A stretch of 27,589 bases of DNA from a virus. Its lineage: Duplodnaviria; Heunggongvirae; Uroviricota; Caudoviricetes. How positions within the stretch are numbered: position 1 is the first letter of the stretch; every line of letters begins with the position of its first letter. Below the pieces are notes generated by a model, which did no database searches, was not told where the DNA came from, and saw only the letters and a program-made list of their open reading frames with translations. Below, in pieces: positions 1-27,589 of the stretch. The stretch lies in the IMG/VR virus record IMGVR_UViG_2563366982_000007. One strand, written 5' to 3'. The position numbers were made by a program, and so were the translations under genes.

Positions 1-54
1 GGTATCCGTTCTGCTGAAGTGTCATGGCGTTGATTTTACGGTGACTCTTCGACA

Positions 55-83
55 GTGAAAAGAAAAAAGGCCGCAGAGCGGCC
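55..83 (-). terminator. Putative rho-independent terminator for the minus-strand int-orf137-orf176 operon
   Basis: Hairpin GGCCGC-AGA-GCGGCC at about 69-83; on the minus strand it is followed by a T-rich run (complement of the A-run at 55-68). Lies about 110 bp downstream of the orf176 stop. Confidence 0.45.
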
Positions 84-192
84 ATAAACACAAACAAAAA
101 TCAACAAGTTAGATAATTATCAAAGACTTACAGACACACAAAAACACAGCCAACCACAACAAATAACAGAGATGTGGTCAATTTGTGGATCA

Positions 193-723
193 TCAGCCAA
201 CAAATTTAGCAACAAATACAGCAACCGCCGCCGTGAAAATGGTTGTGCATACTGGCACAATAATGCCACTCCAACGCCACTTCGTATTATCATCAACCTT
301 GTCAAACCGCCGATTCATCTCATCCATAATCTTGTCAAAGCGTTTATCCATCGCTTCGGTAAGCTCACCCTTCAGGCTGTTAATGTCTGATTTGAGCTGC
401 TCTTTCAGGTGAGCTGTATCAGATTTAAGCTCACCTTTCAGATTCGCAATATCGCATTTAAGATCACCTTTCAGATGAGCAATGTCTGCTTTGAGCTCAC
501 CTTTCACCTCACCAACATCGGCTTTGGTTGAGAGGTTTGTAGTGCGTTCAGCAAGCGTCGCAAGGTCGTTTCTTGTTAGCGATAAATCACCTTCGAGCCG
601 CTCAATTCGCCTTTCAAGTTTATCTGACATTCCGCCTCCACTATCACCGCCTCCCCCATCGAAAGAATTGCCAATGTCCTCACGAATAAGGGTTATGCCA
701 TGCTCACTTTTAGCATATGCCAC
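193..723 (-). CDS. Coiled-coil repeat protein with glycine-rich N-terminus and C-terminal hydrophobic (tail-anchor-like) segment; function unknown
   Basis: 176-aa ORF. Contains about 5 tandem 11-residue repeats (consensus roughly L-K-G-E-L-K-x-D-I-A-x) and ends in a hydrophobic stretch, WSGIIVPVCTTIFTAAVAVFVAKFVG. Its start abuts the stop of the upstream orf137, suggesting translational coupling. Confidence 0.6.
   Translation of the reverse strand: MAYAKSEHGITLIREDIGNSFDGGGGDSGGGMSDKLERRIERLEGDLSLTRNDLATLAERTTNLSTKADVGEVKGELKADIAHLKGDLKCDIANLKGELKSDTAHLKEQLKSDINSLKGELTEAMDKRFDKIMDEMNRRFDKVDDNTKWRWSGIIVPVCTTIFTAAVAVFVAKFVG
354..518. repeat. About five tandem 33-bp repeats, in-frame coding repeats inside the 193..723 CDS
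   Basis: Repeated unit similar to TTTgAGCTCACCTTTCAGxTGAGCaATaTC at 33-bp period, seen directly. Corresponds to the 11-aa protein repeats. Confidence 0.6.
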
Positions 724-1137
724 TCAGATTCCCTCCCAAACTATATATCCTTTGTCTCTTGCCCAACAAACAACTGTGTGGGCTGTATATGTGGATGTGA
801 AGCCGCAATAAGAACATGACACTTCATACCGAGTATTGTAGATGTTAATGGGCTCGTTCTCCTTGTGTATGGGAGTGACATATTCCCAATCATTTGAATC
901 ATCATAATCATCAAGTTCAGGGTCTGTGCCGTGAACAACCGTATGTGGAATAAACAAATCTGGGCGCCCACACGAGAGACAAGAGGTTCTGGCTCCTCTA
1001 TCTTTGAGGAATTGAATAAATAATTTGGGCGAAATCTGTTGCAGAACCTGCAAATGCCCACGTTCATTATCATTAAGAGACCTGTCTGCATATGGAAAAT
1101 CATCAAATTTAAGAGGCTTCATATAAGGCATCTCCAA
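724..1137 (-). CDS. Hypothetical Cys-rich protein (possible zinc-ribbon), co-transcribed downstream of int
   Basis: 137-aa ORF with two Cys pairs, C-L-S-C-G and C-S-Y-C-G. Its start region overlaps the int stop (alternative starts at 1128 or 1122), and its stop abuts the next ORF. Confidence 0.5.
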   Translation of the reverse strand: MEMPYMKPLKFDDFPYADRSLNDNERGHLQVLQQISPKLFIQFLKDRGARTSCLSCGRPDLFIPHTVVHGTDPELDDYDDSNDWEYVTPIHKENEPINIYNTRYEVSCSYCGFTSTYTAHTVVCWARDKGYIVWEGI

Positions 1138-2101
1138 GGGGATTAAATCTCACCGCATCCTGCAGGTAATCCGGCGCAAGATGGGCATAAATCATCGTTG
1201 TCTGAATCTTTGCGTGCCCCAAAATTTTCTGGAGGGTCAGAATATTGCCGCCGTTCATCATGAAATGACTGGCGAAGGTGTGGCGCAGCGCATGAACAGC
1301 CTGGCCGTCAGGAACATCAGGTGCGACCGTTTTGATGACATCGCGAACCAATGAATAATCCAGCGTCGGAAACACCAGTTTCCCGCCCCGTTTTTTGATC
1401 TTTTCAAACAGGCTTTCAGAAATAGGAACGGTACGGTTTTTGCTGTTCTTCGTTTTTGAAAAAGTGATTCGACAATGAAGAACACGGCGCTGCTCCAGTG
1501 CCGCTACCTCGCCCCATCGCGCCCCGGTCGACAGAAGGATTTCGACAGCCAGCCGTTCATCGGGATTTTCAGCCAGTGCATCCAGCAACTGAACACATTC
1601 AGACTTACTCAGGTATCCCATTTCGCGCTCGTTAACCTTCATTCCTTTAAGGCCTTGAACGGGGTTATCGTTAAGAAAATGGCCGGATGAGATGAGTGCG
1701 GTAAACATCGCGCTTAACGCCCCAATCTCTCGATTTATGGTGCTGGGCTGTATCCCCTGCTCTATCCTGGACACACGTAGCTCGGTGAGCATCGTTGTAT
1801 TAAGTTTATGCACGCACGGGTCATCCATTGCTTCACTCAAGCGCAGCAATTTAAGGCGCGTGTTATGCCCTGACTTCATTAGCTGGCCGTGGTATTTCCA
1901 CCACAAGTCAATAAGCACTGACAGAGGACGGCGATCAATAGAGTTTCCTTTCCACTCATTGTTATGCTGTTGCGCCAGCACCCACCGCTCATATAAAACT
2001 GCATCCGATTTCGTTTTAAATTTTTTGCGAATGCGTTTGCCTTTACGCCCCTCAGGGCGCATGTCAAGAAGATACCCTCCCGGAATTGATTTTATGCTCA
2101 T
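1109..2101 (-). CDS. int: Tyrosine recombinase / phage integrase (P2 Int-like)
   Basis: Translation has the tyrosine-recombinase C-terminal motifs (ARWGE, HALRHTFASHFMMNGG, LQKILGH, MIYAH) and an N-terminus, MSIKSIPGGYLLDMRPEGRKGKRIRKKF, that closely resembles P2 Int as I recall it. Start is trimmed from the track ORF (2251) to the internal Met at 2101 to match P2 Int length and avoid overlapping C. Confidence 0.9.
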   Translation of the reverse strand: MSIKSIPGGYLLDMRPEGRKGKRIRKKFKTKSDAVLYERWVLAQQHNNEWKGNSIDRRPLSVLIDLWWKYHGQLMKSGHNTRLKLLRLSEAMDDPCVHKLNTTMLTELRVSRIEQGIQPSTINREIGALSAMFTALISSGHFLNDNPVQGLKGMKVNEREMGYLSKSECVQLLDALAENPDERLAVEILLSTGARWGEVAALEQRRVLHCRITFSKTKNSKNRTVPISESLFEKIKKRGGKLVFPTLDYSLVRDVIKTVAPDVPDGQAVHALRHTFASHFMMNGGNILTLQKILGHAKIQTTMIYAHLAPDYLQDAVRFNPLGDALYEAS

Positions 2102-2150
2102 TCGTGAAACCCCAGCGTTACAAGACCACCATGCCCCCAGCGTTCCATGA

Positions 2151-2459
2151 TTAGCCGGGCTGTGTACCAGTCTTGCGGGATTTTTGAGAAGACGATGTGT
2201 TTTCTGGCCCATCAGGGGAGAGAGAGGGACTGATCTGCCCAGCAGCCTCATTTGTTTTTCCCGTCATAAGCCAATTCATGTACTTAAAAAAGCGAGGGTG
2301 ATTAACAATCTTGATAAGCACTTCGCCCCCTATGTTTTCAATCCGCCCCGTTTCATAACGACGCAAAGTGCCGATAGGCACATCAATCAGGCCGCAAAAT
2401 TCTTCGCGCGTTAAATCCTCTGATTCACGAATCACTCTAATTTTTTCACCGATAAGCAT
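2151..2459 (-). CDS. C: Immunity repressor, P2 C-like
   Basis: About 102 aa from the internal Met. The core motif EKIRVIRESEDLTREEFCGLIDVPIGTLRRYETGR resembles the P2 C repressor HTH region from memory. Position between int and a divergent rightward early operon matches P2. Confidence 0.7.
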   Translation of the reverse strand: MLIGEKIRVIRESEDLTREEFCGLIDVPIGTLRRYETGRIENIGGEVLIKIVNHPRFFKYMNWLMTGKTNEAAGQISPSLSPDGPENTSSSQKSRKTGTQPG

Positions 2460-2555
2460 TGACAGTGTTCCTATAAGTACACTAAGCTTGCGCACAAGGT
2501 GTACTTATAAGTACACCAAGTCACAAACAACCACAGATAGCGCAGGTTATCACAC
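2460..2555. promoter_or_regulatory. Divergent C / early-operon control region with direct-repeat operator half-sites
   Basis: Two copies of TATAAGTACAC at about 2472-2482 and 2506-2516; the second is embedded in a 20-bp perfect palindrome GGTGTACTTATAAGTACACC (about 2498-2517). TTGACA at about 2459-2464. The 96-bp region lies between divergently transcribed C and the Cox-position gene. Confidence 0.5.
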
Positions 2556-2834
2556 ATGGCAAAAGTCCTGAACACACACGAACAGGCAGACTTTGAGCGT
2601 TTAGCAGCGTTCTATCCCTACCGCGATGAGCATGGGTTACCAGTACTTGAAGAAAGCCTGAAAGATTACGCAAAGCGTACCAACCAAGCTGTTAACACAG
2701 TGAAAAGACAGGCTGACAGAGGTTCAATTCCCATCAACCAAGATGAAAAGAACTCAAGACGCACAGTAAATCTCTTCGCTCTTTTCCTGAAAACAATCAG
2801 GAGCGCAGAAAAATACGTGCAGATGACAAAATAA
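2556..2834 (+). CDS. First gene of early operon, Cox/Apl-position small regulator (assignment by position only)
   Basis: 92-aa basic protein immediately right of the operator region, transcribed divergently from C. I do not see clear sequence similarity to P2 Cox, so the call is positional. Confidence 0.45.
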   Translation: MAKVLNTHEQADFERLAAFYPYRDEHGLPVLEESLKDYAKRTNQAVNTVKRQADRGSIPINQDEKNSRRTVNLFALFLKTIRSAEKYVQMTK

Positions 2835-2848
2835 CGAGGTGTCATTTT

Positions 2849-3187
2849 ATGCTGAAGCAACGCCGTAATTTTCGTACCGGAACAGAACGCCACGCTAACC
2901 GTTTCACTACCAGTGCATCACGCAGCAACATCCGCTACAGCCTGAGTGATACACACGCAACGCCGGATAGCTACCCAGTAAAACAAATCGGCGAGCACAC
3001 CTGGCTGATTGAGAAAGCTGGAATCGTGATCCACAAATGCCCACGCAATCCGTTTACCGGAAACCGCATTTTTGCATTGAGCTGTGGCGACAATCAGTTC
3101 GGGCAGGATTTCACATTATACGAAGCACTTCGCACGGTTGATCGTCTGCTTCGCGGGCAAAGTTTTATTAAACAGACTGATTTATAA
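2849..3187 (+). CDS. Hypothetical early protein
   Basis: 112-aa ORF in the early operon, tightly spaced after the previous gene. Confidence 0.45.
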   Translation: MLKQRRNFRTGTERHANRFTTSASRSNIRYSLSDTHATPDSYPVKQIGEHTWLIEKAGIVIHKCPRNPFTGNRIFALSCGDNQFGQDFTLYEALRTVDRLLRGQSFIKQTDL

Positions 3188-3197
3188 CAGGTGCTTT

Positions 3198-3485
3198 ATG
3201 ACCAAAGACCATGCACAAGGTGTATTTATCCGTTTTATTGATTTTCGCGGTGAACTGTTATTACGTGCATCCGCTATTGACGGAGTGACTCCGGCGGGTA
3301 AAAACGGAGCCGACGAAGCCACTTACGTTTATCTGAACGGCACGCGACTGCTTGTGGAACTTCCGTACCAGACCGTACGAGAAATCATTAGCGAAGCTGA
3401 AAAGGCACGCCAGGTTAATGGCGATGAACCCTATATCGAAATTATTTGTATGGATTCAGAAGCTGAAATACAGAAAGCAGATTAA
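3198..3485 (+). CDS. Hypothetical early protein
   Basis: 95-aa ORF from the internal ATG at 3198 (the track ORF 3084..3485 overlaps the upstream gene). Confidence 0.45.
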   Translation: MTKDHAQGVFIRFIDFRGELLLRASAIDGVTPAGKNGADEATYVYLNGTRLLVELPYQTVREIISEAEKARQVNGDEPYIEIICMDSEAEIQKAD

Positions 3486-3493
3486 AGGGCGTT

Positions 3494-3739
3494 GTGATGG
3501 GCAAAGAATATAAAACTCTCATTAACAAAGCACTTGAGTGTTTTTATTTTCGCTTAAGTGCATCAGGCGCTCATGCTGAACGTGCGGCCCGTGACTCATT
3601 GACCAGAGCAATCCGAAGTCTGTATGACGTGGCTTTTTACGCTGATGATCTGGATGCACTTAACGAACTTTCCGAGCTGATCTGTGCCGCAGAATGCGGG
3701 GAACATATTGAACCGTATAAGCTGGGAAATATCGCATGA
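3494..3739 (+). CDS. Hypothetical early protein
   Basis: 81-aa ORF in operon context. Confidence 0.4.
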   Translation: MMGKEYKTLINKALECFYFRLSASGAHAERAARDSLTRAIRSLYDVAFYADDLDALNELSELICAAECGEHIEPYKLGNIA

Positions 3740-3849
3740 GTATATTTATCTCATGGCTTGTTCTGATTATTTCGGTGGTCTGCGCCATTGGGATTATGCG
3801 AATTATTAATTCAGTAAAAAAGATTGAACGCTTTTTCACTGAAGAATAA
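3736..3849 (+). CDS. Possible small membrane protein (37 aa)
   Basis: ATG overlapping the previous stop (ATGA). Translation MSIFISWLVLIISVVCAIGIMRIINSVKKIERFFTEE has one hydrophobic helix. It is below the ORF-track length cutoff, so it was read by eye. Confidence 0.3.
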   Translation: MSIFISWLVLIISVVCAIGIMRIINSVKKIERFFTEE

Positions 3850-3935
3850 CCGCGCAAATAAGACCCCAGGTTAAATAAGAAAATGTGAAAACAATCCGCA
3901 TTCGCGGAGGTATTCGCACACGCCAAGGAGGCGTA

Positions 3936-4139
3936 ATGGCAATTAAGCATTTTCCTGTCGTTCGTTTCACCTCCAGAGGACGTGAATACGAAGTTGACGA
4001 ACGCCTGATTACCACAATCGACAAACACCGTTCAGAAAAGGATGCACATCACATCTATCTCACTGACGGCACTTACTTCTGCGCCACCAACGTGGTGCAG
4101 GTAAATCTTATCAGACAGGTACAGGAGTCACGCAGATGA
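3936..4139 (+). CDS. Hypothetical early protein
   Basis: 67 aa from the Met preceded by AAGGAGG (the track ORF begins at 3885). Confidence 0.4.
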   Translation: MAIKHFPVVRFTSRGREYEVDERLITTIDKHRSEKDAHHIYLTDGTYFCATNVVQVNLIRQVQESRR

Positions 4140-4381
4140 TCATTCTGGACTACATCGCTGCCAATCCGGGTTGTAGCGGTGGAGAAATCGCCGCAGCACT
4201 GAATACACCAACCACAACCATTAATGCGGAGCTACGCCGTCTCTGGCGCAGCGGTTCAGTCATAAGAAAAGAGCGCAAAACAGGCGGTCGCTTTTCTTAT
4301 CAGGTAAACCCGATGCCGTTTGGGTGTAGCAACCCACTAACCCAGATGTTCAACCAGCTACTGAGGGAAATCAGAGCATGA
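4136..4381 (+). CDS. Hypothetical small protein, possible winged-helix DNA-binding
   Basis: 81-aa ORF whose start overlaps the previous stop. Helix-turn-like segment GGEIAAALNTPTTTINAELRRL. Confidence 0.4.
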   Translation: MIILDYIAANPGCSGGEIAAALNTPTTTINAELRRLWRSGSVIRKERKTGGRFSYQVNPMPFGCSNPLTQMFNQLLREIRA

Positions 4382-4522
4382 GCACCTCCAACTGCCGGAA
4401 ACCACGTCGGGCTTCAGCAGCTCATCCGGCAGCAAAACAAACTCCATTAATTCCTGTTCCGGGCCTTTCCTGCACCTTGCGGCGGGAGGCCTTCGCACAT
4501 CTGTAACAAGAGGATTGCCGCA

Positions 4523-4888
4523 ATGATTCTCGCCAACGACTTTCTTGAATACCTGCTCAACACAGAACGTGATCTTGCCGCTCGCGTGCGTGATCGTTAT
4601 GACATGTACCTGAAATCCCTGCCTGTACCGCAGCTCGCTGACGGAAAGATTGTTATTGATGGTCGCTACATGATTGACAGCCACGAGGGAAATTACAGGC
4701 TTTACCGCATTGAAGGTGGCACCCCGTCCGTTATTGGCATTTACCAGCGCCCATCCTCTGCAATCGTCGATGTGATTGCCGACAGCATCCGCATCACACA
4801 TCGCCATGCCGACACAGAAGACACCGTGCTGGAAATTCAGCGGCTGGCTACAGTCTGCCGCGACACCCTGAATGGCATGACGAAGTAA
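4523..4888 (+). CDS. Hypothetical protein immediately upstream of A
   Basis: 121-aa ORF ending 7 nt before the A start. Confidence 0.45.
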   Translation: MILANDFLEYLLNTERDLAARVRDRYDMYLKSLPVPQLADGKIVIDGRYMIDSHEGNYRLYRIEGGTPSVIGIYQRPSSAIVDVIADSIRITHRHADTEDTVLEIQRLATVCRDTLNGMTK

Positions 4889-4894
4889 ATCACT

Positions 4895-7660
4895 ATGACG
4901 GCAGAGTACATCAGGGACTGGCAACAACCGCGCCACGCAGTGGGGCGTGAAGGAACGGGGATCCCCGCTCCTGAATCCGCGCTTTCCTCCTGGCTGGATG
5001 CCTACCGGGTAGAGAACGAGCGCCGCCAGGAAATGGCTGATGCGGCGTTCTCCGCAACGCCGCTGGGCAACCTGATTAATAAAAGCCTGGACGCACAGGA
5101 AAAACAGGACAAAACCATCACACTGGCAGGAGATGCCAGAAAACAGGCACGCGGCGCGGTGGATGAAGCCATGGCCTCGCTGCGCCTGCTGCCGTCCTAT
5201 CTGCGCGATCCGCTTATTCGCCACCTCTCCTTCCTGCGCAAAAAACAGGAAGCCGATCGTCAGAAAGGCAAAAAGAGCTGGCAGGCTGAACGCTACGCGC
5301 GCGGAAACCTGCGCAAAATATTCGAACGTCTGGAGCGCACCGATCACCGCTGGCTGACACAGGGTTATCGCTCCCTTGCCGGACGCGAACGCCTGGACGA
5401 TTTGCTTTACCTGCCGCAGCTCAACAAACACCAGATACAGACACTGGCCACCATGACGGCGGCGATGTTCAGCAGCACCTTCGAAAAACTCTGCGATGGC
5501 TTTGGCGCGACCGATGGCGAACTGACCATGGATGTAACGCTGAAGGCGTATCAGATGCTGGCCCGCATGGCGTTACACCTGCACGCCATGCCTCCACATT
5601 ATGACGCACTGACAACAGACAAAGACCGGAGGAACGAACCGGACACGGAGCTGCTGCCGGGCGCAATCCTTCGCCTGACCTGTGCAGAATGGTGGAAACG
5701 CAAACTGTGGCTGTTACGTTGCGAGTGGAGAGAAGAACAACTCCGCGCCGCCTGTCTGGTTTCCAGAAAAACATCGCCCTATCTGAGCCAGGACGCGTTA
5801 AGCGAGTTTCGCGCACAGCGCGAGAAAACACGCGATTTCCTGAAAAGTTTCATGCTGGAAAATGAAGACGGGTTCACGATTGATCTCGAGACAGTGTATT
5901 ACGCGGGAGTAAGTAACCCGGTTCACCGTAAGGCAGAAATGATGGCCACCATGAAGGGGCTGGAACTTCTGGCCGAAGCCCGTGGTGACAAAGCGGTGTT
6001 TCTGACTGTCACCTGCCCGTCAAAATACCACGCAACAACGGAGAACGGTCATCCGAACCCCAAATGGAACGGGGCCACCATGCGCGACTCCAGCGATTAC
6101 CTGGTTAACACGTTTTTTGCGGCGGTCCGCAAAAAACTGAACCGCGACGGCCTGCGCTGGTATGGCATCCGCACGGTGGAGCCTCACCATGACGGCACCG
6201 TGCACTGGCATATGATGGTCTTTGCTCATCCGGAAGAAATCGACAGCATCGTGGCCATCACCCGCGATATTGCCATTCAGGAAGATCGTCACGAACTGGG
6301 CGATGATATTACTCCGCGCTTTAAGGCGGAGTATGTCGACGGCTCAAAAGGCACACCAACCAGCTATATCGCGACCTACATCGGAAAAAACCTGGACAGC
6401 CGCGCCGTAGATGGCATCGACCCGAAAACGGGCAAGCCACGCGTTGACCACGAAACCGAAAAATCAATGGCCGAGAGCGTGGAGCGCGCCATTGGCTGGG
6501 CGCGTCTTCATCGGGTCCGCCAGTTCCAGTTCTTTGGCATCCCCTCCCGTCAGGTATGGCGTGAACTCCGCCGCCTTGCCAGCCAGATGGCACGCAACCC
6601 GGAAGGCCCGCAACGGCTGAAGGATGATGCAATGGATGCGGTACTCGCTGCCGCTGATGCCGGGTGTTTTGCCTCCTACATTGAAAAACAGGGCGGCGTA
6701 CTTGTTCCACGTAAAGACTACCTGATTCGCACCGCCTACGACCTCGCAGATGAGCTGAACGATTACGGCGAGCAGAGTGTACAGATTTACGGGATCTGGT
6801 CGCCGCTCATCGGGGAGTCTTCCCGCGTGTGCACGCACCCGGATAACTGGAAGCTGGTAAGACGTAAACCGGAAGCGGAAGACAGCGCCCGCGAAAATGG
6901 TTTTGACCTTCAGGGCGGCCCTGCCGCCCCTTGGACTCGTGGCAATAACTGTCCCCGTGTACAGGAAACGGACAACAACGGGACAGAACAGCCGGAAGAA
7001 CGGCCAGCACCGTGGCCGCAGCTTCCTGACGGCGTTGATGTGGATGAATGGATGCGCTCACTGAAACGGCAAGAACGCCGGGCGCTGATGCGTTCGCTGC
7101 GTGACAAACAGGCAAAAAACAGCAGTGATGAAATGCAGAGCTGGACACAGAGCCGCAAACAGCAGCGGCCTTTGCCTGATAACCACGAATTACTCGCTAA
7201 AGAATGGCGGGAATCTGCTGAATCTCTCGGCCTGCATATCGGTGAACAGCAGATGCAGCACCTGTTACGGGGCGGCAGCCTGTACGTTGACGGCAGCATC
7301 ATTGCACCGCAGGGATTTGAAATTGTACGCAAACCGGATACCCGCCCGGACAGCCGAATCACGCAGCTCTGGCAGCGCCTGAGCCGTAATCACGGCGTAA
7401 GCAGCACGGAGATCCGCCATAACCCGGTCGCCAGCTATCTGGAACAGCTGGGGGCATCAGACCCCGAAGCCGCCGCACGCATGGTATCCACACTTCAGCA
7501 GGACCAGAACACCATGAAAACCCCCGTTACCGTGCTTTCTGACATGCTGCGCGTCATCCGTGACGCAGAGCACGCACAGAGAATCAATGAAACCACTGAA
7601 CGCGCACGTCACAAGGCGGGTCTGTTGCAGGACAAAGGCAATAGCGAGAAGAAAAAATAA
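4895..7660 (+). CDS. A: Rolling-circle replication initiator (P2 gpA-like HUH endonuclease) with long C-terminal extension
   Basis: HUH-type motif TVHWHMMVFAH and paired active-site tyrosines in SYIATYIGKN. Position after the early operon matches P2 gene A. At 921 aa it is longer than P2 A as I recall it (about 760 aa). Confidence 0.85.
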   Translation: MTAEYIRDWQQPRHAVGREGTGIPAPESALSSWLDAYRVENERRQEMADAAFSATPLGNLINKSLDAQEKQDKTITLAGDARKQARGAVDEAMASLRLLPSYLRDPLIRHLSFLRKKQEADRQKGKKSWQAERYARGNLRKIFERLERTDHRWLTQGYRSLAGRERLDDLLYLPQLNKHQIQTLATMTAAMFSSTFEKLCDGFGATDGELTMDVTLKAYQMLARMALHLHAMPPHYDALTTDKDRRNEPDTELLPGAILRLTCAEWWKRKLWLLRCEWREEQLRAACLVSRKTSPYLSQDALSEFRAQREKTRDFLKSFMLENEDGFTIDLETVYYAGVSNPVHRKAEMMATMKGLELLAEARGDKAVFLTVTCPSKYHATTENGHPNPKWNGATMRDSSDYLVNTFFAAVRKKLNRDGLRWYGIRTVEPHHDGTVHWHMMVFAHPEEIDSIVAITRDIAIQEDRHELGDDITPRFKAEYVDGSKGTPTSYIATYIGKNLDSRAVDGIDPKTGKPRVDHETEKSMAESVERAIGWARLHRVRQFQFFGIPSRQVWRELRRLASQMARNPEGPQRLKDDAMDAVLAAADAGCFASYIEKQGGVLVPRKDYLIRTAYDLADELNDYGEQSVQIYGIWSPLIGESSRVCTHPDNWKLVRRKPEAEDSARENGFDLQGGPAAPWTRGNNCPRVQETDNNGTEQPEERPAPWPQLPDGVDVDEWMRSLKRQERRALMRSLRDKQAKNSSDEMQSWTQSRKQQRPLPDNHELLAKEWRESAESLGLHIGEQQMQHLLRGGSLYVDGSIIAPQGFEIVRKPDTRPDSRITQLWQRLSRNHGVSSTEIRHNPVASYLEQLGASDPEAAARMVSTLQQDQNTMKTPVTVLSDMLRVIRDAEHAQRINETTERARHKAGLLQDKGNSEKKK

Positions 7661-7840
7661 CCAAGAAAGAAATCATCAATTGTATGAAGGTAGAGTTTAG
7701 ACATGGTAAGGACGTTCCATGGGGCACACTGTAATTTCATATAGTATTCCTCTTCCCTGTTTGATAAAAAAGTGCAATACTATAAATAGTCCAGTTAAAT
7801 GCTTTTTCAATTCACTTAAAATCAAGAGGTTACAGTTAAG
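7661..7840 (+). promoter_or_regulatory. AT-rich intergenic region upstream of the ATPase-peptidase operon; putative promoter
   Basis: 180 bp, markedly AT-rich. TTGATA at about 7761 and TATAAAT at about 7781 are sigma70-like, but the spacing is not ideal by my count. RBS AAGAGG lies about 10 nt before the 7841 ATG. Confidence 0.3.
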
Positions 7841-8962
7841 ATGGGCGACTTAGGTGGTATTCAGTCAGATTTAGCCCAACTAGTTAGACTGGTAATAACT
7901 GAACAGTATGATGACGTTCGGTTATATGTCGCTCGCTTGGTGCGTAAATATCGGGAAACTATGCCTGCTCTATCCGAGCAGCTTGATCTTTATCTACGAA
8001 ATAAACCGCAAAAGCCTGCACAAAGCCTGCGTAAGGTTACCGCACCAAAACAAGCGCTGCCTCAAACCATGCCTGTGGACGAGGAGTCAAGGCTTACCTT
8101 GCTTAAAGCACCAAATGAAAAGATTGTGAGCAAACCTCTACTGTCCAGTCAGATAGAAGACTCACTGGATCAAATTATTCTTGAGCGGAAGCACATCGAT
8201 CGCCTCAAGACTCTCGGCTTACAACCAACACGCTCTGCCATTTTTGTTGGCCCTCCGGGTGTAGGTAAAACACTTACGGCAAGCTGGTTAGCTCAGAAAT
8301 TAGGGGTTCCTTTTTACGTTCTTGATTTAACGGCAGTAATGAGCAGCTATCTGGGCAAAAGCGGAAATAACCTTCGGGCAGCTCTAGATTTTGCGAAGAA
8401 AGGGCCGTGCGTTCTTCTGTTAGATGAAATTGATTCAATCGCCAAAAAGAGAAGTGATGATTCTGATGTTGGAGAATTAAAAAGACTTGTTACCGTGATA
8501 CTCCAGGAGGTTGACGAATGGCCGTCTTCTAGTTTGCTACTTGCTGCAACTAACTTCGCTGAGTTGATTGATCCAGCACTATGGAGACGTTTTGATTTAG
8601 TGCTCAATTTTGAGAAGCCAGATAGCGAAAGTATTAAAGAAGCAATTAAACGCTTTTCGGGTCCCGACTACGCGATTTTTGCACGTTGGATAGATCTACT
8701 GGCTATTATGTTCAAAAATGAATCTTTTAGTAATATTGAGCGTTCTATCAACAAATTCCGACGTTCGGTCGCTTTAGGTATTTCCTCAGATGAAGAGTTG
8801 ATTGGGTCGTTCATTAAAGATGGTTTATCAGAATTAGACAGGAATGAACGTAAAGAAATTGCAGTTACTCTAAAAAGAAATTCTAAATTATCCCAGCATG
8901 CCATATCAGACTTAACCGGAGTCAGTAGGGATACAATTAGAAAATACAGTCAAAAAATGTAA
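7841..8962 (+). CDS. Classic AAA+ ATPase with C-terminal helix-turn-helix; candidate defense ATPase
   Basis: Walker A GPPGVGKT (about aa 137-144), Walker B LLLDEID (about aa 192-198), sensor-1-like AATN, arginine-finger-like WRRFD. C-terminal LSQHAISDLTGVSRDTIRKYS resembles an HTH. AT-rich codon usage unlike the flanking phage genes. Confidence 0.85.
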   Translation: MGDLGGIQSDLAQLVRLVITEQYDDVRLYVARLVRKYRETMPALSEQLDLYLRNKPQKPAQSLRKVTAPKQALPQTMPVDEESRLTLLKAPNEKIVSKPLLSSQIEDSLDQIILERKHIDRLKTLGLQPTRSAIFVGPPGVGKTLTASWLAQKLGVPFYVLDLTAVMSSYLGKSGNNLRAALDFAKKGPCVLLLDEIDSIAKKRSDDSDVGELKRLVTVILQEVDEWPSSSLLLAATNFAELIDPALWRRFDLVLNFEKPDSESIKEAIKRFSGPDYAIFARWIDLLAIMFKNESFSNIERSINKFRRSVALGISSDEELIGSFIKDGLSELDRNERKEIAVTLKRNSKLSQHAISDLTGVSRDTIRKYSQKM

Positions 8963-8985
8963 TACAGCATAGATAAGGAGTATGT

Positions 8986-11211
8986 ATGGCGAAAACTAAT
9001 TTTCTGATTGGACGCGGCGAATTATTAACCAGCGATATTCCTGGTCCTAAAAGAGTGCCCGGAAAAGCTGAGGTTTATTCTCTTTACGAATCGAAACAAC
9101 GTTTATTGCCGCAAATTGCATCTACTATAGAAAATTTTGATGATTTACCCAGTCAGGCATGTCCTTATGATTATGCTGTGGCTAAGTTGACGTTGAATCC
9201 AAGCTATATTGCACGCTCTTTTTTTCCTGCAAAAATGCTTAAGTCTACCGGGTTAACGTCTATTGGCAGCAGGACGGTAAAAATTACGCCTCAAAGCTGG
9301 AAGCGAAAAGTTACTGTGTCAGAAGTAACTACGACACAAATGTTTGTTGCTGGTAAAAGAGAATCCTTCAAAGAGTTACCTCATTGGGTGTCAGAACTCA
9401 AAGAGTTTTCTGACGAAGCGATTGATTTTGCACGCATAGAACGGTTCGATGCCTATTTACCCGAAGAGCGTATTATTACCATTGGTGAGCAGGATTCTTC
9501 GTATTTTGAGGTTGGTGTTCATTTACTGCCAGATAATGAACAAGACTTGGTTCAGCAACAATTTGTTCAGTTTGCATCAAATTTGAACATCAAAGTACAT
9601 ACTTCATTAGCTTTTACCGCTGGTACATTATGGTTCGTGCCAATCCAGGCCGATAGAATTACTATTAGTAAGCTTGCGAAATTTACATTTGTACGAGTAA
9701 TAAGACCGGTTCCAAGATTGCGTGGGATTAGACCAATACAAAGGAACTACGGTCCTTTAGCTCAGTGTAAATTACCTGCTGAGGGCCCCGTATCTTCAGA
9801 AATAAAAGTTGCGATTCTTGATGGTGGTTTACCATCAGAGCACGCTATATCGCCATGGTTAAAATCCTATAGAGTTTTGGACGATCATGCAGAGGATGAT
9901 CCAGACGGTTTAGAGCATGGTTTAGCTGTGTCTTCAGCCTTTTTATTTGGACCAATAAGTAATAAATCGGAAGCGAAAAGACCATACTCTTATATTGATA
10001 ACTTAAGAGTTTTGGACAACAAGACCTGCCAAGAAGATCCGCTGGAACTATATCGAACTTTGGGCTTTATTGAAGAGGTATTGTTGTCTCGCCAGTATCA
10101 GTTTATCAATCTAAGTTTAGGTCCAGACCTACCAATTGAAGATACGGAAGTTCATGCATGGACTTCCGTTATTGATGATTTGTTAAGTGATGGTGAAACA
10201 TTAATGACTGTTGCTGTTGGCAACAATGGAGAAATGGATCGCAAGTCTGGTAATGCAAGAATTCAAGTACCAGCCGATTGCGTTAATGCTCTTGCTGTTG
10301 GTGCTTGTGATACAGTTAATGATACGGAATGGAAACGAGCACCATATAGCGCCATTGGGCCAGGCAGAAGTCCTGGCGTGATGAAACCGGATTTAGTTGC
10401 GTTTGGTGGTGACACAGACGAGTACTTTCATGTTTTAGGTAAAGGTAAGAAGCCTGTAATCATACCCCAGCTAGGAACAAGCTTTGCCTCTCCTTACGCC
10501 TTACGAGCAGCTGTTGGTGTTCGGGCAATTTTAGGGAACGATTTGAGCCTACTAGCAATCAAAGCTTTGTTAATTCATGCGTCAAAACAGCTTGATCATC
10601 CTTGTACAGAAGTTGGCTGGGGAAAACTGCCTGAAGACTTGAACGACATTATAGTCAGCCCTGATGGTGTTGCCCGTATCGTCTACCAAGGTGAATTGAA
10701 ACCAGGAAAATACTTACGCGCTTCTCTTCCAATACCTGAAGGTGGCTTGAAAGGTAGAATAAACTTAGCGGCAACTTTCTGTTATGCAACAACCACTGAT
10801 CCACAAGACCCAGCTTCCTATACAAAAGCTGGTTTGGAAGTGACATTCCGGCCAAATGATTCAAAAATCAAAGACGGAAAACAAAATGCTGAAACCAAGG
10901 GATTCTTTGAACTGGCCAAATATTCAACTGAAAGTGAGCGACGTTCTGACATGGGCAAATGGGAGACCGTCTTACATAATTCGAAGAACATGCTAGGTTC
11001 AACTCTAAAAAATCCTGTATTTGACATTCATTATAACGCTCGTGAGGCCGGTGCAAGCATAGCCAGCCATAAGGCAGAAAAAATCAAGTATGCTCTTATA
11101 ATTACCATTAAGGCATCAAAGCACCAAGACCTGTATAACGAAATTTTACGTACTTATAATCAGGTGCTCGTGCCAATTCAACCGCAAACATCAATTCCTA
11201 TTCGTTCGTAA
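8986..11211 (+). CDS. S8 family (subtilisin-like) serine peptidase, cytoplasmic, with N- and C-terminal accessory domains; candidate defense effector or sensor
   Basis: Catalytic triad in canonical S8 order and context: Asp in VAILDGG (about aa 279), His in EHGLAVS (about aa 311), oxyanion Asn in VGNNG (about aa 413), Ser in GTSFASPY (about aa 499). No N-terminal signal peptide. About 270 aa precede and about 230 aa follow the protease core. Starts 23 bp after the ATPase stop with RBS AAGGAG. Confidence 0.85.
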   Translation: MAKTNFLIGRGELLTSDIPGPKRVPGKAEVYSLYESKQRLLPQIASTIENFDDLPSQACPYDYAVAKLTLNPSYIARSFFPAKMLKSTGLTSIGSRTVKITPQSWKRKVTVSEVTTTQMFVAGKRESFKELPHWVSELKEFSDEAIDFARIERFDAYLPEERIITIGEQDSSYFEVGVHLLPDNEQDLVQQQFVQFASNLNIKVHTSLAFTAGTLWFVPIQADRITISKLAKFTFVRVIRPVPRLRGIRPIQRNYGPLAQCKLPAEGPVSSEIKVAILDGGLPSEHAISPWLKSYRVLDDHAEDDPDGLEHGLAVSSAFLFGPISNKSEAKRPYSYIDNLRVLDNKTCQEDPLELYRTLGFIEEVLLSRQYQFINLSLGPDLPIEDTEVHAWTSVIDDLLSDGETLMTVAVGNNGEMDRKSGNARIQVPADCVNALAVGACDTVNDTEWKRAPYSAIGPGRSPGVMKPDLVAFGGDTDEYFHVLGKGKKPVIIPQLGTSFASPYALRAAVGVRAILGNDLSLLAIKALLIHASKQLDHPCTEVGWGKLPEDLNDIIVSPDGVARIVYQGELKPGKYLRASLPIPEGGLKGRINLAATFCYATTTDPQDPASYTKAGLEVTFRPNDSKIKDGKQNAETKGFFELAKYSTESERRSDMGKWETVLHNSKNMLGSTLKNPVFDIHYNAREAGASIASHKAEKIKYALIITIKASKHQDLYNEILRTYNQVLVPIQPQTSIPIRS

Positions 11212-11224
11212 TCCTTCAAGACAT

Positions 11225-11256
11225 AATGCCCCTCAATTTGAGGGGCATTTCTTTGC
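11225..11256 (+). terminator. Rho-independent terminator after the peptidase gene
   Basis: Perfect 10-bp stem AATGCCCCTC / GAGGGGCATT with loop AATTT, followed by a T-rich run; begins 14 nt after the stop codon. Confidence 0.6.
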
Positions 11257-11608
11257 ACAAAAGTGCACAAATTTGCACAATTTTTTTGAACGACTTTTTG
11301 CCCTTCCGGCCCGCATGGCGGCTGGATCCGTCAAGGATCCGTGCGTGCACAAAAAACGCGTTTTTCCTGCGCGCAGGTGACGGGGGAACAGCCCGCGTTT
11401 CAGGGGGTAAACAGCATTCCCTGAACGATGTCGCAGAGACACAACAGAATGGCCATATTTCTCACGCTGAGCATGAAAAAGGCGTGAGGGCTTTTGATTT
11501 GATGGGGTGAAAGGTAAGGCCGTCAAAATCGCACTGAGGCAGCGAGAACATACAGTCAACGCGGTGGAATTGCGTAAGTGAAGTGGTCAACAAAAACTGG
11601 CCACCGAG

Positions 11609-12756
<1,148 letters not shown>

Positions 12757-13031
12757 TATGGCACCTGTGTTGTTCTGAGGTGAGCATATCACCTCTGTTC
12801 AGGTGGCCAAATTCAGTAAACCACTTCAAAGAGTCTGACCGTCGATGGTGGCGATAAACTGGAAGGCGTCGTGAAATTATCTGATTGATACAGGAGCTGG
12901 AGAGCCGGGGCATAAATTTTTTATGCCCCGGCGAAGCAGCAGACAAGCGAAGCGCGTCAGCGATACGGCACCTTGCCGACCATACTTCATAAGTGCAAAA
13001 TACGAGCAAAGAAATCAATGGAGGCTGTCTT

Positions 13032-13556
13032 ATGGTCATTAATTACAAGCAGTTAAGAGAAAAACGGGAGCAGGTAAAGGAGAGCTTTCGCCGCAATGAA
13101 GATCTGACCCCGCTTGTACGCCTTGCCCAGGGCATTGTTGATGCTTATGAAATCTCGCTGGAGCTGCCATCACAGACCTGGACAGATAGCGACGGTAATC
13201 GCCAGCATTACGTTTCATGCGGACTGGAAGCAGCCGAAGGATTTCGCAGAATGCCTTTATCCCAGATCCCTGCCGCTACCCCCAAAGCACGGGGCAGCAA
13301 TGATGAGCGAAAACTGACTTTTAGTATTGAAACGGTGGTTGACGACACACCTGGCGAAGTCGCGTTCGTGCACACGCCTGTTTCGATCGCAATGTATAAC
13401 GATGAAATACAGGTTCGCGTTAATAATAATATCGTGCCACTTAAAGAAGGTAATTCACCCTACACCACCGTTTGTGAAGCCATTCAATATTACGTTCTCT
13501 CTGAAATTGATAATCTCAAGCCTGACGGCACCCAGAAAATGGTTCAACTCTGGTAA
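13032..13556 (+). CDS. Hypothetical protein (about 174 aa), orphan gene between the IS and portal gene Q, convergent with Q
   Basis: ORF with RBS GGAGG before the ATG at 13032 (the track ORF starts at 12993). No recognisable motifs. Ends at a shared bidirectional terminator. Confidence 0.5.
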   Translation: MVINYKQLREKREQVKESFRRNEDLTPLVRLAQGIVDAYEISLELPSQTWTDSDGNRQHYVSCGLEAAEGFRRMPLSQIPAATPKARGSNDERKLTFSIETVVDDTPGEVAFVHTPVSIAMYNDEIQVRVNNNIVPLKEGNSPYTTVCEAIQYYVLSEIDNLKPDGTQKMVQLW

Positions 13557-13588
13557 AAAGGACAGCCCCATCACGGGGCTGTTTTTTC
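13555..13588. terminator. Bidirectional intrinsic terminator between the orphan gene and Q
   Basis: Stem ACAGCCCC / GGGGCTGT with loop ATCAC, flanked by an A-run on one side and a T6 run on the other. Overlaps the Q stop codon. Confidence 0.6.
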
Positions 13589-14617
13589 ATCAAGAAGAGC
13601 ATAAGAGTTAAAACGGATCACCTCTTCGCCAAGCCAGTCATTGATGTGCTTCATAGCCTCCATGACGGGCATCAGCTCGTTAATTGCGTAAACCCGCGCT
13701 GCCTTCTCCACATCGCCAAACGCACTTTTTTCGCCCGGCATCGCCCCCATCAGTTGCGGCGGAACGCGGTGCGCAGCCAGCACATCATCACGGGATGCCG
13801 CCTTAACATTCATGAATTCATCTTTTGCGGTGATCTGCTGGAACGGCAAAATTTGCACCCCCTCTTTGCCCCCGTTGGGCGCATGAATGAGCACGTTTTT
13901 AAACGCACCACCACCACGTGCCCCCTGTAGCGTTTCTTTCAGGGAGTCCATGCTTTCGCGGTTTACCTGCGCTGCACCGATGTAGATAATGCACCCGGCG
14001 TGGGATCCGTTGTCGTAGTACAGTTTTCTGAACATGTCCGCCGAATGAGAAAGGCTGGCCGAGAGTAATGCGCCAAGATATTCCGGCATGCCGTAGATTT
14101 CCTGGTTAATATCCGGATTCATCAGGTGGCACACTTTGCCAGGACGAAACTGAAACGCGTCCTTGCCATCCTGCACATACCACCATGATTCAAGATCGCT
14201 TCCGCGTCGCATGTATTTCGCCAGGGCGTGCCGTAATTTAAGCGGTTCGCCGAGCATATTGCTTCGAAGCTCAAGGAATGCGTTACCGAACACAAACCAG
14301 TCCAGCGCCAGCGCCGAGAAATCCTGCCGGGAAAGCAGCGGGTGCGGGATGTAGCAACCGAGTAATACATTGCGCTTAAAGTAAAGCGCAGACTGATGCC
14401 AGGACGTTTGCCGGGCTGCTCTTGCCAGACCGTACCAGTCCACCGGGGTTTCATACCACCGCCCGTTATCAGCACAGTACATATTGTCCAGCAGGTCATG
14501 CCCGGTCAGGCGATAAGGACCATCAAATGTGAATGCACTGAGCGATGATTCTTTCCTGAGCGCATCAGCGAGATCAATGCGTGAACTCATGCGCACTTTT
14601 TTATTTTTTCTGCTCAT
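13571..14617 (-). CDS. Q: Portal protein (P2 gpQ-like)
   Basis: 348 aa (P2 Q is about 344 aa). Lies immediately downstream of, and overlapping by 1 nt, the large terminase gene on the minus strand, as in P2. Confidence 0.85.
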   Translation of the reverse strand: MSRKNKKVRMSSRIDLADALRKESSLSAFTFDGPYRLTGHDLLDNMYCADNGRWYETPVDWYGLARAARQTSWHQSALYFKRNVLLGCYIPHPLLSRQDFSALALDWFVFGNAFLELRSNMLGEPLKLRHALAKYMRRGSDLESWWYVQDGKDAFQFRPGKVCHLMNPDINQEIYGMPEYLGALLSASLSHSADMFRKLYYDNGSHAGCIIYIGAAQVNRESMDSLKETLQGARGGGAFKNVLIHAPNGGKEGVQILPFQQITAKDEFMNVKAASRDDVLAAHRVPPQLMGAMPGEKSAFGDVEKAARVYAINELMPVMEAMKHINDWLGEEVIRFNSYALLDEKTAP

Positions 14618-16368
14618 CAGAACTCCATAACCGTGAAACGCTCGTTTTCTCCTTCGCCGCCAATTGGTTCGTTAATGACAGCAAGCATGGTTGCCCACGC
14701 AAGGTCGCCGTGGCTGATCCCCCTCGCGCGGTCCGTTTCGTAAGTGATAAAGCCGCCCGGTGTTTTCACCTTACGCACGGCGTTAAAGGCTGCGACCAGC
14801 TCGCGTTCGGCGCGATCGTATTCCCACCGCCCGGCACGCATTATTTGCAGCATTTTCAGTACCAGCGACCGTTTTGATGACAGCGTGAAGGTGTACGGAA
14901 TAGCAGCAGGGAAAAACCGTTTCACTATCTGATAAACAGCCTCCCCGTTCCCGCCTGTCACATCAATGCCGATGTGTTCCACGTTGTAGCGACACGTGAA
15001 CTCTTCAATGACTCTGGCCTGTTCTTCAAACTCCAGCCCCTGAACGCGTCGCGTCTCCACCGTTCGAAAACGGCCGCCAGGAACAGCCGGAGGAACCACC
15101 ACGGACACAGCGCCGCTGTCGCCGTTTCCACTGCTGCCGTTTGCGTCATACCCAATCCATACCGGACGATTCCCCATCGGGCGGGGAGCAAAAGGTTTCC
15201 AGTCTTTCCAGTCGTCGTATCCGTCAACACCGCAGCCAATCAGGATATTCAGGTTAAATGCCGATTCCCCTTCGCGGACAAACTCACACATATAGAGATT
15301 GAGGAACTCGTCTTCGGTGTTTTCATCACGAATTTCGTCGATATCGGTGTGTTTCCAGCCGTGATTAACCACATCTTCCAGCGTGACAATTTGCCGCCAC
15401 GTCCGGTCAGGGCAGATAAGCCCGTTATGCAGCGTTTTCCAGTCCACAGAAAAACGCTGGCGTTTATGCGAGGCCTTTTTCTCGTTCCAGCGGTCGCCGT
15501 TCCAGTAGGCGTATGCCTCGTGCGTTTCGGTGGATGGCGTGGAGAAGTAGGTGCGCCGCAATCCGCTGAGGGTTGCCATAGCGCCAGCCACCTTGCGCAG
15601 TTCAGCAAAGCGACTGACCCAGAAAAATTCATCAAAATAAAAATTGCCCGTATAGGACTGCGCCGACGCAGCAGAAGTGCCGAGAAAATGCAGCTCTGCG
15701 CCGTTGGAGAGGATGATTTTATCGCCCCCTTTCAGCTCCACATCAACTTCAGCCGCAGCCTTCTGAATAATGCTTTTAAACTGGAACGCCTGACGACGCG
15801 ACGCAGACAAAAAAATCTGGTTACGCTGGTAAGGTTGCGCCACATCGTCACGCAGCGCCATCAGCAGTGCTTCCTGTGCAAAATACCAGGTCGCGCCAAT
15901 CTGTCGGGATTTCAGGATCATCCTGTTACGTATCCCGGCTTCCCTGCAAAGGGTCAGGGAGTCAAACCAGCCCCGCTGATGCCACTCCAGCCTGCTGATG
16001 ATTTTTTCCCGCAGTGCGGCAATCTGTTCCGGCGTGAAATGATTTTTGAGTTTTTTCGCCCGGCCTTTCTTTCCTGTGGCCGTCGCATCCGGCTGGCCAT
16101 CATGCATTTTTTTAAGCTGCCGGGTCAGCAGGTCTATTTCCTTAAAGTCACCGCCTGTTTTATTCTGTTTTTCAGTAAGCTGGATGAGGCGCGCATCGAT
16201 GGACTGCGTGACACGCTGCACGGGTGGCGTTTCATCCCACTGGTCGCGTTTTTTCCACGCATAAATCGTGTTCGGGTTTATTCCCATCAGACGTGATATT
16301 TCTGCGGGCGGATAACCCTGCCAGTAAAGTTGCCGCGCACGCTGGCGCACAAAAGCGTCCTGAATCAT
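14617..16368 (-). CDS. P: Terminase large (ATPase) subunit (P2 gpP-like)
   Basis: 583 aa, with an ATPase region and a nuclease region. Position and orientation, divergent from O-N-M-L, are exactly as in P2. Confidence 0.88.
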   Translation of the reverse strand: MIQDAFVRQRARQLYWQGYPPAEISRLMGINPNTIYAWKKRDQWDETPPVQRVTQSIDARLIQLTEKQNKTGGDFKEIDLLTRQLKKMHDGQPDATATGKKGRAKKLKNHFTPEQIAALREKIISRLEWHQRGWFDSLTLCREAGIRNRMILKSRQIGATWYFAQEALLMALRDDVAQPYQRNQIFLSASRRQAFQFKSIIQKAAAEVDVELKGGDKIILSNGAELHFLGTSAASAQSYTGNFYFDEFFWVSRFAELRKVAGAMATLSGLRRTYFSTPSTETHEAYAYWNGDRWNEKKASHKRQRFSVDWKTLHNGLICPDRTWRQIVTLEDVVNHGWKHTDIDEIRDENTEDEFLNLYMCEFVREGESAFNLNILIGCGVDGYDDWKDWKPFAPRPMGNRPVWIGYDANGSSGNGDSGAVSVVVPPAVPGGRFRTVETRRVQGLEFEEQARVIEEFTCRYNVEHIGIDVTGGNGEAVYQIVKRFFPAAIPYTFTLSSKRSLVLKMLQIMRAGRWEYDRAERELVAAFNAVRKVKTPGGFITYETDRARGISHGDLAWATMLAVINEPIGGEGENERFTVMEF

Positions 16369-16522
16369 TGCTCCCCCTGAGTAATTACAGGAAGATTACC
16401 CGCGCGCGAAACCGTTCTCCTTAACCCCCTGTTCTGGCCGTTTTCTTACAACAAAAGCCATTTGTATCAGCCTGTTACGCTTTGCCATCATGACTGAAGA
16501 ACCAGTCAGAGGGGCAAAAACT

Positions 16523-17359
16523 ATGGCTAATGAAAAAAAGACATCCCGCAAAAAGTTTCGCGTGGCTGTCTCCGGATCAACTGTTGATGGCCGCGAAATC
16601 AGCCCGGTACATCTGCGTGAAGCCGCCGAGAACTTCAACCCGGATGTTTACGCTGCCCGCGTGAACGTTGAGCACTATCTCTCGCCATGCCCGTCAAGCG
16701 AATTTTCCGCAATGGGCGATGTCACCGCGCTGAGTACGGAAGATATTACGGAAGGCCCGCTGGCCGGACGTACTGCGCTGTATGCAGAAATCGAACCGAC
16801 CGAGCGCATGAAGCAGCTTGTCGCTGACGGCAAGAAAATCTATTCCAGTATCGAACTGCACCCGCAGTTCTCCGTTAACGGGCGCGCCTATCTGGTCGGG
16901 CTGGCGATGACCGACACCCCGGCAAGCCTGGGCACTGAGCGCCTGAAATTCACGGCACAGCAACGTCAGGCGGTGATGACGTTCAACAGTATCCAGGGTG
17001 AAGCGCCGCTTATCTCCGAAGCCATTGAGTCTGAAATCATCGAAATGGCAGAACAACACCAGGAAGAAGGCACCCAGTGGTTTAACCGCGTAATGGGGAT
17101 TATTGGCCGTGGCCGCAAAGCGGATGACGCCAGTTTTTCCCGTATTCAGGAAGCGGTGGAAGGCGTCGCAACGTCACAGGCCGACATTATCGACCGTTTT
17201 AATGTGCTGGAAGCCCGCCATAAGCAGGACCGTCAGAAAATCACGTCACTGACCACAGAGCTGACAGCACTGAAGGAAAAACTGCGCACGCAGGACGGCG
17301 ATCCGCAGAACCGCTTCACCGCAACGGGCGCAGCCTCCGACCAGCTGGCTGACTTCTGA
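16523..17359 (+). CDS. O: Capsid scaffolding protein (P2 gpO-like)
   Basis: Motifs FRVAVSGSTVDGREIS and YLVGLAMTDTPASLGTERLKF match P2 gpO as recalled. Start set at the MANEKK Met. Confidence 0.8.
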   Translation: MANEKKTSRKKFRVAVSGSTVDGREISPVHLREAAENFNPDVYAARVNVEHYLSPCPSSEFSAMGDVTALSTEDITEGPLAGRTALYAEIEPTERMKQLVADGKKIYSSIELHPQFSVNGRAYLVGLAMTDTPASLGTERLKFTAQQRQAVMTFNSIQGEAPLISEAIESEIIEMAEQHQEEGTQWFNRVMGIIGRGRKADDASFSRIQEAVEGVATSQADIIDRFNVLEARHKQDRQKITSLTTELTALKEKLRTQDGDPQNRFTATGAASDQLADF

Positions 17360-17382
17360 TAAGACAAAGGAGCAAATTTTTT

Positions 17383-18435
17383 ATGAATCTGGTGATGTCA
17401 GATATTACCCGCAACAAGCTGGGTTGCTATATGGCGCAGCAGGCGTCGCTTAACAATATCCCGGTATCTGCACTGGTATCGCGATTTACCGTGGAACCCG
17501 CGGTGCAGCAGCGTTTTGAAAACGCCTCAAAGGAAAGTACCGAATTTACGAAAAGAATTAACGTGATCGGCGTGACCGACCAGAAAGGCGAAAAAATCCT
17601 CCTGGACACCACCGGGCCAATTGCGCGCACGAATAGCAGTTATGACGGCATCAAACGCCGTAACCCGAATAACGTGATCGATATGAAGTCTCGTCAGTAC
17701 CAGTGCGAACAGGTGAACTACGATACCTTTATTTCGTACCCACAGCTTGATACCTGGGCGGCCCACAGCGATTTTCAGTCCCGTATCAGTACACAGATCG
17801 CCCGGCAGGTAGCGCTTGATCGCATCATGATTGGCTTTAACGGCACATCCCACGCCTACGAGTCTGATTTTCACACCAACAAGCTGCTTCAGGACGTTAA
17901 CGTGGGCTGGCTGGAGCACATCAGAACCGATGCCAGCGAGCGCGTAATGAATGACGTGACGCTTACCTCCCGCAACATGGACAACACTGTGGCGCACGCG
18001 GGTAAGTATGCGAATGCCGATGCTCTGGTACAGGATGCGCGCTCATCCCTGCTGGATGAATGGCACAAGGAAGCTGACGACCTCGCGGTGATTATGGGGC
18101 GCAACCTGTTTAACTCGCTGCGTCTGCCCGTGCTGAACAGCATCAGCGGCCAGAATCCCAATGCGGAATTACTTGCCGGGCAGCTCATCCTGTCATCGCG
18201 CACCATTGGCGGGCTGGGCGTGTTCCTTGCGCCGTTCTTCCCGGATGCAACGATGCTTATCACCTCGTTCAACAACCTGTCGATTTACTGGCAGAAAGGT
18301 TCAATGCGTCGCCTGATGAAAGACGAGCCGGAATACAACCGCATCGCCACCTACCAGTCCATCAATGACGCTTATGTCGTTGAAGACTATGGCAAGTGCG
18401 CGATGATCACTGGCCTGAAGTTCGCCGACAGCTAA
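17383..18435 (+). CDS. N: Major capsid protein (P2 gpN-like)
   Basis: 350 aa. FTVEPAVQQ, IMIGFNGT and NLSIYW resemble P2 gpN. Follows O as in P2. Confidence 0.85.
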   Translation: MNLVMSDITRNKLGCYMAQQASLNNIPVSALVSRFTVEPAVQQRFENASKESTEFTKRINVIGVTDQKGEKILLDTTGPIARTNSSYDGIKRRNPNNVIDMKSRQYQCEQVNYDTFISYPQLDTWAAHSDFQSRISTQIARQVALDRIMIGFNGTSHAYESDFHTNKLLQDVNVGWLEHIRTDASERVMNDVTLTSRNMDNTVAHAGKYANADALVQDARSSLLDEWHKEADDLAVIMGRNLFNSLRLPVLNSISGQNPNAELLAGQLILSSRTIGGLGVFLAPFFPDATMLITSFNNLSIYWQKGSMRRLMKDEPEYNRIATYQSINDAYVVEDYGKCAMITGLKFADS

Positions 18436-18480
18436 TCAACTCACGGCGGGCATCATGCCCGCCTGTAACGGAGAGAAAAA

Positions 18481-19281
18481 ATGATTACTCCTGCACAACA
18501 ACACTGGCAGAACGTGATGGCACAGCGCGCAGGCCGGGCGAATGAAGGTGTGGACCACGCCGCGCGTACCGCGCATGAAGAGGTGCTGTATCGTCTGCGT
18601 CTGGCACAGGCCAGGCTAAAGGGCGTACAGGCCAGAAGCGCGAAAGCCGCCATCAAAAAAGAGTTGTTGCCGGATTTTTCCGGCTGGATTGAGGGAACGC
18701 TGGAAGCTGACGGCGGGCAGCAGGATGAAGTGATTGCCACGCTGATGGTGTGGGCGATTGACTGCGGCGATCTTCCGCTGGCGCTGCGTATTGGTGCATA
18801 TGTGGTCCGTCACAACCTCATCATGCCGGATAACTTTGGCCGTACTGCTGCCACGGTACTGACCGAAGAAATCTGCAACCCGGTACTGACGCAGGCCGGG
18901 ACGGATGCCGACGCGGATTTATCCGCCTTTATCGAACCACTGGACACACTTTGGGAAATTGTCGCCAACCAGGACATGCCGGACGAAGTGCGCGCCAAAT
19001 TATGCAAGGCGTGTGCCTTTGCCCGTCGTGGCCTGACCGATGCAGACAACATGGCCTCATCACTGAAGCTGCTGCGCGAAGCGATGCACCTGAACCCGAA
19101 CGCAGGTGTGAAACGCGAGATTGCAACCCTTTCCCGCGCCCTGAAAAAAGCCGATTCCGCAGCCGCACCAGAAGACGCCAGCGCACAGCAGACGCAGGAC
19201 GAAAGCAGCAAAAGTAAAAAGACAACGCAGAAGCCTGCAACACGAAAAATCACCGCGTCGCAGAAGGCGAAGCGCGGTTAA
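18481..19281 (+). CDS. M: Terminase small / endonuclease subunit (P2 gpM-like)
   Basis: 266 aa, by position after N and by size. Has a basic low-complexity C-terminal tail. Confidence 0.7.
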   Translation: MITPAQQHWQNVMAQRAGRANEGVDHAARTAHEEVLYRLRLAQARLKGVQARSAKAAIKKELLPDFSGWIEGTLEADGGQQDEVIATLMVWAIDCGDLPLALRIGAYVVRHNLIMPDNFGRTAATVLTEEICNPVLTQAGTDADADLSAFIEPLDTLWEIVANQDMPDEVRAKLCKACAFARRGLTDADNMASSLKLLREAMHLNPNAGVKREIATLSRALKKADSAAAPEDASAQQTQDESSKSKKTTQKPATRKITASQKAKRG

Positions 19282-19384
19282 CGACTGACCCCGTCAGCGG
19301 GCGGCGTGCGCGGTGTTCCGGTTTGACTCCGTGACCGTTTACACCGCGCACCCACCGCCCGATTTTTTTTCAGGAGTGAACTCC

Positions 19385-19879
19385 ATGAGTATGGTTGCCA
19401 GAACTGAACCAGGACCCGCAGAGGACGACATCACCGATACCGATGATGGCGACACTCGCATTTCAGCAGGTGCATTCTGGCCGGATATTGTGCTGCGCGA
19501 GCTGCGTCTGGCGGTACGACTGCCGGGCCGCGTGACCACCTCCCGCCTGCTGCATACCGCCACTGGGGCCGTGGCTCACGTTACCCGCGAACTGGAAGCG
19601 TGGCAGCAGGAACAGCAGGCGGCTGGCCATCAGACGCTGGCCGATGTTCCGGCACCCGTAATTAACGGAGAAAGCGTCAATCTCTGGCACTGGCGCAATG
19701 CTGTTTATACCGCCACACGTGCCCTGATTCTGGAGCGTTACCGCGATGCGGACACAACGGACAAGGGCGATCGCCGGGCGGACGCACTGGATATACAGAC
19801 ATCGGATTTGTGGCGCGATGTGAGCTGGGCCATCTCTGACATTCTGTGCCGCCCGCGAATCTTTGCGGAGTTGTGCTGA
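19385..19879 (+). CDS. L: Head completion / stabilisation protein (P2 gpL-like)
   Basis: From the Met at 19385. FWPDI, LADVPA, GES, ERYRD and LWRD fall in the same order as P2 gpL as recalled. Confidence 0.7.
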   Translation: MSMVARTEPGPAEDDITDTDDGDTRISAGAFWPDIVLRELRLAVRLPGRVTTSRLLHTATGAVAHVTRELEAWQQEQQAAGHQTLADVPAPVINGESVNLWHWRNAVYTATRALILERYRDADTTDKGDRRADALDIQTSDLWRDVSWAISDILCRPRIFAELC

Positions 19880-20079
19880 TGAAAGTGAAGGCACTGGAAG
19901 ACGACACCGTGGATTCGCTCTGTTTCCGGTACTACGGCACGACGCAGGGCGTCACCGAAAAGGTGCTGGATGCCAACCCCGGACTCTGTCAGCAGGTATT
20001 TCTGGACGCCGGGCAGGAAGTGGAGATGCCGGAGCCGGAGAAGAAGAAACGAGAAATGATTCAGTTGTGGGGGGAGTAG
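19879..20079 (+). CDS. X: Tail protein X (P2 gpX-like)
   Basis: 66 aa; ATG overlaps the L stop. Size and position match P2 X. Confidence 0.6.
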   Translation: MKVKALEDDTVDSLCFRYYGTTQGVTEKVLDANPGLCQQVFLDAGQEVEMPEPEKKKREMIQLWGE

Positions 20080-20081
20080 CA

Positions 20082-20405
20082 GTGAGCACCATTCAAACAG
20101 GGATCACAGAGCAGGTTATTGCGTGGCTCTTTGACCACCTGCCAACGGTTTATGCAGTAGGCGCGGCGGTCAGCATTTCCGCGCTGATGAGTCTTTATGA
20201 CGGACGAACACTGGTTCAGACCGTAACGGGATCGCTGGCGTGCGGCGTTCTTGCCATGGCCGTGGCCGGGTCGTTGCGCTTCTTCGGGTTTCCTGAAGAT
20301 GCCGTAACGTTTATCGGCGCATCAATCGGTTTTATGGGGGCAGAGAAAGTACGCGACAAGGTTATTGCGGCCTTTAATCGCAGGGTGAAGGAGAAGGACG
20401 AATGA
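20082..20405 (+). CDS. Putative holin
   Basis: About 107 aa from a GTG preceded by GGGGAG, with hydrophobic transmembrane-like segments. Immediately precedes the endolysin with an ATGA overlap. Confidence 0.5.
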   Translation: MSTIQTGITEQVIAWLFDHLPTVYAVGAAVSISALMSLYDGRTLVQTVTGSLACGVLAMAVAGSLRFFGFPEDAVTFIGASIGFMGAEKVRDKVIAAFNRRVKEKDE

Positions 20406-20794
20406 GCAACACATTTAAATTCAGCAGCCGGAGCGAAAAGAATTTGCAGGGCGTAAATCCTGATCTGGTGAAAGTGACCCGACGGGCACTGGAAATTTCG
20501 GAAGTGGATTTTGGTATCACCGAAGGATTGCGCAGTCGTTATCGTCAGAAGCAGCTCGTGACCACAGGCAAGAGCCAGACCATGAACAGTCGCCATCTCA
20601 CAGGGCATGCCGTGGATGTTGTGGCTTATGTCGGCAACCAGGTGTCATGGGAATGGCCGCTGTACGAAAAAATCGCAGCAGCATTCAGACAGGCCAGCCA
20701 GGAACTGAATATTCCGGTGGAATGGGGCGGCGACTGGAAGCCCCTGAAAGACGGACCGCATTTTCAGTTACCACACGGAGCCTATCCGGCATGA
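20402..20794 (+). CDS. Endolysin, peptidase M15-type (L-alanyl-D-glutamate / D-Ala-D-Ala peptidase fold)
   Basis: 130 aa with zinc-ligand-like motifs SRHLTGHAVD and DGPHFQL typical of M15 cell-wall peptidases. Sits in a lysis cassette between holin and spanins. Confidence 0.7.
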   Translation: MSNTFKFSSRSEKNLQGVNPDLVKVTRRALEISEVDFGITEGLRSRYRQKQLVTTGKSQTMNSRHLTGHAVDVVAYVGNQVSWEWPLYEKIAAAFRQASQELNIPVEWGGDWKPLKDGPHFQLPHGAYPA

Positions 20795-21198
20795 AGCTCT
20801 GGCCCACGCTTGGCGTCGCTTTCCTTCTGATTGCCGCATGGGGAACATCCATGCGTCTGTCGTGGTCGCTGGGCCGGGAGAACGCCAGAAACGAAGCGCA
20901 GGCCAGCACCCTGAAAAGTACCGTCGACACACTGAATATCATCAGCGCCGGGGTACAGGATATGCAGCAGGTGCTGGCTCAGCTCCGCGCGGAAAATCAG
21001 CAACGCAATCAGGACGGAGAGGTAAGACGTGAACAGCTACGCAACGATATTGCAAAAGATGAATGCGCCCACGCTTTGCCTGACGCTCGTTTTACTGACA
21101 GGTTGCGCAGGCACGCAGAACGCGCCAGGGCCAGCGCCGTCAGTCCGGCTTATACCGCAGACGCTGACCATGCCGGTAACGCCCCCCCCCTTCCCTGA
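20791..21198 (+). CDS. i-spanin (Rz-like)
   Basis: N-terminal transmembrane segment MKLWPTLGVAFLLIAAWG followed by a charged, coiled-coil-like periplasmic region. Start trimmed to the internal Met. Confidence 0.6.
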   Translation: MKLWPTLGVAFLLIAAWGTSMRLSWSLGRENARNEAQASTLKSTVDTLNIISAGVQDMQQVLAQLRAENQQRNQDGEVRREQLRNDIAKDECAHALPDARFTDRLRRHAERARASAVSPAYTADADHAGNAPPLP

Positions 21199-21340
21199 CC
21201 CACCCACATGGGGAAACCTCGGAATATGGGGCGACCGCCTTCTGGATGCACTGGAAACCTGTAACGCGGATAAACGGGCCATTGCTGAACTGGATAAGAG
21301 AATAGCCGAACTGACACACCAGACGGGAGTAACACAATGA
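21059..21340 (+). CDS. o-spanin (Rz1-like lipoprotein), overlapping the 3' end of Rz in another frame
   Basis: Lipoprotein signal with lipobox LLTGC and a proline-rich mature region (PVTPPPFPDPPTW). Overlaps Rz, as in P2 lysB/lysC. Confidence 0.6.
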   Translation: MNAPTLCLTLVLLTGCAGTQNAPGPAPSVRLIPQTLTMPVTPPPFPDPPTWGNLGIWGDRLLDALETCNADKRAIAELDKRIAELTHQTGVTQ

Positions 21341-23217
21341 CCAGTAAGAACTTTGCACTGATTACAGCCATGACACAGGCTGAACTGACTCAAAAGGTGA
21401 ATGAACATCTTGCGAAAGGGTGGCATCTTCAGGGGGAGACGCGGGTTGCCTACGAACCCGGCACCCCGTGGTATCTAATGCAGGCAATGGTGGCCGATGG
21501 CACTACAGACATCTCACCTGATTCCCCCCAGCACGGCAGCGTGCCGGAGTGGTATTACGTGGTGGTACTTGCTGGTCAATCCAATGCCATGTCATATGGT
21601 GATGGAATGCCGCTGCCGGATTCTTACGATGCGCCCCACCCACGCATTAAGCAACTGGCCCGTCGCAACACAGTGACTCCCGGTGGTAAAGCATGCGCAT
21701 TTAACGACATCATTCCGGCAGACCACTGCCTGCATGATGTTCAGGATATGAGCGCACTGAATCATCCGAAGGCAGACCTGAGCAAAGGGCAGTACGGCTG
21801 TGTCGGCCAGGGCTTACATATTGCCAAAAAACTGCTTCCGTATATCCCGAATAACGCGGGGATCCTGCTGGTACCATGCTGTCGTGGTGGTTCGGCATTC
21901 ACCCAGGGCGCGGAGGGGACATTCAGTGCGGACACGGGGGCCAGCCAGGATTCGGCACGCTGGGGTGTGGGTAAACCGTTATACCAGGACCTGATCGCAC
22001 GCACCAAAGCGGCATTACAGAAGAACCCGAAAAATGTGTTGCTGGCGGTGTGCTGGATGCAGGGCGAATTTGACATGAGCGCTGCCACCTACGCACAGCA
22101 ACCGGACCTGTTCACGGCCATGCTGAAGCAGTTCCGTACTGACCTTTCCGGATTTAACGCGCAGTGCCATGGCGGCAGTGCTGCAGTTGTACCGTGGATT
22201 TGTGGCGACACGACGTATTACTGGAAAAACACATACGGCACACAGTATGACTCCGTCTACGGCGCGTACAAAAACAGGGAGAGCGACAACGTTTTCTTTG
22301 TGCCGTTCATGACCGACGGTAACGGCAACAACACGCCCACCAACTTACCGGCAGAAGACCCGGATATTGCTGATGCAGGTTATTACGGCGCGCAATCCCG
22401 TAGTAATGGTAATTGGGTATCGTCAAATCGCCCGACACATTTCAGTTCATGGGCGCGCAGGGGCATTATTTCGGATCGCCTGGCAACCGCTATTCTGAAC
22501 GCAGTTGGTCGAACCAGCGCCTTCATCAGCGGTACCGCACCGGAGATTAAACCCTCGCCCGGCGGCGACACTCCATCGGGGCCGTCTGATGGTGACACAT
22601 CCGTTCGTACAGTCTCCCTGCTGCCGACAGCCGGAGAGGCTGCTGCGCAGGGCTGGACCATCACCGGCGGCAGTGTTGCGCTGGAAGATGGTGTGTTTAA
22701 GGTTACCAAGCAGAGCAATAAAACCTGGTCCCTGATGCATCCGGTGGATGACGCAGTCTCCCTGCTGACACGGGGTGGCAGACTGAGCTGTAAGTTTCGA
22801 CTGTCAGGCGCACTGACCAACAACCAGTTCGGTCTGGGAATTTATCTGTATACCGATGTAGCGTTACCTGACGTCGTGGCGATGACCGGGACTGGTAACC
22901 CGTTCCTGATGTCGTTCTTCACCCAGACCACAGACGGCAAACTGAATCTGATGCATCACAAGAAAGCCGGAAACACAAAGTTGGGCGAGTTCGGGAATTA
23001 CAGTAACGACTGGCAGACGCTGGAGCTGGTGTTCACCGCCGGCAGTGCCACGGTTACTCCGAAACTGAATGGAGTGGCTGGACCGGCATTCCAGGTCATA
23101 AAAGACAGTCTGACACTGGGGCTGAATGCACTGACGCTGACGGATATTACCAAAAATGCAACGTATGGCGTCGATATCGGCAGCCTGGTGCTGGAAATCA
23201 ATAATCCCGCAGCATAA
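21337..23217 (+). CDS. SGNH-hydrolase / sialate-O-acetylesterase-like protein (NanS-p-like) with C-terminal lectin-like domain; moron
   Basis: 626 aa. GQSN-type esterase motif in VLAGQSNAMSYGDG. The N-terminal ~50 aa resemble the domain found in prophage NanS-p esterases. Inserted between the lysis cassette and tail gene R. Confidence 0.65.
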   Translation: MTSKNFALITAMTQAELTQKVNEHLAKGWHLQGETRVAYEPGTPWYLMQAMVADGTTDISPDSPQHGSVPEWYYVVVLAGQSNAMSYGDGMPLPDSYDAPHPRIKQLARRNTVTPGGKACAFNDIIPADHCLHDVQDMSALNHPKADLSKGQYGCVGQGLHIAKKLLPYIPNNAGILLVPCCRGGSAFTQGAEGTFSADTGASQDSARWGVGKPLYQDLIARTKAALQKNPKNVLLAVCWMQGEFDMSAATYAQQPDLFTAMLKQFRTDLSGFNAQCHGGSAAVVPWICGDTTYYWKNTYGTQYDSVYGAYKNRESDNVFFVPFMTDGNGNNTPTNLPAEDPDIADAGYYGAQSRSNGNWVSSNRPTHFSSWARRGIISDRLATAILNAVGRTSAFISGTAPEIKPSPGGDTPSGPSDGDTSVRTVSLLPTAGEAAAQGWTITGGSVALEDGVFKVTKQSNKTWSLMHPVDDAVSLLTRGGRLSCKFRLSGALTNNQFGLGIYLYTDVALPDVVAMTGTGNPFLMSFFTQTTDGKLNLMHHKKAGNTKLGEFGNYSNDWQTLELVFTAGSATVTPKLNGVAGPAFQVIKDSLTLGLNALTLTDITKNATYGVDIGSLVLEINNPAA

Positions 23218-23240
23218 GGAAGAGCAGGAGAGCAAAACAG

Positions 23241-23708
23241 ATGTTTAAGACAAACAGTCTGCGAGAGTCCATGCTTCATGGGTGTCGGTGGTGCCAGGCT
23301 AATCCCGAGAAATTCACCATTTTCGTGGAGAGCGGCAACATTGAAACGACCGGGGAAACGCCCTCGTTTGTTTACCGCTATCAGATGGTGATGTTTGTCA
23401 TGGATTACGCCGGAGAGCTGGACGACCTCACGCTGCCGCTGCTGGCGTGGTTATCCGAAAATCAGCCACAGTTGTTGCTCAACCCTGAGCGTAATCAGGA
23501 CATCAAATTCTCCGCCGTTATCAATGACGATGACAGCGCCGATCTCCTGTTTACGCTCCCCCTGCGGGAACGCGTTCGCATTACGCGCAACAGTCAGGGG
23601 ACACCGCAGGCAGAACACCTGCAGGAGCCAAAACCCCGTCTGCCCTCTTCCGAAGGCGACTGGTCGCATGTATTCCAGGATGTGACGTGGGGTGAAAGCG
23701 ATGGATAA
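23241..23708 (+). CDS. R: Tail completion protein (P2 gpR-like)
   Basis: 155 aa (P2 R is 155 aa). Motif pattern NPEKFTIFVESGNI ... AWLSENQPQ resembles P2 gpR. Confidence 0.7.
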   Translation: MFKTNSLRESMLHGCRWCQANPEKFTIFVESGNIETTGETPSFVYRYQMVMFVMDYAGELDDLTLPLLAWLSENQPQLLLNPERNQDIKFSAVINDDDSADLLFTLPLRERVRITRNSQGTPQAEHLQEPKPRLPSSEGDWSHVFQDVTWGESDG

Positions 23709-24336
23709 AGCATTCACCCGCGTGGATGAAACCTTTGAGGCCATCCGCGACAGCCTGAATCAGCAGGCCATCAATAACATCGCCAGAAAGCTGGCACAGG
23801 ATTTACGCCGCGCCCAGCAGGCGCGTATCCGGTCACAGAAAGCGCCGGACGGGACCGCATGGACACCACGCAGACGCCGCGTAACCCGGATACAGGAACG
23901 TATTCGCTTTATCTGGAATAACGAAGCACGCACGCTGAAAAACTGGCATCACGACACGGGGAAATACGGGCGAACCATTACCGGGTGGGATGAGGATAAA
24001 AACAATATCCGCACGTTTTACCGGGATGACATCGACCGTTTTCTGGAAATACGCACCCGGCGCATCAACCAGGACAGCACCAGGCGCGTCCCCATGTTCG
24101 TAAAACTGCGCACCGCCCGCTACCTGAAAGCCCGTGCAGATGCTTCCGGTGTGACGGTGGGTTACAGCGGCGTGGCCGCACGTATTGCACGCGTTCATCA
24201 GTTCGGTGAGCGCGATCAGGTTGCGCCGGGCATTTTCACCGATTACCCGGTACGTGAGCTGCTGGGTATCAGCCAGGCAGATGAGCGCCTGATTTATAAC
24301 ACGGTGCTGGGCCGGATTGCGGAGGCTGTACGGTGA
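23701..24336 (+). CDS. S: Tail completion / virion morphogenesis protein (gpS-like)
   Basis: Assigned by position between R and V. ATG at 23701, with an alternative GTG at 23692. Longer than P2 S. Confidence 0.5.
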   Translation: MDKAFTRVDETFEAIRDSLNQQAINNIARKLAQDLRRAQQARIRSQKAPDGTAWTPRRRRVTRIQERIRFIWNNEARTLKNWHHDTGKYGRTITGWDEDKNNIRTFYRDDIDRFLEIRTRRINQDSTRRVPMFVKLRTARYLKARADASGVTVGYSGVAARIARVHQFGERDQVAPGIFTDYPVRELLGISQADERLIYNTVLGRIAEAVR

Positions 24337-24914
24337 GCGCAGAACTCATGCGACTGCTGAGCAACATCATCCGCACCGGGATCATCTCTGAAGTTGATGA
24401 GAAGTCCTGGCGCGTGCGCGTTCGCAGCGGCGAACTGGAAACAGGCTGGCTGCGCTGGAACACCACGCGCGCGGGAGCCTTCAATGTGTGGCTGCCGCCA
24501 TCACCAGGCGAACAGGTGGTAATTGCCTGCATTGGCGGCAACCCGGAAACCGCCATGATAATTGGCAGCCTGTGGAGTGATGCCAGTCCGGCCCCCGGCA
24601 AAAGCCTGAAAGAAATCGTGGTCAGCGCGCCGGATGGCGCGGTGTTCCGCTACGACGCGGACGCAGGCGCACTGAGCGCCAGCGGCATGAAAACGGCCAC
24701 CCTGCAGGCATCCGTCAGCGTGACACTGGATACGCCCGTCGTGGAATGCACAAACCTTCTGAAAACAGCCGAGATTGACGTCACAAAAGGGGGAAAGATG
24801 AGCGGCAATATCACGCACAGCGGCGGCGATTTCACCTCAAACGGCATCACAGTGCATACGCATAAGCACGGTGGCGTTAAAGGTGGCAGCGATTCGACAG
24901 GAGGCCCGCAGTGA
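24333..24914 (+). CDS. V: Baseplate assembly protein V (spike)
   Basis: IRTGII, WLRW, PSPGEQVVIA, VVECTN, KGGKMSGNITHSGG and GITVHTHKHGG match P2 gpV closely, from memory. Confidence 0.8.
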   Translation: MSAELMRLLSNIIRTGIISEVDEKSWRVRVRSGELETGWLRWNTTRAGAFNVWLPPSPGEQVVIACIGGNPETAMIIGSLWSDASPAPGKSLKEIVVSAPDGAVFRYDADAGALSASGMKTATLQASVSVTLDTPVVECTNLLKTAEIDVTKGGKMSGNITHSGGDFTSNGITVHTHKHGGVKGGSDSTGGPQ

Positions 24915-25261
24915 CAACCCGCTACACAGGAATGAACCCGGACGGAACGGGAAACCTGAACGATATGGAGCACCTGAAACAGTCAGTCAGGGACATCCTG
25001 ACCACCCCGCTGGCAAGCCGGGTTATGCGACGGGAATATGGCAGCCTTGTGCCTGATTTGATTGACGAACCCATGAATAACACCACGCGTCTGCAATGCA
25101 TGAGTGCTGCCGTGATTGCGCTGACACGATGGGAACCCCGCATTGCCCTGGATGCCATCGACGTTGTCTGGAAAGCGGGAGGCCGCGCCGGGGTGACGCT
25201 GTCGGGCACTGTCATGCAGACCATGCAGAATGTTGAGTTAACCATCACGCTGAGGGAGTAA
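24911..25261 (+). CDS. W: Baseplate protein W (gp25-like)
   Basis: 116 aa (P2 W is 115 aa); overlapping start; position after V. Confidence 0.75.
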   Translation: MTTRYTGMNPDGTGNLNDMEHLKQSVRDILTTPLASRVMRREYGSLVPDLIDEPMNNTTRLQCMSAAVIALTRWEPRIALDAIDVVWKAGGRAGVTLSGTVMQTMQNVELTITLRE

Positions 25262-25264
25262 ATC

Positions 25265-26161
25265 ATGCCTGCTGTTGACCTTTCCCAGTTACCGGAACCC
25301 GCCATCATCGCGAAGCCTGATTTTGAGGCAATTCTGGCTGACACAAAGGCCATGATGATTGCGTCCTATCCTGCCGAACAGCGTGAAGCCGTCTCCGCCG
25401 CGCTGGAGCTGGAATCGGAACCCCTGAACGTTATCGCCCAGACAACAGCGTTTCGTGAAATGCTGTTACGCCAGCGGGTCAATGAGGGTGCACGCGCCTG
25501 CATGTTAAGCCACAGCGCCGGGACAGACCTGGACAACCTCGCGGGCAATATGAACACAAAGCGCCTGGTTATCACTCCGGCAACGGATACCACCGACGCG
25601 GTGATGGAAAGCGACACATCACTGAGACTGCGGGCGCAACGGGCGTATGACGGTCTGAGTGTTGCTGGCCCGTCAGGCGCATACGAGTATTTTGCACGCA
25701 GCGCCAGCGGTCTGGTACGCGACGCGCGAGCCATCAGCCCGTCTCCGGCCAACGTGACGGTTTCCATCCTGTCCACTGAAGGCGACGGCACAGCAACGGA
25801 GGCGTTGCTTAATACCGTTCGCGCCGTTCTGAATGCAGAGGATACCCGCCCGGTGGCCGACCGCCTGACCGTACAGAGCGCCAGAATCGTGACATGGCGG
25901 CTGAATGCAAAACTGTACTTTTACCCCGGCCCGGAATCCGAACCTATTCTGGCCGCGGCTGAATCGTCGTTCAGGAAGTGGCTGGCTGAGCAGGGGCTTA
26001 TCGGTCAGGACGTGGCGTTGTCCGCCATTGCTGCCGCACTGCATGTGCACGGTGTGCAACGCGTGGAGATAATCGAACCCACACAGAATATGGCCATCAG
26101 CGACATACAGGCGGCGCGCTGTGAGTCATTCACCATCAGCGAAGGTGGACGCAATGAGTAA
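25265..26161 (+). CDS. J: Baseplate protein J
   Basis: 298 aa (P2 J is about 302 aa); position after W. Confidence 0.8.
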   Translation: MPAVDLSQLPEPAIIAKPDFEAILADTKAMMIASYPAEQREAVSAALELESEPLNVIAQTTAFREMLLRQRVNEGARACMLSHSAGTDLDNLAGNMNTKRLVITPATDTTDAVMESDTSLRLRAQRAYDGLSVAGPSGAYEYFARSASGLVRDARAISPSPANVTVSILSTEGDGTATEALLNTVRAVLNAEDTRPVADRLTVQSARIVTWRLNAKLYFYPGPESEPILAAAESSFRKWLAEQGLIGQDVALSAIAAALHVHGVQRVEIIEPTQNMAISDIQAARCESFTISEGGRNE

Positions 26162-26762
26162 TTCGTTGTTACCACCATCAGCCAGCAATTTCATGCGTTG
26201 TGCCGAAGCCGTCGGAACACGCATTACAGACATTCCGGTAGACCTCAACACGCTGTGGTCGCCGGACACCTGCCCGGTGCATCTGCTGCCTTATCTCGCC
26301 TGGGCGTTTTCCGTTGACCGCTGGGATCGCAACTGGCCGGAAGAGACAAAGCGACAGGTGATTCGTGATGCATGGCTGATACACCGACACAAAGGGACCA
26401 TCAGCGCACTGCGAAGAGCCGTGGAGCCTCTCGGCTACCTGATTGAAGTAAAGGAGTGGTGGCAACTCAACGAGGAGCCGGGAACATTTCGCATTGTTGT
26501 CGGAGTACTTGATCAGGGCATCACCGATGAAATGTATCAGGAACTTGAGCGCCTTATTGCGGATGCAAAACCAGTAAGTCGCCATCTGACGGGGCTGGCG
26601 ATCAGCCTGAGTGTGAACGGAAAGATTTTCGTTGGTACGGGATGCTATCACGGCGATGCCCTGACGGTTTATCCCTACACCCCGGAGTCCATTATTGTCG
26701 AAGGGGATTATTTCCCTGCCCCGGCCATTCATTTAATTGATAATCTGAGAGTAAACGCATGA
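26154..26762 (+). CDS. I: Baseplate protein I
   Basis: Start at MSNSLLPP overlapping the J end; position before the tail fibre gene. Confidence 0.7.
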   Translation: MSNSLLPPSASNFMRCAEAVGTRITDIPVDLNTLWSPDTCPVHLLPYLAWAFSVDRWDRNWPEETKRQVIRDAWLIHRHKGTISALRRAVEPLGYLIEVKEWWQLNEEPGTFRIVVGVLDQGITDEMYQELERLIADAKPVSRHLTGLAISLSVNGKIFVGTGCYHGDALTVYPYTPESIIVEGDYFPAPAIHLIDNLRVNA

Positions 26763-27589
26763 CAGTGAAATACTACGCCATTCTGACTAATCAGGGCGCG
26801 GCACGACTGGCTAACGCGACGATGCTCGGCAGTAAGCTGAATCTGACGCGAATGGCCGTTGGTGATGCAAATGGTGTGTTACCAACACCAGACCCTGCAC
26901 AAACAAAACTGATTAACCAGAAACGCATTGCACCGCTGAATCTTCTGAGTGTTGACCCTAACAATCAGAGCCAGATTATTGCGGAGCAAATCATCCCTGA
27001 AAGCGAGGGAGGATTCTGGATCCGTGAGATTGGTCTTTATGATGATAAAGGTGTACTCATTGCGGTGGCAAACTGCCCGGAAACGTACAAACCGCAGTTG
27101 CAGGAAGGCAGTGGACGCACCCAGACTATCCGCATGATTCTGGTTGTCACGAACACCGAAGCCATCACGCTGAAAATCGACCCGTCTGTGGTTCTGGCAA
27201 CCCGCAAATATGTGGATGATAAAATATCAGAGCACGAGCAGTCACGACGTCACCCGGACGCCTCGCTGACCGCAAAAGGCTTTGTTCAACTTAGCAGTGC
27301 CACGGACAGTCAATCAGAAACTGAGGCTGCCACGCCGAAGGCTGTGAAAATCGCGTATGATCTGGCCCGGGGAAAATACACAGCCCAGGATGCAACAACG
27401 ACCCGTAAAGGGATCGTACAACTGAGCAGTGCCACCAACAGCACCTCTGAAACGCTGGCCGCCACACCAAAGGCCGTCAAGGCTGCATATAACCTGGCTG
27501 CCGGCAAGGCGCCCGTCAGCCACACTCACCCGTGGAGTCAGATAACGGGAGTGCCTGCTGCCTCGCTGACGGCAAAAGGCACCGTACAA
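26759..27589 (+). CDS. H: Tail fibre protein H, N-terminal part (truncated by window end)
   Basis: ATG overlaps the I stop (ATGA). The open frame runs to the window end. Contains repeated motifs GFVQLSSATDSQSETEAATPKAVKIAYDLA and GIVQLSSATNSTSETLAATPKAVKAAYNLA, typical of P2-type tail fibre N-terminal regions. Confidence 0.7.
   Translation, partial: MTVKYYAILTNQGAARLANATMLGSKLNLTRMAVGDANGVLPTPDPAQTKLINQKRIAPLNLLSVDPNNQSQIIAEQIIPESEGGFWIREIGLYDDKGVLIAVANCPETYKPQLQEGSGRTQTIRMILVVTNTEAITLKIDPSVVLATRKYVDDKISEHEQSRRHPDASLTAKGFVQLSSATDSQSETEAATPKAVKIAYDLARGKYTAQDATTTRKGIVQLSSATNSTSETLAATPKAVKAAYNLAAGKAPVSHTHPWSQITGVPAASLTAKGTVQ

Follow-up and report, generated by a model that had tools for sequence, protein, structure and literature searches.

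A GC-poor IetAS cassette in the gpA-gpQ hotspot of a P88-like Escherichia coli prophage

The window (the whole stretch of 27,589 nucleotides analysed, IMG/VR record IMGVR_UViG_2563366982_000007) carries two adjacent genes, ietA and ietS, between the replication endonuclease gene A and the portal and terminase genes Q and P of a prophage (Table 1). The prophage contains an integrase and is chromosomally integrated. Its backbone shared 96 to 99% identity with Xuanwuvirus P88 and related phages, and on this identity it is assigned to the P88-like (Xuanwuvirus, P2-like) prophages. The identity to P88-like phages was 96 to 97% for gpA up to position 7605 and 98 to 99% for the Q/P region, whose RefSeq annotation was taken from the identical region of M1/5.

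Table 1. Coordinates of the features in and around the ietA-ietS stretch of the window.
Feature	Position	Strand	Remarks
Gene A (replication endonuclease gpA), conserved part	4895-7605	+	left hotspot anchor; Pfam Phage_GPA, 3e-131
3' end of gpA (final 18 codons plus stop)	7606-7661	+	in E. coli, exchanged together with the cassette
Cassette upstream region	7662-7840	+	33% GC (0.333); own promoter and leader
Inverted repeat	7740-7754/7770-7784		in cassette upstream region
Extended -10	TG 7773-7774, AATACT 7776-7781	+	in cassette upstream region
Conserved TAGTCCA; ribosome-binding site AAGAGG	7787-7793; 7824-7829	+	ietA leader
ietA	7841-8962	+	373-aa classical-clade AAA ATPase, C-terminal helix-turn-helix
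ietS	8986-11211	+	741-aa cytoplasmic S8 subtilase
Intrinsic terminator	11218-11257	+	11-bp G+C-rich stem (11225-11249), then T-tract
Conserved backbone segment	11254-11578		right hotspot anchor; homology to P88-like relatives
IS3-family element (ISEc52/IS911-like, 1250 bp)	11579-12828	-	inserted in backbone; outside cassette
Second small variable segment beside Q	12965-13595	+	ORF 12993-13556, phrog_5091, function unknown
Q (portal) and P (large terminase)	13571-16368	-	right of hotspot; Pfam Phage_portal, 8e-18

Profile matches identify the AT-rich stretch as a two-gene IetAS (ATPase and protease) anti-phage/toxin-antitoxin cassette, comprising its own promoter, ietA, ietS and its own terminator. 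The sequence-only reading had described an ATPase-peptidase operon, and this was upheld: IetA matched the PADLOC model PDLC02196 (E = 1e-77, residues 9 to 372 on profile positions 5 to 370 of 374), IetS matched PDLC02197 (E = 1.1e-51, residues 36 to 726 on positions 38 to 733 of 749), and the genes lie on the same strand with a 23-nt gap, ietA first. This gene order was kept across 54 loci of Proteobacteria, and here one promoter region and one terminator serve the pair. The proteins fall in the PHROG families phrog_3757 and phrog_3964, both of unknown function.

IetA matched the Pfam AAA family (2.6e-30) and, weakly, HTH_11 and HTH_23 at residues 339 to 369. A sequence search of the PDB returned no solved IetAS structure; the best relatives of IetA by sequence were Cdc48/p97/VCP (3e-47), and a fold search also gave p97 D2. 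In 31 IetA homologues the Walker A motif (G137-T144), Walker B (D195-E196), sensor 1 (N238), the arginine fingers (R249-R250) and the helix S362-K368 were invariant. The pore-loop aromatic Y170 was not conserved, the alignment consensus being SSLLG.

IetS matched Peptidase_S8 in Pfam (2.5e-19), and its catalytic triad, D279/H311/S499, is intact. D279, H311, N413-N414 and S499 were invariant in 35 homologues, and in an alignment with subtilisin E, D279 and H311 fell on the catalytic Asp and His. An N-terminal domain (about residues 30 to 240), an S8 core (about 270 to 550) and a beta-rich C-terminal domain (about 560 to 725) are tentatively assigned. The AlphaFold model of IetS was poor (mean pLDDT 54, S8 core below 50), and Foldseek searches with it gave hints at low TM-score only: Tk-SP subtilisin with its propeptide, an ACT/ferredoxin-like N-domain and a jelly-roll C-domain. 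In a few E. coli strains ietS was interrupted by IS insertions, which is compatible with a toxin cost and proves nothing.

Of 51 distinct ietA upstream regions from across Proteobacteria, 33 have a promoter/leader motif at a fixed position relative to the start codon (-69 to -67), compared with 0.03 in shuffled sequences. The elements of IetAS cassettes conserved across classes are a -35-like CTTCA, the extended -10 TGAGAnAAT, TAGTCCA and an AT-rich leader that ends in ATCAAnnAGTTA. No conserved RNA structure was detected in the leader (RNAalifold gave 0 pairs on 36 leaders), and there were no Rfam matches across the whole window. The inverted repeat upstream of ietA was considered as a conserved operator; it recurred in the close Salmonella copy only and not at distant loci, so that this role is unsupported. 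The terminator downstream of ietS was missed by a simple terminator scan and was confirmed by direct folding (-19.4 kcal/mol, z = -4.8, with an equal or better fold in 0 of 200 shuffles). The terminator sequence was 100% conserved among strains with the cassette, and relatives without the cassette lacked it.

The base composition of the cassette differs sharply from that of the flanking phage genes, as the sequence-only reading had proposed. The GC content of 7661-11220 was 41.2%, compared with 57.3% for gene A (4895-7660), 52.9% for Q and 54.0% for P, a difference clearly larger than a few percent; the segment 16369-27589 had 56.1% GC. Among all 3,560-bp segments of the 27.6 kb (mean GC 52.2%, standard deviation 4.5%), the minimum, 41.0%, started at 7731. 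A two-change-point likelihood fit to 4895-13570 placed the island at about 7640-11300 (log-likelihood gain 79), with 40.9% GC within and 54.6% outside. The GC3 was 0.36 for ietA and 0.32 for ietS and ranged from 0.59 to 0.69 for eight backbone genes. The dinucleotide-signature distance between island and backbone was 108, whereas random 3.5-kb backbone chunks gave 51 +/- 17 with a maximum of 86. The impression by eye that AAA/AAT/TTA codons abound was also right: per 1000 codons, the island and the backbone had 40.3 and 5.2 TTA, 49 and 33 AAA, 42 and 19 ATT, and 12.5 and 53.7 CTG, respectively. Not all of the backbone is GC-rich: the early region int/C/cox (1-4894) had 47% GC.

The boundaries of the cassette were located by comparison with related prophages. 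Homology to four P88-like phages breaks at 7605 and at 11247-11254, and these phages carry ParM/partition genes and small ORFs in the slot. In most of the relatives examined, the slot is occupied by ParM-type partition genes or other accessory genes. The comparison of A-Q cargo among P2-like relatives that had been suggested thus shows different occupants, and the breaks, common to the four phages and over 1,000 prophages of E. coli, bear out the claim of a conserved phage hotspot. Of 5426 complete E. coli genomes, 1435 matched the 3' part of gpA, and only 42 of these 1435 matches continue into the cassette; the left break lies at or near 7605 among the E. coli matches listed. The right flank (from about 11250) was matched in 1107 E. 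coli genomes, with continuation into the cassette in 43. The cassette is therefore absent from about 97% of the prophages with the same backbone. The end of gpA, 7606-7661, had no match in the cassette-less P88-like phages and was 98 to 100% identical in cassette-bearing strains. No tRNA genes that could serve as integration targets were present in the window, and a search for flanking repeats or att-like sites of site-specific insertion gave only chance-level matches of 14 to 21 nt.

Besides the cassette, the A-Q interval contains a stretch of conserved backbone, an IS element and another small variable gene. The conserved segment starts with three 10-bp TGCACAA repeats (11255-11284), and TGCACA repeats are retained even in a distant Salmonella phage. 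A G-rich 19-mer at 11376-11394 may resemble the P2 cohesive end. The segment presumably holds cos, as judged from P2 biology (PMC9122126). The IS3-family element encodes OrfA (HTH_Tnp_1) and OrfB (rve) and has 27-nt terminal inverted repeats; its 3-bp target, AAG, is duplicated on either side (11576-11578 and 12829-12831). The element is absent at this site in M1/5, and in the other cassette-bearing complete genomes no IS was listed under the match, except for the IS1203/ISKpn26 cases. The second variable segment is present in phages 569R5 and PhiR44_2 and absent in P88 and Chuche. Its ORF (phrog_5091 match, 1.8e-67) corresponds in M1/5 to a 174-aa hypothetical protein, WP_000236495.

In UMNK88, O18 and CAVP819, the block 7606-11253 was 99.7 to 100% identical, while the flanks were 93.6 to 96.1% identical, a 15-fold lower divergence between strains for the cassette than for the flanking sequence. 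Within E. coli, 7606-11253 is the exchanged unit; it takes in the terminator and the 18 codons at the 3' end of gpA. The same cassette, with 87% nucleotide and 93 to 94% amino acid identity, occupies the A-Q interval of a Salmonella P2-like phage with a gpA of only 31% identity. Nucleotide homology between this phage and the window is confined to 7662-11213; the gpA end at 7606-7661 is not common to the Salmonella copy, where homology begins at 7662. An IetAS cassette adjoins gpQ/gpP in Duganella as well, and IetAS proteins occur in many nonphage contexts across Proteobacteria. The near-identity of the cassette between diverged flanks, together with the Salmonella A-Q copy, supports recent modular spread. 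The earlier proposal of recent acquisition as a cassette is therefore sustained, on the basis of this identity discontinuity rather than of low GC alone. Taken together, 7606-11253 is very probably a horizontally acquired, self-contained IetAS cassette in the gpA-gpQ hotspot of a P88-like E. coli prophage.

The low GC content might instead be a standing property of the slot, through AT-rich selection, possible H-NS silencing or a family-intrinsic composition, and not a sign of recent acquisition. The alternative cargo of the four relatives is also GC-poor (42 to 52%, compared with 58% for gpA), as is the early region of the prophage (47%), and because the alternative cargo is GC-poor, low GC by itself is not proof of foreign origin or recency. 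However, IetAS cassettes vary in GC content between 37 and 63%, largely in line with the host, which rules out an intrinsically AT-rich family. The lower divergence of the cassette relative to the flanking sequence and its presence in an unrelated Salmonella P2-like backbone also argue against a slot property. Given the family GC range and the cassette/flank divergence, this explanation appears largely refuted and is considered very unlikely. It is extremely improbable that ietA and ietS are ordinary backbone genes encoding, for instance, a protease for morphogenesis and an ATPase for packaging or replication. Both proteins do fall in PHROG families, but both genes are missing from nearly all prophages of the same backbone, occur widely outside phages and encode proteins with full-length matches to PADLOC defense-system models. 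The survey counts (42/1435 and 43/1107) and the identity discontinuity contradict ietAS as a conserved, codiverging part of the backbone.

The acquired cassette might also serve mainly as an addiction or maintenance module acting by postsegregational killing, replacing the ParM/ParR-type partition system found there in most P88-like relatives, with defense being secondary or absent. IetAS was originally reported as a plasmid-stability toxin-antitoxin system (PMC13069673), ParM and a partition protein occupy the same slot in the four P88-like phages, maintenance of such phages as plasmids was suggested by Rousset et al. (PMC9122126), and E. coli IetAS, when cloned by itself, protected to a limited extent (bioRxiv 10.1101/2022.08.21.504612). 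Protection against phages by IetAS homologues, for which the protease is needed (PMC13069673; bioRxiv 10.1101/2022.08.27.505566), weighs against this explanation, and with an integrase and chromosomal integration the need for partition or addiction is less obvious. A mainly addictive role is on balance unlikely. Addiction and defense roles of IetAS are not mutually exclusive. A more specific idea is that the promoter/leader and the invariant HTH helix of IetA form an autoregulatory antitoxin-type circuit and that the cassette is a drop-in substitute for the ParM module; we regard this as quite unlikely. If true, a maintenance/addiction function would be swapped at one slot of P88-like phages. 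Neither IetA autoregulation nor ParM replacement was found in the IetAS and hotspot literature cited here.

The system itself has been described before. Yamamoto et al. (2009) first described ietA and ietS as a toxin-antitoxin pair on plasmid pTiC58, and Gao et al. (2020) later described them as a defense system, both as cited in PMC13069673. The protease is the toxin and the ATPase the antitoxin, and the pair stabilizes plasmids; genetic data indicate that the ATPase holds the protease in check and does not feed it, and the "mechanism remains unknown" (PMC13069673). In a Bacillus cereus homologue, which does not belong to the enterobacterial clade, abortive infection is triggered by a phage protein (bioRxiv 10.1101/2022.08.27.505566). 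E. coli IetAS is located in prophages, and the cloned ECOR52 system gave limited protection, as did the other single systems tested in that study, except Gabija (bioRxiv 10.1101/2022.08.21.504612).

Restraint of IetS by IetA is inferred for the present pair, and the following sequence of events may be envisaged. The cassette would be expressed from the lysogen, and IetS, a cytoplasmic protease, would be held inactive by a p97-like IetA hexamer at the expense of ATP. A product of an infecting phage might disturb this restraint, and the freed IetS could then cleave proteins of the cell or the phage, whereupon the infected cell would stop phage production. The lysogen population, and hence the prophage, would be protected. 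Exchange between related prophages may proceed by homologous recombination in the conserved flanks, i.e., the 3' part of gpA and the segment with the TGCACAA repeats.

The observation that led to this analysis is correct, ordinary and already known, since the hotspot and the system are published and the exact gene pair is listed. The variable gpA-gpQ hotspot of P2-like phages was described by Rousset et al. in 2022 (PMC9122126), who list WP_000502620, WP_001556981 and WP_000236495 for this locus (Table S5A), with the variant labeled "AAA/HTH_50 + Peptidase_S8." These are the RefSeq accessions of the 100%-identical region of M1/5. The "ietAS" entry in Table S5B has the reversed gene order, Peptidase_S8 and then AAA (PMC9122126). 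The locus is a clean textbook case of temperate phages exchanging accessory defense genes at a fixed slot, and it shows that cargo of this kind can be found from composition by eye with an error of no more than about 50 bp. The conserved promoter/leader and the invariant HTH helix are small leads on the question of the IetAS mechanism.

The cassette shares the defining features of IetAS, with the AAA ATPase encoded upstream of the S8 serine protease, and represents one enterobacterial clade. It also shares the IetA and IetS modules with ietHAS (Liu-DS4; PMC13069673), in which the protease is required for defense. In contrast to the present cassette, ietHAS includes a further gene, ietH, for an SNF2-type helicase; here, the upstream neighbor of ietA is gpA, and ietS is followed by the terminator. 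The likeness of IetA to AAA+ unfoldase/protease pairs (p97/Cdc48, FtsH, proteasomal Rpt) is limited to the ATPase fold. In IetA, a single AAA module lies between an unrelated helical region at the N-terminus and an HTH at the C-terminus, and the partner of IetA is a subtilase, whereas those pairs use a self-compartmentalized protease. The location corresponds to the gpA-gpQ (old/tin) hotspot, with the same position and a variable content that includes partition and defense systems. In contrast to the P2 hotspot, the backbone here is P88-like (Xuanwuvirus) by sequence rather than P2 itself, and the interval contains an extra IS3-family element.

In the sliding-window profile, GC was 0.57-0.59 within gene A, dropped to 0.38-0.45 at about 7500-11250 and then rose again. 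The GC content of 7661-11220 was 41.2%, versus 57.3% for gene A (replication endonuclease), 52.9% for Q (portal) and 54.0% for P (large terminase). The lowest-GC 3560-bp window of the whole sequence starts at 7731, and a two-change-point likelihood fit placed the island at about 7640-11300 (GC 54.6% outside and 40.9% inside; log-likelihood gain, 79). GC at third codon positions was 0.59-0.69 in eight backbone genes but 0.36 in ietA and 0.32 in ietS. Per thousand codons, TTA was used 40 times in the island versus 5 in the backbone, and CTG 12.5 versus 54 times. The dinucleotide signature of the island differed from that of the backbone by 108, compared to 51 ± 17 for random backbone chunks. The sequence-only reading, which had described the stretch as far more AT-rich than its flanks, with codons shifted accordingly, and had proposed the sliding-window profile as a check, was therefore accurate on composition. 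The late region (16369-27589) had 56.1% GC. The early/lysogeny region (1-4894), with the integrase (1109-2251), a Cox-like gene (2556-2834) and small PHROG ORFs, had just 47%, well below the late genes, indicating that the backbone is itself compositionally mosaic.

Other cargo of the slot between genes A and Q is likewise lower in GC than gpA (42-52% versus 58%), and low GC alone is therefore weak evidence of acquisition. Sequence identity was more informative. In E. coli UMNK88, O18 and CAVP819, 7606-11253 was 99.7-100% identical to the window, whereas gpA (5198-7605) and the right flank (11254-11578) were just 95.6-96.1% and 93.6-95.4% identical, respectively; these flanks were not closer to the window than those of cassette-less phages. 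A Salmonella enterica prophage carries the cassette in its own A-Q interval, with IetS and IetA 93% and 94% identical in amino acid sequence, while its gpA, Q and P are 31%, 53% and 56% identical. Nucleotide homology between the two was limited to 7662-11213 (87%). These comparisons support the earlier proposal of a recently acquired cassette, whose limits had been set about 55 bp (left) and about 35 bp (right) off the true exchange unit.

Across Proteobacteria, the ietA-to-ietS order was preserved in 54 loci, whose cassette GC ranged from 37% to 63%, mostly tracking the host, so low GC as an intrinsic trait of the IetAS family was ruled out. In Salmonella and in Duganella phyllosphaerae, ietAS fills the corresponding place beside gpQ/gpP of unrelated P2-like prophages, and in both loci it lies about 9-13 GC points below its own phage flanks. 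The 41-42% GC of the E. coli copy is unchanged in Salmonella, which suggests that the cassette came from a lineage of lower GC. The pair of Proteus alimentorum is 73%/82% identical and has 37% GC.

Coordinates of the cassette, its signals, its flanks and related loci (positions in the window, or in the locus named)
Feature	Position	Strand	Details
ietA	7841-8962	+	AAA ATPase, 373 aa; Pfam AAA 2.6e-30; weak C-terminal HTH matches
ietS	8986-11211	+	S8 subtilase, 741 aa; Peptidase_S8 2.5e-19
Promoter/leader copy	7749-7840		TG 7773-7774, AATACT 7776-7781, TAGTCCA 7787-7793
Terminator 3' of ietS	11218-11257		11-bp G+C-rich hairpin, then T-tract; -19.4 kcal/mol, z = -4.8
Left flank (gpA 3' part)			matched in 1435 of 5426 complete E. 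coli genomes; 42 run on into cassette
Right flank	from 11247-11254		matched in 1107 complete E. coli genomes; 43 run on into cassette
IS3-family element (ISEc52/IS911-like)	11579-12828	-	1250 bp; 27-nt terminal inverted repeats
Second small presence/absence polymorphism	12965-13595		adjoins Q; phrog_5091 ORF at 12993-13556
ietAS in L003 (Salmonella enterica CP191473.1)	8673-12228		gpQ/gpP-adjacent slot of unrelated P2-like prophage
ietAS in L038 (Duganella phyllosphaerae, Betaproteobacteria)	8850-12211		adjoins gpQ/gpP homologues

Escherichia phage P88 (Xuanwuvirus, Peduoviridae) and its relatives share 96-99% identity with the backbone; Pfam identified the gene A product as a Phage_GPA replication endonuclease and a portal protein encoded at 13571-14617. 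Homology with four phages (vB_EcoM-569R5, P88, PhiR44_2 and Chuche) was lost at 7605 and resumed at 11247-11254, and their cargo in this slot comprises ParM, a partition protein and various small ORFs, as expected if the island occupies a conserved phage hotspot. Among the left-flank matches listed, homology ended at or near 7605. The last 18 gpA codons (7606-7661) belong to the exchanged block, being 98-100% identical in cassette-bearing strains and missing from cassette-less relatives, where gpA has 940 aa versus 921 aa in the window. This indicates that the C-terminal tail of gpA is rewritten by cassette swaps.

The cassette was found in 44 complete E. coli genomes, chromosomal every time, and in 43 of them at an identity of at least 99%. 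Some E. coli copies are IS-interrupted or partly deleted (NZ_CM143910.1 [E06], NZ_CP169013.1, NZ_CP077596.1 and NZ_CP077515.1), with ISKpn26 inside ietS in E06; in O111 and related strains, IS1203 lies inside the match. Such copies could reflect the cost of a protease toxin.

The two ORFs of the island are co-oriented with a 23-nt gap, and the PADLOC models IetA (1e-77) and IetS (1.1e-51) matched across essentially the full protein length. Walker A (G137-T144), Walker B (D195-E196), N238 and R249-R250 were invariant among 31 aligned IetA homologues, as was the last of three C-terminal helices (S362-K368, the HTH helix). Cdc48/p97/VCP were the nearest solved relatives of IetA in sequence, and also in fold when a model of moderate confidence (pLDDT 74) was compared; a sequence search of the PDB found no IetAS structure. 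In IetS, D279, H311, N413-N414 and S499 were invariant among 35 homologues, and D279 and H311 aligned with the catalytic Asp and His of subtilisin E. For IetS, the structure model was of poor quality (pLDDT 54), and the hints that Foldseek gave from it carry no weight here. The translated N-terminus of IetS has no hydrophobic signal-like stretch, and the protease is thus presumably cytoplasmic.

The 180 bp upstream of the cassette genes has 33% GC. A conserved promoter/leader emerged when ietA upstream regions of Alpha-, Beta-, Gamma- and Deltaproteobacteria (51 distinct ones, from loci L003-L064) were compared. It runs from a -35-like CTTCA through an extended -10 (TGAGAnAAT) and TAGTCCA to an AT-rich leader with ATCAAnnAGTTA at its end. 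The strict pattern was present in 33 of the 51 regions, each at 67-69 nt upstream of the start codon, where shuffles expect 0.03. Neither a conserved RNA structure nor an Rfam match was found for the ietA leader. The predicted promoter overlaps a 15-nt inverted repeat (7740-7754/7770-7784; TATAGTATTCCTCTT/AAGTGCAATACTATA), which is preserved in the Salmonella copy and missing from distant IetAS loci. With a promoter/leader upstream and a terminator after ietS, the cassette is, judged from these sequence signals, a self-contained expression unit. Taken with the conserved promoter/leader, the invariant HTH helix of IetA hints at possible autoregulation in the manner of an antitoxin.

The A-Q interval is only partly cargo. 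The segment 11254-11578 is conserved backbone, and backbone homology resumes exactly at three tandem 10-bp TGCACAA repeats at 11255-11284 (TGCACAAAAG, TGCACAAATT and TGCACAATTT). The distant Salmonella P2-like phage retains the TGCACA triplet; the repeats may serve as a recombination anchor or bind a protein close to cos. A G-rich 19-mer at 11376-11394 (GGTGACGGGGGAACAGCCC) resembles the P2 cohesive end at about 13 of 19 positions and is a candidate cos site. The IS3-family element lies in the conserved segment between the cassette and Q, with copies of its AAG target duplication at 11576-11578 and 12829-12831. The element is missing from this site in E. coli M1/5, which is otherwise 99.99% identical; in M1/5, a 100%-identical IS copy bridges window positions 529 and 3965, with the integrase-to-early region of its prophage deleted. 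Positions 1-529 match M1/5 sequence that lies upstream of btuC, together with a DUF1640 gene, and a tRNA scan of the window found no tRNA genes. The polymorphic segment adjoining Q is present in 569R5, PhiR44_2 and M1/5 and absent from P88, Chuche, UMNK88, O18 and CAVP819.

That the cassette is a lysogen-expressed IetAS pair is taken as established. IetA, p97-like and probably hexameric, would spend ATP to restrain the cytoplasmic subtilase IetS; a phage product would lift this restraint, and the freed IetS would cut cellular or phage proteins, aborting infection. In the homologue alignment, the pore-loop aromatic residue of IetA was not conserved (consensus SSLLG), making a simple threading model less convincing. 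A less likely alternative is that the cassette is mainly a prophage stabiliser standing in for the ParM module. This is compatible with the first description of IetAS, which, according to a later article, was that of a plasmid-stabilising toxin-antitoxin system with a serine protease as toxin and an ATPase as antitoxin (PMC13069673). For the reading as a defence pair, Stokar-Avihail et al. showed IetAS of B. cereus to act as an abortive-infection system triggered by phage protein expression (bioRxiv 10.1101/2022.08.27.505566). Wu et al. located E. coli IetAS in prophages and reported limited protection when it was cloned alone (bioRxiv 10.1101/2022.08.21.504612).

Both the compositional observation and its interpretation were correct. 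Rousset et al. 2022 described a hotspot next to cos at the gpA-gpQ locus of P2-like phages and counted 1,650 gene arrangements among 18,150 E. coli loci; about one-quarter of these have a putative partition system, and many have defence systems (PMC9122126). Table S5B of that study lists 400 occurrences of a Peptidase_S8/AAA system under the label 'ietAS (Gao et al., 2020)' (PMC9122126). The accessions that its Table S5A gives for the locus (WP_000502620, WP_001556981 and WP_000236495) are exactly those of RefSeq for the E. coli M1/5 region that is 100% identical (PMC9122126). Both the defence system and the hotspot are thus known, and this exact gene pair is already in a published table.

Follow-up and report, generated by a model that had tools for sequence, protein, structure and literature searches.

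The two-gene operon at positions 7841 to 11211, plus strand, of the window, i.e., of the whole 27,589-nucleotide stretch of DNA that was analysed (IMG/VR virus record IMGVR_UViG_2563366982_000007), very probably is an IetAS cassette (DefenseFinder ‘Gao_Iet’), carried as accessory cargo of the gpA-gpQ hotspot of a P2-like E. coli prophage and working as proposed below, that is, with an AAA+ ATPase, IetA, restraining a cytoplasmic subtilase, IetS. The pair is already known, with its family, its P2-hotspot location, and its exact proteins all present in the literature and in RefSeq. The genes ietA and ietS are adjacent and co-oriented, with a single promoter region upstream and a single terminator downstream, and the features of this unit along with its phage anchors are as follows.

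4895 to 7660, plus strand: left anchor, P2-type replication endonuclease gpA, 921 aa (Pfam Phage_GPA, 3e-131; RefSeq ‘replication endonuclease’)
7661 to 7840, plus strand: cassette promoter/leader, AT-rich (33% GC), the 180 nt upstream of ietA
7841 to 8962, plus strand: ietA, 373 aa, classic-clade AAA+ ATPase, putative antitoxin/regulator (PADLOC IetA, 1e-77; Pfam AAA, 2.6e-30)
8249 to 8272, plus strand: IetA Walker A, GPPGVGKT, aa 137-144 (invariant, 31 homologues)
8414 to 8434, plus strand: IetA Walker B, LLLDEID, aa 192-198 (D195 and E196 invariant, 31 homologues)
8585 to 8590, plus strand: IetA second-region-of-homology arginines R249/R250, the arginine fingers (W248, R249, R250, F251 and D252 invariant)
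8840 to 8956, plus strand: IetA C-terminal helix-turn-helix (HTH), aa 334-372 (many sub-threshold Pfam HTH matches, E about 1e-3)
8963 to 8985, plus strand: ietA-ietS intergenic spacer, 23 nt, carrying the ietS RBS, AAGGAG (8975-8980)
8986 to 11211, plus strand: ietS, 741 aa, cytoplasmic S8 subtilase, putative toxin/effector (PADLOC IetS, 1e-51; Pfam Peptidase_S8, 2.5e-19)
9820 to 9822, plus strand: IetS catalytic Asp279 (invariant, 38 homologues)
9916 to 9918, plus strand: IetS catalytic His311 (invariant, 38 homologues)
10222 to 10227, plus strand: IetS oxyanion-hole Asn413/Asn414 (both invariant, 38 homologues)
10480 to 10482, plus strand: IetS catalytic Ser499, inside GTSFASP (invariant, 38 homologues)
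11225 to 11256, plus strand: intrinsic terminator, an 11-bp GC-rich hairpin (11225-11249) plus U-rich tail (folding energy versus shuffles)
13571 to 14617, minus strand: right anchor, portal protein gpQ (Pfam Phage_portal; RefSeq annotation)

Family assignment is based on PADLOC profile models, Pfam, and NCBIfam as applied to both proteins, together with gene adjacency. The first-pass annotation had suggested an IetAS-type architecture, and the PADLOC profiles indeed match both proteins nearly end to end. That is, PDLC02196 (IetA) is matched at E = 1e-77 over residues 9-372, versus positions 5-370 of the model's 374, and PDLC02197 (IetS) at E = 1e-51 over residues 36-726, versus positions 38-733 of 749, with three further PADLOC IetA models and six further IetS models matched as well. 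The Pfam searches which that annotation had proposed return the expected domains (AAA and Peptidase_S8, at the E-values listed above). Its suggestion that extra domains on both proteins could indicate a distinct or undescribed variant did not hold up, however. As the family models cover those regions too, the ‘extra domains’ belong to the usual make-up of the family, and from residue 1 onward both proteins run collinear with those of the other ietAS of the P2 hotspot; Pfam, as applied to the isolated accessory regions, gave nothing beyond the sub-threshold HTH of the IetA C-terminus.

The only NCBIfam defence families to be matched are ‘anti-phage ATPase IteA’ (NF042959, IteA_antiphage) and ‘S8 family anti-phage peptidase IteS’ (NF042956, IteS_antiphage), and in neither case is the equivalog cut-off reached, with IetA at 223.3 versus 510 bits and IetS at 135.3 versus 900 bits. 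The pair thus is homologous to, but lies outside of, the curated orthologous group, i.e., it is a divergent subfamily relative to the equivalogs of the Gao et al. 2020 ietAS (Gao_Iet), with which it shares full-length model matches, intact catalytic sets, and two genes. RefSeq therefore provides only the names ‘AAA family ATPase’ and ‘S8 family peptidase’. The IetA of the group-7 ietAS of Rousset et al. likewise falls under the NCBIfam cut-off, at 253 bits.

The operon had been placed within the P2 tin/old hotspot, between replication gene A and the packaging genes, and this is where it is found. To its left is gpA and to its right, on the minus strand, are the genes for portal and terminase (13571-16368), with P2-type terminase, scaffold, capsid, and tail genes lying beyond the portal gene (Pfam, RefSeq). 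The gpA-gpQ slot is a published P2 defence hotspot, the cargo of which has repeatedly proved to be protective (PMC9122126). Indeed, Rousset et al. 2022 list the exact pair, WP_000502620 plus WP_001556981, in their P2-hotspot table, where a sister AAA plus Peptidase_S8 group is labelled “ietAS (Gao et al, 2020)” (PMC9122126). That sister, group 7, for which Table S5 provides 400 loci (PMC9122126), uses the same slot in E. coli P2-like prophages and has the same domain order, the collinearity including both the N-terminal tail of IetS and the C-terminal HTH of IetA, but its IetA shares only 43% identity with the one described here, and its IetS 33%. Going by these sequences, two IetAS subtypes make use of the gpA-gpQ slot. 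The slot itself is variable, with the gpA 3' end present in 1,368 of 5,426 E. coli genomes and the gpA-ietA junction in only 40. P2's own tin and old share this genomic position, and a similar ecological role, i.e., prophage-encoded exclusion of other phages (a role which for the present pair is putative), although their proteins and mechanisms are unrelated to those of IetAS. An IS3-family element is inserted 367 bp downstream of the operon.

The first-pass description of a tight operon, one with a 23-bp spacer, separate RBSs, and a terminator at 11225, stands in each of its parts. Both open reading frames are present, the ietA stop codon (TAA, 8960-8962) and the ietS ATG (8986) leave a gap of 23 nt, and ietA is preceded by its own RBS (AAGAGG, 7824-7829). 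The terminator hairpin, followed by UUUCUUUG, has a folding energy of -19.4 kcal/mol (z = -4.83), with 0 of 200 shuffles folding as well; it is absent from the output of a simple consensus scanner. A three-gene, ietHAS-type variant was considered and rejected, there being no extra gene inside this terminator-bounded unit. Also as had been described, both the operon (41.6% GC) and the 180 nt upstream of it (33%) are AT-richer than their surroundings, i.e., than gpA (57.3%) and the structural genes (56.2%). Within the leader are found a -35/-10-like pair (7761-7790), which is a candidate promoter, and an inverted repeat, TATAGTATT-N-AATACTATA, with arms at 7740-7754 and 7770-7784. Approximately 100 nt upstream of ietA, inverted repeat included, are conserved with a Serratia P2-like prophage as well as with a Photorhabdus satellite-like island, and the promoter thus travels with the cassette between different elements.

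IetA is predicted to consist of a 3-helix bundle (aa 3-53), a disordered linker (55-95), an AAA module (103-331), and the HTH (334-372), with a mean pLDDT of 76 for the AF2 model. Its designation as a classic AAA+ ATPase with intact Walker A, Walker B, and arginine-finger motifs is upheld by the invariance of those motifs among 31 homologues, as is seen also for the sensor-1 residue, N238. Fold and profile matches (Foldseek, PDB profiles) are to p97, Rpt subunits, FtsH, and FIGL-1, and IetA, as so modelled, resembles substrate-translocating AAA+ unfoldases. Residues M167, S168, S169, L171, and G172 of the pore-loop region are invariant across the 31 homologues. The pore-loop ‘aromatic’ position, which is Tyr here, is Leu in 17 of those 31, however, and a threading mechanism is therefore not assured. 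The C-terminal HTH is modelled as helices 334-347, 352-359, and 363-372 at a pLDDT of 86-88; S362-K368 is invariant in the same alignment, the sub-threshold Pfam matches include HTH_11 and HTH_23, and the domain is given as HTH_50 in the Rousset hotspot table (PMC9122126).

IetS has an N-terminal tail (aa 1-30) that is conserved yet disordered, followed by an alpha/beta N-domain (31-245), the S8 catalytic domain (271-546), and a C-terminal beta-sandwich C-domain (about 551-725). The AF2 model is poor (mean pLDDT of 54) and a PDB sequence search returned no solved relative. The description of a 741-aa S8 peptidase with an intact Asp-His-Asn-Ser set is borne out by the invariance of the entire set among the 38 homologues. 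No signal-peptide-like or transmembrane stretch is seen by Kyte-Doolittle hydropathy, the check used here rather than SignalP, with the top 19-aa window at 1.54 and the top 8-aa window near the N-terminus at 0.89. This agrees with the first-pass view of IetS as lacking a signal peptide and being intracellular, and on the same hydropathy grounds a reading as a secreted protease was rejected.

Of 5,426 complete E. coli genomes, 43 have an identical operon; the S8 gene of one genome (H40) is interrupted by an IS5 element. A search of a phage collection found the operon in no sequenced phage, and within the plasmid collection only a single record has it, that of a megaplasmid from Enterobacter hormaechei (85% identity). 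Across Proteobacteria, homologues at 65-77% identity occur on genomic islands and ICEs as well as on prophages and satellites. The order of ietA and then ietS is retained at every locus that was examined, including in the same slot of the Serratia P2-like prophage, in the Photorhabdus satellite-like island, in a Burkholderia ICE, and in Stenotrophomonas and Nitrosomonas islands. Rather than being mainly in the core genome, a distribution which the first-pass annotation had named as counting against a defence role, the homologues examined thus are on mobile elements or variable islands, and nothing points toward the non-defence pathway it had also named, e.g., secreted protease maturation. As judged by dN/dS versus an 85%-identical allele from a second E. 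coli P2-like prophage (0.048 for ietA and 0.044 for ietS), strong purifying selection acts on the two genes alike, at about 0.045. A reading as a decaying remnant was rejected on the basis of that ratio.

What the pair might do is suggested by its better characterized relatives. When first described, the family was seen as a stability system for a plasmid and for a genomic island, i.e., as pTiC58 IetAS and SGI1 SgiAT, respectively (PMC5006074, PMC13069673), and in both the role of toxin falls to the protease and that of antitoxin to the ATPase (PMC5006074). For SGI1 S025/S026 the protease is toxic alone and is neutralised by the ATPase (PMC5006074). These systems (Yamamoto et al. 2009 for pTiC58, as cited in PMC5006074 and PMC13069673; S026-S025 for SGI1) have the same operon order, AAA+ ATPase and then S8 subtilase, as well as a short spacer in the case of SgiAT (20 bp versus 23 bp here), and all are borne by mobile elements, although by different ones, i.e., plasmid and genomic island versus prophage, with this comparison being one of published descriptions. 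Among Salmonella homologues, genomic context allowed no clear assignment of SgiAT. The ietAS of B. cereus m1293, similarly of two genes, effects an abortive infection that is triggered by SPbeta yosG (10.1101/2022.08.27.505566). With ietHAS (Liu-DS4) the IetA and IetS core is shared and defence requires protease activity (PMC13069673, in which attempts to construct an ietA mutant are given as unsuccessful), but there is also an additional, essential SNF2-type helicase, IetH, whereas here there are two genes, with gpA directly upstream and the terminator directly downstream. The ietAS of ECOR52, on its own, displayed limited anti-phage activity against a panel of 29 phages (Wu et al.). The primers used for its cloning have no match in the window, and it therefore appears to be a different allele.

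In the proposed mechanism, and going by the results here, IetS is a cytoplasmic subtilase, the proteolytic activity of which would harm the cell, and IetA is a classic-clade AAA+ ATPase (the clade of p97, proteasomal Rpt subunits, and FtsH) with a C-terminal HTH. By analogy with the characterized relatives, in the uninfected lysogen IetS would be held inactive by IetA in an ATP-dependent manner, with IetA probably also autoregulating its own promoter via the conserved inverted repeat, which would then be an operator. A ‘trigger’ protein supplied by another, infecting phage would break this restraint, and the freed IetS would degrade cellular proteins, phage proteins, or both, such that growth stops prior to the end of the invader's cycle, i.e., as an abortive infection. 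The same toxin-antitoxin logic might serve as well to stabilise the prophage, by killing cells which lose it. As the molecular mechanism of IetAS was stated as unknown as late as 2026 (PMC13069673), the steps of restraint, trigger, and target are extrapolations.

It is possible to imagine the cassette instead as mainly an addiction module, one effecting post-segregational killing for the sake of the P2-like prophage and providing little or no anti-phage benefit. The history of the family as a stability system, the weak showing of ECOR52 ietAS, and the presence of homologues on elements that gain from retention (ICEs, satellites, prophages) are in keeping with this, but the slot is a documented home to protective cargo (PMC9122126), family members display both phage defence and abortive infection (PMC13069673, 10.1101/2022.08.27.505566), and the roles of addiction and defence can in any case coexist, leaving a predominantly addictive role fairly unlikely. 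Still less probable is that IetA and IetS together form a true ATP-dependent protease, as with FtsH, Lon, or the 26S proteasome, which defends directly and without killing by being fed unfolded phage proteins. That IetA's closest structural relatives are protease-coupled unfoldases (Rpt subunits, FtsH, AFG3L2), that its pore-loop residues are so well retained, and that the two genes are strictly linked would all fit. S8 subtilases, however, are not known to be chambered. In addition, the relatives' protease is toxic by itself and is neutralised by the ATPase, the reverse of how an obligate co-enzyme would behave; abortive infection is seen with an ietAS homologue (10.1101/2022.08.27.505566), and there is the ietA mutant that could not be made (PMC13069673).

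Scarcely credible is that the pair might be a decaying or non-functional remnant, or else an ordinary pair for the maturation of a secreted protease, one that plays no part in conflicts among genetic elements. The nearby IS3-family element and the IS5 interruption in H40 could be taken as hints of decay, but both open reading frames of the window are intact, the dN/dS is low, and the catalytic residues are all invariant. As to maturation, IetS lacks a signal peptide or transmembrane segment and every context examined is that of a mobile element or variable island.

As a discovery, an IetAS cassette in this location matters little, since standard defence-finder profiles detect the pair and since family, slot, and proteins are all published. 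The cassette is compact, intact, and strongly conserved, it brings its own promoter along with a candidate operator, and its ATPase bears an HTH, such that this E. coli allele represents instead a convenient model for how an AAA+ ATPase might restrain a cytoplasmic subtilase, and for what releases that subtilase. A more speculative suggestion, one which we consider to be improbable though worth stating, is that this widespread proteobacterial subtype forms an IetAS clade of distinct function, in which IetA grips the strongly conserved but disordered IetS tail (aa 1-30), thereby gating a prodomain-bearing subtilase zymogen. Were that so, then this would be an AAA+-controlled protease effector that is mechanistically undescribed, and its trigger and phage range might differ as well. 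The subtype, it may be observed, is 65-77% conserved across classes yet is 33-43% identical to the other ietAS of the E. coli P2 hotspot.

The window, a P2-like E. coli prophage, matches a prophage of strain M1/5 at 99.97-100% identity across shared parts. Its ietAS cassette, i.e., genes for an AAA+ ATPase (ietA) and an S8 peptidase (ietS) plus upstream control region, is arranged with its flanks as follows:

4895-7660, + strand: Phage_GPA replication endonuclease gene (gpA), one flank
7740-7784: inverted repeat TATAGTATTCCTCTT / AAGTGCAATACTATA (arms 7740-7754 and 7770-7784), upstream of ietA and overlapping a promoter-like site
7841-8962, + strand: ietA, 373 aa
8986-11211, + strand: ietS, 741 aa, co-oriented with ietA
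11225-11256: terminator, whose 11-bp GC-rich hairpin is followed by a U-rich tail (-19.4 kcal/mol, z = -4.8)
13571-16368, strand opposite to the operon: portal and large terminase genes, the other flank

The first-pass annotation had described a two-gene operon, AT-richer than its surroundings and located where P2 carries tin and old, and this description holds. That is, the two ORFs are separated by a 23-nt spacer, each is preceded by its own Shine-Dalgarno sequence, and the terminator follows. GC content is 41.6% for the operon and 33% for the 180 nt preceding it, versus 57.3% for gpA and 56.2% for the structural genes. With Phage_GPA to one side and portal and terminase to the other, the operon occupies a published P2 defense hotspot, the site of tin and old in P2 itself (PMC9122126). 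The gpA product is 921 aa long, with its Phage_GPA domain spanning residues 179-503 only and its C-terminal approximately 400 residues lacking an assignment.

Assignment of the pair to a family rests on profile searches. A Pfam search returns AAA and Peptidase_S8. The IetAS architecture suggested in the first-pass annotation is borne out by PADLOC profiles matching end to end, i.e., IetA with E = 1e-77 (residues 9-372 on model positions 5-370 of 374) and IetS with E = 1e-51 (residues 36-726 on model positions 38-733 of 749). The NCBIfam anti-phage models 'IteA' and 'IteS' are, respectively, the best IetA match and the sole IetS match, with scores falling far below the equivalog cut-offs (223 vs 510 bits and 135 vs 900 bits). 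Given these end-to-end matches along with scores so far under the cut-offs, the pair, as judged from sequence, is a genuine IetAS of a subfamily other than NCBIfam's curated exemplar. The locus would be expected to work like IetAS, belonging to that family by all sequence criteria tried except the strict NCBIfam equivalog thresholds, the missing of which points to a divergent subtype. Since both terminal regions of the proteins fall within the family models, the 'extra domains', suggested earlier as possibly marking a distinct or undescribed variant, are instead normal IetAS architecture.

The finding is correct but already known, since family, hotspot, and exact protein pair all have been published. 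Together with its immediate flanks, the operon occurs at >=99% identity in 43 of 5,426 complete E. coli genomes, in every case on the chromosome. The M1/5 proteins, WP_000502620 and WP_001556981, are found in the supplementary table of Rousset et al. 2022 as the P2-hotspot locus 'AAA/HTH_50 + Peptidase_S8', with one entry grouping the exact pair with a neighboring hypothetical protein, WP_000236495 (PMC9122126). The same table labels a 400-locus 'Peptidase_S8 | AAA' group as 'ietAS (Gao et al, 2020)' (PMC9122126). To that group's representative the window's proteins are collinear from residue 1 but only 43% (IetA) and 33% (IetS) identical, and therefore at least two IetAS subtypes share one slot in E. 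coli P2-like phages. Surveys using PADLOC regularly list ietAS among E. coli systems, e.g., in porcine ETEC, and several ETEC genomes as well as UMNK88 have the present allele. In the data set of Wu et al., ietAS is counted in 1,979 genomes (a figure read from supplementary count columns); the primers for the ECOR52 system that they tested do not match the window. No direct experimental test of the window's subtype was found in the literature.

Also within the hotspot, 367 bp 3' of ietS, is a 1,250-bp IS3-family element (ISEc52-like; 11579-12828). Its HTH_Tnp_1 and rve ORFs lie on the minus strand, its ends are inverted repeats (TGAAGTGG/CCACTTCA), and 3 bp of target (AAG) are duplicated. The M1/5 prophage lacks window 530-3964 (integrase, repressor, early genes) at its left end, and it is there instead that M1/5 carries an identical copy of the element. 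WP_000236495 itself (12993-13556, + strand) abuts the portal gene, has no Pfam or PADLOC match, and recurs beside several unrelated cargo systems in the Rousset hotspot table (PMC9122126). It is more likely a conserved slot boundary gene than an IetAS component.

Approximately 100 nt 5' of ietA is conserved among E. coli, Serratia, and Photorhabdus copies despite differing host elements, and thus the cassette brings its own control region. The inverted repeat at 7740-7784, which is kept in the Serratia copy and partly in that of Photorhabdus, could serve as an operator bound by the C-terminal HTH of IetA. Just 3' of the ietS terminator, three copies of (T/G)TGCACAA at exact 10-bp spacing (11253-11280) include the palindrome GTGCACAAATTTGCAC, with a fourth approximately 70 bp beyond (11345-11352); these may be a protein-binding site. 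As 11248-11299 is conserved in P2-like phage PhiR44_2, that stretch is phage backbone rather than cassette.

Full-length homologues of IetS (738-741 aa, 65-77% identical) are widespread in Gamma- and Betaproteobacteria, as are full-length homologues of IetA. In every locus examined the AAA gene lies directly 5' of the S8 gene, in mobile or variable surroundings:

Serratia: P2-like prophage, same gpA-portal slot
E. coli: a second, divergent P2-like prophage
Photorhabdus: satellite-like island with D5-type primase, AlpA, and integrase
Burkholderia: adjoining TrbI and DUF2274 conjugation genes and transposases
Stenotrophomonas: island 3' of guaA, also with a trypsin-like protein (Schlafen-type helicase and MazG-like protein in 2 of 3 contigs examined)
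Nitrosomonas: region flanked by an IS element

Slot content is variable, with the neighboring gpA 3' end present in 1,368 genomes versus the gpA-ietA junction in only 40.

The ATPase motifs and protease catalytic set, earlier described as intact, are present and indeed invariant, i.e., Walker A (137-144), Walker B (192-198), N238, and R249/R250 in 31 IetA homologues, and D279, H311, N413/N414, and S499 in 38 IetS homologues. In the IetA model (mean pLDDT 76), a classic AAA module is preceded by a three-helix bundle at the N-terminus and a disordered linker (55-95), and is followed by a C-terminal HTH of three helices, the last of which is invariant. Conservation extends to the pore-loop-1 region (M167 S168 S169 x L171 G172), though the customary aromatic position is Tyr in the window and Leu in 17 of the 31 homologues. 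An intracellular protease is upheld by hydropathy, which finds no signal-peptide-like or membrane-spanning stretch in IetS. No solved structure matches IetS by sequence and its model is poor (mean pLDDT 54). Weak fold matches, suggestive only, are to a prodomain-catalytic-beta-domain layout as in pro-Tk-SP, with tandem ferredoxin-like units making up the N-domain and a beta-sandwich at the C-terminus. IetS residues 1-30 (8986-9075), predicted by AlphaFold to be disordered, rank with its most conserved segments (77% mean identity, N5 F6 L7 I8 G9 R10 G11 E12 invariant), with the motif recognizable in the other P2-hotspot subtype. This tail could be an element engaged by IetA.

Characterized relatives supply the basis for a mechanism. 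With pTiC58 IetAS and SGI1 SgiAT, toxicity of the protease shows within 30 minutes and is neutralized by the ATPase, and the pair stabilizes its element (PMC5006074; PMC13069673), behavior from which a role in addiction only might be read. B. cereus ietAS nevertheless effects abortive infection, becoming toxic upon expression of SPbeta protein YosG (10.1101/2022.08.27.505566), and defense by the ietHAS variant needs the protease active site, with an ietA mutant that could not be built (PMC13069673). From these behaviors, IetA would keep IetS inactive in an ATP-dependent manner, probably also repressing the cassette promoter via its HTH; a protein of an incoming phage would then break this restraint, with proteolysis by freed IetS resulting in cell arrest. 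Authors in 2026 still call the anti-phage mechanism unknown (PMC13069673), and so restraint, trigger, and target alike are proposals.

A true unfoldase-protease machine, degrading phage proteins without killing the host, is a different reading. The nearest sequence and structure relatives of IetA are p97/Cdc48, proteasomal Rpt subunits, FtsH/AFG3L2, and fidgetin-like ATPases, all of which are substrate-translocating unfoldases; the toxic, ATPase-restrained proteases of the characterized relatives are instead what the restraint mechanism is built upon. That ietAS is a non-functional relic is argued against both by motif conservation and by dN/dS relative to an 85%-identical E. coli allele (ietA 0.048, ietS 0.044), values indicating that both genes are maintained by selection.

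Elsewhere in the window, a 176-aa coiled-coil ORF (193-723, - strand; DUF1640 in RefSeq), with the chromosomal btuC side on one flank and the integrase on the other, has weak PADLOC matches to ZorA, LmuB, and LeoBC (E about 1e-4 to 2e-5), which look like coiled-coil composition rather than homology. Between the lysis and tail genes, where P2 has no gene, is a 626-aa ORF (21337-23217, + strand) with DUF1737, a SASA carbohydrate (sialate-type) O-acetylesterase domain, and DUF6645. This ORF, frameshifted in M1/5 and matched by no PADLOC profile, is possibly a second cargo item.

Follow-up and report, generated by a model that had tools for sequence, protein, structure and literature searches.

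IetAS was introduced as a toxin-antitoxin pair of the Agrobacterium plasmid pTiC58, with a protease as toxin and an ATPase as antitoxin, and has homologues on Salmonella genomic island 1 (SGI1) and in mycoplasmas. The pTiC58 pair IetA/IetS (Yamamoto et al. 2009) and SgiA/SgiT of SGI1 follow the same operon plan as the locus described here, in which the gene of an AAA+ antitoxin is followed by that of an S8 subtilase toxin. IetAS is also an abortive-infection anti-phage system with a phage-protein trigger, and the HMMs built for it cover both proteins over their full length including the C-terminal region (Gao et al. 2020; PADLOC, DefenseFinder, NCBIfam IteA/IteS). Toxicity and its neutralisation, or protection against phages, have been shown in homologues from pTiC58, SGI1, mycoplasma, B. 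cereus and E. coli ECOR52 and in ietHAS. The single identified trigger is YosG of phage SPbeta, some of the mutations that let phages escape lie in phage replication functions, and E. coli ietAS has been noted on prophages. According to a 2026 paper the mechanism is unknown, and attempts to clone an inactive ietA together with an active protease did not succeed. For SGI1, no post-segregational killing was seen with sgiAT under its own promoter, and the authors suggested a need for positive activation, not repression.

Here, we analysed an open reading frame (7841-8962) and its surroundings in a window of 27,589 nucleotides, the whole stretch of DNA available from an IMG/VR virus record (IMGVR_UViG_2563366982_000007). 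A preliminary description, made from the letters alone, had seen in its product an AAA+ ATPase with a C-terminal helix-turn-helix (HTH). We show that the gene belongs to a known IetAS pair, dissect the domains of the ATPase, and describe a pair of short DNA boxes at a fixed distance, which we propose as the target of the HTH.

Results

An IetAS pair as cargo of a P2-like prophage

The window belongs to a P2-like E. coli prophage, in which ietA and ietS sit between gpA, a replication gene, and the gene of the portal protein:

ORF 4895-7660: gpA (Pfam Phage_GPA, E 3e-131)
7841..8962, + strand: ietA, ATG start, 373 aa; AAA+ ATPase, antitoxin/regulator half of IetAS
8986..11211, + strand: ietS, 741-aa S8 (subtilase) protease, toxin/effector half; starts 23 nt past the ietA stop

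The ietA product matches the PADLOC profile PDLC02196 with an E-value of 1e-77, its residues 9-372 aligning with positions 5-370 of 374, and three other PADLOC IetA models match it as well. Likewise, IetS matches PDLC02197 over aa 36-726 (E 1.1e-51) and Pfam Peptidase_S8 over aa 271-546 (E 2.5e-19). The motifs that normally hold the Asp (ILDGG, 277), the His (HGL, 311), the oxyanion Asn (GNNG, 412) and the Ser (GTSFASP, 497) of such proteases are all present. With 223.3 bits against IteA_antiphage (equivalog cut-off 510) and 135.3 bits against IteS_antiphage (cut-off 900), both proteins fall below the NCBIfam equivalog thresholds, which marks them as homologous, but as members of another subfamily than the NCBIfam seed. 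Among 80 related loci from other genomes, ietS stands directly 3' of ietA in 77, and the other three end at contig edges. Judged by these profile matches, the reading frame and the gene that follows it are the already named IetAS system, not a new one. Indeed, the ATPase is of a known kind: the PADLOC profile already spans its HTH region, and the protein has a RefSeq entry (WP_000502620.1, 'AAA family ATPase'). The partnership of the ATPase with an adjacent protease and the phage-related function, both suggested in the preliminary description, agree with the PADLOC assignment of the two genes as IetA and IetS. That description had missed the known identity of the system.

Bases 7661-11300 are 100% identical to E. 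coli strain M1/5, where the pair is flanked by the replication endonuclease gpA on one side and by portal, terminase and capsid genes on the other. Of 5426 complete E. coli genomes, 43 contain at least 80% of this segment, with the constant annotation 'AAA family ATPase' and 'S8 family peptidase'. The G+C content is about 0.55 in the phage genes and drops to 0.40-0.43 across positions 8000-11000, as fits acquired cargo. The ietAS pair is cargo in the variable gpA-portal region; both the defence cassette and the prophage hotspot that holds it are known.

Domain architecture of IetA

Relatives were sought among 1.8 billion cluster representatives, and more than 120 full-length proteins aligned from about residue 1 to about residue 372. 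Conservation was read from 123 full-length cluster representatives with 32-56% identity, and the counts below are given over 124 sequences. Combined with AlphaFold2 (AF2) models, the alignment gives the following order: an N-terminal three-helix bundle, a disordered linker with a PVDxxSRLxLL motif, the AAA+ cassette, its lid and an appended tri-helical HTH.

7850..7999, + strand, aa 4-53: predicted N-terminal three-helix bundle, IetA-family-specific (AF2 helices 4-19, 23-36, 42-53)
8009..8095, + strand, aa 57-85: predicted disordered linker (pLDDT <50)
8072..8107, + strand, aa 78-89: conserved short linear motif PVDEESRLTLLK, P-V-D-x-[DE]-S-R-L-x-L-L-[KR]
8138..8620, + strand: AAA+ large subdomain (Pfam AAA, motif positions)
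8249-8272, + strand, aa 137-144: Walker A motif, GPPGVGKT
8342-8356, + strand, aa 168-172: pore loop 1 motif, SSYLG
8414-8434, + strand, aa 192-198: Walker B motif, LLLDEID
8585-8590, + strand, aa 249-250: arginine-finger motif, RR
8624..8827, + strand, aa 262-329: AAA+ lid, modelled as a complete four-helix bundle (AF2 helices 262-281, 284-290, 296-312, 317-329)
8840..8956, + strand, aa 334-372: C-terminal tri-helical HTH (conservation, profiles, AF2), recognition helix S362-R-D-T-I-R-K368

The AAA+ core, placed at about aa 130-260 in the preliminary description, is recovered by Pfam AAA (PF00004) at aa 134-258 with an E-value of 2.6e-30. Its Walker A lysine is kept in all 124 sequences and the Walker B Asp and Glu in 123 each; pore-loop position 170 is Tyr or Phe in 92 and Leu in 21. 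With N238 as sensor-1, the ATPase and pore-loop residues of IetA are intact, and the motifs as a whole hardly vary among the 123 relatives. The nearest solved structures to the module are p97/Cdc48/VAT, with FtsH also close, and it belongs to the classical p97/FtsH/proteasome-like clade. These were also the best matches when the PDB was searched by sequence or by fold, which returned no solved IetA structure.

The approximately 120 residues in front of the core had been described as a region with no obvious motif. It is correct that no Pfam family is detected, neither with aa 1-126 of IetA at E-values up to 10 nor with 58 orthologous N-termini. The region is, however, not one domain and resolves into four parts. 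Its bundle block is modelled with a pLDDT of 75-85 and is conserved among the 123 representatives; in the HTH-less IetA of the pTi plasmid it is aligned from profile position 2. The linker (aa 57-85) varies in length and sequence across the alignments. The linear motif is well kept (of 124 sequences, 103 have P78, 94 have D80 and 104 have L87), and variants of it recur in the HTH-less proteins from pTi and Stutzerimonas as well as in the IetA of pRi1724, which has a different HTH. The helix at 103-124 is modelled as a part of the AAA module.

A profile of the N-terminal region matched designed helical bundles in the PDB, and the third MIT helix of Vps4B with its linker at a non-significant E-value of 0.75-1.3. 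We dropped an MIT-like assignment, since Pfam was silent and the Vps4B matches were non-significant, and kept the analogy of layout. The bundle and the motif are thus the universal part of IetA, the one that defines the family. Because they occur in all forms, including those without an HTH, we infer that they are the better candidates for contacting IetS or the phage trigger.

A separate C-terminal helix-turn-helix

The preliminary description based its HTH on a C-terminal peptide (LSQHAISDLTGVSRDTIRKY, IetA aa 350-369). As a call it was a reasonable guess: on the single IetA sequence Pfam stays below threshold, HTH_11 scoring 19.1 bits against a cut-off of 25 and HTH_23 and HTH_24 similarly (best 19.1-19.4). 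The family gives a clearer picture. Outside the AAA core, no stretch is better conserved among the 123 representatives (32-56% identity) than the consensus SQRKISELTGVSRDTIRKY, reading S-Q-R-K-I-S-E-L-T-G-V-S-R-D-T-I-R-K-Y; of 124 sequences, 100 keep G360, 107 keep R363 and 115 keep T365. When 70 C-terminal segments were compared with Pfam, 31 matched HTH_23, the best match was HTH_psq (4.8e-10), and all well-populated families among the matches were HTH families. A profile of these segments found a Fis-like protein in the PDB (E 4e-4), followed by the DeoR DNA-binding domain, Aca1, CylR2 and IstA.

The structural models agree. Past the lid, AF2 places helices at 334-347, 352-359 and 363-372, the second and third joined by a tight turn, and the last 48 residues of IetA are predicted to fold in isolation with a pLDDT of 88. 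Foldseek E-values are non-significant for such a short query; its top matches are HTH-type domains, and nearly all matches of the profile and fold searches together are HTH DNA-binding domains. The conserved residues occupy the classic DNA-reading positions, namely S/A-R-D-T-I-R-K on helix 3 and the glycine at the turn, and in most relatives a basic tail comes after the HTH. Thus, the proposed HTH is borne out by family conservation, by profile matches and by the modelled helices at 334-372. The modelling of the C-terminus that had been suggested as a check finds an HTH that follows a complete four-helix lid and is separate from it. Taken together, models and alignments indicate that the C-terminal HTH of IetA is real and not a piece of the lid.

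Is this module a constant part of IetA? The IetA proteins of the pTi plasmid and of Stutzerimonas (328 aa each) terminate just past the lid. Such natural HTH-less proteins make the HTH an accessory module that is dispensable within the family. Our literature search found no IetA paper that discusses a helix-turn-helix, and the co-occurrences of both terms were in unrelated papers. Nor did we find an anti-phage assay of this very allele.

A candidate operator with two phased boxes

The DNA around the ietA start contains three short elements of interest:

7773..7781, + strand: predicted extended -10 element, TGcAATACT (consensus, anchored alignment of 59 upstream regions)
7787..7793, + strand: box 1, TAGTCCA, 54 nt 5' of the ietA ATG, at the predicted transcription start
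7872..7878, + strand: box 2, TAGCCCA, within codons 11-13 (L-A-Q) of ietA, 85 bp 3' of box 1

In the aligned upstream DNA, a -35-like TTCACA is followed after 17 nt by an extended -10-like TGnGAnAAT, which is what the -10 column reads in most related loci, and after a further 4-5 nt by a near-invariant TAGTCC(A/G). Box 1 reaches an information content of 1.3-2.0 bits per position over 59 unique loci; TAGTCC stands exactly at -54 in 28 loci and between -50 and -55 in 13 more. A promoter scan was uninformative, with 7 sites against 8.4 expected from shuffled sequence.

Box 2 lies inside the coding region. Codons 10-13 (D-L-A-Q) are nearly always GAT TTA GCC CAG, GC-rich hosts included: A12 is GCC in 63/63, L11 is the rare TTA in 57/64 and D10 is GAT in 65/69. 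Codons 10-12 have the lowest normalised codon entropy of 276 conserved-residue columns (mean 0.85); box 2 is held by strong synonymous constraint.

At loci with this HTH class the consensus of the boxes is TAGYCCA. Of 72 unique loci, 57 have box starts that lie 84-86 bp apart, 46 of them at exactly 85 bp, and this spacing is kept though the lengths of the leader (-45 to -63) and of the N-terminal part (+23 to +41) vary. About 85 bp is roughly eight helical turns, which would place both boxes on the same face of the DNA. The arrangement extends to distant relatives. On a plasmid of the actinobacterium Kitasatospora, whose IetA has 42% identity and the same VSRDTIR helix, TCGTCCAC and TAGTCCAC are separated by 86 bp. 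In a divergent proteobacterial clade with an altered HTH (helix 2 THMQISQMTG, helix 3 VARDTIRKH, PRKGRGLK tail), TTCGCCATAA repeats over the -10 and TTCGCCAAT stands at the equivalent codons, again at 84-86 bp; the box reads TTCGCCA at both positions. Two loci on viral contigs carry other box variants exactly 85 bp apart. HTH-less ietA loci show no such pair, and loci with other HTH classes (SHPTV, SRSQV, SPSTV; viral contigs) show no 85-bp repeat pair by an 8-of-9 match test.

We rejected as operator an inverted repeat at 7740-7754/7770-7784, which is limited to the enterobacterial version and is unconserved elsewhere. At the RNA level, Rfam returned one chance-level miRNA match on the leader and 5' coding region. 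Many relatives have a leader hairpin right after TAGTCC (14 of 20 z-scores negative, best -4.9); the leader here has an MFE of 0, and we therefore discarded a 5'-proximal mRNA hairpin as a feature of this locus. The second codon is always GGC (44/44), and UGGGC (+2..+6) is complementary to GCCCA (+34..+38).

Discussion

Based on the boxes and on the HTH, IetA probably controls its own operon. Phased direct repeats, one at the predicted transcription start and one under synonymous constraint, and the joint change of both boxes between clades are what one would expect of an operator in two parts that has evolved together with the DNA-binding domain that reads it, and because the IetA HTH is the sole such domain encoded in the cassette, we propose autoregulation by IetA. 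The HTH domains of oligomeric IetA would bind both boxes and repress ietAS transcription in the manner of a type II antitoxin, and such feedback would hold the ratio of ATPase to protease in check. A phage protein that disturbs the control by IetA would then free IetS and abort the infection, as published for other IetAS systems. We consider autoregulation of ietAS through the two boxes somewhat more likely than not, and prefer it to sensing of phage nucleic acid.

Several observations count against autoregulation. Between its two main clades the recognition helix hardly differs (A in place of S at 362, with changes in helix 2), whereas the box changes strongly. The promoter and the transcription start are predicted from consensus, and the promoter scan gave no excess of sites over shuffled sequence. 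The absence of an 85-bp pair in the simple test at loci of other HTH classes, and the sgiAT result under its own promoter with the suggested positive activation, also weigh on this side, the latter against autorepression. The complementarity of UGGGC and GCCCA, together with GGC at codon 2, would also accord with a hairpin in the mRNA that covers the start codon. The link from HTH to box is correlative, drawn from few independent lineages with ~3-4 box types.

Could the HTH serve another partner? The preliminary description had pictured IetA as a sensor or regulator that couples the recognition of nucleic acid or phage proteins to proteolysis. Its emphasis on nucleic-acid sensing is probably misplaced, the operon's own control region being the likelier target. 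Stated as a mechanism, the HTH would bind phage DNA or replication intermediates, and this would switch the AAA+ ring and set the protease free. A real HTH, often with a basic tail, a function in abortive infection with some escape mutations in phage replication functions, and a mode of action that the 2026 paper lists as unknown would all accord with this. We consider it improbable nonetheless, because an invariant recognition helix is paired with an invariant box at fixed spacing in its own control region, which argues for a target in cis and not for varied phage DNA, and because the one trigger identified, YosG of SPbeta, is a protein. Moreover, the founding, HTH-less IetA still works as an antitoxin on pTiC58, so the HTH is not needed for control of the protease. 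The same dispensability, in members that are still paired with IetS, speaks against an HTH fold that makes protein contacts (IetS docking, ring assembly or trigger binding) with the boxes left to another factor; given also that its conserved residues sit at the classic DNA-reading positions and that its profile matches are DNA-binding HTH proteins, we regard such a role as very unlikely.

The boxes could also act in RNA, independently of the HTH, if a UGGGC-GCCCA hairpin at the start codon or a 5'-terminal element controlled translation or mRNA stability. The complementarity of the fixed GGC at codon 2 (44/44) to the fixed GCC at codon 12 (63/63), and the many related leaders that fold a hairpin straight after TAGTCC, would speak for it. 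The spacing is difficult to reconcile with such an element, since box 2 shifts relative to the start codon (+23 to +59) while the two boxes keep their 84-86 bp; furthermore, the boxes are direct repeats and not complements, their sequence co-varies at both sites across clades, and the leader of this locus has no predicted hairpin (MFE 0) and is negative in Rfam. We therefore doubt control at the RNA level. A further reading would retain binding of IetA to its own locus and extend it: IetA as a DNA-anchored AAA+ machine, whose ring sits on the two phased boxes and wraps or loops the DNA, so that promoter occupancy is coupled to the restraint of IetS. Whatever strips IetA from the DNA or stalls its ATPase, for instance a phage protein, the shut-off of host transcription or replication across the locus, would then derepress the operon and free the protease at once. 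This is a long shot.

How does the locus compare with known regulators? Type II antitoxins with an HTH, of the HigA, MqsA and HipB type, autorepress their own operon. IetA would resemble them as an antitoxin with a small HTH whose candidate repeats overlap its own promoter and gene start. It differs in being a 373-aa, ATP-driven AAA+ machine rather than a small labile protein, and its candidate operator consists of two direct repeats 85 bp apart instead of a palindrome. With NtrC-type enhancer-binding proteins IetA shares the order of an AAA+ module and a C-terminal tri-helical HTH, and the best match of its HTH is Fis-like; an NtrC-type assignment was rejected, as IetA lacks GAFTGA, matches PF00004 and not Sigma54_activat, and has p97/FtsH as nearest structures. 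The partner of the NtrC type is RNA polymerase, that of IetA a protease. Vps4, katanin and spastin have the same layout of a small three-helix bundle, a disordered linker and one AAA cassette with a DPALWRRFD-type arginine-finger region; they possess an MIT domain, which Pfam does not detect in IetA, and the likeness is one of layout alone. The founding protein, pTi IetA (328 aa), aligns in the N-terminal region, linker and AAA core (PDLC02196 positions 2-322) with ~35% identity to the present protein over aa 70-263, and differs in having neither the HTH nor the TAGYCCA pair.

In summary, what appears to be new about this known system is the domain dissection of IetA, the optional nature of its HTH and the pair of boxes 85 bp apart. 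The system itself is ordinary, and no fewer than 43 complete E. coli genomes contain the same DNA. IetAS occurs widely and has been validated by experiment, and its mechanism is unsolved according to the 2026 paper; a universal N-terminal module set apart from an optional HTH, a spaced box pair of which one member is embedded in coding sequence, and natural HTH-less variants offer experimental handles on it. If the DNA-anchored reading were true, an abortive-infection system would have a new means of sensing the state of the cell.

Genomic setting of the ietA-ietS pair

The left part of the window is marked by a tyrosine integrase gene, and from 13571 onward we found P2-type portal, terminase, capsid, lysis and tail genes. 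Between ietS, which encodes an S8 protease, and the portal gene lies a variable region, which holds an IS3-family insertion and a 187-aa ORF.

1109-2251, minus strand: tyrosine integrase, prophage type (Int_N and Phage_integrase)
About 11570-12835: IS3-family element, ISEc52-like, with minus-strand ORFs at 11609-12427 and 12454-12792
12993-13556, plus strand: 187-aa ORF, no Pfam match, 'hypothetical' in E. coli M1/5

The IS3-family element sits between ietS and the next gene and matches further E. coli copies at 99% identity; strain M1/5 does not carry the insertion at this site and is otherwise identical to the window there. The 187-aa ORF could be further hotspot cargo.

Leader and first codons of ietA

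The DNA upstream of the AAA+ ATPase gene ietA contains an inverted repeat, which flanks the predicted -35 region on both sides and was seen only in the enterobacterial versions, i.e. in the window and in the Salmonella locus L003.

7740-7754 / 7770-7784: inverted repeat, 15 nt, 87% complementary, TATAGTATTCCTCTT / AAGTGCAATACTATA

Directly after the TAGTCC box, many related leaders carry a short hairpin of variable sequence (40 nt after TAGTCC, L004-L064), for which 14 of 20 z-scores were negative, with a lowest value of -4.9. In the E. coli leader of the window (7787-7828), no hairpin was predicted (MFE 0).

Within the coding sequence, codon 2 (7844-7846) is GGC in all 44 of the 44 genes that have Gly at this codon (loci L002-L070). 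The resulting (A)UGGGC at +1 to +6 and the GCCCA(G) in codons 12-13 (7874-7878 in the window, the same columns in L002-L070) are complementary sequences. Judged from the sequence, this complementarity may come from an mRNA hairpin that covers the start codon, or it may mark a third box copy in inverted orientation; for the latter comparison, ietA reads TGGGCGA here and the complement of the box TGGGCTA.

Variety of the IetA C-terminus

Most beta- and gammaproteobacterial IetA relatives (L004-L081) have a basic tail of 10-18 residues after the C-terminal helix-turn-helix (HTH), e.g. KKRRREA, SKRKPDA or PRKGRGLK, whereas E. coli IetA (compared over 8945-8959) stops four residues (SQKM) past helix 3, the recognition helix. 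The ietA of an Agrobacterium pTi plasmid (L082) encodes no HTH, and a separate DUF6088 gene lies upstream of it (2469-3062). Among homologues from viral contigs (L087, L089, L090, L095-L099, L102 and L104) and plasmid loci (L084 and L085), we found at least six different C-terminal HTH recognition helices, including SHPTV/IANK, SRSQVRK, PRTQVSK, SPSTVNH and SRQAIYAY. The DNA-binding module appears to diversify or be exchanged within the IetA family.

What the first reader, a model, noticed from the sequence alone, without database searches (positions are those of the whole stretch)
8986..11211. Large cytoplasmic subtilase with non-protease N-terminal (~270 aa) and C-terminal (~230 aa) domains
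S8 peptidases are usually secreted with a propeptide. This one starts MAKTNFLIGRGELL with no signal peptide and has the catalytic Asp only at about residue 279. The N-terminal region is not obviously an I9 propeptide, and the C-terminal region (about aa 530-741) is also unassigned. A domain-decorated intracellular protease in a defense hotspot is consistent with a phage-triggered effector or a caspase-like activator.
Basis: partly seen in the sequence, partly recalled or inferred. Interest (0 to 1): 0.65.

Follow-up and report, generated by a model that had tools for sequence, protein, structure and literature searches.

The report
IetS protease of IetAS defence
The large signal-less subtilisin-type protease is real, but it is the already catalogued IetS protease of the two-gene IetA/IetS toxin-antitoxin and anti-phage system, carried with its partner ATPase as cargo in the known defence hotspot of a P2-like prophage of E. 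coli.

The parts
4895..7660 (+). P2-type replication protein gpA; left border of the defence hotspot
   Evidence: Pfam Phage_GPA E 3e-131. PHROG 'nicking at origin of replication'.
7661..11247 (.). Cargo island carrying ietA-ietS. GC is 40-44% against 53-59% in the flanking prophage.
   Evidence: Composition profile. Homology to other P2-like phages resumes at about 11248.
7740..7790 (+). Candidate promoter (TTGATA-18-AATAGT, 7761-7790) overlapping a 15-nt inverted repeat (7740-7754 / 7770-7784). Possible operator for the IetA helix-turn-helix.
   Evidence: Only 6 of 500 composition-matched simulations reach the repeat. Function is inferred, not shown.
7841..8962 (+). ietA: AAA+ ATPase, 373 aa. 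Walker A G137-T144, pore-loop-1 Y170-L171-G172, Walker B D195/E196, sensor-1 N238, Arg fingers R249/R250, weak C-terminal HTH at aa ~340-373.
   Evidence: PADLOC IetA E 1e-77, full length. Pfam AAA E 2.6e-30, HTH_11/HTH_23 weak and below cutoff. Nearest solved proteins are Cdc48/p97/VAT/Rpt. Motif conservation in 9 IetA sequences.
8986..11211 (+). ietS: S8 peptidase, 741 aa (the finding).
   Evidence: PADLOC IetS E 1e-51 over aa 36-726. PHROG phrog_3964 E 4e-255. AF2 model pLDDT 87.2, pTM 0.90.
8986..9453 (+). IetS aa 1-156: conserved N-terminal segment, long helix (33-52) and first beta-alpha-beta-beta-alpha-beta module.
   Evidence: Secondary structure of the models. Invariant N5, G11, L14, K27, Y31, P72, G94, S95, G123, E152. 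Residues 1-20 are confident only in the full-length model.
9502..9708 (+). IetS aa 173-241: I9-prodomain-like ferredoxin fold.
9709..9807 (+). IetS aa 242-274: linker between prodomain-like module and catalytic domain. Arg/Pro-rich, with invariant R246 and nearly invariant P243, P250, R253, P264.
   Evidence: pLDDT 68-72. Conservation. A role as autoinhibitory or processing segment is inferred.
9808..10623 (+). IetS aa 275-546: subtilisin catalytic domain. D279 (9820-9822), H311 (9916-9918), N413 (10222-10224), S499 (10480-10482).
10624..11208 (+). IetS aa 547-741: C-terminal beta-sandwich (strands 562-710) plus a helix at 716-723.
11263..11288 (+). Terminator-like hairpin followed by a T-run, 52 bp after the ietS stop.
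   Evidence: This is a consensus match only.
11579..12828 (-). IS3-family insertion sequence (ISEc52-like). Not part of the system and does not interrupt it.
   Evidence: Pfam rve and HTH_Tnp_1. Terminal inverted repeats. Absent at this site in strain M1/5.
13571..14617 (-). P2-type portal protein gpQ; right border of the hotspot.
   Evidence: PHROG portal protein E 4.8e-153.

Best explanation
The ORF is IetS, the serine-protease toxin/effector of a two-gene IetA-IetS module. The module is carried as accessory cargo in the gpA-gpQ hotspot of a P2-like E. coli prophage.

Shown here:
- Both genes match the IetA/IetS profiles over full length.
- The catalytic triad and the ATPase motifs are intact.
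- The gene pair is conserved in diverse bacteria and mobile elements.
- The protein has no export signal.

From the literature on homologues:
- IetS alone is toxic.
- IetA neutralises it.
- Defence needs the protease active site.
- Defence is abortive and can be set off by a single phage protein.

Inferred by me: IetS is made as a cytoplasmic zymogen. An I9-like prodomain (aa ~173-241), followed by an Arg/Pro-rich linker, covers the substrate cleft as in unprocessed pro-subtilisin. A hexameric, Cdc48/Rpt-like IetA uses ATP to keep IetS inactive, by holding, remodelling or unfolding it. IetA may also repress the operon through its C-terminal HTH. When an infecting phage disables, titrates or outruns IetA, IetS activates itself and cleaves essential host or phage proteins. 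That stops growth before the competing phage completes its cycle and so protects the lysogen population. The same module would also stabilise the prophage by addiction.
For: - PADLOC: IetS E 1e-51 over aa 36-726, and IetA E 1e-77 over full length.
- NCBIfam: the best hits are IteS_antiphage and IteA_antiphage.
- The 99.8%-identical locus in UMNK88 is listed as ietAS by PADLOC in the supplementary table of Wu et al..
- The triad and oxyanion residue are invariant in 90 homologues.
- IetA's Walker A, Walker B, sensor-1 and Arg fingers are invariant in 9 homologues, and its pore-loop Gly plus a hydrophobic residue are conserved.
- IetA is closest to Cdc48/p97/VAT and proteasomal Rpt unfoldases.
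- An AAA gene lies directly upstream of the S8 gene in every homologue context examined: phage phiT5282H and Pf phage PfAC08, the Acidovorax plasmid, and three chromosomal contigs, of which records name one Nitrosomonas and one Pseudomonas.
- The location between gpA and gpQ is the P2 hotspot of Rousset et al. 2022 (PMC9122126).
- Literature: TA behaviour in pTiC58, SGI1 and Mycoplasma. The protease site is required for defence, and an ietA mutant could not be constructed (PMC13069673). A B. cereus homologue shows an abortive phenotype triggered by SPbeta yosG (bioRxiv 10.1101/2022.08.27.505566).
Against: - No experiment on this clade was found. It is only 28% identical to an NCBIfam-annotated IteS (aa 226-667) and 22% to the common E. 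coli type. It is not significantly similar by BLASTP to the founding pTiC58 IetS.
- It scores far below the NCBIfam equivalog cut-offs: 135 against 900 bits for IetS, and 223 against 510 for IetA.
- The prodomain assignment rests on a predicted model. The ferredoxin-like fold is generic: ribosomal protein S6 scores as well as the prodomains.
- I could not inspect coordinates, so the claim that the linker occupies the active-site cleft is untested.
- How IetA restrains IetS, what triggers release and what is cleaved are all unknown. The literature says the same.
Confidence: 0.8

Rival explanations
1. It is an ordinary secreted subtilase with a propeptide (a nutritional or virulence protease) that happens to lie in a prophage.
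For: The fold-level I9-like prodomain and C-terminal beta-sandwich resemble secreted subtilases such as Pro-Tk-SP and KP-43.
Against: There is no hydrophobic N-terminal segment. The first 20 residues are conserved and are modelled as part of the fold. The gene is always paired with a cytoplasmic AAA+ gene. It matches the IetS profiles over full length.
Confidence: 0.02
2. The pair is mainly an addiction (post-segregational killing) module that stabilises the prophage, as IetAS does for pTiC58 and SgiAT does for SGI1. Any anti-phage effect is incidental or absent for this clade.
For: IetAS was discovered as a plasmid-stability TA system, and homologues stabilise SGI1. This clade is carried on many kinds of mobile elements. 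No defence assay for this clade was found.
Against: It occupies the P2 locus that is enriched for anti-phage systems. Three other IetAS subtypes give phage defence. The two roles do not exclude each other.
Confidence: 0.12
3. IetA is the activator rather than the restrainer. On sensing a phage cue, the unfoldase pulls the inhibitory prodomain off IetS through its conserved N-terminus and so switches the protease on.
For: IetA is a classic-clade unfoldase with a pore loop. The IetS N-terminus is strongly conserved. The prodomain-like module appears docked on the catalytic domain.
Against: In three homologous systems the protease alone is toxic and the ATPase neutralises it. A mutated ietA could not be cloned. 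An obligatory activator would give the opposite result.
Confidence: 0.06

Closest known systems
IetAS / 'Gao_Iet' anti-phage system (Gao et al. 2020; PADLOC IetA/IetS; NCBIfam IteA/IteS NF042959/NF042956)
   Same: Two co-oriented genes: a ~370-aa AAA+ ATPase with a C-terminal HTH, then a ~740-750-aa S8 peptidase with the same N-terminal / catalytic / C-terminal layout. Full-length profile matches.
   Different: Only 28% (IetS, aa 226-667) and 36% (IetA) identical to an NCBIfam-annotated IteS/IteA pair, and well below the equivalog cut-offs. This clade has its own PHROG families, phrog_3964 and phrog_3757, labelled 'unknown function'.
IetA/IetS toxin-antitoxin of Agrobacterium plasmid pTiC58, SgiAT of Salmonella SGI1, TA132/133 of Mycoplasma mycoides
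   Same: An AAA+ antitoxin upstream of an S8 protease toxin on a mobile element. IetA is 35% identical over the AAA module, E 1e-41.
   Different: pTiC58 IetA is short (328 aa) and lacks the C-terminal HTH. pTiC58 IetS is 836 aa and about 21% identical over the catalytic part only, which is not significant by pairwise BLASTP. The described role is replicon stability, not phage defence.
ietHAS / common E. coli ietAS (e.g. E24377A)
   Same: An AAA+ gene plus an S8 gene. The catalytic and C-terminal domains align at 22% identity, E 2e-11.
   Different: That type has an upstream SNF2 helicase, and in E24377A a neighbouring methyltransferase plus DEAD/DEAH helicase pair that resembles type III RM. 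It has a short IetA and a 795-aa IetS with an N-terminus that does not align. The window's pair has no helicase partner.
Unprocessed pro-subtilases (pro-subtilisin E 3whi, ProN-Tk-SP 3afg, EpiP 3t41, KP-43 1wmd)
   Different: Those are exported enzymes with signal peptides. IetS has none, carries an additional ~150-aa N-terminal module, has no Pfam I9 match, and is partnered with an AAA+ protein.

Membership tests
IetAS (AAA+ ATPase / S8 protease TA-defence system) | Two adjacent co-oriented genes, with the AAA+ ATPase upstream of the S8 peptidase | tested here: met
   ietA 7841-8962 and ietS 8986-11211, same strand, 23-bp gap. The same arrangement occurs in every homologue context examined.
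IetAS (AAA+ ATPase / S8 protease TA-defence system) | Full-length match of both proteins to the family profiles used by defence-annotation tools | tested here: met
   PADLOC IetS PDLC02197 E 1e-51 (aa 36-726 against profile positions 38-733 of 749). IetA PDLC02196 E 1e-77. A 99.8%-identical locus is called ietAS by PADLOC in a published table.
IetAS (AAA+ ATPase / S8 protease TA-defence system) | Reaches the NCBIfam equivalog cut-offs for IteS/IteA, i.e. same subfamily as the model's seed sequences | tested here: not met
   135 bits against a cut-off of 900 (IteS), and 223 against 510 (IteA). It is a divergent clade, not the equivalog.
IetAS (AAA+ ATPase / S8 protease TA-defence system) | Intact Asp/His/Ser triad in IetS and intact Walker A/B in IetA | tested here: met
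   D279, H311, S499 and N413 are invariant. K143, D195/E196, N238 and R249/R250 are invariant.
IetAS (AAA+ ATPase / S8 protease TA-defence system) | IetS is toxic alone and is neutralised by IetA | not testable with these tools
   Known only for homologues: pTiC58, SGI1, Mycoplasma and ietHAS.
IetAS (AAA+ ATPase / S8 protease TA-defence system) | Protects against phage in a protease-dependent way | not testable with these tools
   Reported for other subtypes. The primers for the tested ECOR52 system do not match this window.
Secreted subtilase with I9 propeptide | N-terminal signal peptide | tested here: not met
   Hydropathy only: the maximum 10-residue Kyte-Doolittle mean in the first 50 aa is 0.92. 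SignalP was not available.
Secreted subtilase with I9 propeptide | Inhibitor_I9 propeptide recognisable by sequence | tested here: not met
   No Pfam hit outside Peptidase_S8, even at E<=10 on the isolated N-terminal piece. The N-domain profile finds nothing in the PDB.
Secreted subtilase with I9 propeptide | Prodomain fold (beta-alpha-beta-beta-alpha-beta) packed on the catalytic domain | tested here: inconclusive
P2-like prophage defence-hotspot cargo (Rousset et al. 2022) | Located between replication gene A and portal gene Q, next to cos | tested here: met
   gpA 4895-7660 and gpQ 13571-14617. The definition is in PMC9122126. The Peduoviridae phage phiT5282H carries a 38%-identical pair at the same locus.

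The most novel reading that the evidence does not exclude
IetS is a cytoplasmic pro-subtilase. An I9-like prodomain and Arg/Pro-rich linker keep it latent. The Cdc48-like unfoldase IetA controls that latch through the invariant N-terminal segment of IetS. This would give the first mechanistic model for IetAS, a widespread system whose mode of action is still described as unknown in 2026.
Probability: 0.3. Interest if true: 0.55.

Novelty: already known. Interest (0 to 1): 0.25.

Why it matters
As a discovery it adds little. The gene pair is recognised by current defence-annotation profiles, and a near-identical copy is already tabulated as ietAS.

It has some value as a pointer. IetAS is common: over 2000 homologues of this clade's IetS were found, and this pair is in 44 of 5426 complete E. 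coli genomes. It occurs on phages, plasmids and islands. Its protease targets, its trigger and the way an AAA+ unfoldase restrains a subtilase are still unknown.

The predicted pro-subtilase-like architecture gives concrete, cheap experiments: processing-site mapping, prodomain deletion, and IetA pore-loop mutants.

Tried and rejected
- **Sequence-level assignment of the flanking regions.** Pfam at E<=10 on aa 1-268 and aa 547-741 found nothing. A 22-sequence N-domain profile against all PDB sequences gave a best E of 1.5, an RRM. No IetS or IetA structure turned up in PDB sequence searches with either protein.
- **N-terminal domain in other architectures.** phmmer of aa 1-268 against 1.84 billion representatives gave 560 hits. 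Among the 150 best hits listed, the long ones are all 725-771 aa with the domain at residues ~1-270; shorter ones look like contig fragments. The listed hits give no sign that the domain is reused elsewhere.
- **Identity with an experimentally tested system.** The ECOR52 ietAS primers from Wu et al. do not match the window or any fetched locus. The E24377A ietAS is a different, helicase-linked subtype. Yamamoto et al. 2009 is not held in the library.
- **Published mechanism.** None was found in the paper searches.
- **Other defence genes in the window.** PADLOC on 9 other ORFs gave only coiled-coil noise.
- **Phage maturation protease.** Considered briefly and dropped. The prophage has its own GPO-type scaffold gene, and the pair also occurs outside phages.

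Full report
**1. The observation**

The ORF at 8986-11211 (+) exists as described. It is 741 aa, starts with ATG and begins MAKTNFLIGRGELL. An AAGGAG ribosome-binding site lies 5 nt upstream.

Pfam detects only Peptidase_S8, aa 271-546. The isolated N-terminal (1-268) and C-terminal (547-741) pieces match no Pfam family even at E<=10.

Alignment to subtilisin E/BPN' places the catalytic Asp in ILD279GG, His in EH311G, the oxyanion Asn in GN413NG and Ser in GTS499FASP. All four are invariant in a 90-sequence alignment of homologues filtered to under 80% pairwise identity.

The first 50 residues contain no hydrophobic core; the maximum 10-residue Kyte-Doolittle mean is 0.92. The only hydrophobic 19-mer is the buried helix that follows the catalytic Ser. 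SignalP and TMHMM were not available, so "no signal peptide" rests on hydropathy. It is also supported by the first 20 residues being conserved (M1, N5, G11, L14) and modelled as part of the fold.

**2. What it is**

The protein is not an orphan. A 373-aa AAA+ ATPase gene (7841-8962) lies 23 bp upstream on the same strand.

- PADLOC profiles: the ATPase matches IetA (E 1e-77, full length). The peptidase matches seven IetS profiles, the best at E 1e-51 covering aa 36-726 of 741.
- NCBIfam's best hits are "anti-phage ATPase IteA" and "S8 family anti-phage peptidase IteS". Both are far below the equivalog cut-offs: 223 against 510 bits, and 135 against 900 bits.
- PHROGs has full-length families for both, phrog_3757 and phrog_3964 (E 4e-133 and 4e-255), labelled "unknown function". 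So the pair recurs in phage genomes.

The DNA of the pair is 100% identical to E. coli M1/5. It is at least 99.6% identical in 43 of 5426 complete E. coli genomes, always chromosomal, and a 44th genome carries an 85%-identical variant. One of the 43 is UMNK88, NC_017641.1 1028717-1032087. Exactly those coordinates are listed as "ietAS" (PADLOC) in the supplementary table of Wu et al., bioRxiv 10.1101/2022.08.21.504612. The locus is therefore already catalogued.

**3. Context**

The window is a P2-like prophage. Its genes in order:

| Coordinates | Strand | Gene |
|---|---|---|
| 1109-2251 | - | integrase |
| 2151-2495 | - | HTH repressor |
| 4895-7660 | + | replication protein gpA |
| 7841-11211 | + | ietAS |
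| 11579-12828 | - | IS3-family element |
| 12993-13556 | + | conserved phage ORF (phrog_5091) |
| 13571-14617 | - | portal gpQ |
| 14617-16368 | - | large terminase gpP |
| from 16490 | + | capsid, lysis and tail genes |

The gpA-gpQ interval is the P2 defence hotspot defined by Rousset et al. 2022 (PMC9122126). The cargo (7661 to about 11247) has 40-44% GC against 53-59% in the flanks. Similarity to other P2-like phages resumes at about 11248.

A sequenced Peduoviridae phage, Enterobacter phage phiT5282H, carries a 38%-identical AAA+/S8 pair at the same gpA-portal position.

Homologues at 65-77% identity include records named by their sources as Serratia, Photorhabdus, Morganella, Pantoea, Nitrosomonas, Burkholderia, Stenotrophomonas and others. 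In every homologue context examined, a 360-376-aa AAA gene lies immediately upstream. The surroundings vary: integrase-linked islands, a TraI-type element, a Pf filamentous phage and plasmids. The unit of inheritance is the two-gene module.

**4. Relation to the tested systems**

This clade is distant from every experimentally studied IetAS that I could fetch.

| Comparator | IetS | IetA |
|---|---|---|
| NCBIfam-annotated IteS/IteA pair (Acidovorax plasmid) | 28% identical over aa 226-667 | 36% |
| Common E. coli type (E24377A) | 22% over the catalytic and C-terminal domains | not compared |
| Founding pTiC58 pair | no significant BLASTP similarity | 35%, E 1e-41 |

The E24377A pair has an SNF2 helicase upstream and a methyltransferase plus DEAD/DEAH helicase pair downstream, so it is the "ietHAS" type.

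An alignment of nine IetA proteins separates two forms. The long form (360-387 aa) has a C-terminal helix-turn-helix and includes this clade, phiT5282H, Pf phage and the Acidovorax type. The short form (326-328 aa; pTiC58 and E24377A) lacks it.

The primers used to clone the tested ECOR52 system do not match this window. I found no experiment on this clade.

**5. The flanking domains**

An AlphaFold2 model built on the 90-sequence alignment is confident: mean pLDDT 87.2, pTM 0.90.

*N-terminal region.* Its elements in order:

- a short conserved N-terminal segment;
- a long helix (33-52);
- a first beta-alpha-beta-beta-alpha-beta module (about 63-156);
- a second module of the same topology (173-241);
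- a less confident Arg/Pro-rich linker (242-274, pLDDT 68-72) that contains invariant R246.

R237 and R240 on the preceding strand are also invariant.

*Distribution.* The N-terminal 268 residues have 560 representative homologues. Among the 150 best hits listed, every long protein is 725-771 aa with the domain at the N-terminus, so there is no sign that it is shared with other effector types.

Residues 1-20 are confident in the full-length model (pLDDT 78-92) but not in the isolated N-domain model (39-45). This suggests they pack on the catalytic or C-terminal domain.

**6. The partner**

IetA carries the following motifs:

- Walker A, G137-T144;
- a pore-loop-1-like Y170-L171-G172;
- Walker B, D195/E196;
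- sensor-1, N238;
- Arg fingers, R249/R250.

All except the aromatic position are invariant in nine homologues.

Its nearest solved relatives are Cdc48/p97/VAT and proteasomal Rpt subunits, which are substrate-threading unfoldases.

A weak HTH (Pfam HTH_11/HTH_23, below cut-off) occupies aa ~340-373. One homologue carries an unflagged precomputed HTH_23 hit.

A 15-nt inverted repeat (7740-7754 / 7770-7784) overlaps a promoter-like site upstream of ietA. Only 6 of 500 composition-matched simulations reach it. Other ietA upstream regions also contain palindromes of unrelated sequence, but these were not tested against chance. Autoregulation is a reasonable but unproven inference.

**7. How it most likely works**

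From the literature on homologues:

- IetS is a toxin and IetA its antitoxin in pTiC58, SGI1 and Mycoplasma.
- The protease site is required for defence, and a mutated ietA could not be cloned (PMC13069673).
- A B. cereus IetAS shows an abortive-infection phenotype and becomes toxic when the SPbeta protein YosG is expressed.
- The anti-phage mechanism is explicitly described as unknown.

Combined with the anatomy above, the best-supported model has three steps. IetS is a cytoplasmic zymogen-like protease. ATP-dependent action of IetA keeps it inactive. Infection that disables or titrates IetA frees the protease, which self-activates and cleaves essential proteins, aborting the infection. The same module also acts as an addiction cassette for the prophage. 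The zymogen/latch step and the manner of restraint are my inference.

Rivals:

- Ordinary secreted subtilase: rejected, because there is no signal peptide and the gene is always paired with an AAA+ gene.
- Purely an addiction module: possible and not exclusive.
- IetA as activator: contradicted by the toxin/antitoxin genetics of homologues.

**8. Novelty and verdict**

The general idea, an intracellular protease effector in a defence hotspot, is right.

The object is a known system, and a near-identical copy is already annotated as ietAS. The "not I9" statement holds only at sequence level. I rate it "already known" with low interest.

The residual value is that IetAS has no published mechanism, and the predicted pro-subtilase architecture suggests direct experiments.

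Noticed in passing
window 11579-12828: A 1250-bp IS3-family element (ISEc52-like) with 27-nt terminal inverted repeats and a 3-bp target duplication is inserted 367 bp downstream of ietS. Strain M1/5 has an identical copy at the left prophage end instead. There, the window's 530-3964 (integrase, repressor and other early genes) is missing.
   Followed up: partly
window 21337-23217 (+): A 626-aa ORF with DUF1737, a SASA sialate-O-acetylesterase domain and DUF6645 sits between the lysis and tail genes. The DUF1737 + SASA pair recalls the NanS-p esterases of Stx prophages (from memory, not tested). It is intact here and annotated as frameshifted in M1/5.
   Followed up: partly
window 7740-7790: A 15-nt inverted repeat overlaps a sigma-70-like promoter upstream of ietA; 6 of 500 simulations reach it. 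It is a possible operator for the C-terminal HTH of IetA. Other ietA upstream regions (L006, L007, L008, L010, L012, L013) also have palindromes, with unrelated sequences.
   Followed up: partly
window 7841-8962, aa ~340-373; alignment A3: IetA proteins fall into a long form with a C-terminal helix-turn-helix (this clade, phiT5282H, Pf phage, the Acidovorax type) and a short form without it (pTiC58, E24377A). The two forms go with different IetS lengths: about 730-750 aa with the long form and 795-836 aa with the short form.
   Followed up: partly
window 8986-9045 (IetS aa 1-20): The extreme N-terminus is strongly conserved (M1, N5, G11, L14). It is modelled confidently only in the full-length protein (pLDDT 78-92 against 39-45 in the isolated N-domain), which suggests it contacts the catalytic or C-terminal domain.
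   Followed up: no
L009 (E. coli E24377A, NC_009801.1 3330029-3340792): The commoner E. coli ietAS is flanked by an SNF2 helicase upstream and a methyltransferase plus DEAD/DEAH helicase pair (type III RM-like) downstream. This fits the reported ietHAS variant and the RM III-ietAS co-localisation.
   Followed up: partly
L008 (Pseudomonas phage PfAC08, OR818368.1): The GenBank notes swap the labels: the ATPase is noted as IetS and the S8 peptidase as IetA. NCBIfam spells the family IteA/IteS rather than IetA/IetS.
   Followed up: no
window 193-723 (-): A 176-aa coiled-coil protein (CCDC90-like / DUF1640) lies at the left edge next to the integrase. It is truncated by the IS in M1/5. Its weak PADLOC hits (ZorA, LmuB) look like coiled-coil noise.
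   Followed up: no

Follow-up and report, generated by a model that had tools for sequence, protein, structure and literature searches.

A split TGCACAA repeat array as the probable terminase recognition site at the predicted cos of a P88-type P2-like prophage

Four copies of the word TGCACAA, three of them phased at 10 bp and the fourth placed 72 bp further on, most probably form the split terminase recognition site of the cos of a P88-type P2-like prophage, as judged by comparing its sequence with that of related phages. The DNA under study, a stretch of 27,589 nucleotides hereafter called the window, is a P2-like prophage of the P88 type (Peduoviridae). The initial annotation of this DNA had offered three readings of the repeats, namely terminase/cos recognition elements, a replication or partition site, and regulator binding sites. 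The first of these is supported by the position of the repeats, the layout found across the phage family, the co-variation of distal and proximal copies and their retention in satellites.

The repeat array and its prophage setting

The features of the window that bear on the site are the following.

4895-7660: gpA replication protein
7841-8962: IetA (AAA ATPase), defence cargo
8986-11211: IetS (S8 peptidase), defence cargo
11254-11394: repeats and predicted cos
11579-12828, minus strand: IS911-like insertion sequence of 1250 bp with a 3-bp AAG target duplication (IS911 matches; rve and HTH_Tnp_1 domains)
12993-13556: extra gene between the IS911-like element and the portal gene, function not assigned
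13571-14617, minus strand: portal
14617-16368, minus strand: large terminase
16234-16368, minus strand: N-terminal HTH of the large terminase, about amino acids 1-45, with recognition helix at amino acids 32-42, NTIYAWKKRDQ (Pfam Terminase_5 and HTH_23)
18481-19281, plus strand: gpM, 'phage small terminase subunit' (Pfam PF05944)

The interval from gpA to the portal gene is the cos-proximal defence hotspot of P2-like phages (PMC9122126), and the repeats lie where a P2-family cos is expected, flanked by the replication/accessory region on one side and by the 3′ end of portal gene Q on the other, with the large terminase gene adjoining. The IS911-like element sits between cos and the portal gene and is outside the cos site. 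The segment 11212-11578 is 100% identical to E. coli M1/5, and copies related to it are present in 1107 of 5426 complete E. coli genomes. Within and around this segment we distinguish the following elements, where R1 to R4 denote the four repeat copies.

11225-11249, plus strand: terminator-like hairpin with a perfect 12-bp stem, AATGCCCCTCAA/TTGAGGGGCATT, an inverted repeat ending the IetS (S8 peptidase) cargo gene
11254-11280, plus strand: distal repeats R1 (11254), R2 (11264) and R3 (11274), three times TGCACAA (from sequence, shuffles and conservation)
11281-11287, plus strand: run of seven T immediately 3′ of R3, invariant in the P88-like set
11288-11345: spacer of fixed length and variable sequence (R3 to R4, 72 bp)
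11311-11321: weak GC-rich dyad CCGC-atg-GCGG inside the spacer, centred at about -60
11324-11331 and 11335-11342: GGATCCGT direct repeats within the spacer
11346-11352, plus strand: proximal repeat R4 (TGCACAA), followed by an A run, 30 bp 5′ of the predicted cos cut
11352-11365: AAAAACGCGTTTTT palindrome
11366-11377: CCTGCGCGCAGG palindrome, spanning the predicted top-strand nick
11376-11394, plus strand: 19-nt cohesive end GGTGACGGGGGAACAGCCC (cos nicking region), predicted from homology
11395-11578: conserved right flank of cos, ending at the IS junction; P88-like homology reaches 11578

All four TGCACAA copies lie on the plus strand of the window (11254-11260, 11264-11270, 11274-11280 and 11346-11352), with steps of 10 bp from R1 to R2 and from R2 to R3 and of 72 bp from R3 to R4, which bears out both the exact phasing of the triple and the fourth copy near 11346 that had first been noticed. 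The word as such is not enriched, since the whole window holds 10 copies against 7.0 ± 2.7 expected; the phased triple TGCACAANNNTGCACAANNNTGCACAA, with at most two mismatches, occurs once and was reproduced in 0 of 100 dinucleotide-preserving shuffles, which answers the concern, voiced with the first description, that the repeat might be expected by chance in this AT context. Cooperative protein binding to R1-R3, taken as putative sites on one face of the DNA, is plausible. The hairpin noted after the peptidase gene also held up on inspection, and it makes up the final piece of the variable cargo.

A regulatory role had been raised as well, and the repeats could be read as operators, or as a promoter or terminator element, serving the edge of the defence-cargo hotspot or controlling read-through into cos. 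This gains little support and we consider it very improbable: the promoter scan found no promoter-like site in 11100-11700, the cargo genes in both the window and P88 are co-directional and already closed by a strong hairpin, and the layout stays the same whatever the identity or orientation of the neighbouring genes, P4 and satellites included. In its favour, the first TGCAT of P2 overlaps the sequence immediately 5′ of where the old-tin mRNA starts are mapped, and R2-R3 together with the T run scores as a weak terminator-like hairpin; this hairpin and T-run feature is, however, missing in the TGCAT lineages, and R2-R3 was rejected as an intrinsic terminator for that reason. Late-promoter activator sites were rejected too, as no TGT-N12-ACA dyad was seen by eye, and an Rfam scan of the DNA matched no RNA family.

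Conservation in relatives, helpers and satellites

Conservation of the motif spacing in related prophages had been named as the point to check, and for this we used P88-like sequences picked via the gpM gene, not via the repeats (59 distinct sequences). The triple is kept in 55 of the 59 when its first copy is allowed as TGCACGA, and R4 stands 72 bp past R3 in 58; R1 itself is variable and is found as TGCACGA or TGCATAA. Left of R1 this set shows no sequence conservation; everything rightward from R1 is at least 90% conserved among close P88-like relatives, and homology to P88-like phages extends to the IS junction at 11578. When prophages of differing cargo are compared, from phage records and the 1107 complete E. 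coli genomes mentioned above, homology starts at 11247-11255, that is, 0-7 bp before R1, and among 186-type prophages it starts 5-10 bp before their own R1. A search of viral contigs with gpM returned only relatives of 95-99% identity, which were of no use for co-variation but supplied this set chosen independently of the repeats.

P88 carries ParM/ParR and other genes at the position of the IetAS genes of the window, with ParM/ParR about 1 kb upstream of the repeats, and short direct repeats at helical spacing are iteron-like, both of which would suit replication-origin iterons or a partition site. The repeats are nevertheless kept without par genes in the window, phiT5282H, P2, 186 and P4, and an array that occurs irrespective of par genes does not suit a role in partition or replication. 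The P2-type replication origin lies within gene A, which also counts against iterons. We regard this explanation as barely credible, together with that of chance repeats in AT-rich DNA, which is ruled out by the shuffles and by conservation across genera.

A more distant comparison is provided by Enterobacter phage phiT5282H, in which detectable homology is limited to 11247-11397, from R1 to the predicted cohesive-end terminus. It keeps R1-R4 and cos, and the right flank (11395-11578) is not conserved there. The GGATCCGT pair and the AAAAACGCGTTTTT palindrome, which the initial annotation had listed beside the TGCACAA copies, are both real but conserved only among close P88-like relatives, and neither occurs in phiT5282H or in the satellite L128. 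Conservation reaches further for the T run after R3, found in other TGCACAA lineages too, the A run after R4, the GC-rich dyad near -60 and GCGCGCAGG at the predicted nick. The last of these, located just before and across the predicted cut, is kept in phiT5282H, satellite-like elements and other Enterobacterales. From R4 through the last base of the 19-mer, conservation extends to phiT5282H, satellites and P88-like phages, and the spacer of the window is 52-54% identical to those of phiT5282H and L128 (54% for the latter).

A search with the TGCACAA triple itself yielded 123 loci, among which R4 follows R3 at 72 bp in 105 and the portal gene adjoins the triple in 108. In two of the rest, L128 and L113, the DNA examined lacks any homologue of portal or terminase; L128 has genes for integrases and a Toprim primase as well as a capsid-like gene of the P2 family, the last also present in L113. 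Both keep R1-R3, an R4 at 72 bp past R3 and the 19-mer of the window. A further satellite-like element, L117, has scaffold-, capsid- and gpM-like genes without portal or large terminase; in it the triple is retained and R4 stands 71 bp past R3. P4 likewise keeps the TGCAT layout of its helpers. Exactly the repeats and the cos pieces are thus retained by elements that have to rely on the packaging machinery of a helper. A search with Psu found no P4-type satellites having a TGCACAA-type cos.

The annotated cos of P2, 186 and P4 gives the reference point for the window. In locus coordinates, P2 (L006) has TGCAT at 2453, 2465 and 2475, a fourth copy at 2547 and the cos 19-mer from 2576, and P4 and 186 each have TGCAT at 702, 715 and 725, a fourth copy at 797 and the 19-mer from 826. 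The fourth copy thus lies exactly 72 bp past the third in all three, with the annotated cos 29 bp further. The window has GGTGACGGGGGAACAGCCC, a G-rich 19-mer as in cohesive ends of the P2 family, starting 30 bp after R4, and 13 of its 19 positions are identical to GGCGAGGCGGGGAAAGCAC of P2 by manual count. We therefore predict, by homology, that GGTGACGGGGGAACAGCCC at 11376-11394 is the cohesive end of the window. The same 19-mer is found unchanged in phiT5282H and in satellites, and intermediate ends, GGCGAGGCGGGGGAGCAAG and GGTGACGGGGGGAGAGCCC, stand at the equivalent place in related prophages; those of the GGCGAGGCGGGGGAGCAAG type also use TGCACAA, at the same alignment position. The first base of the P88_4B11 record, which corresponds to 11299 inside the spacer, was considered as a real cos end and rejected, for it had been set relative to reference genomes, not from mapped ends (PMC6969025).

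Between P2 and P4, identity is 18% in the 67-nt spacer, which is chance level, 80% over R2-R3, 93% from R4 to the cut and 100% in the 19-mer. The left edge of the shared stretch falls exactly at R4 (TGCAT), and near-identity extends about 7 bp beyond the 19-mer. The stretch matches the '55-bp core' of the P2-family cos that is attributed to Ziermann and Calendar (1990) in later papers (cited in PMC5694545 and PMC3931495), with the distal triple outside the core. Given that the core begins at R4, R1-R3 may enhance packaging without being essential for it. The literature found gives only the '55-bp core' and does not describe the distal triple, so that this part of the layout may be undescribed, though the 1990 cos paper, outside our search, may have noted it.

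For a survey of the whole family we fetched 80 prophage loci of different bacterial species via the portal protein alone and located a cos-like 19-mer in 62 of them, 59 being non-redundant. Relative to cos, a proximal window (-38 to -21) and a distal window (-138 to -89) were compared, with an equal-sized spacer control. A 5-mer of the proximal window turns up two or more times in the distal window of 39 of these 59 loci, and three or more times in that of 26; in the spacer control it is seen twice in 0 of 59; the other 20 loci have fewer than two exact distal copies. Repeat copies cluster at about -123, -112, -101 and -29, the step from R3 to R4 is 72 bp in 32 of 42 scorable loci, and that from R2 to R3 is 10 bp in 32. 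A dyad at about -59 to -63 is seen in many lineages, its sequence differing and its position holding. The words that occupy these positions are listed below.

TGCAT(G/T): many Enterobacterales
TGCACAA: P88-like, Citrobacter, Serratia, Pantoea and Klebsiella prophages
TCACAA/TGCACAA: Xenorhabdus
CCGTCA: Acidovorax, Variovorax
GCGTCA/GCGTTA: Collimonas
TGCATA: Burkholderia AP3
GCAGG/TGCAGAA: Pseudomonas and Stenotrophomonas phages
TGCGTA: Mannheimia phage

Pairs of distal and proximal words were GCAT/GCAT in 23 loci, GCAC/GCAC in 12 and mixed in 2 (Fisher p = 5e-8, phylogeny ignored). As read from these alignments, distal and proximal words change together and the spacer diverges at a constant 72 bp. 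This bears on whether the phased copies could be mainly architectural, as curved DNA or sites for host nucleoid proteins with no base-specific phage reader. Their 10-bp phasing along with A/T runs (CACAAAA, CACAAAT, CACAATTTTTTT) does make a curved-DNA pattern, and lambda employs IHF and static bends at cos (PMC4856287). A host factor or curvature would not, however, require the proximal copy to change with the distal ones, and within one host, E. coli, P2 and 186 use TGCAT and P88-type phages TGCACAA. One host species with two phage words favours a phage-encoded reader over a host protein. By eye, no good match to the IHF consensus WATCAANNNNTTR was seen in 11281-11345. A mainly architectural role is in our judgement improbable.

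Proposed mechanism and candidate reader of the repeats

The arrangement in the window suggests a mechanism in which R1-R3 and R4, all on one side of the nicking region, would make up the final ~120 bp of the mature chromosome, distal to the portal and terminase genes. A phage-encoded DNA-binding module of one kind would sit, in several copies, on R1-R3 and R4. With its constant 72 bp, some seven helical turns, the gap would allow a single terminase assembly to hold both clusters with the spacer bent or wrapped, and the nuclease of the large terminase would thereby be placed on the adjoining GC-rich nicking site. Binding to the repeats would mark the DNA for packaging and set which helper packages which satellite. 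The binding, the bend or wrap, the exact position of the cut and the subunit that reads the repeats are all inferred here.

The most likely reader would be the HTH at the N-terminus of the large terminase (the gpP homologue), which we favour tentatively. Pfam places Terminase_5 and HTH_23 at this N-terminus, and the record of 186 also notes a putative HTH in its large terminase. An AlphaFold2 model from a single sequence gives helices at residues 3-16, 21-28 and 32-42 (pLDDT 86-91); a fold search with the model had no significant match, its best weak hits being HTH domains, and PDB sequence searches with both terminase subunits returned nothing useful. We then compared the third helix with the repeat word over 56 prophages and 9 phages, and the start of the helix sorts with the word as follows.

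N-T-[IVL]-Y: GCACAA, in P88-like phages and the otherwise divergent Xenorhabdus and Morganella
[APSV]-T-[VI]-[HQ]-S-W: GCAT, in many Enterobacterales
K-T-[LV]-H: GCAG, in Pseudomonas and Stenotrophomonas phages
S-T-[IV]-A: GCGT, in Collimonas and Mannheimia, which are distant hosts
[ST]-T-V-[HQ]-G-W: CCGTCA, in Acidovorax, Variovorax and Mitsuaria

This co-variation rests on perhaps 4-6 independent changes. Phage AP3 combines A-T-L-Y with TGCATA, showing that position 35 alone does not set the word and that the code is not one residue to one base.

The initial annotation had named gpM and the HTH-bearing ATPase as candidates for footprinting, a choice that proves apt; the large terminase does have an N-terminal HTH, whose recognition helix tracks the repeat word. 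Were gpM the reader, as gpNu1 is at lambda cosB, the HTH of the large terminase would have some other role; we think this less likely. As a rule, cos and pac sites are read by small terminases (PMC4856287, PMC11331095), and that of HK97 reads DNA without a classical HTH (PMC11331095), so that the absence of an HTH in the model of gpM is compatible with gpM as reader. The protein also varies from class to class (the versions of the window and P2 are 40% identical), its basic tail ends in KRGRP in both P2 and 186, and the satellite-like L117 has a gpM-like gene of its own. The gpM-like protein of L117 is, however, very divergent at 28% identity and TGCACAA is still kept; and the AlphaFold2 model of gpM (37-sequence alignment; pLDDT 82.9, pTM 0.71) is a ten-helix, all-alpha, TPR-like helical repeat with a disordered basic tail, in which we looked for an HTH and found none, nor any recognisable DNA-reading module. 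Also against gpM as reader stands the recognition helix of the large terminase, which tracks the word over at least five classes and pairs the S-T-x-A signature with GCGT in two distant host groups. With a helix 3 that tracks the word and a gpM model without HTH, the HTH of the large terminase is the favoured reader and gpM its partner, although gpM, being co-inherited with the large terminase, may itself be the reader. As a TPR-like partner, gpM may contact the A/T runs beside R3 and R4 through its basic tail.

One may go further and suppose that throughout the P2 family it is the HTH of the large terminase, and no small terminase of the classical kind, that reads cos, on a split 3+1 site 72 bp apart, with gpM as a TPR-like adaptor, and that a residue-to-base code in helix 3 (N32/Y35 for GCAC, A/P with H/Q for GCAT, K with H for GCAG, S with A for GCGT) defines packaging-specificity groups that decide which satellites go with each helper. 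This generalisation is possible and we offer it as speculation.

Significance and relation to known packaging sites

As an element the site is ordinary, if essential to the prophage; what is added here is its 3+1 layout across the family, a word that changes between lineages and a link with an HTH carried by the large terminase. Few mobile elements are commoner in enterobacteria than P2-like prophages and their satellites, the TGCACAA-type cos being found in about one fifth of complete E. coli genomes, and a defence-system hotspot is carried directly beside the repeats. If it applies to the whole family, a lineage-specific recognition word would explain where the swappable cargo must stop. It would also explain the pairing of helpers and satellites, P4 going with TGCAT helpers and elements bearing capsid genes with TGCACAA helpers, and would show how P2/P4-based cosmid delivery could become orthogonal. 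The old question of how P2 terminase finds cos thus turns into the concrete one of whether the HTH of the large subunit is the reader.

At lambda cosB, repeats anchor the terminase and position its nuclease, and their spacing to the nick matters (PMC4856287). There, R3, R2 and R1 are bound by gpNu1, with the IHF site I1 among them, and the likeness is that of a short sequence present three times beside a nicking site, to which R1-R3 of the window, plus R4, correspond as putative binding sites. The lambda repeats are on the terminase-gene side of cosN, whereas those of the window are on the opposite side and are split 3+1 over a fixed 72-bp gap. The lambda reader is a small subunit with an N-terminal winged HTH, acting with IHF; in the window the large subunit alone shows an HTH, and gpM is modelled as TPR-like. 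By analogy, the window site would work like lambda cosB while lying outside that family.

In SPP1, TerS binds pacL and pacR, clusters that flank the cleavage site, and in P1 the hexamer repeats of pac lie on both sides of the cut and carry GATC, which makes them dependent on Dam methylation. Shared with these sites would be the presence of two clusters of terminase elements several helical turns apart, brought into one nucleoprotein complex. The four copies in the window differ in that all are on one side of the predicted cut, and TGCACAA contains no GATC. HK97 is a cos phage in which a single minimal site is read while the DNA passes through the small-terminase ring (PMC11331095). It would resemble the window in having a short specific site near cos that is recognised to start and end packaging, and differs from it in that the window has four phased copies and no sign of a ring-forming small terminase.

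The closest match is with the cos of P2, 186 and P4, which the site of the window resembles in genome position (hotspot, cos, portal), in a related G-rich 19-mer, in the 3+1 layout, in the 72-bp gap and in the distance of ~29-30 bp from R4 to the cut. It differs from them in the word, TGCACAA against TGCAT, and in the spacing from R1 to R2, 10 bp against 12-13 bp, and its predicted cohesive end departs from that of P2 at 6 of 19 positions. On these sequence grounds we take the site to be a P2-family cos, a lineage variant with a different word and a different predicted cohesive end.

Dyad elements and the predicted nick

Two inverted elements lie near the predicted cohesive end (cos, a 19-mer assigned by homology to P2), one at the predicted nick and the other in the spacer between the third and fourth terminase-recognition repeats (R3 and R4) predicted on the TGCACAA word:

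11366-11377, perfect 12-bp palindrome CCTGCGCGCAGG, spanning the predicted top-strand nick
11311-11321, window counterpart of the spacer dyad
11324-11342, two GGATCC sites, seen by eye

In nearly all family members the left side of the cut ends in GCGCA, GGGCA or GTGCG, similar to half of the repeat core in inverted orientation. The spacer dyad is GC-rich and perfect, lies at about -59 to -63 from cos, and is found in prophage loci L150, L158, L160, L169, L176 and L209, in P4 and 186, and in others; it is absent from P2 itself. Examples include GCGCCAG-tg-CTGGCGC, CCCGCCA-gtaa-TGGCGGG and ACCGCGCC-attccc-GGCGCGGT. Across many lineages its distance to cos is near-constant and its symmetry is kept while the sequence changes, and the dyad might bind a dimeric protein or be extruded as a cruciform when the packaging substrate is circular. 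Inspection of the printed sequences by eye also revealed recurrent paired GATC (Dam) sites in the cos spacer; in many lineages using TGCAT as the repeat word, such as GTDB loci L160, L169 and L150, GATC-N5-6-GGATC follows immediately 3' of R3.

gpM and satellite-like elements

The C-terminus of gpM, annotated as the small terminase subunit, is of note in three proteins:

5157-5900 of the P2 locus (L291), gpM
5898-6647 of the 186 locus (L292), R protein (gpM)
18481-19281 of the window, gpM

Both P2 and 186 gpM terminate in an AT-hook-like KRGRP basic motif, and the window protein ends in ...QKAKRG, as though truncated at this motif; gpM database relatives of 285-313 aa exist too.

A TGCACAA-type cos is also present in three satellite-like loci, L128 (at about 4030-4060, minus strand), L113 and L117, which carry one or more integrases, a Toprim primase and a gene resembling the major capsid gene of the P2 family, with additional scaffold- and gpM-like genes in L117. 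No portal or large terminase gene was found within the sequence available for each, and these elements may be satellites that supply their own capsid protein and use P88-type phages as helpers.

Genes and insertions around cos

The repeats lie directly downstream of defence cargo, and short reading frames cross the cos region itself:

7841-11211, two-gene anti-phage system of IetA, an AAA ATPase, and IetS, an S8 peptidase (E = 1e-77 and 1e-51 in PADLOC)
11226-11510, plus strand, callable ORF
11233-11559, minus strand, callable ORF
4099-4242 and 4262-4390 of the P88 locus (L001), gp21 and gp22, annotated as small hypothetical proteins
11579-12828, IS911-like element of 1250 bp, with AAG duplicated at 11576-11578 and 12829-12831
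12993-13556, plus strand, 187-aa ORF (phrog_5091, E = 2e-67)

The Enterobacter phage phiT5282H has AAA-ATPase and S8-peptidase genes in the same place, despite only distant kinship otherwise around cos. P88 gp21 and gp22 and both window ORFs are probably not genes: the cos interval diverges by indels, and all similarity right of cos is lost in phiT5282H.

The IS911-like element, inserted 185 bp right of the 19-mer, separates the predicted cos from the portal gene and lengthens the prophage by 1.25 kb. The phrog_5091 ORF lies between cos and portal as well, and its position suggests a second slot for cargo, on the left side; P88, unlike the window, has no such gene there, and only ~120 bp separate the conserved block from the portal stop in that phage.

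Follow-up and report, generated by a model that had tools for sequence, protein, structure and literature searches.

Phage morons, as Hendrix and Juhala use the term, include bor of lambda, stx of Stx phages, and the P2 genes old, tin and fun(Z). The site between the late antiterminator gene Q and the holin gene is occupied by stx in Stx phages and by other non-defence morons. In P2, nothing is present between cosL (1-19) and the portal gene Q (187-1221), and the original prediction was correct that P2 has no gene in this gap.

The interval between gpA and gpQ of P2-like phages is enriched for antiviral genes (Rousset et al. 2022; PMC9122126). In Table S5A of that study, WP_000236495, the protein encoded by the gene discussed here, is entered at least 167 times, and it stands there as the final “hypothetical” in gpA-gpQ arrangements. 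The protein appears there with DUF4760, StbA and Plasmid_stab_B and also with AAA/HTH_50 and Peptidase_S8, and loci with AAA/HTH_50 and Peptidase_S8 that do not carry WP_000236495 are listed as well. The gene is neither tested nor discussed in that paper or by Moura de Sousa et al. 2026 (PMC13586616), and a literature search with the accession, the PHROG identifier and the peptide returned the table row in Rousset et al. 2022 as its only mention.

The stretch of DNA analyzed here, termed the window, comprises 27,589 nucleotides (IMG/VR record IMGVR_UViG_2563366982_000007) and carries the left portion of a prophage of the P2 family. Gene A for replication (Pfam Phage_GPA) is located at 4895-7660. 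The gpA-to-cos hotspot holds a two-gene operon on the plus strand, IetA (7841-8962) and IetS (8986-11211), recognized by PADLOC with E values of 1e-77 and 1.1e-51, respectively, and this operon is followed by a terminator-like hairpin at about 11226-11250. A conserved non-coding block interrupted by an insertion sequence separates the operon from an open reading frame (ORF) of 174 codons at 13032-13556 on the plus strand. The portal gene Q (13571-14617; Pfam Phage_portal) and the terminase gene P (14617-16368) are encoded on the minus strand. In one other locus (L050, IMGVR_UViG_2541047944_000005, about 9590-13300), P is matched at 11684-13297 rather than 9589-11337, a shift of about 2 kb relative to all the other loci, and extra DNA may therefore have been inserted in one of these two genes or in the gap that separates them.

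The description of the ORF as well formed, preceded by a strong ribosome binding site, and placed between the insertion sequence and Q in convergence with the packaging genes is borne out by the gene call. The ORF begins with ATG and ends with TAA, and the sequence GGAGG is present at 13020-13024, 7 nt before the ATG. The start at 13032 is preferred over an upstream GTG at 12993, because all homologues begin with M-[VTS]-[IV]-[NT]-Y. The product of 19.8 kDa (pI 5.0) is identical to RefSeq WP_000236495.1, which is annotated as “hypothetical protein”. It belongs to phrog_5091 of PHROGs v4, a family that has no functional annotation, and matches it over the full length (E 1.4e-67, 227.5 bits, residues 1-168 against positions 1-164 of the 164-position profile).

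The distribution of the gene was mapped with a query that covers 12800-13700 of the window and includes the 3′ end of Q. At a query coverage of at least 80%, the ORF is carried by 397 of the 1,157 E. coli records that match the query, and the ORF region is 95-100% identical in 397 complete E. coli genomes and four sequenced phages. Most of the non-carrier records give a two-piece match that spans only 257 bp, so the backbone block joins Q directly in the non-carriers. The ORF is present in four of 16 phage records, one of which comes from an O25b:H4-ST131 host. It is absent from P88, 520873, 500465-2, 503458, Chuche, Shae_phiSM and P88_4B11 and from about 760 prophages; the prophages without it are otherwise near-identical and P88-like, and make up about two thirds. 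The comparison across related prophages that the original prediction had called for thus yields a single site with defined breakpoints, and the ORF is, as judged from these alignments, a presence/absence cassette in prophages of Xuanwuvirus (P88-like Peduoviridae of the P2 family). A gene for virion structure or packaging would be expected in all functional members of the lineage, yet the ORF is missing from P88, six further sequenced phages and about 760 prophages, and searches of Pfam and PHROG returned no structural annotation for it. These results support its assignment as an accessory gene rather than a structural or packaging gene.

The ends of the inserted segment were obtained by aligning ORF-bearing loci (M1/5 and PhiR44_2) with the ORF-less SE11 locus. 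On the left, the homology between ORF-bearing and ORF-less sequences (SE11, L009) stops after ...GCGAAGCGCGTCAG, at position 12960 of the window, and the TCA at this point is the stop codon of Q in the ORF-less phages. On the right, the homology restarts within roughly the last 10 codons of Q. Both breakpoints therefore delimit a cassette, at about 12961-13600, that carries the ORF together with a leader of 71 nt, a new terminator and a new end of Q. The alternative 3′ end of Q that is linked to the cassette (13571-13604, minus strand) encodes a protein terminating in ALLDEKTAP, as opposed to ALLDTQPTS in the ORF-less prophages. Recombination with another P2-like phage, and not a simple insertion, appears to have brought in the cassette. 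We also note that the last six residues of Q are DEKTAP with the cassette and DTQPTS without it, and that synonymous sites in the preceding codons differ too. The GC content of the ORF is 47.6%, compared to 52.9% for Q, 54.0% for P, 57.3% for gpA, and 41-42% for IetAS, so that its difference from the backbone is modest.

The ORF and Q, on opposite strands, have stop codons 14 nt apart and are thus convergent; this arrangement is found in all 41 IMG/VR loci, at a distance of about 20 bp. Between them lies a rho-independent terminator at 13555-13590 that would serve both the ORF and the P-Q late operon. Its GC-rich hairpin (13562-13582) is preceded by an A-run and followed by a T-run, and the stop codon of Q is positioned within the loop. 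The hairpin folds with -21.5 kcal/mol (z -5.1) on the plus strand and -18.2 kcal/mol (z -4.5) on the minus strand; the consensus scan calls a terminator on the minus strand only, and the call on the plus strand derives from the fold together with the T-run in the sequence. The expectation that the gene has its own bidirectional terminator is in agreement with these folds on both strands and with the scan match on the minus strand.

At the other end of the cassette, the cassette-specific 5′ leader (12961-13031, plus strand) contains the ribosome binding site and a promoter-like element, in which a -35 hexamer TTGCCG (12973-12978) is separated by a 17-nt spacer from a -10 hexamer CAAAAT (12996-13001). 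The consensus scan found no promoter above threshold in the leader, and the element is therefore treated only as a candidate sigma-70 promoter. Upstream of a 60%-identical homologue (in L048), TTGTCT-N17-CAAAAT is seen by eye at a matching distance from the start codon, within diverged surroundings.

The backbone on the left of the cassette is kept with wholly different cargo in PhiR44_2 and SE11. The non-coding block is also conserved in P88 and related phages, and on this basis the prophage is assigned to the genus Xuanwuvirus. In the window, this cos-proximal block is interrupted by ISEc52, a 1250-bp element of the IS3 family at 11579-12828 on the minus strand, flanked by a 3-bp target duplication, AAG (11576-11578 and 12829-12831). 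At this site of the block, no insertion sequence occurs in any of 5,426 complete E. coli genomes. An IS-free version of the prophage is present in E. coli M1/5 (L001), where the gap from IetS to the ORF is a 567-bp conserved non-coding block with hairpins of its own. A perfect 13-bp hairpin, GCCGGGGCATAAA/TTTATGCCCCGGC, is situated at 12904-12932 in the conserved backbone upstream of the cassette; it folds with -30.3 and -29.3 kcal/mol on the two strands (z -7.2 and -8.4) and is kept in SE11 and PhiR44_2. In the ORF-less phages, Q ends about 25 nt before this hairpin, whose stem is not followed by a U-tract. The hairpin may be the Q terminator of the ORF-less phages or part of a packaging signal. 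A search of 11150-13700 against Rfam gave no RNA family.

By synteny with P2, it is plausible that cos is located within the conserved non-coding block. The 19-nt cos sequences of P2 and 186 do not occur in the window at up to 3 mismatches, the best matches having 5-6 mismatches at scattered positions, and no significant match was obtained when the P2 cos region was compared with the intergenic block by blastn. The absence of these 19-nt cohesive ends, also at 11226-11578 and 12829-12960 on either side of ISEc52, suggests that cos may be different in this lineage. The GenBank record of P88_4B11 (LR595891; Xuanwuvirus) is linearized at the equivalent of 11298/11299 of the window, which gives the only positional hint of cos but is not in itself proof of it. 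Placement of the ORF between cos and Q, as first proposed, thus stands as plausible from the gene order in P2, while the P2 and 186 19-mers themselves are missing from the window. If the block holds terminase recognition sequences, ISEc52 could impair the packaging of the prophage.

The gene had initially been regarded as an orphan. This is only partly correct: an exhaustive hidden Markov model (HMM) search retrieves a family of 87 representative clusters at E ≤ 1e-3, of which about 60 are full-length at 155-175 aa. The search extends phrog_5091 to relatives of about 25-30% identity, the full-length remote relatives covering 22-34%. Two motifs characterize the family, AYExSLxLPxxTWxDxxGxxxxYV and FxIxTVxDDxP, and the DD pair of the latter is missing in remote members. 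Named members originate from E. coli, Salmonella, Trabulsiella, Serratia, Pectobacterium, Xenorhabdus, Sodalis and Morganella, and all are annotated as hypothetical.

The relatives are found at several sites in phage genomes. The most frequent is the stretch from the late antiterminator gene Q to the holin gene, in three lambdoid prophage types; others are located between the lysis genes and terminase, and inside or just before the baseplate cluster of myoviruses. In Pectobacterium versatile (CP086369; L058, 4747-6359), the end of a P2-like prophage carries a remote homologue directly past ogr, at a distance of 12 bp, with a HicA/HicB toxin-antitoxin pair behind it. In another locus (L006), a HicA gene and a DUF1902 gene lie just upstream of the homologue. 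The 174-aa members of the P0026 subfamily (L061 and L062, 5001-5525) are situated in the chromosome between a choline-sulfatase/OpuAC operon and an epimerase gene, with no recognizable phage genes, and may be left over from a prophage or have been domesticated. Across the contexts of the relatives, no neighbor is conserved. A 212/213-aa neighbor shared by two loci (L007 and L008) was considered as a partner gene and rejected, since it is a minor tail protein of the backbone (phrog_1924). The apparent domain fusions in longer members were likewise discarded as mis-called N-termini. On the evidence of these contexts, the family behaves as a mobile, single-gene moron across prophages of Enterobacterales.

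The AlphaFold model of the protein has a pLDDT of 81. The product is predicted to be a soluble, acidic alpha+beta protein, with two N-terminal helices, an antiparallel sheet and a C-terminal helix. Neither a signal peptide nor a membrane segment is seen in the sequence, and no catalytic motif is recognizable. Across 57 sequences, the invariant or near-invariant positions are S42, L43, Y39, L45, W50, Y60, V61, F97 and T101, which belong mostly to a hydrophobic and aromatic core. Pfam and NCBIfam scans of the ORF, like Pfam searches with 57 family members, gave nothing consistent. No family of PADLOC-DB 2.0 was matched by HMM search at E ≤ 0.1, a profile search of the PDB returned nothing, and hhalign of P2 Tin with the ORF gave a probability of 0.3%. 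Designed helical repeat proteins, which a PDB sequence search reported at E 2.7e-7, were rejected because this score is the sum of three repeat matches of 8-11 bits, each with E above 2. The homology and fold searches yielded no informative match for the protein; the small alpha+beta protein-binding modules that come closest are the FP domain of PI31/Fbxo7, Imm52, T3SS/T6SS chaperones, AcrIIA11 and a fragment of P1 DarA.

We consider it probable that the ORF is an autonomous single-gene moron at the junction of the block and Q, and that its product is a binder engaged in phage conflict. The proposed unit would be a small transcription unit, made up of the candidate sigma-70 promoter, the strong ribosome binding site, the 174-aa ORF and the bidirectional terminator, and it sits where the cos-proximal non-coding block of P88-like prophages meets the 3′ end of Q. 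The gene is presumably dispensable to the phage and is independent of the adjacent gpA-to-cos defence hotspot, occupied by IetAS in the window, and members of its family move between the classic moron sites of unrelated temperate phages. Its presence or absence at one site with defined breakpoints argues for a moron, as does the promoter-like element that is kept in the 60%-identical lineage, and from this promoter the gene may be expressed in the lysogen. The protein would act stoichiometrically rather than enzymatically, by binding another protein, which is consistent with conserved positions that are mostly those of a hydrophobic and aromatic core. It could exclude a competitor, as P2 Tin does, or neutralize a host defence. 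A role in phage conflict is plausible, and it is the most likely single category because of the location of the gene. On the other hand, the promoter remains below the scan threshold, PADLOC gives no match, one relative is present in a non-phage chromosomal context, and morons at such sites are often unrelated to phage conflict. The relatives in lambdoid phages and myoviruses are moreover co-oriented with late genes, which could point to a lytic-cycle role. It is a more tentative proposal, which we consider possible but would not presume, that the ORF founds an unrecognized single-protein family of phage conflict, that is, a mobile moron that has no relative of solved fold and occupies a second insertion site. 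Should this be so, its members could be exclusion proteins that poison a protein of the competitor, or inhibitors of host defence.

Another explanation is a role in lysogenic conversion, in which the moron would alter host physiology or virulence with no involvement in phage conflict. The preferred site of the relatives, from antiterminator gene Q to the holin gene, is also that of stx and of non-defence morons, and the ORF is widespread in human-associated E. coli. However, Pfam, NCBIfam and the sequence itself show neither toxin nor effector domains, and neither a signal peptide nor a transmembrane segment; the protein is small, cytoplasmic and devoid of a recognizable domain, and the interval in which it lies is enriched for antiviral genes (PMC9122126). 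We regard this explanation as unlikely.

A role as a late lytic accessory appears rather improbable. The protein would in this case be packaged in the virion and injected, or would aid or protect portal and terminase, for instance by shielding them from defences that sense either one. A DarA-like function would consist of the protection of incoming DNA. The ORF does abut the portal gene, and its lambdoid and myovirus relatives lie inside late units, in the same orientation as lysis, terminase or baseplate genes. Yet the ORF itself and the late P-Q operon converge and are kept apart by the insulating terminator, no Ogr-type TGT-N12-ACA element is found upstream by eye, and two thirds of the lineage do not carry the gene. 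The match to P1 DarA is no better than those to a dozen unrelated folds.

Much less of the evidence accommodates the view that the ORF is a third or former component of IetA/IetS, the defence system of AAA ATPase and S8 peptidase described by Gao et al. 2020, split off by the insertion sequence. The original prediction had raised a former link of the ORF with this ATPase-peptidase module. The two are encoded on the same strand within the same gpA-to-Q interval, and the trio of AAA/HTH_50, Peptidase_S8 and WP_000236495 occurs in some genomes. Nevertheless, the 567 bp of backbone with its hairpins lies between them even where the insertion sequence is missing, and IetAS accompanies the ORF in only one of the 41 IMG/VR loci. 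Loci with IetAS and no ORF exist, the ORF matches no Iet model of PADLOC, and Iet genes never adjoin the remote homologues. In 32 loci that extend to the end of gene A, the stretch from A to the ORF was grouped at ≥85% identity with mutual coverage of ≥80%, which gave 19 classes; the cargo upstream changes while the ORF stays in place. This distribution shows the gene to be independent of IetAS. The proposed link is not supported by these comparisons, and the assignment of the ORF as an Iet component, which we hold to be highly improbable, can be taken as effectively refuted already.

These loci also qualify the earlier suggestion that the ORF is a further cargo gene of the hotspot. It is an accessory gene, missing from about two thirds of the prophages, but it lies outside the variable slot, at a fixed site on the Q side. 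With respect to the gpA-to-gpQ hotspot as defined previously (PMC9122126; PMC13586616), the ORF is inside the interval but has a site of its own, a second and fixed one between the non-coding block and Q. The interval, which is usually taken as one hotspot, thus splits into a variable cargo slot and a fixed slot beside Q, and the latter is filled by the ORF in about a third of P88-like prophages.

Hardly credible is a spurious or decaying, functionless ORF, for which one could cite the sole annotation as “hypothetical” and two disrupted copies among the 41 in IMG/VR (a frameshift by a 1-bp deletion in L047, 8001-8521, and a premature truncation at 139 codons in L049, 912-1331), since conservation has already refuted it: dN/dS values of about 0.1 are reached with dS of up to 0.23, 60% amino acid identity is kept next to a 74%-identical Q, and about 60 full-length clusters of a remote family have motifs in common. 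The confident AlphaFold model likewise counts against it. In comparison with 14 alleles, dN/dS ranges from 0.03 to 0.29 and is typically 0.07-0.12, which indicates that the ORF is under purifying selection, and 39 of the 41 IMG/VR copies are intact. A 60-63% identical form is encoded at the same position beside the 74%-identical Q in L048 and L049 (Salmonella-type proteins P0008-P0010). The conservation thus identifies 13032-13556 as a real gene, beyond a chance ORF.

The ORF is present in hundreds of complete E. coli genomes, and its relatives occur in lambdoid, P2-like and other myovirus prophages. A common, selected and mobile gene that lacks a domain, a structural relative and a literature is consequently a cheap and well-defined candidate for defence and anti-defence screens. 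Natural isogenic contrasts exist for this purpose, for example with PhiR44_2 or vB_EcoM-705R2 on one side and P88 on the other. Negative screens would leave the ORF as one more hypothetical moron.

Comparison with described morons places the gene among ordinary members of the class, and it is already catalogued as a sequence. No sequence or profile similarity connects it with bor, stx, old, tin or fun(Z). In P2, old and tin are located on the other side of cos and the gap from cos to Q is empty, in contrast to the gene-filled junction of the P88-like prophages that carry the cassette. Like the known morons, the ORF is self-contained, with a candidate promoter and a terminator, lies between backbone genes, is variably present, has a lower GC content and is apparently dispensable, and its relatives are found at the stx site between antiterminator gene Q and the holin gene as well as in the gap between the lysis genes and terminase.

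Follow-up and report, generated by a model that had tools for sequence, protein, structure and literature searches.

A NanS-p-type sialate O-acetylesterase gene with a P2-family-specific N-terminal module between the lysis and tail genes of a P88-like Escherichia coli prophage

Results

A stretch of viral DNA of 27,589 nucleotides (IMG/VR record IMGVR_UViG_2563366982_000007, in the following the window) harbors a nanS-p-type gene at 21337..23217, which starts with ATG, includes the stop codon in these coordinates and encodes a protein of 626 amino acids; this gene and all features described below are located on the plus strand. The assignment is based on the open reading frame and on matches in Pfam, PHROG and PDB. 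Counting only Pfam matches above the gathering thresholds, the protein contains DUF1737 at aa 4-53 (30.5 bits, cut-off 24), SASA (sialate acetylesterase) at aa 75-271 (49.2 bits, cut-off 24.8) and DUF6645 at aa 477-587 (70.1 bits, E 2e-19), and PHROG phrog_143 matches it over its full length (1083 bits). The structure of NanS (PDB 3pt5) aligns with aa 69-388 over 320 residues (E 2.8e-123), and the NanS-p C-terminal domain (PDB 6yp6) is matched with an E value of 7.4e-31. A preliminary description of the DNA had reported a 626-aa frame with a GQSN motif, proposed an SGNH esterase of the NanS type and noted a beta-rich, lectin-like C-terminus. All of this was recovered, the frame at the same coordinates with GQSN at aa 80-83, the homology to NanS with intact catalytic blocks, and the C-terminus as the lectin-like domain of NanS-p, while the Pfam check of the N-terminal domain, which had been suggested there, returned DUF1737. 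The features of NanS-p membership that were seen are DUF1737, a type II SASA/SGNH domain, the DUF6645 jelly-roll, the catalytic blocks and the location in a prophage late region, and judged by its sequence the product is a NanS-p-type sialic-acid O-acetylesterase.

The protein consists of three modules, which are connected by two linkers. Module 1 (aa 1-55, 21337..21501) is a P2-family-specific variant of DUF1737 according to Pfam, sequence identities, tblastn and an AF2 model, which has the order beta-alpha-beta-beta-beta (pLDDT 80). Four additional residues (YEPG) are inserted into the loop corresponding to the capsid 'tooth' of gp84, the NanS-p of phage phi24B; fold searches started from the N-terminal model gave no specific match. 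Linker 1, TTDISPDSPQHGS (aa 56-68, 21502..21540), is rich in Pro, Ser and Asp and was modelled with a pLDDT below 50. Module 2 (aa 69-400, 21541..22536) represents the NanS-type SGNH (type II) sialate 9-O-acetylesterase, as assigned from 3pt5, motifs and identities. It is followed by the Pro/Ser/Gly-rich linker 2 (aa 401-430, 22537..22626), delimited by sequence and domain limits, and by module 3 (aa 431-626, 22627..23214), a lectin-like jelly-roll (DUF6645) recognized by 6yp6, Pfam and identities.

The conserved blocks of NanS and its catalytic residues Ser19 and His301 have been described previously (PMC10792757, PMC9063846). All four blocks are conserved in the 626-aa protein, as located by motif positions: GQSNA at aa 80-84 (codon of Ser82, 21580-21582), RGGSAF at aa 183-188, MQGEFD at aa 241-246 and THFS at aa 367-370 (codon of His368, 22438-22440). 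Block alignment provides counterparts for the Ser-His dyad and the oxyanion residues of NanS (Ser19, His301, Gln18 and Gly). The chromosomal NanS (YjhS, 3pt5) shares the blocks GQSNA, RGGSAF and MQGEFD as well as the histidine block HFS, but it comprises the catalytic domain only, without DUF1737 and lectin domain, and belongs to the host sialic-acid regulon and not to a phage late operon (PMC8065619).

The gene lies between lysC and gpR, which agrees with the location between lysis and tail modules given in the preliminary description. Upstream, the penultimate gene of the lysis cassette, lysB (DUF2570, i-spanin-like; 20791..21198), was placed by transferring coordinates from the P88 annotation via the blastn offset, and an open reading frame is present at this position. 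It is followed by lysC (21080..21340), which encodes an Rz1-like o-spanin according to Pfam (LysC, E 1.6e-13) and to the RefSeq annotation of the O104:H4 copy, and whose last ~56 nt are unlike P88. The TGA stop of lysC (21338-21340) overlaps the esterase start codon (ATGA), and a Shine-Dalgarno-like GGGAG (21325..21329) was identified from the sequence 7 nt upstream of this ATG. At the other end, 23 bp separate the esterase stop from the start of the gene for the tail completion protein gpR (23241..23708; Pfam P2_Phage_GpR, E 4.5e-38), and neither plus-strand terminator-like site detected in a terminator scan falls between the two. In a consensus scan, which provides weak evidence, promoter-like and terminator-like sites were not above the shuffled expectation (2 promoter-like sites versus 1.9 expected). 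Due to the overlap with lysC, the short distance to gpR and the lack of an excess of promoters or terminators, we assign the esterase gene to the late operon. A classical moron with its own promoter and terminator was rejected on account of this operon anatomy, including the ATGA overlap and the 23-bp gap.

The surrounding genes follow the P2-type order, with Pfam hallmarks for gpA, portal, terminase, gpO, gpN, gpM, gpL and X, followed in order by lysis genes, R, S, V, W, J and I. On the 5' side of the esterase gene these include the terminase small subunit, gpL, gpX, holin, M15 endolysin, lysB and lysC, and on the 3' side gpR, gpS, gpV, gpW and gpJ; a major capsid protein of the gpN type is encoded at 17383..18435 (Pfam Phage_cap_P2, E 1e-115). 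The P2-family backbone noted earlier is thus borne out by these hallmarks and by a nucleotide identity of 96-97% to P88 and its relatives, and the host element is a P88-like (Xuanwuvirus, Peduoviridae) E. coli prophage, which is apparently complete.

The esterase gene is missing from P88 and from roughly ten further records of Xuanwuvirus, in which both of its flanks are matched at 96-97% identity. In the blastn comparison of the window with P88, the similarity of 96% extends up to 21284 and resumes at 23283, which means that about 2.0 kb stand in place of 93 bp. According to blastn and alignment, the replacing segment (21285..23282) comprises the 3' end of lysC, nanS-p and the 23-bp spacer and extends 14 codons into gpR. 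To our knowledge, P2 itself has no gene in the slot between lysC and gpR.

Among 5,426 complete E. coli genomes, the junction was occupied by the esterase gene in 373 (~7%), and a P88-type site was empty in ~689, so that about two thirds of the P88-type junctions are without the gene. This presence in some collinear relatives and absence from others is the part of the moron interpretation in the preliminary description that holds, while the autonomous transcription unit does not, as seen from the overlap, the 23-bp gap and the promoter and terminator scans. The large share of empty junctions also means that the esterase is not a structural protein universal to the relatives, and the earlier concern that it might be a tail protein conserved in all related phages did not materialize. 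Among the carriers are strains of the commensal or ExPEC type as well as the outbreak clone O104:H4. The copy of O104:H4 strain C227-11 shows the same arrangement and is 99.3% identical at the nucleotide level, and this strain carries NanS-p homologues at 5 places. In O104:H4, a serine O-acetyltransferase gene is located beside the tail-fibre genes of the same P88-like prophage. A scan of contigs from one genome per species, which says little on the spread outside Escherichia, revealed 5 loci, in E. albertii and Escherichia sp. and, with NanS-like matches, in Proteus and a metagenome-assembled genome.

It could be argued that the gene is a decaying passenger, i.e. a recombination scar or pseudogene without current function, as the locus is mosaic and polymorphic for presence and absence and numerous database entries are labeled 'partial'. 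We consider this very improbable and rejected a pseudogene, since the frame of 626 codons is intact, all catalytic blocks are present and hundreds of genomes carry full-length copies that are 98.7-100% identical; the 'partial' entries result from contigs breaking at a gene that is present in several copies. The presence of the esterase gene in the P88-like backbone goes far beyond chance, and both the enzyme family and the P2-type arrangement are already common in sequenced genomes. We found no paper in our literature search linking NanS-p to P2-like or Peduoviridae phages.

The three modules differ in their relatives. The N-terminal module is 51-57% identical to other P2-family alleles and 22-35% identical to lambdoid alleles. 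The esterase domain, in contrast, is closer to the 434/Stx1 alleles (87-89%) than to other P2-family alleles (69-71%), and the C-terminal domain shows the same pattern (84-85% versus 39-41%). At the nucleotide level, the body reaches up to 98-99% identity in segments with the lambdoid phages 434 and Stx1, and the E. albertii allele is 99% identical over 22537-23136. The homology to lambdoid and Mu alleles begins at a breakpoint at 21543, which coincides with the domain boundary. When 50,697 phage records were searched by tblastn with aa 1-68, matches were restricted to 3 P88-like records. With the same residues, an exhaustive HMMER search returned only 11 cluster representatives at E<=1e-3, which besides truncated copies included several short proteins (57-87 aa) that possibly represent stand-alone DUF1737 and a few longer ones, and a word-based search found near-identical truncated copies only.

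The slot between lysC and gpR holds nanS-p in at least three diverged P2-family lineages. The other P2-family NanS-p proteins (P0080 in loci L013-L015, P0095 in L016) occupy the same position between LysC and gpR, and their N-termini share the (S/Y)EPG insertion and a P(W/F)YLMQ motif with the window allele. At these loci, the DNA homology with the window is continuous from lysC into the esterase; the lineages differ by a lysozyme-type endolysin, a capsid protein with 61-62% identity and a DUF1378 gene following the esterase. Mu-like prophages possess a different N-terminal domain, with an esterase and lectin body 86-89% identical to the lambdoid one. Based on these comparisons, the gene is a chimera of an N-terminal module restricted to the P2 family and a body that appears to have been swapped with lambdoid phages. 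The preliminary description had suggested that the same cargo crosses phage families, which applies to the body (84-89% amino acid identity to lambdoid proteins) and not to the N-terminal module (22-35%). Similarly, the transfer of NanS-p into the P2 family stands, but not as a one-off event, given its occurrence in at least three lineages and in ~7% of the genomes.

Discussion

The lambdoid NanS-p proteins (933W L0105/z1466, phi24B vb_24B_21/gp84, 434, Stx1a, YYZ-2008, JLK-2012) follow the same DUF1737-SASA-DUF6645 plan as the window allele, and in both cases the gene is located in a late region near the lysis cassette and the product lacks a signal peptide. The 933W-type protein is 68% identical in the esterase and 36% in the lectin domain. 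Differences concern the position, which is 3' of the spanins in a P2-family myovirus and between Q/stx and the holin in lambdoid phages, the 4-aa loop insertion, and the absence of DUF1378 or DUF826 genes after the window gene. What is new here is the modularity, i.e. a body that seems mobile between families and an N-terminal module that, as far as the sequences tell, is specific to the P2 family.

We propose that nanS-p is part of the late head, lysis and tail transcript and is translationally coupled to lysC, so that expression would occur only after induction, as its location within this transcript implies. Since the protein has no signal peptide, it would be released upon cell lysis by the neighboring cassette of holin, endolysin and spanin genes. 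The SGNH domain, with Ser82 as nucleophile, His368 as base and Gln81/Gly forming the oxyanion hole, would then act on sialic acids of gut mucins, for example Neu5,9Ac2, and remove their 9-O-acetyl groups, while the C-terminal lectin-like jelly-roll may direct the enzyme to glycans. Esterase activity has been shown for NanS and for NanS-p alleles of EDL933 and O104:H4, and according to a review (PMC8065619) the five NanS-p proteins of O104:H4 have esterase activity and allow growth on Neu5,9Ac2. The copy of the P88-like prophage may or may not be one of these five. We infer sialate esterase activity of the window allele from its identity of 69-89% to active homologues and its intact catalytic blocks. 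As to its history, the lysC flank and the N-terminal module would have been inherited by P2-family descent, and the body would have undergone recent, repeated exchange with lambdoid alleles (434/Stx1/E. albertii-type), with the breakpoint at nt 21543. Taken together, and leaving aside the question of capsid attachment, we regard this course of late expression, release by lysis, deacetylation of mucin sialic acids and chimeric history as quite likely.

NanS-p might also modify receptors, removing O-acetyl groups from O-antigen, capsule or K1-type polysialic acid, so that a virion reaches its receptor or progeny escape trapping on debris. Such a possibility was raised in a review (PMC8065619), and a virion-borne enzyme, by analogy with phi24B, as well as the serine O-acetyltransferase gene of the O104:H4 prophage mentioned above, would be in line with it. 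However, enzymes shown to act on Neu5,9Ac2 and mucin glycans share 69-89% identity with the catalytic domain, the gene is located at a distance from the tail-fibre genes, and infection by two thirds of the P88-type phages does not require it. In addition, we know of no display of sialic acid by most of the E. coli hosts of this prophage, such as M1/5 and O104:H4, which also speaks against a role in adsorption, and we consider such a role unlikely.

With regard to the N-terminal module, an obvious comparison is with decoration proteins bound to hexon centres, i.e. the N-terminus of phi24B gp84 and, functionally, T4 Hoc and T5 pb10. Module 1 and the gp84 N-terminus are homologous DUF1737 domains with a predicted helix and antiparallel sheet, and in both a flexible Pro/Ser linker follows, which offers a candidate cleavage site; TTDISPDSPQHGS resembles the SISSP region of gp84. 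The anchor loop differs, with AYEPGTPWYLMQ in the 626-aa protein, containing the aromatic residues Tyr39, Trp45 and Tyr46, versus STAGYGAEFIQ in gp84, where the 'tooth' is Tyr42, and binding to the P2-type T=7 capsid is a candidate by analogy only. By this analogy, the DUF1737 module may tether the esterase to P2-type capsid hexons, with the gpN-type capsid protein as candidate docking partner, and virions would display a mucin-directed esterase, which would later be shed by cleavage of the linker. We give such tethering and display a chance just short of even.

Alternatively, the enzyme could be a soluble 'public good' without a role in the virion, which is freed at lysis of an induced minority and serves sibling lysogens, with DUF1737 needed only for folding or oligomerisation and its P2-specific sequence reflecting linkage to the backbone and not function. 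This corresponds to the classical NanS-p model (PMC8065619) and agrees with the late-operon position, the absence of a signal peptide and the fact that P88-type phages can dispense with the gene. Nor does the divergence of the N-terminus track that of the capsid protein: between L013 and L016 the capsid proteins are 83% and the N-terminal modules 51% identical, and over three P2-family lineages, which are too few points, no clear correlation emerged. Furthermore, one lambdoid DUF1737 type ('type A') is found with at least two sets of head genes, the lambda type and a protease-capsid fusion type, an observation that argues against strict capsid specificity. Co-segregation of N-terminal module and backbone could also be mere linkage, because recombination with lambdoid alleles can start only where homology starts, which is in the esterase domain. 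Against a purely soluble enzyme stands the DUF1737 module of phi24B gp84, which binds hexon centres according to cryo-EM, the protein forming an abundant virion band whose esterase is proteolytically shed (bioRxiv 10.64898/2026.04.10.717836), and it is this capsid anchoring that makes display on P2-type capsids plausible. Moreover, lambdoid, P2-family and Mu-like backbones each retain their own N-terminal module and swap the body freely, a pattern known from virion-anchored fibres and spikes, and backbone specificity is greatest in the loop that corresponds to the phi24B 'tooth'. A soluble enzyme is nonetheless a serious contender, to which we assign about two chances in five.

Extending capsid tethering beyond the P2 family, we tentatively suggest, with a probability nearer to one third than to one half, that NanS-p proteins are mucin-sialate esterases displayed on virions of all these morphotypes, in which a swappable enzyme and lectin 'head' is combined with a backbone-specific N-terminal anchor, i.e. 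DUF1737 variants in lambdoid and P2-type phages and, in Mu-like phages, a beta-rich domain that is not related to DUF1737. We know of no decoration protein of P2-type capsids. If this suggestion is true, the window gene would be the first decoration protein described for such a capsid, and P2-family prophages, harbored by a considerable proportion of E. coli, would release virions targeted to mucus.

By NanS-p esterases, pathogenic E. coli gain the use of O-acetylated mucin sialic acids, and these enzymes are usually regarded as part of the cargo of lambdoid phages, including Stx phages. Our analysis indicates that P2-family prophages commonly carry, as an accessory late gene, a full-length allele that is apparently active by its sequence, and this implies a wider reservoir and additional exchange routes for the sialate esterase trait. 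The modular pattern agrees with the recent finding of capsid binding by DUF1737, and P2-type phages that naturally occur with and without the gene may provide a genetically tractable system for studying the role that a virion-borne sialate esterase would have for a phage in mucus.

Identification of the esterase and its domains

The nanS-p-type ORF (21337..23217, + strand) has an ATG start and encodes 626 aa, exactly as given in the preliminary description, and its GC content of 0.55-0.56 does not differ from that of the flanking late genes. Examination of the SGNH fold and the N-terminal domain with Pfam revealed, above the gathering thresholds, DUF1737 (aa 4-53), the sialic-acid-specific acetylesterase domain SASA (aa 75-271) and DUF6645 (aa 477-587). 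The protein matches phrog_143 of PHROGs over its full length (1083 bits); NCBIfam holds no model for it. Searches against solved structures confirmed both the anticipated GQSN esterase, by a match of aa 69-388 to E. coli NanS/YjhS (3pt5, E 2.8e-123), and the lectin-like C-terminal region, by a match of aa 431-623 to the crystallised NanS-p C-terminal domain (6yp6, E 7.4e-31). In NanS, four active-site blocks (GQSNA, RGGSAF, MQGEFD and SHFS) are described (PMC10792757), with Ser19 as nucleophile and His301 as base (PMC9063846). All four are kept here, i.e. GQSNA (aa 80-84, including Ser82), RGGSAF (aa 183-188), MQGEFD (aa 241-246) and THFS (aa 367-370, including His368), and every NanS-p feature that can be read from a sequence is present. 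The ability to remove O-acetyl groups from Neu5,9Ac2 and from mucin glycans is documented for NanS and for the NanS-p alleles of EDL933 and O104:H4, which also allow growth on Neu5,9Ac2 (PMC8065619). Judging from the strong homology and the literature on these close relatives, the protein is probably a sialate O-acetylesterase.

Insertion into a P2-family late region

The late region around the esterase gene is P2-family, in agreement with the backbone originally proposed: portal, large terminase, gpO scaffold, P2-type capsid protein, small terminase, gpL and gpX are followed by holin, M15 endolysin, lysB, lysC and the esterase, and downstream by gpR, gpS, gpV, gpW, gpJ and gpI. The flanks are 96-97% identical at the nucleotide level to Escherichia phage P88 and other Xuanwuvirus (Peduoviridae) records, which lack the esterase gene (coverage 67%, in two pieces), so that it is not a structural gene conserved in all related phages. 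The lysC-gpR slot is empty in the P88 annotation. Since homology to P88 stops at 21284 and restarts at 23283, about 2.0 kb stand in place of 93 bp, and the replaced part takes in the 3' end of lysC (~56 nt) and the 5' end of gpR (14 codons).

Elsewhere in the window, a low-GC segment (7841..11211, +; GC 0.40-0.44 vs 0.53-0.59) encodes an IetA/IetS defence pair, i.e. an AAA ATPase (PADLOC IetA, E 1e-77) and an S8 subtilase (IetS, E 1e-51). Flanked by gpA (replication) and the portal gene, the segment occupies a known accessory hotspot of P2-family prophages. Directly adjoining is an IS3-family-like insertion sequence (11609..12792, -) with orfA (12454..12792, -; HTH_Tnp_1) and orfB (11609..12427, -; rve integrase core).

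Probable place of the esterase gene in the late transcript

The ATG of the esterase gene (21337-21339) overlaps the TGA stop of lysC (21338-21340), with GGGAG located 7 nt upstream, and gpR starts 23 bp past the esterase stop. Neither promoter-like sites (2 found, 1.9 expected) nor terminator-like sites (6 found, 3.5 +/- 1.9 expected) exceeded the shuffled controls, and the terminator scan found none between the esterase gene and gpR. Because of this anatomy, the gene most plausibly belongs to the late transcript and is not the autonomous moron it had been called; the strict definition of a moron does not apply. The N-terminus is a predicted folded DUF1737 domain without a signal peptide, and export must therefore depend on lysis. 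Late transcription would thus be followed by release of the esterase through cell lysis.

A chimeric gene with a body shared with lambdoid phages

Compared with the alleles of phage 434 and Stx1 phages, the protein is 87-89% identical in the esterase and 84-85% in the lectin domain, but only 29-33% in DUF1737; for the 933W-type allele the values are 68%, 36% and 22%, respectively. Among themselves, lambdoid alleles are 45-86% identical in the DUF1737 module, far more than to the window protein. The N-terminal 68 aa alone match just 3 records, all P88-like, among 50,697 phage records, compared to 353 for the whole protein. Moreover, most lambdoid and Mu-type alleles become alignable at the DNA level from 21543 onward, where the esterase domain starts; for the others, the alignment begins at most 25 nt away. 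The gene thus appears to be a chimera, and the suggestion of cargo crossing phage families holds for the body, but not for the N-terminal module. Within the body, 150-nt segments match different sources: nucleotide identity reaches 98% at 21787-21936 (Stx1 phage) and 99% at 22537-23136 (E. albertii allele), pointing to several recent exchanges.

N-terminal module types and phage backbones

Classification of the region preceding AGQSN in 89 full-length homologues yielded about nine N-terminal types. Two resemble that of the window (51-57% identity), sharing an (S/Y)EPG insertion and a P(W/F)YLMQ motif, and are found in two other P2-family lineages, whose P2-type capsid protein shares 61-62% identity with that of the window and whose endolysin is of the lysozyme type. 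Their NanS-p genes occupy the same lysC-to-gpR slot, their bodies are only 69-71% (esterase) and 39-41% (lectin) identical to that of the window, and DNA homology extends without a break from lysC across the N-terminal module and on into the esterase. A tblastn search with the second P2-family module returned P88-like records on top (52%) and weak lambdoid matches (28-34%). All remaining DUF1737 types that were examined belong to lambdoid phages, where they lie between the Q antiterminator and holin genes, followed by DUF1378 and DUF826 genes. In Mu-like prophages, a beta-rich, non-DUF1737 N-terminal domain of ~113 aa is joined to a body that shares 86-89% identity with lambdoid alleles. Within the phage collection, all occurrences of this domain fall inside annotated "inserted Mu-like phage" regions. 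It has no Pfam or PHROG family, and a fold search was uninformative. From these comparisons, the N-terminal module types appear to follow the phage backbone.

The Mu-like alleles of loci L017-L019 (682 aa, N-terminal domain predicted all-beta; L017 gene at 10001-12049) lie at the right prophage end between a Gin-type invertase and DUF1378/DUF826/Com/methylase genes. Downstream of nanS-p, lambdoid and Mu-like lineages as well as two of the P2 family have a small DUF1378 gene, frequently accompanied by DUF826 (12036-12200 in L013 and 12105-12257 in L016, both P2-family; 12184-12366 in L017; 12111-12293 in L020), an arrangement reminiscent of a mobile cassette; after the window esterase gene it is absent and gpR follows. 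Two close homologues, P0018 (752 aa; P88-type N-terminus and PF07484 phage tail Collar domain) and P0052 (682 aa; molybdopterin-oxidoreductase domains ahead of SASA and DUF6645), could be either genuine fusions or assembly chimeras.

Frequency of the arrangement

Of 5,426 complete E. coli genomes, 373 cover the whole lysB/lysC-esterase-gpR junction, ~689 have the P88-type empty junction and 4,518 contain at least one homologue of the esterase gene. The window is 100% identical to E. coli strain M1/5, and this prophage with its esterase gene is also present in the O104:H4 genomes of the 2011 outbreak (99.3% nucleotide identity over the gene). In O104:H4 C227-11, the prophage also harbors a serine O-acetyltransferase gene (24542..25114, -, in L003) after the tail-fibre assembly gene, so that genes for an O-acetyltransferase and an O-acetylesterase occur together; the matching region lies past the window end.

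All three P88-like phage records with the gene (PV468777.1, ON470599.1, ON470623.1; loci L002 and L024) break off within it, and many family members in the protein databases are labelled "partial". With 1-19 copies per genome, this likely results from assembly breaks at a multi-copy gene, which is therefore under-represented in phage collections.

The NanS-p family, its biochemistry and the gene itself are already known from RefSeq genomes (as "DUF6645 domain-containing protein"), PHROGs and O104:H4; the literature searched contained no paper on NanS-p in P2-like phages. New are the assignment to a P2-family backbone together with its frequency, the anatomy of the late operon, and the apparently chimeric, backbone-specific N-terminal module common to three P2-family lineages, unlike the lambdoid and Mu-like versions.

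Possible tethering to the capsid

The NanS-p homologue gp84 of the lambdoid phage phi24B is an abundant virion protein, whose DUF1737 hexamers plug hexon centres via a loop "tooth" (Tyr42) and which loses its esterase and lectin parts by cleavage following release (2026 preprint, bioRxiv 10.64898/2026.04.10.717836). Like gp84, the window protein has a DUF1737 domain (predicted strand-helix-three strands, pLDDT 80), followed by a Pro/Ser-rich linker; the loop equivalent to the "tooth" is the most backbone-specific region of its module in alignment A2. Since the DUF1737 domain of gp84 binds hexons and N-terminal types seem to follow the backbone, tethering is a reasonable hypothesis, according to which the DUF1737 module would attach the esterase to the P2-type capsid, as in phi24B. 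Four points call for caution: co-segregation of module and backbone could reflect mere linkage; module divergence does not track capsid-protein divergence across the three P2-family lineages; one lambdoid module type occurs with two head-gene sets; and the gene is absent from two thirds of P88-type prophages.
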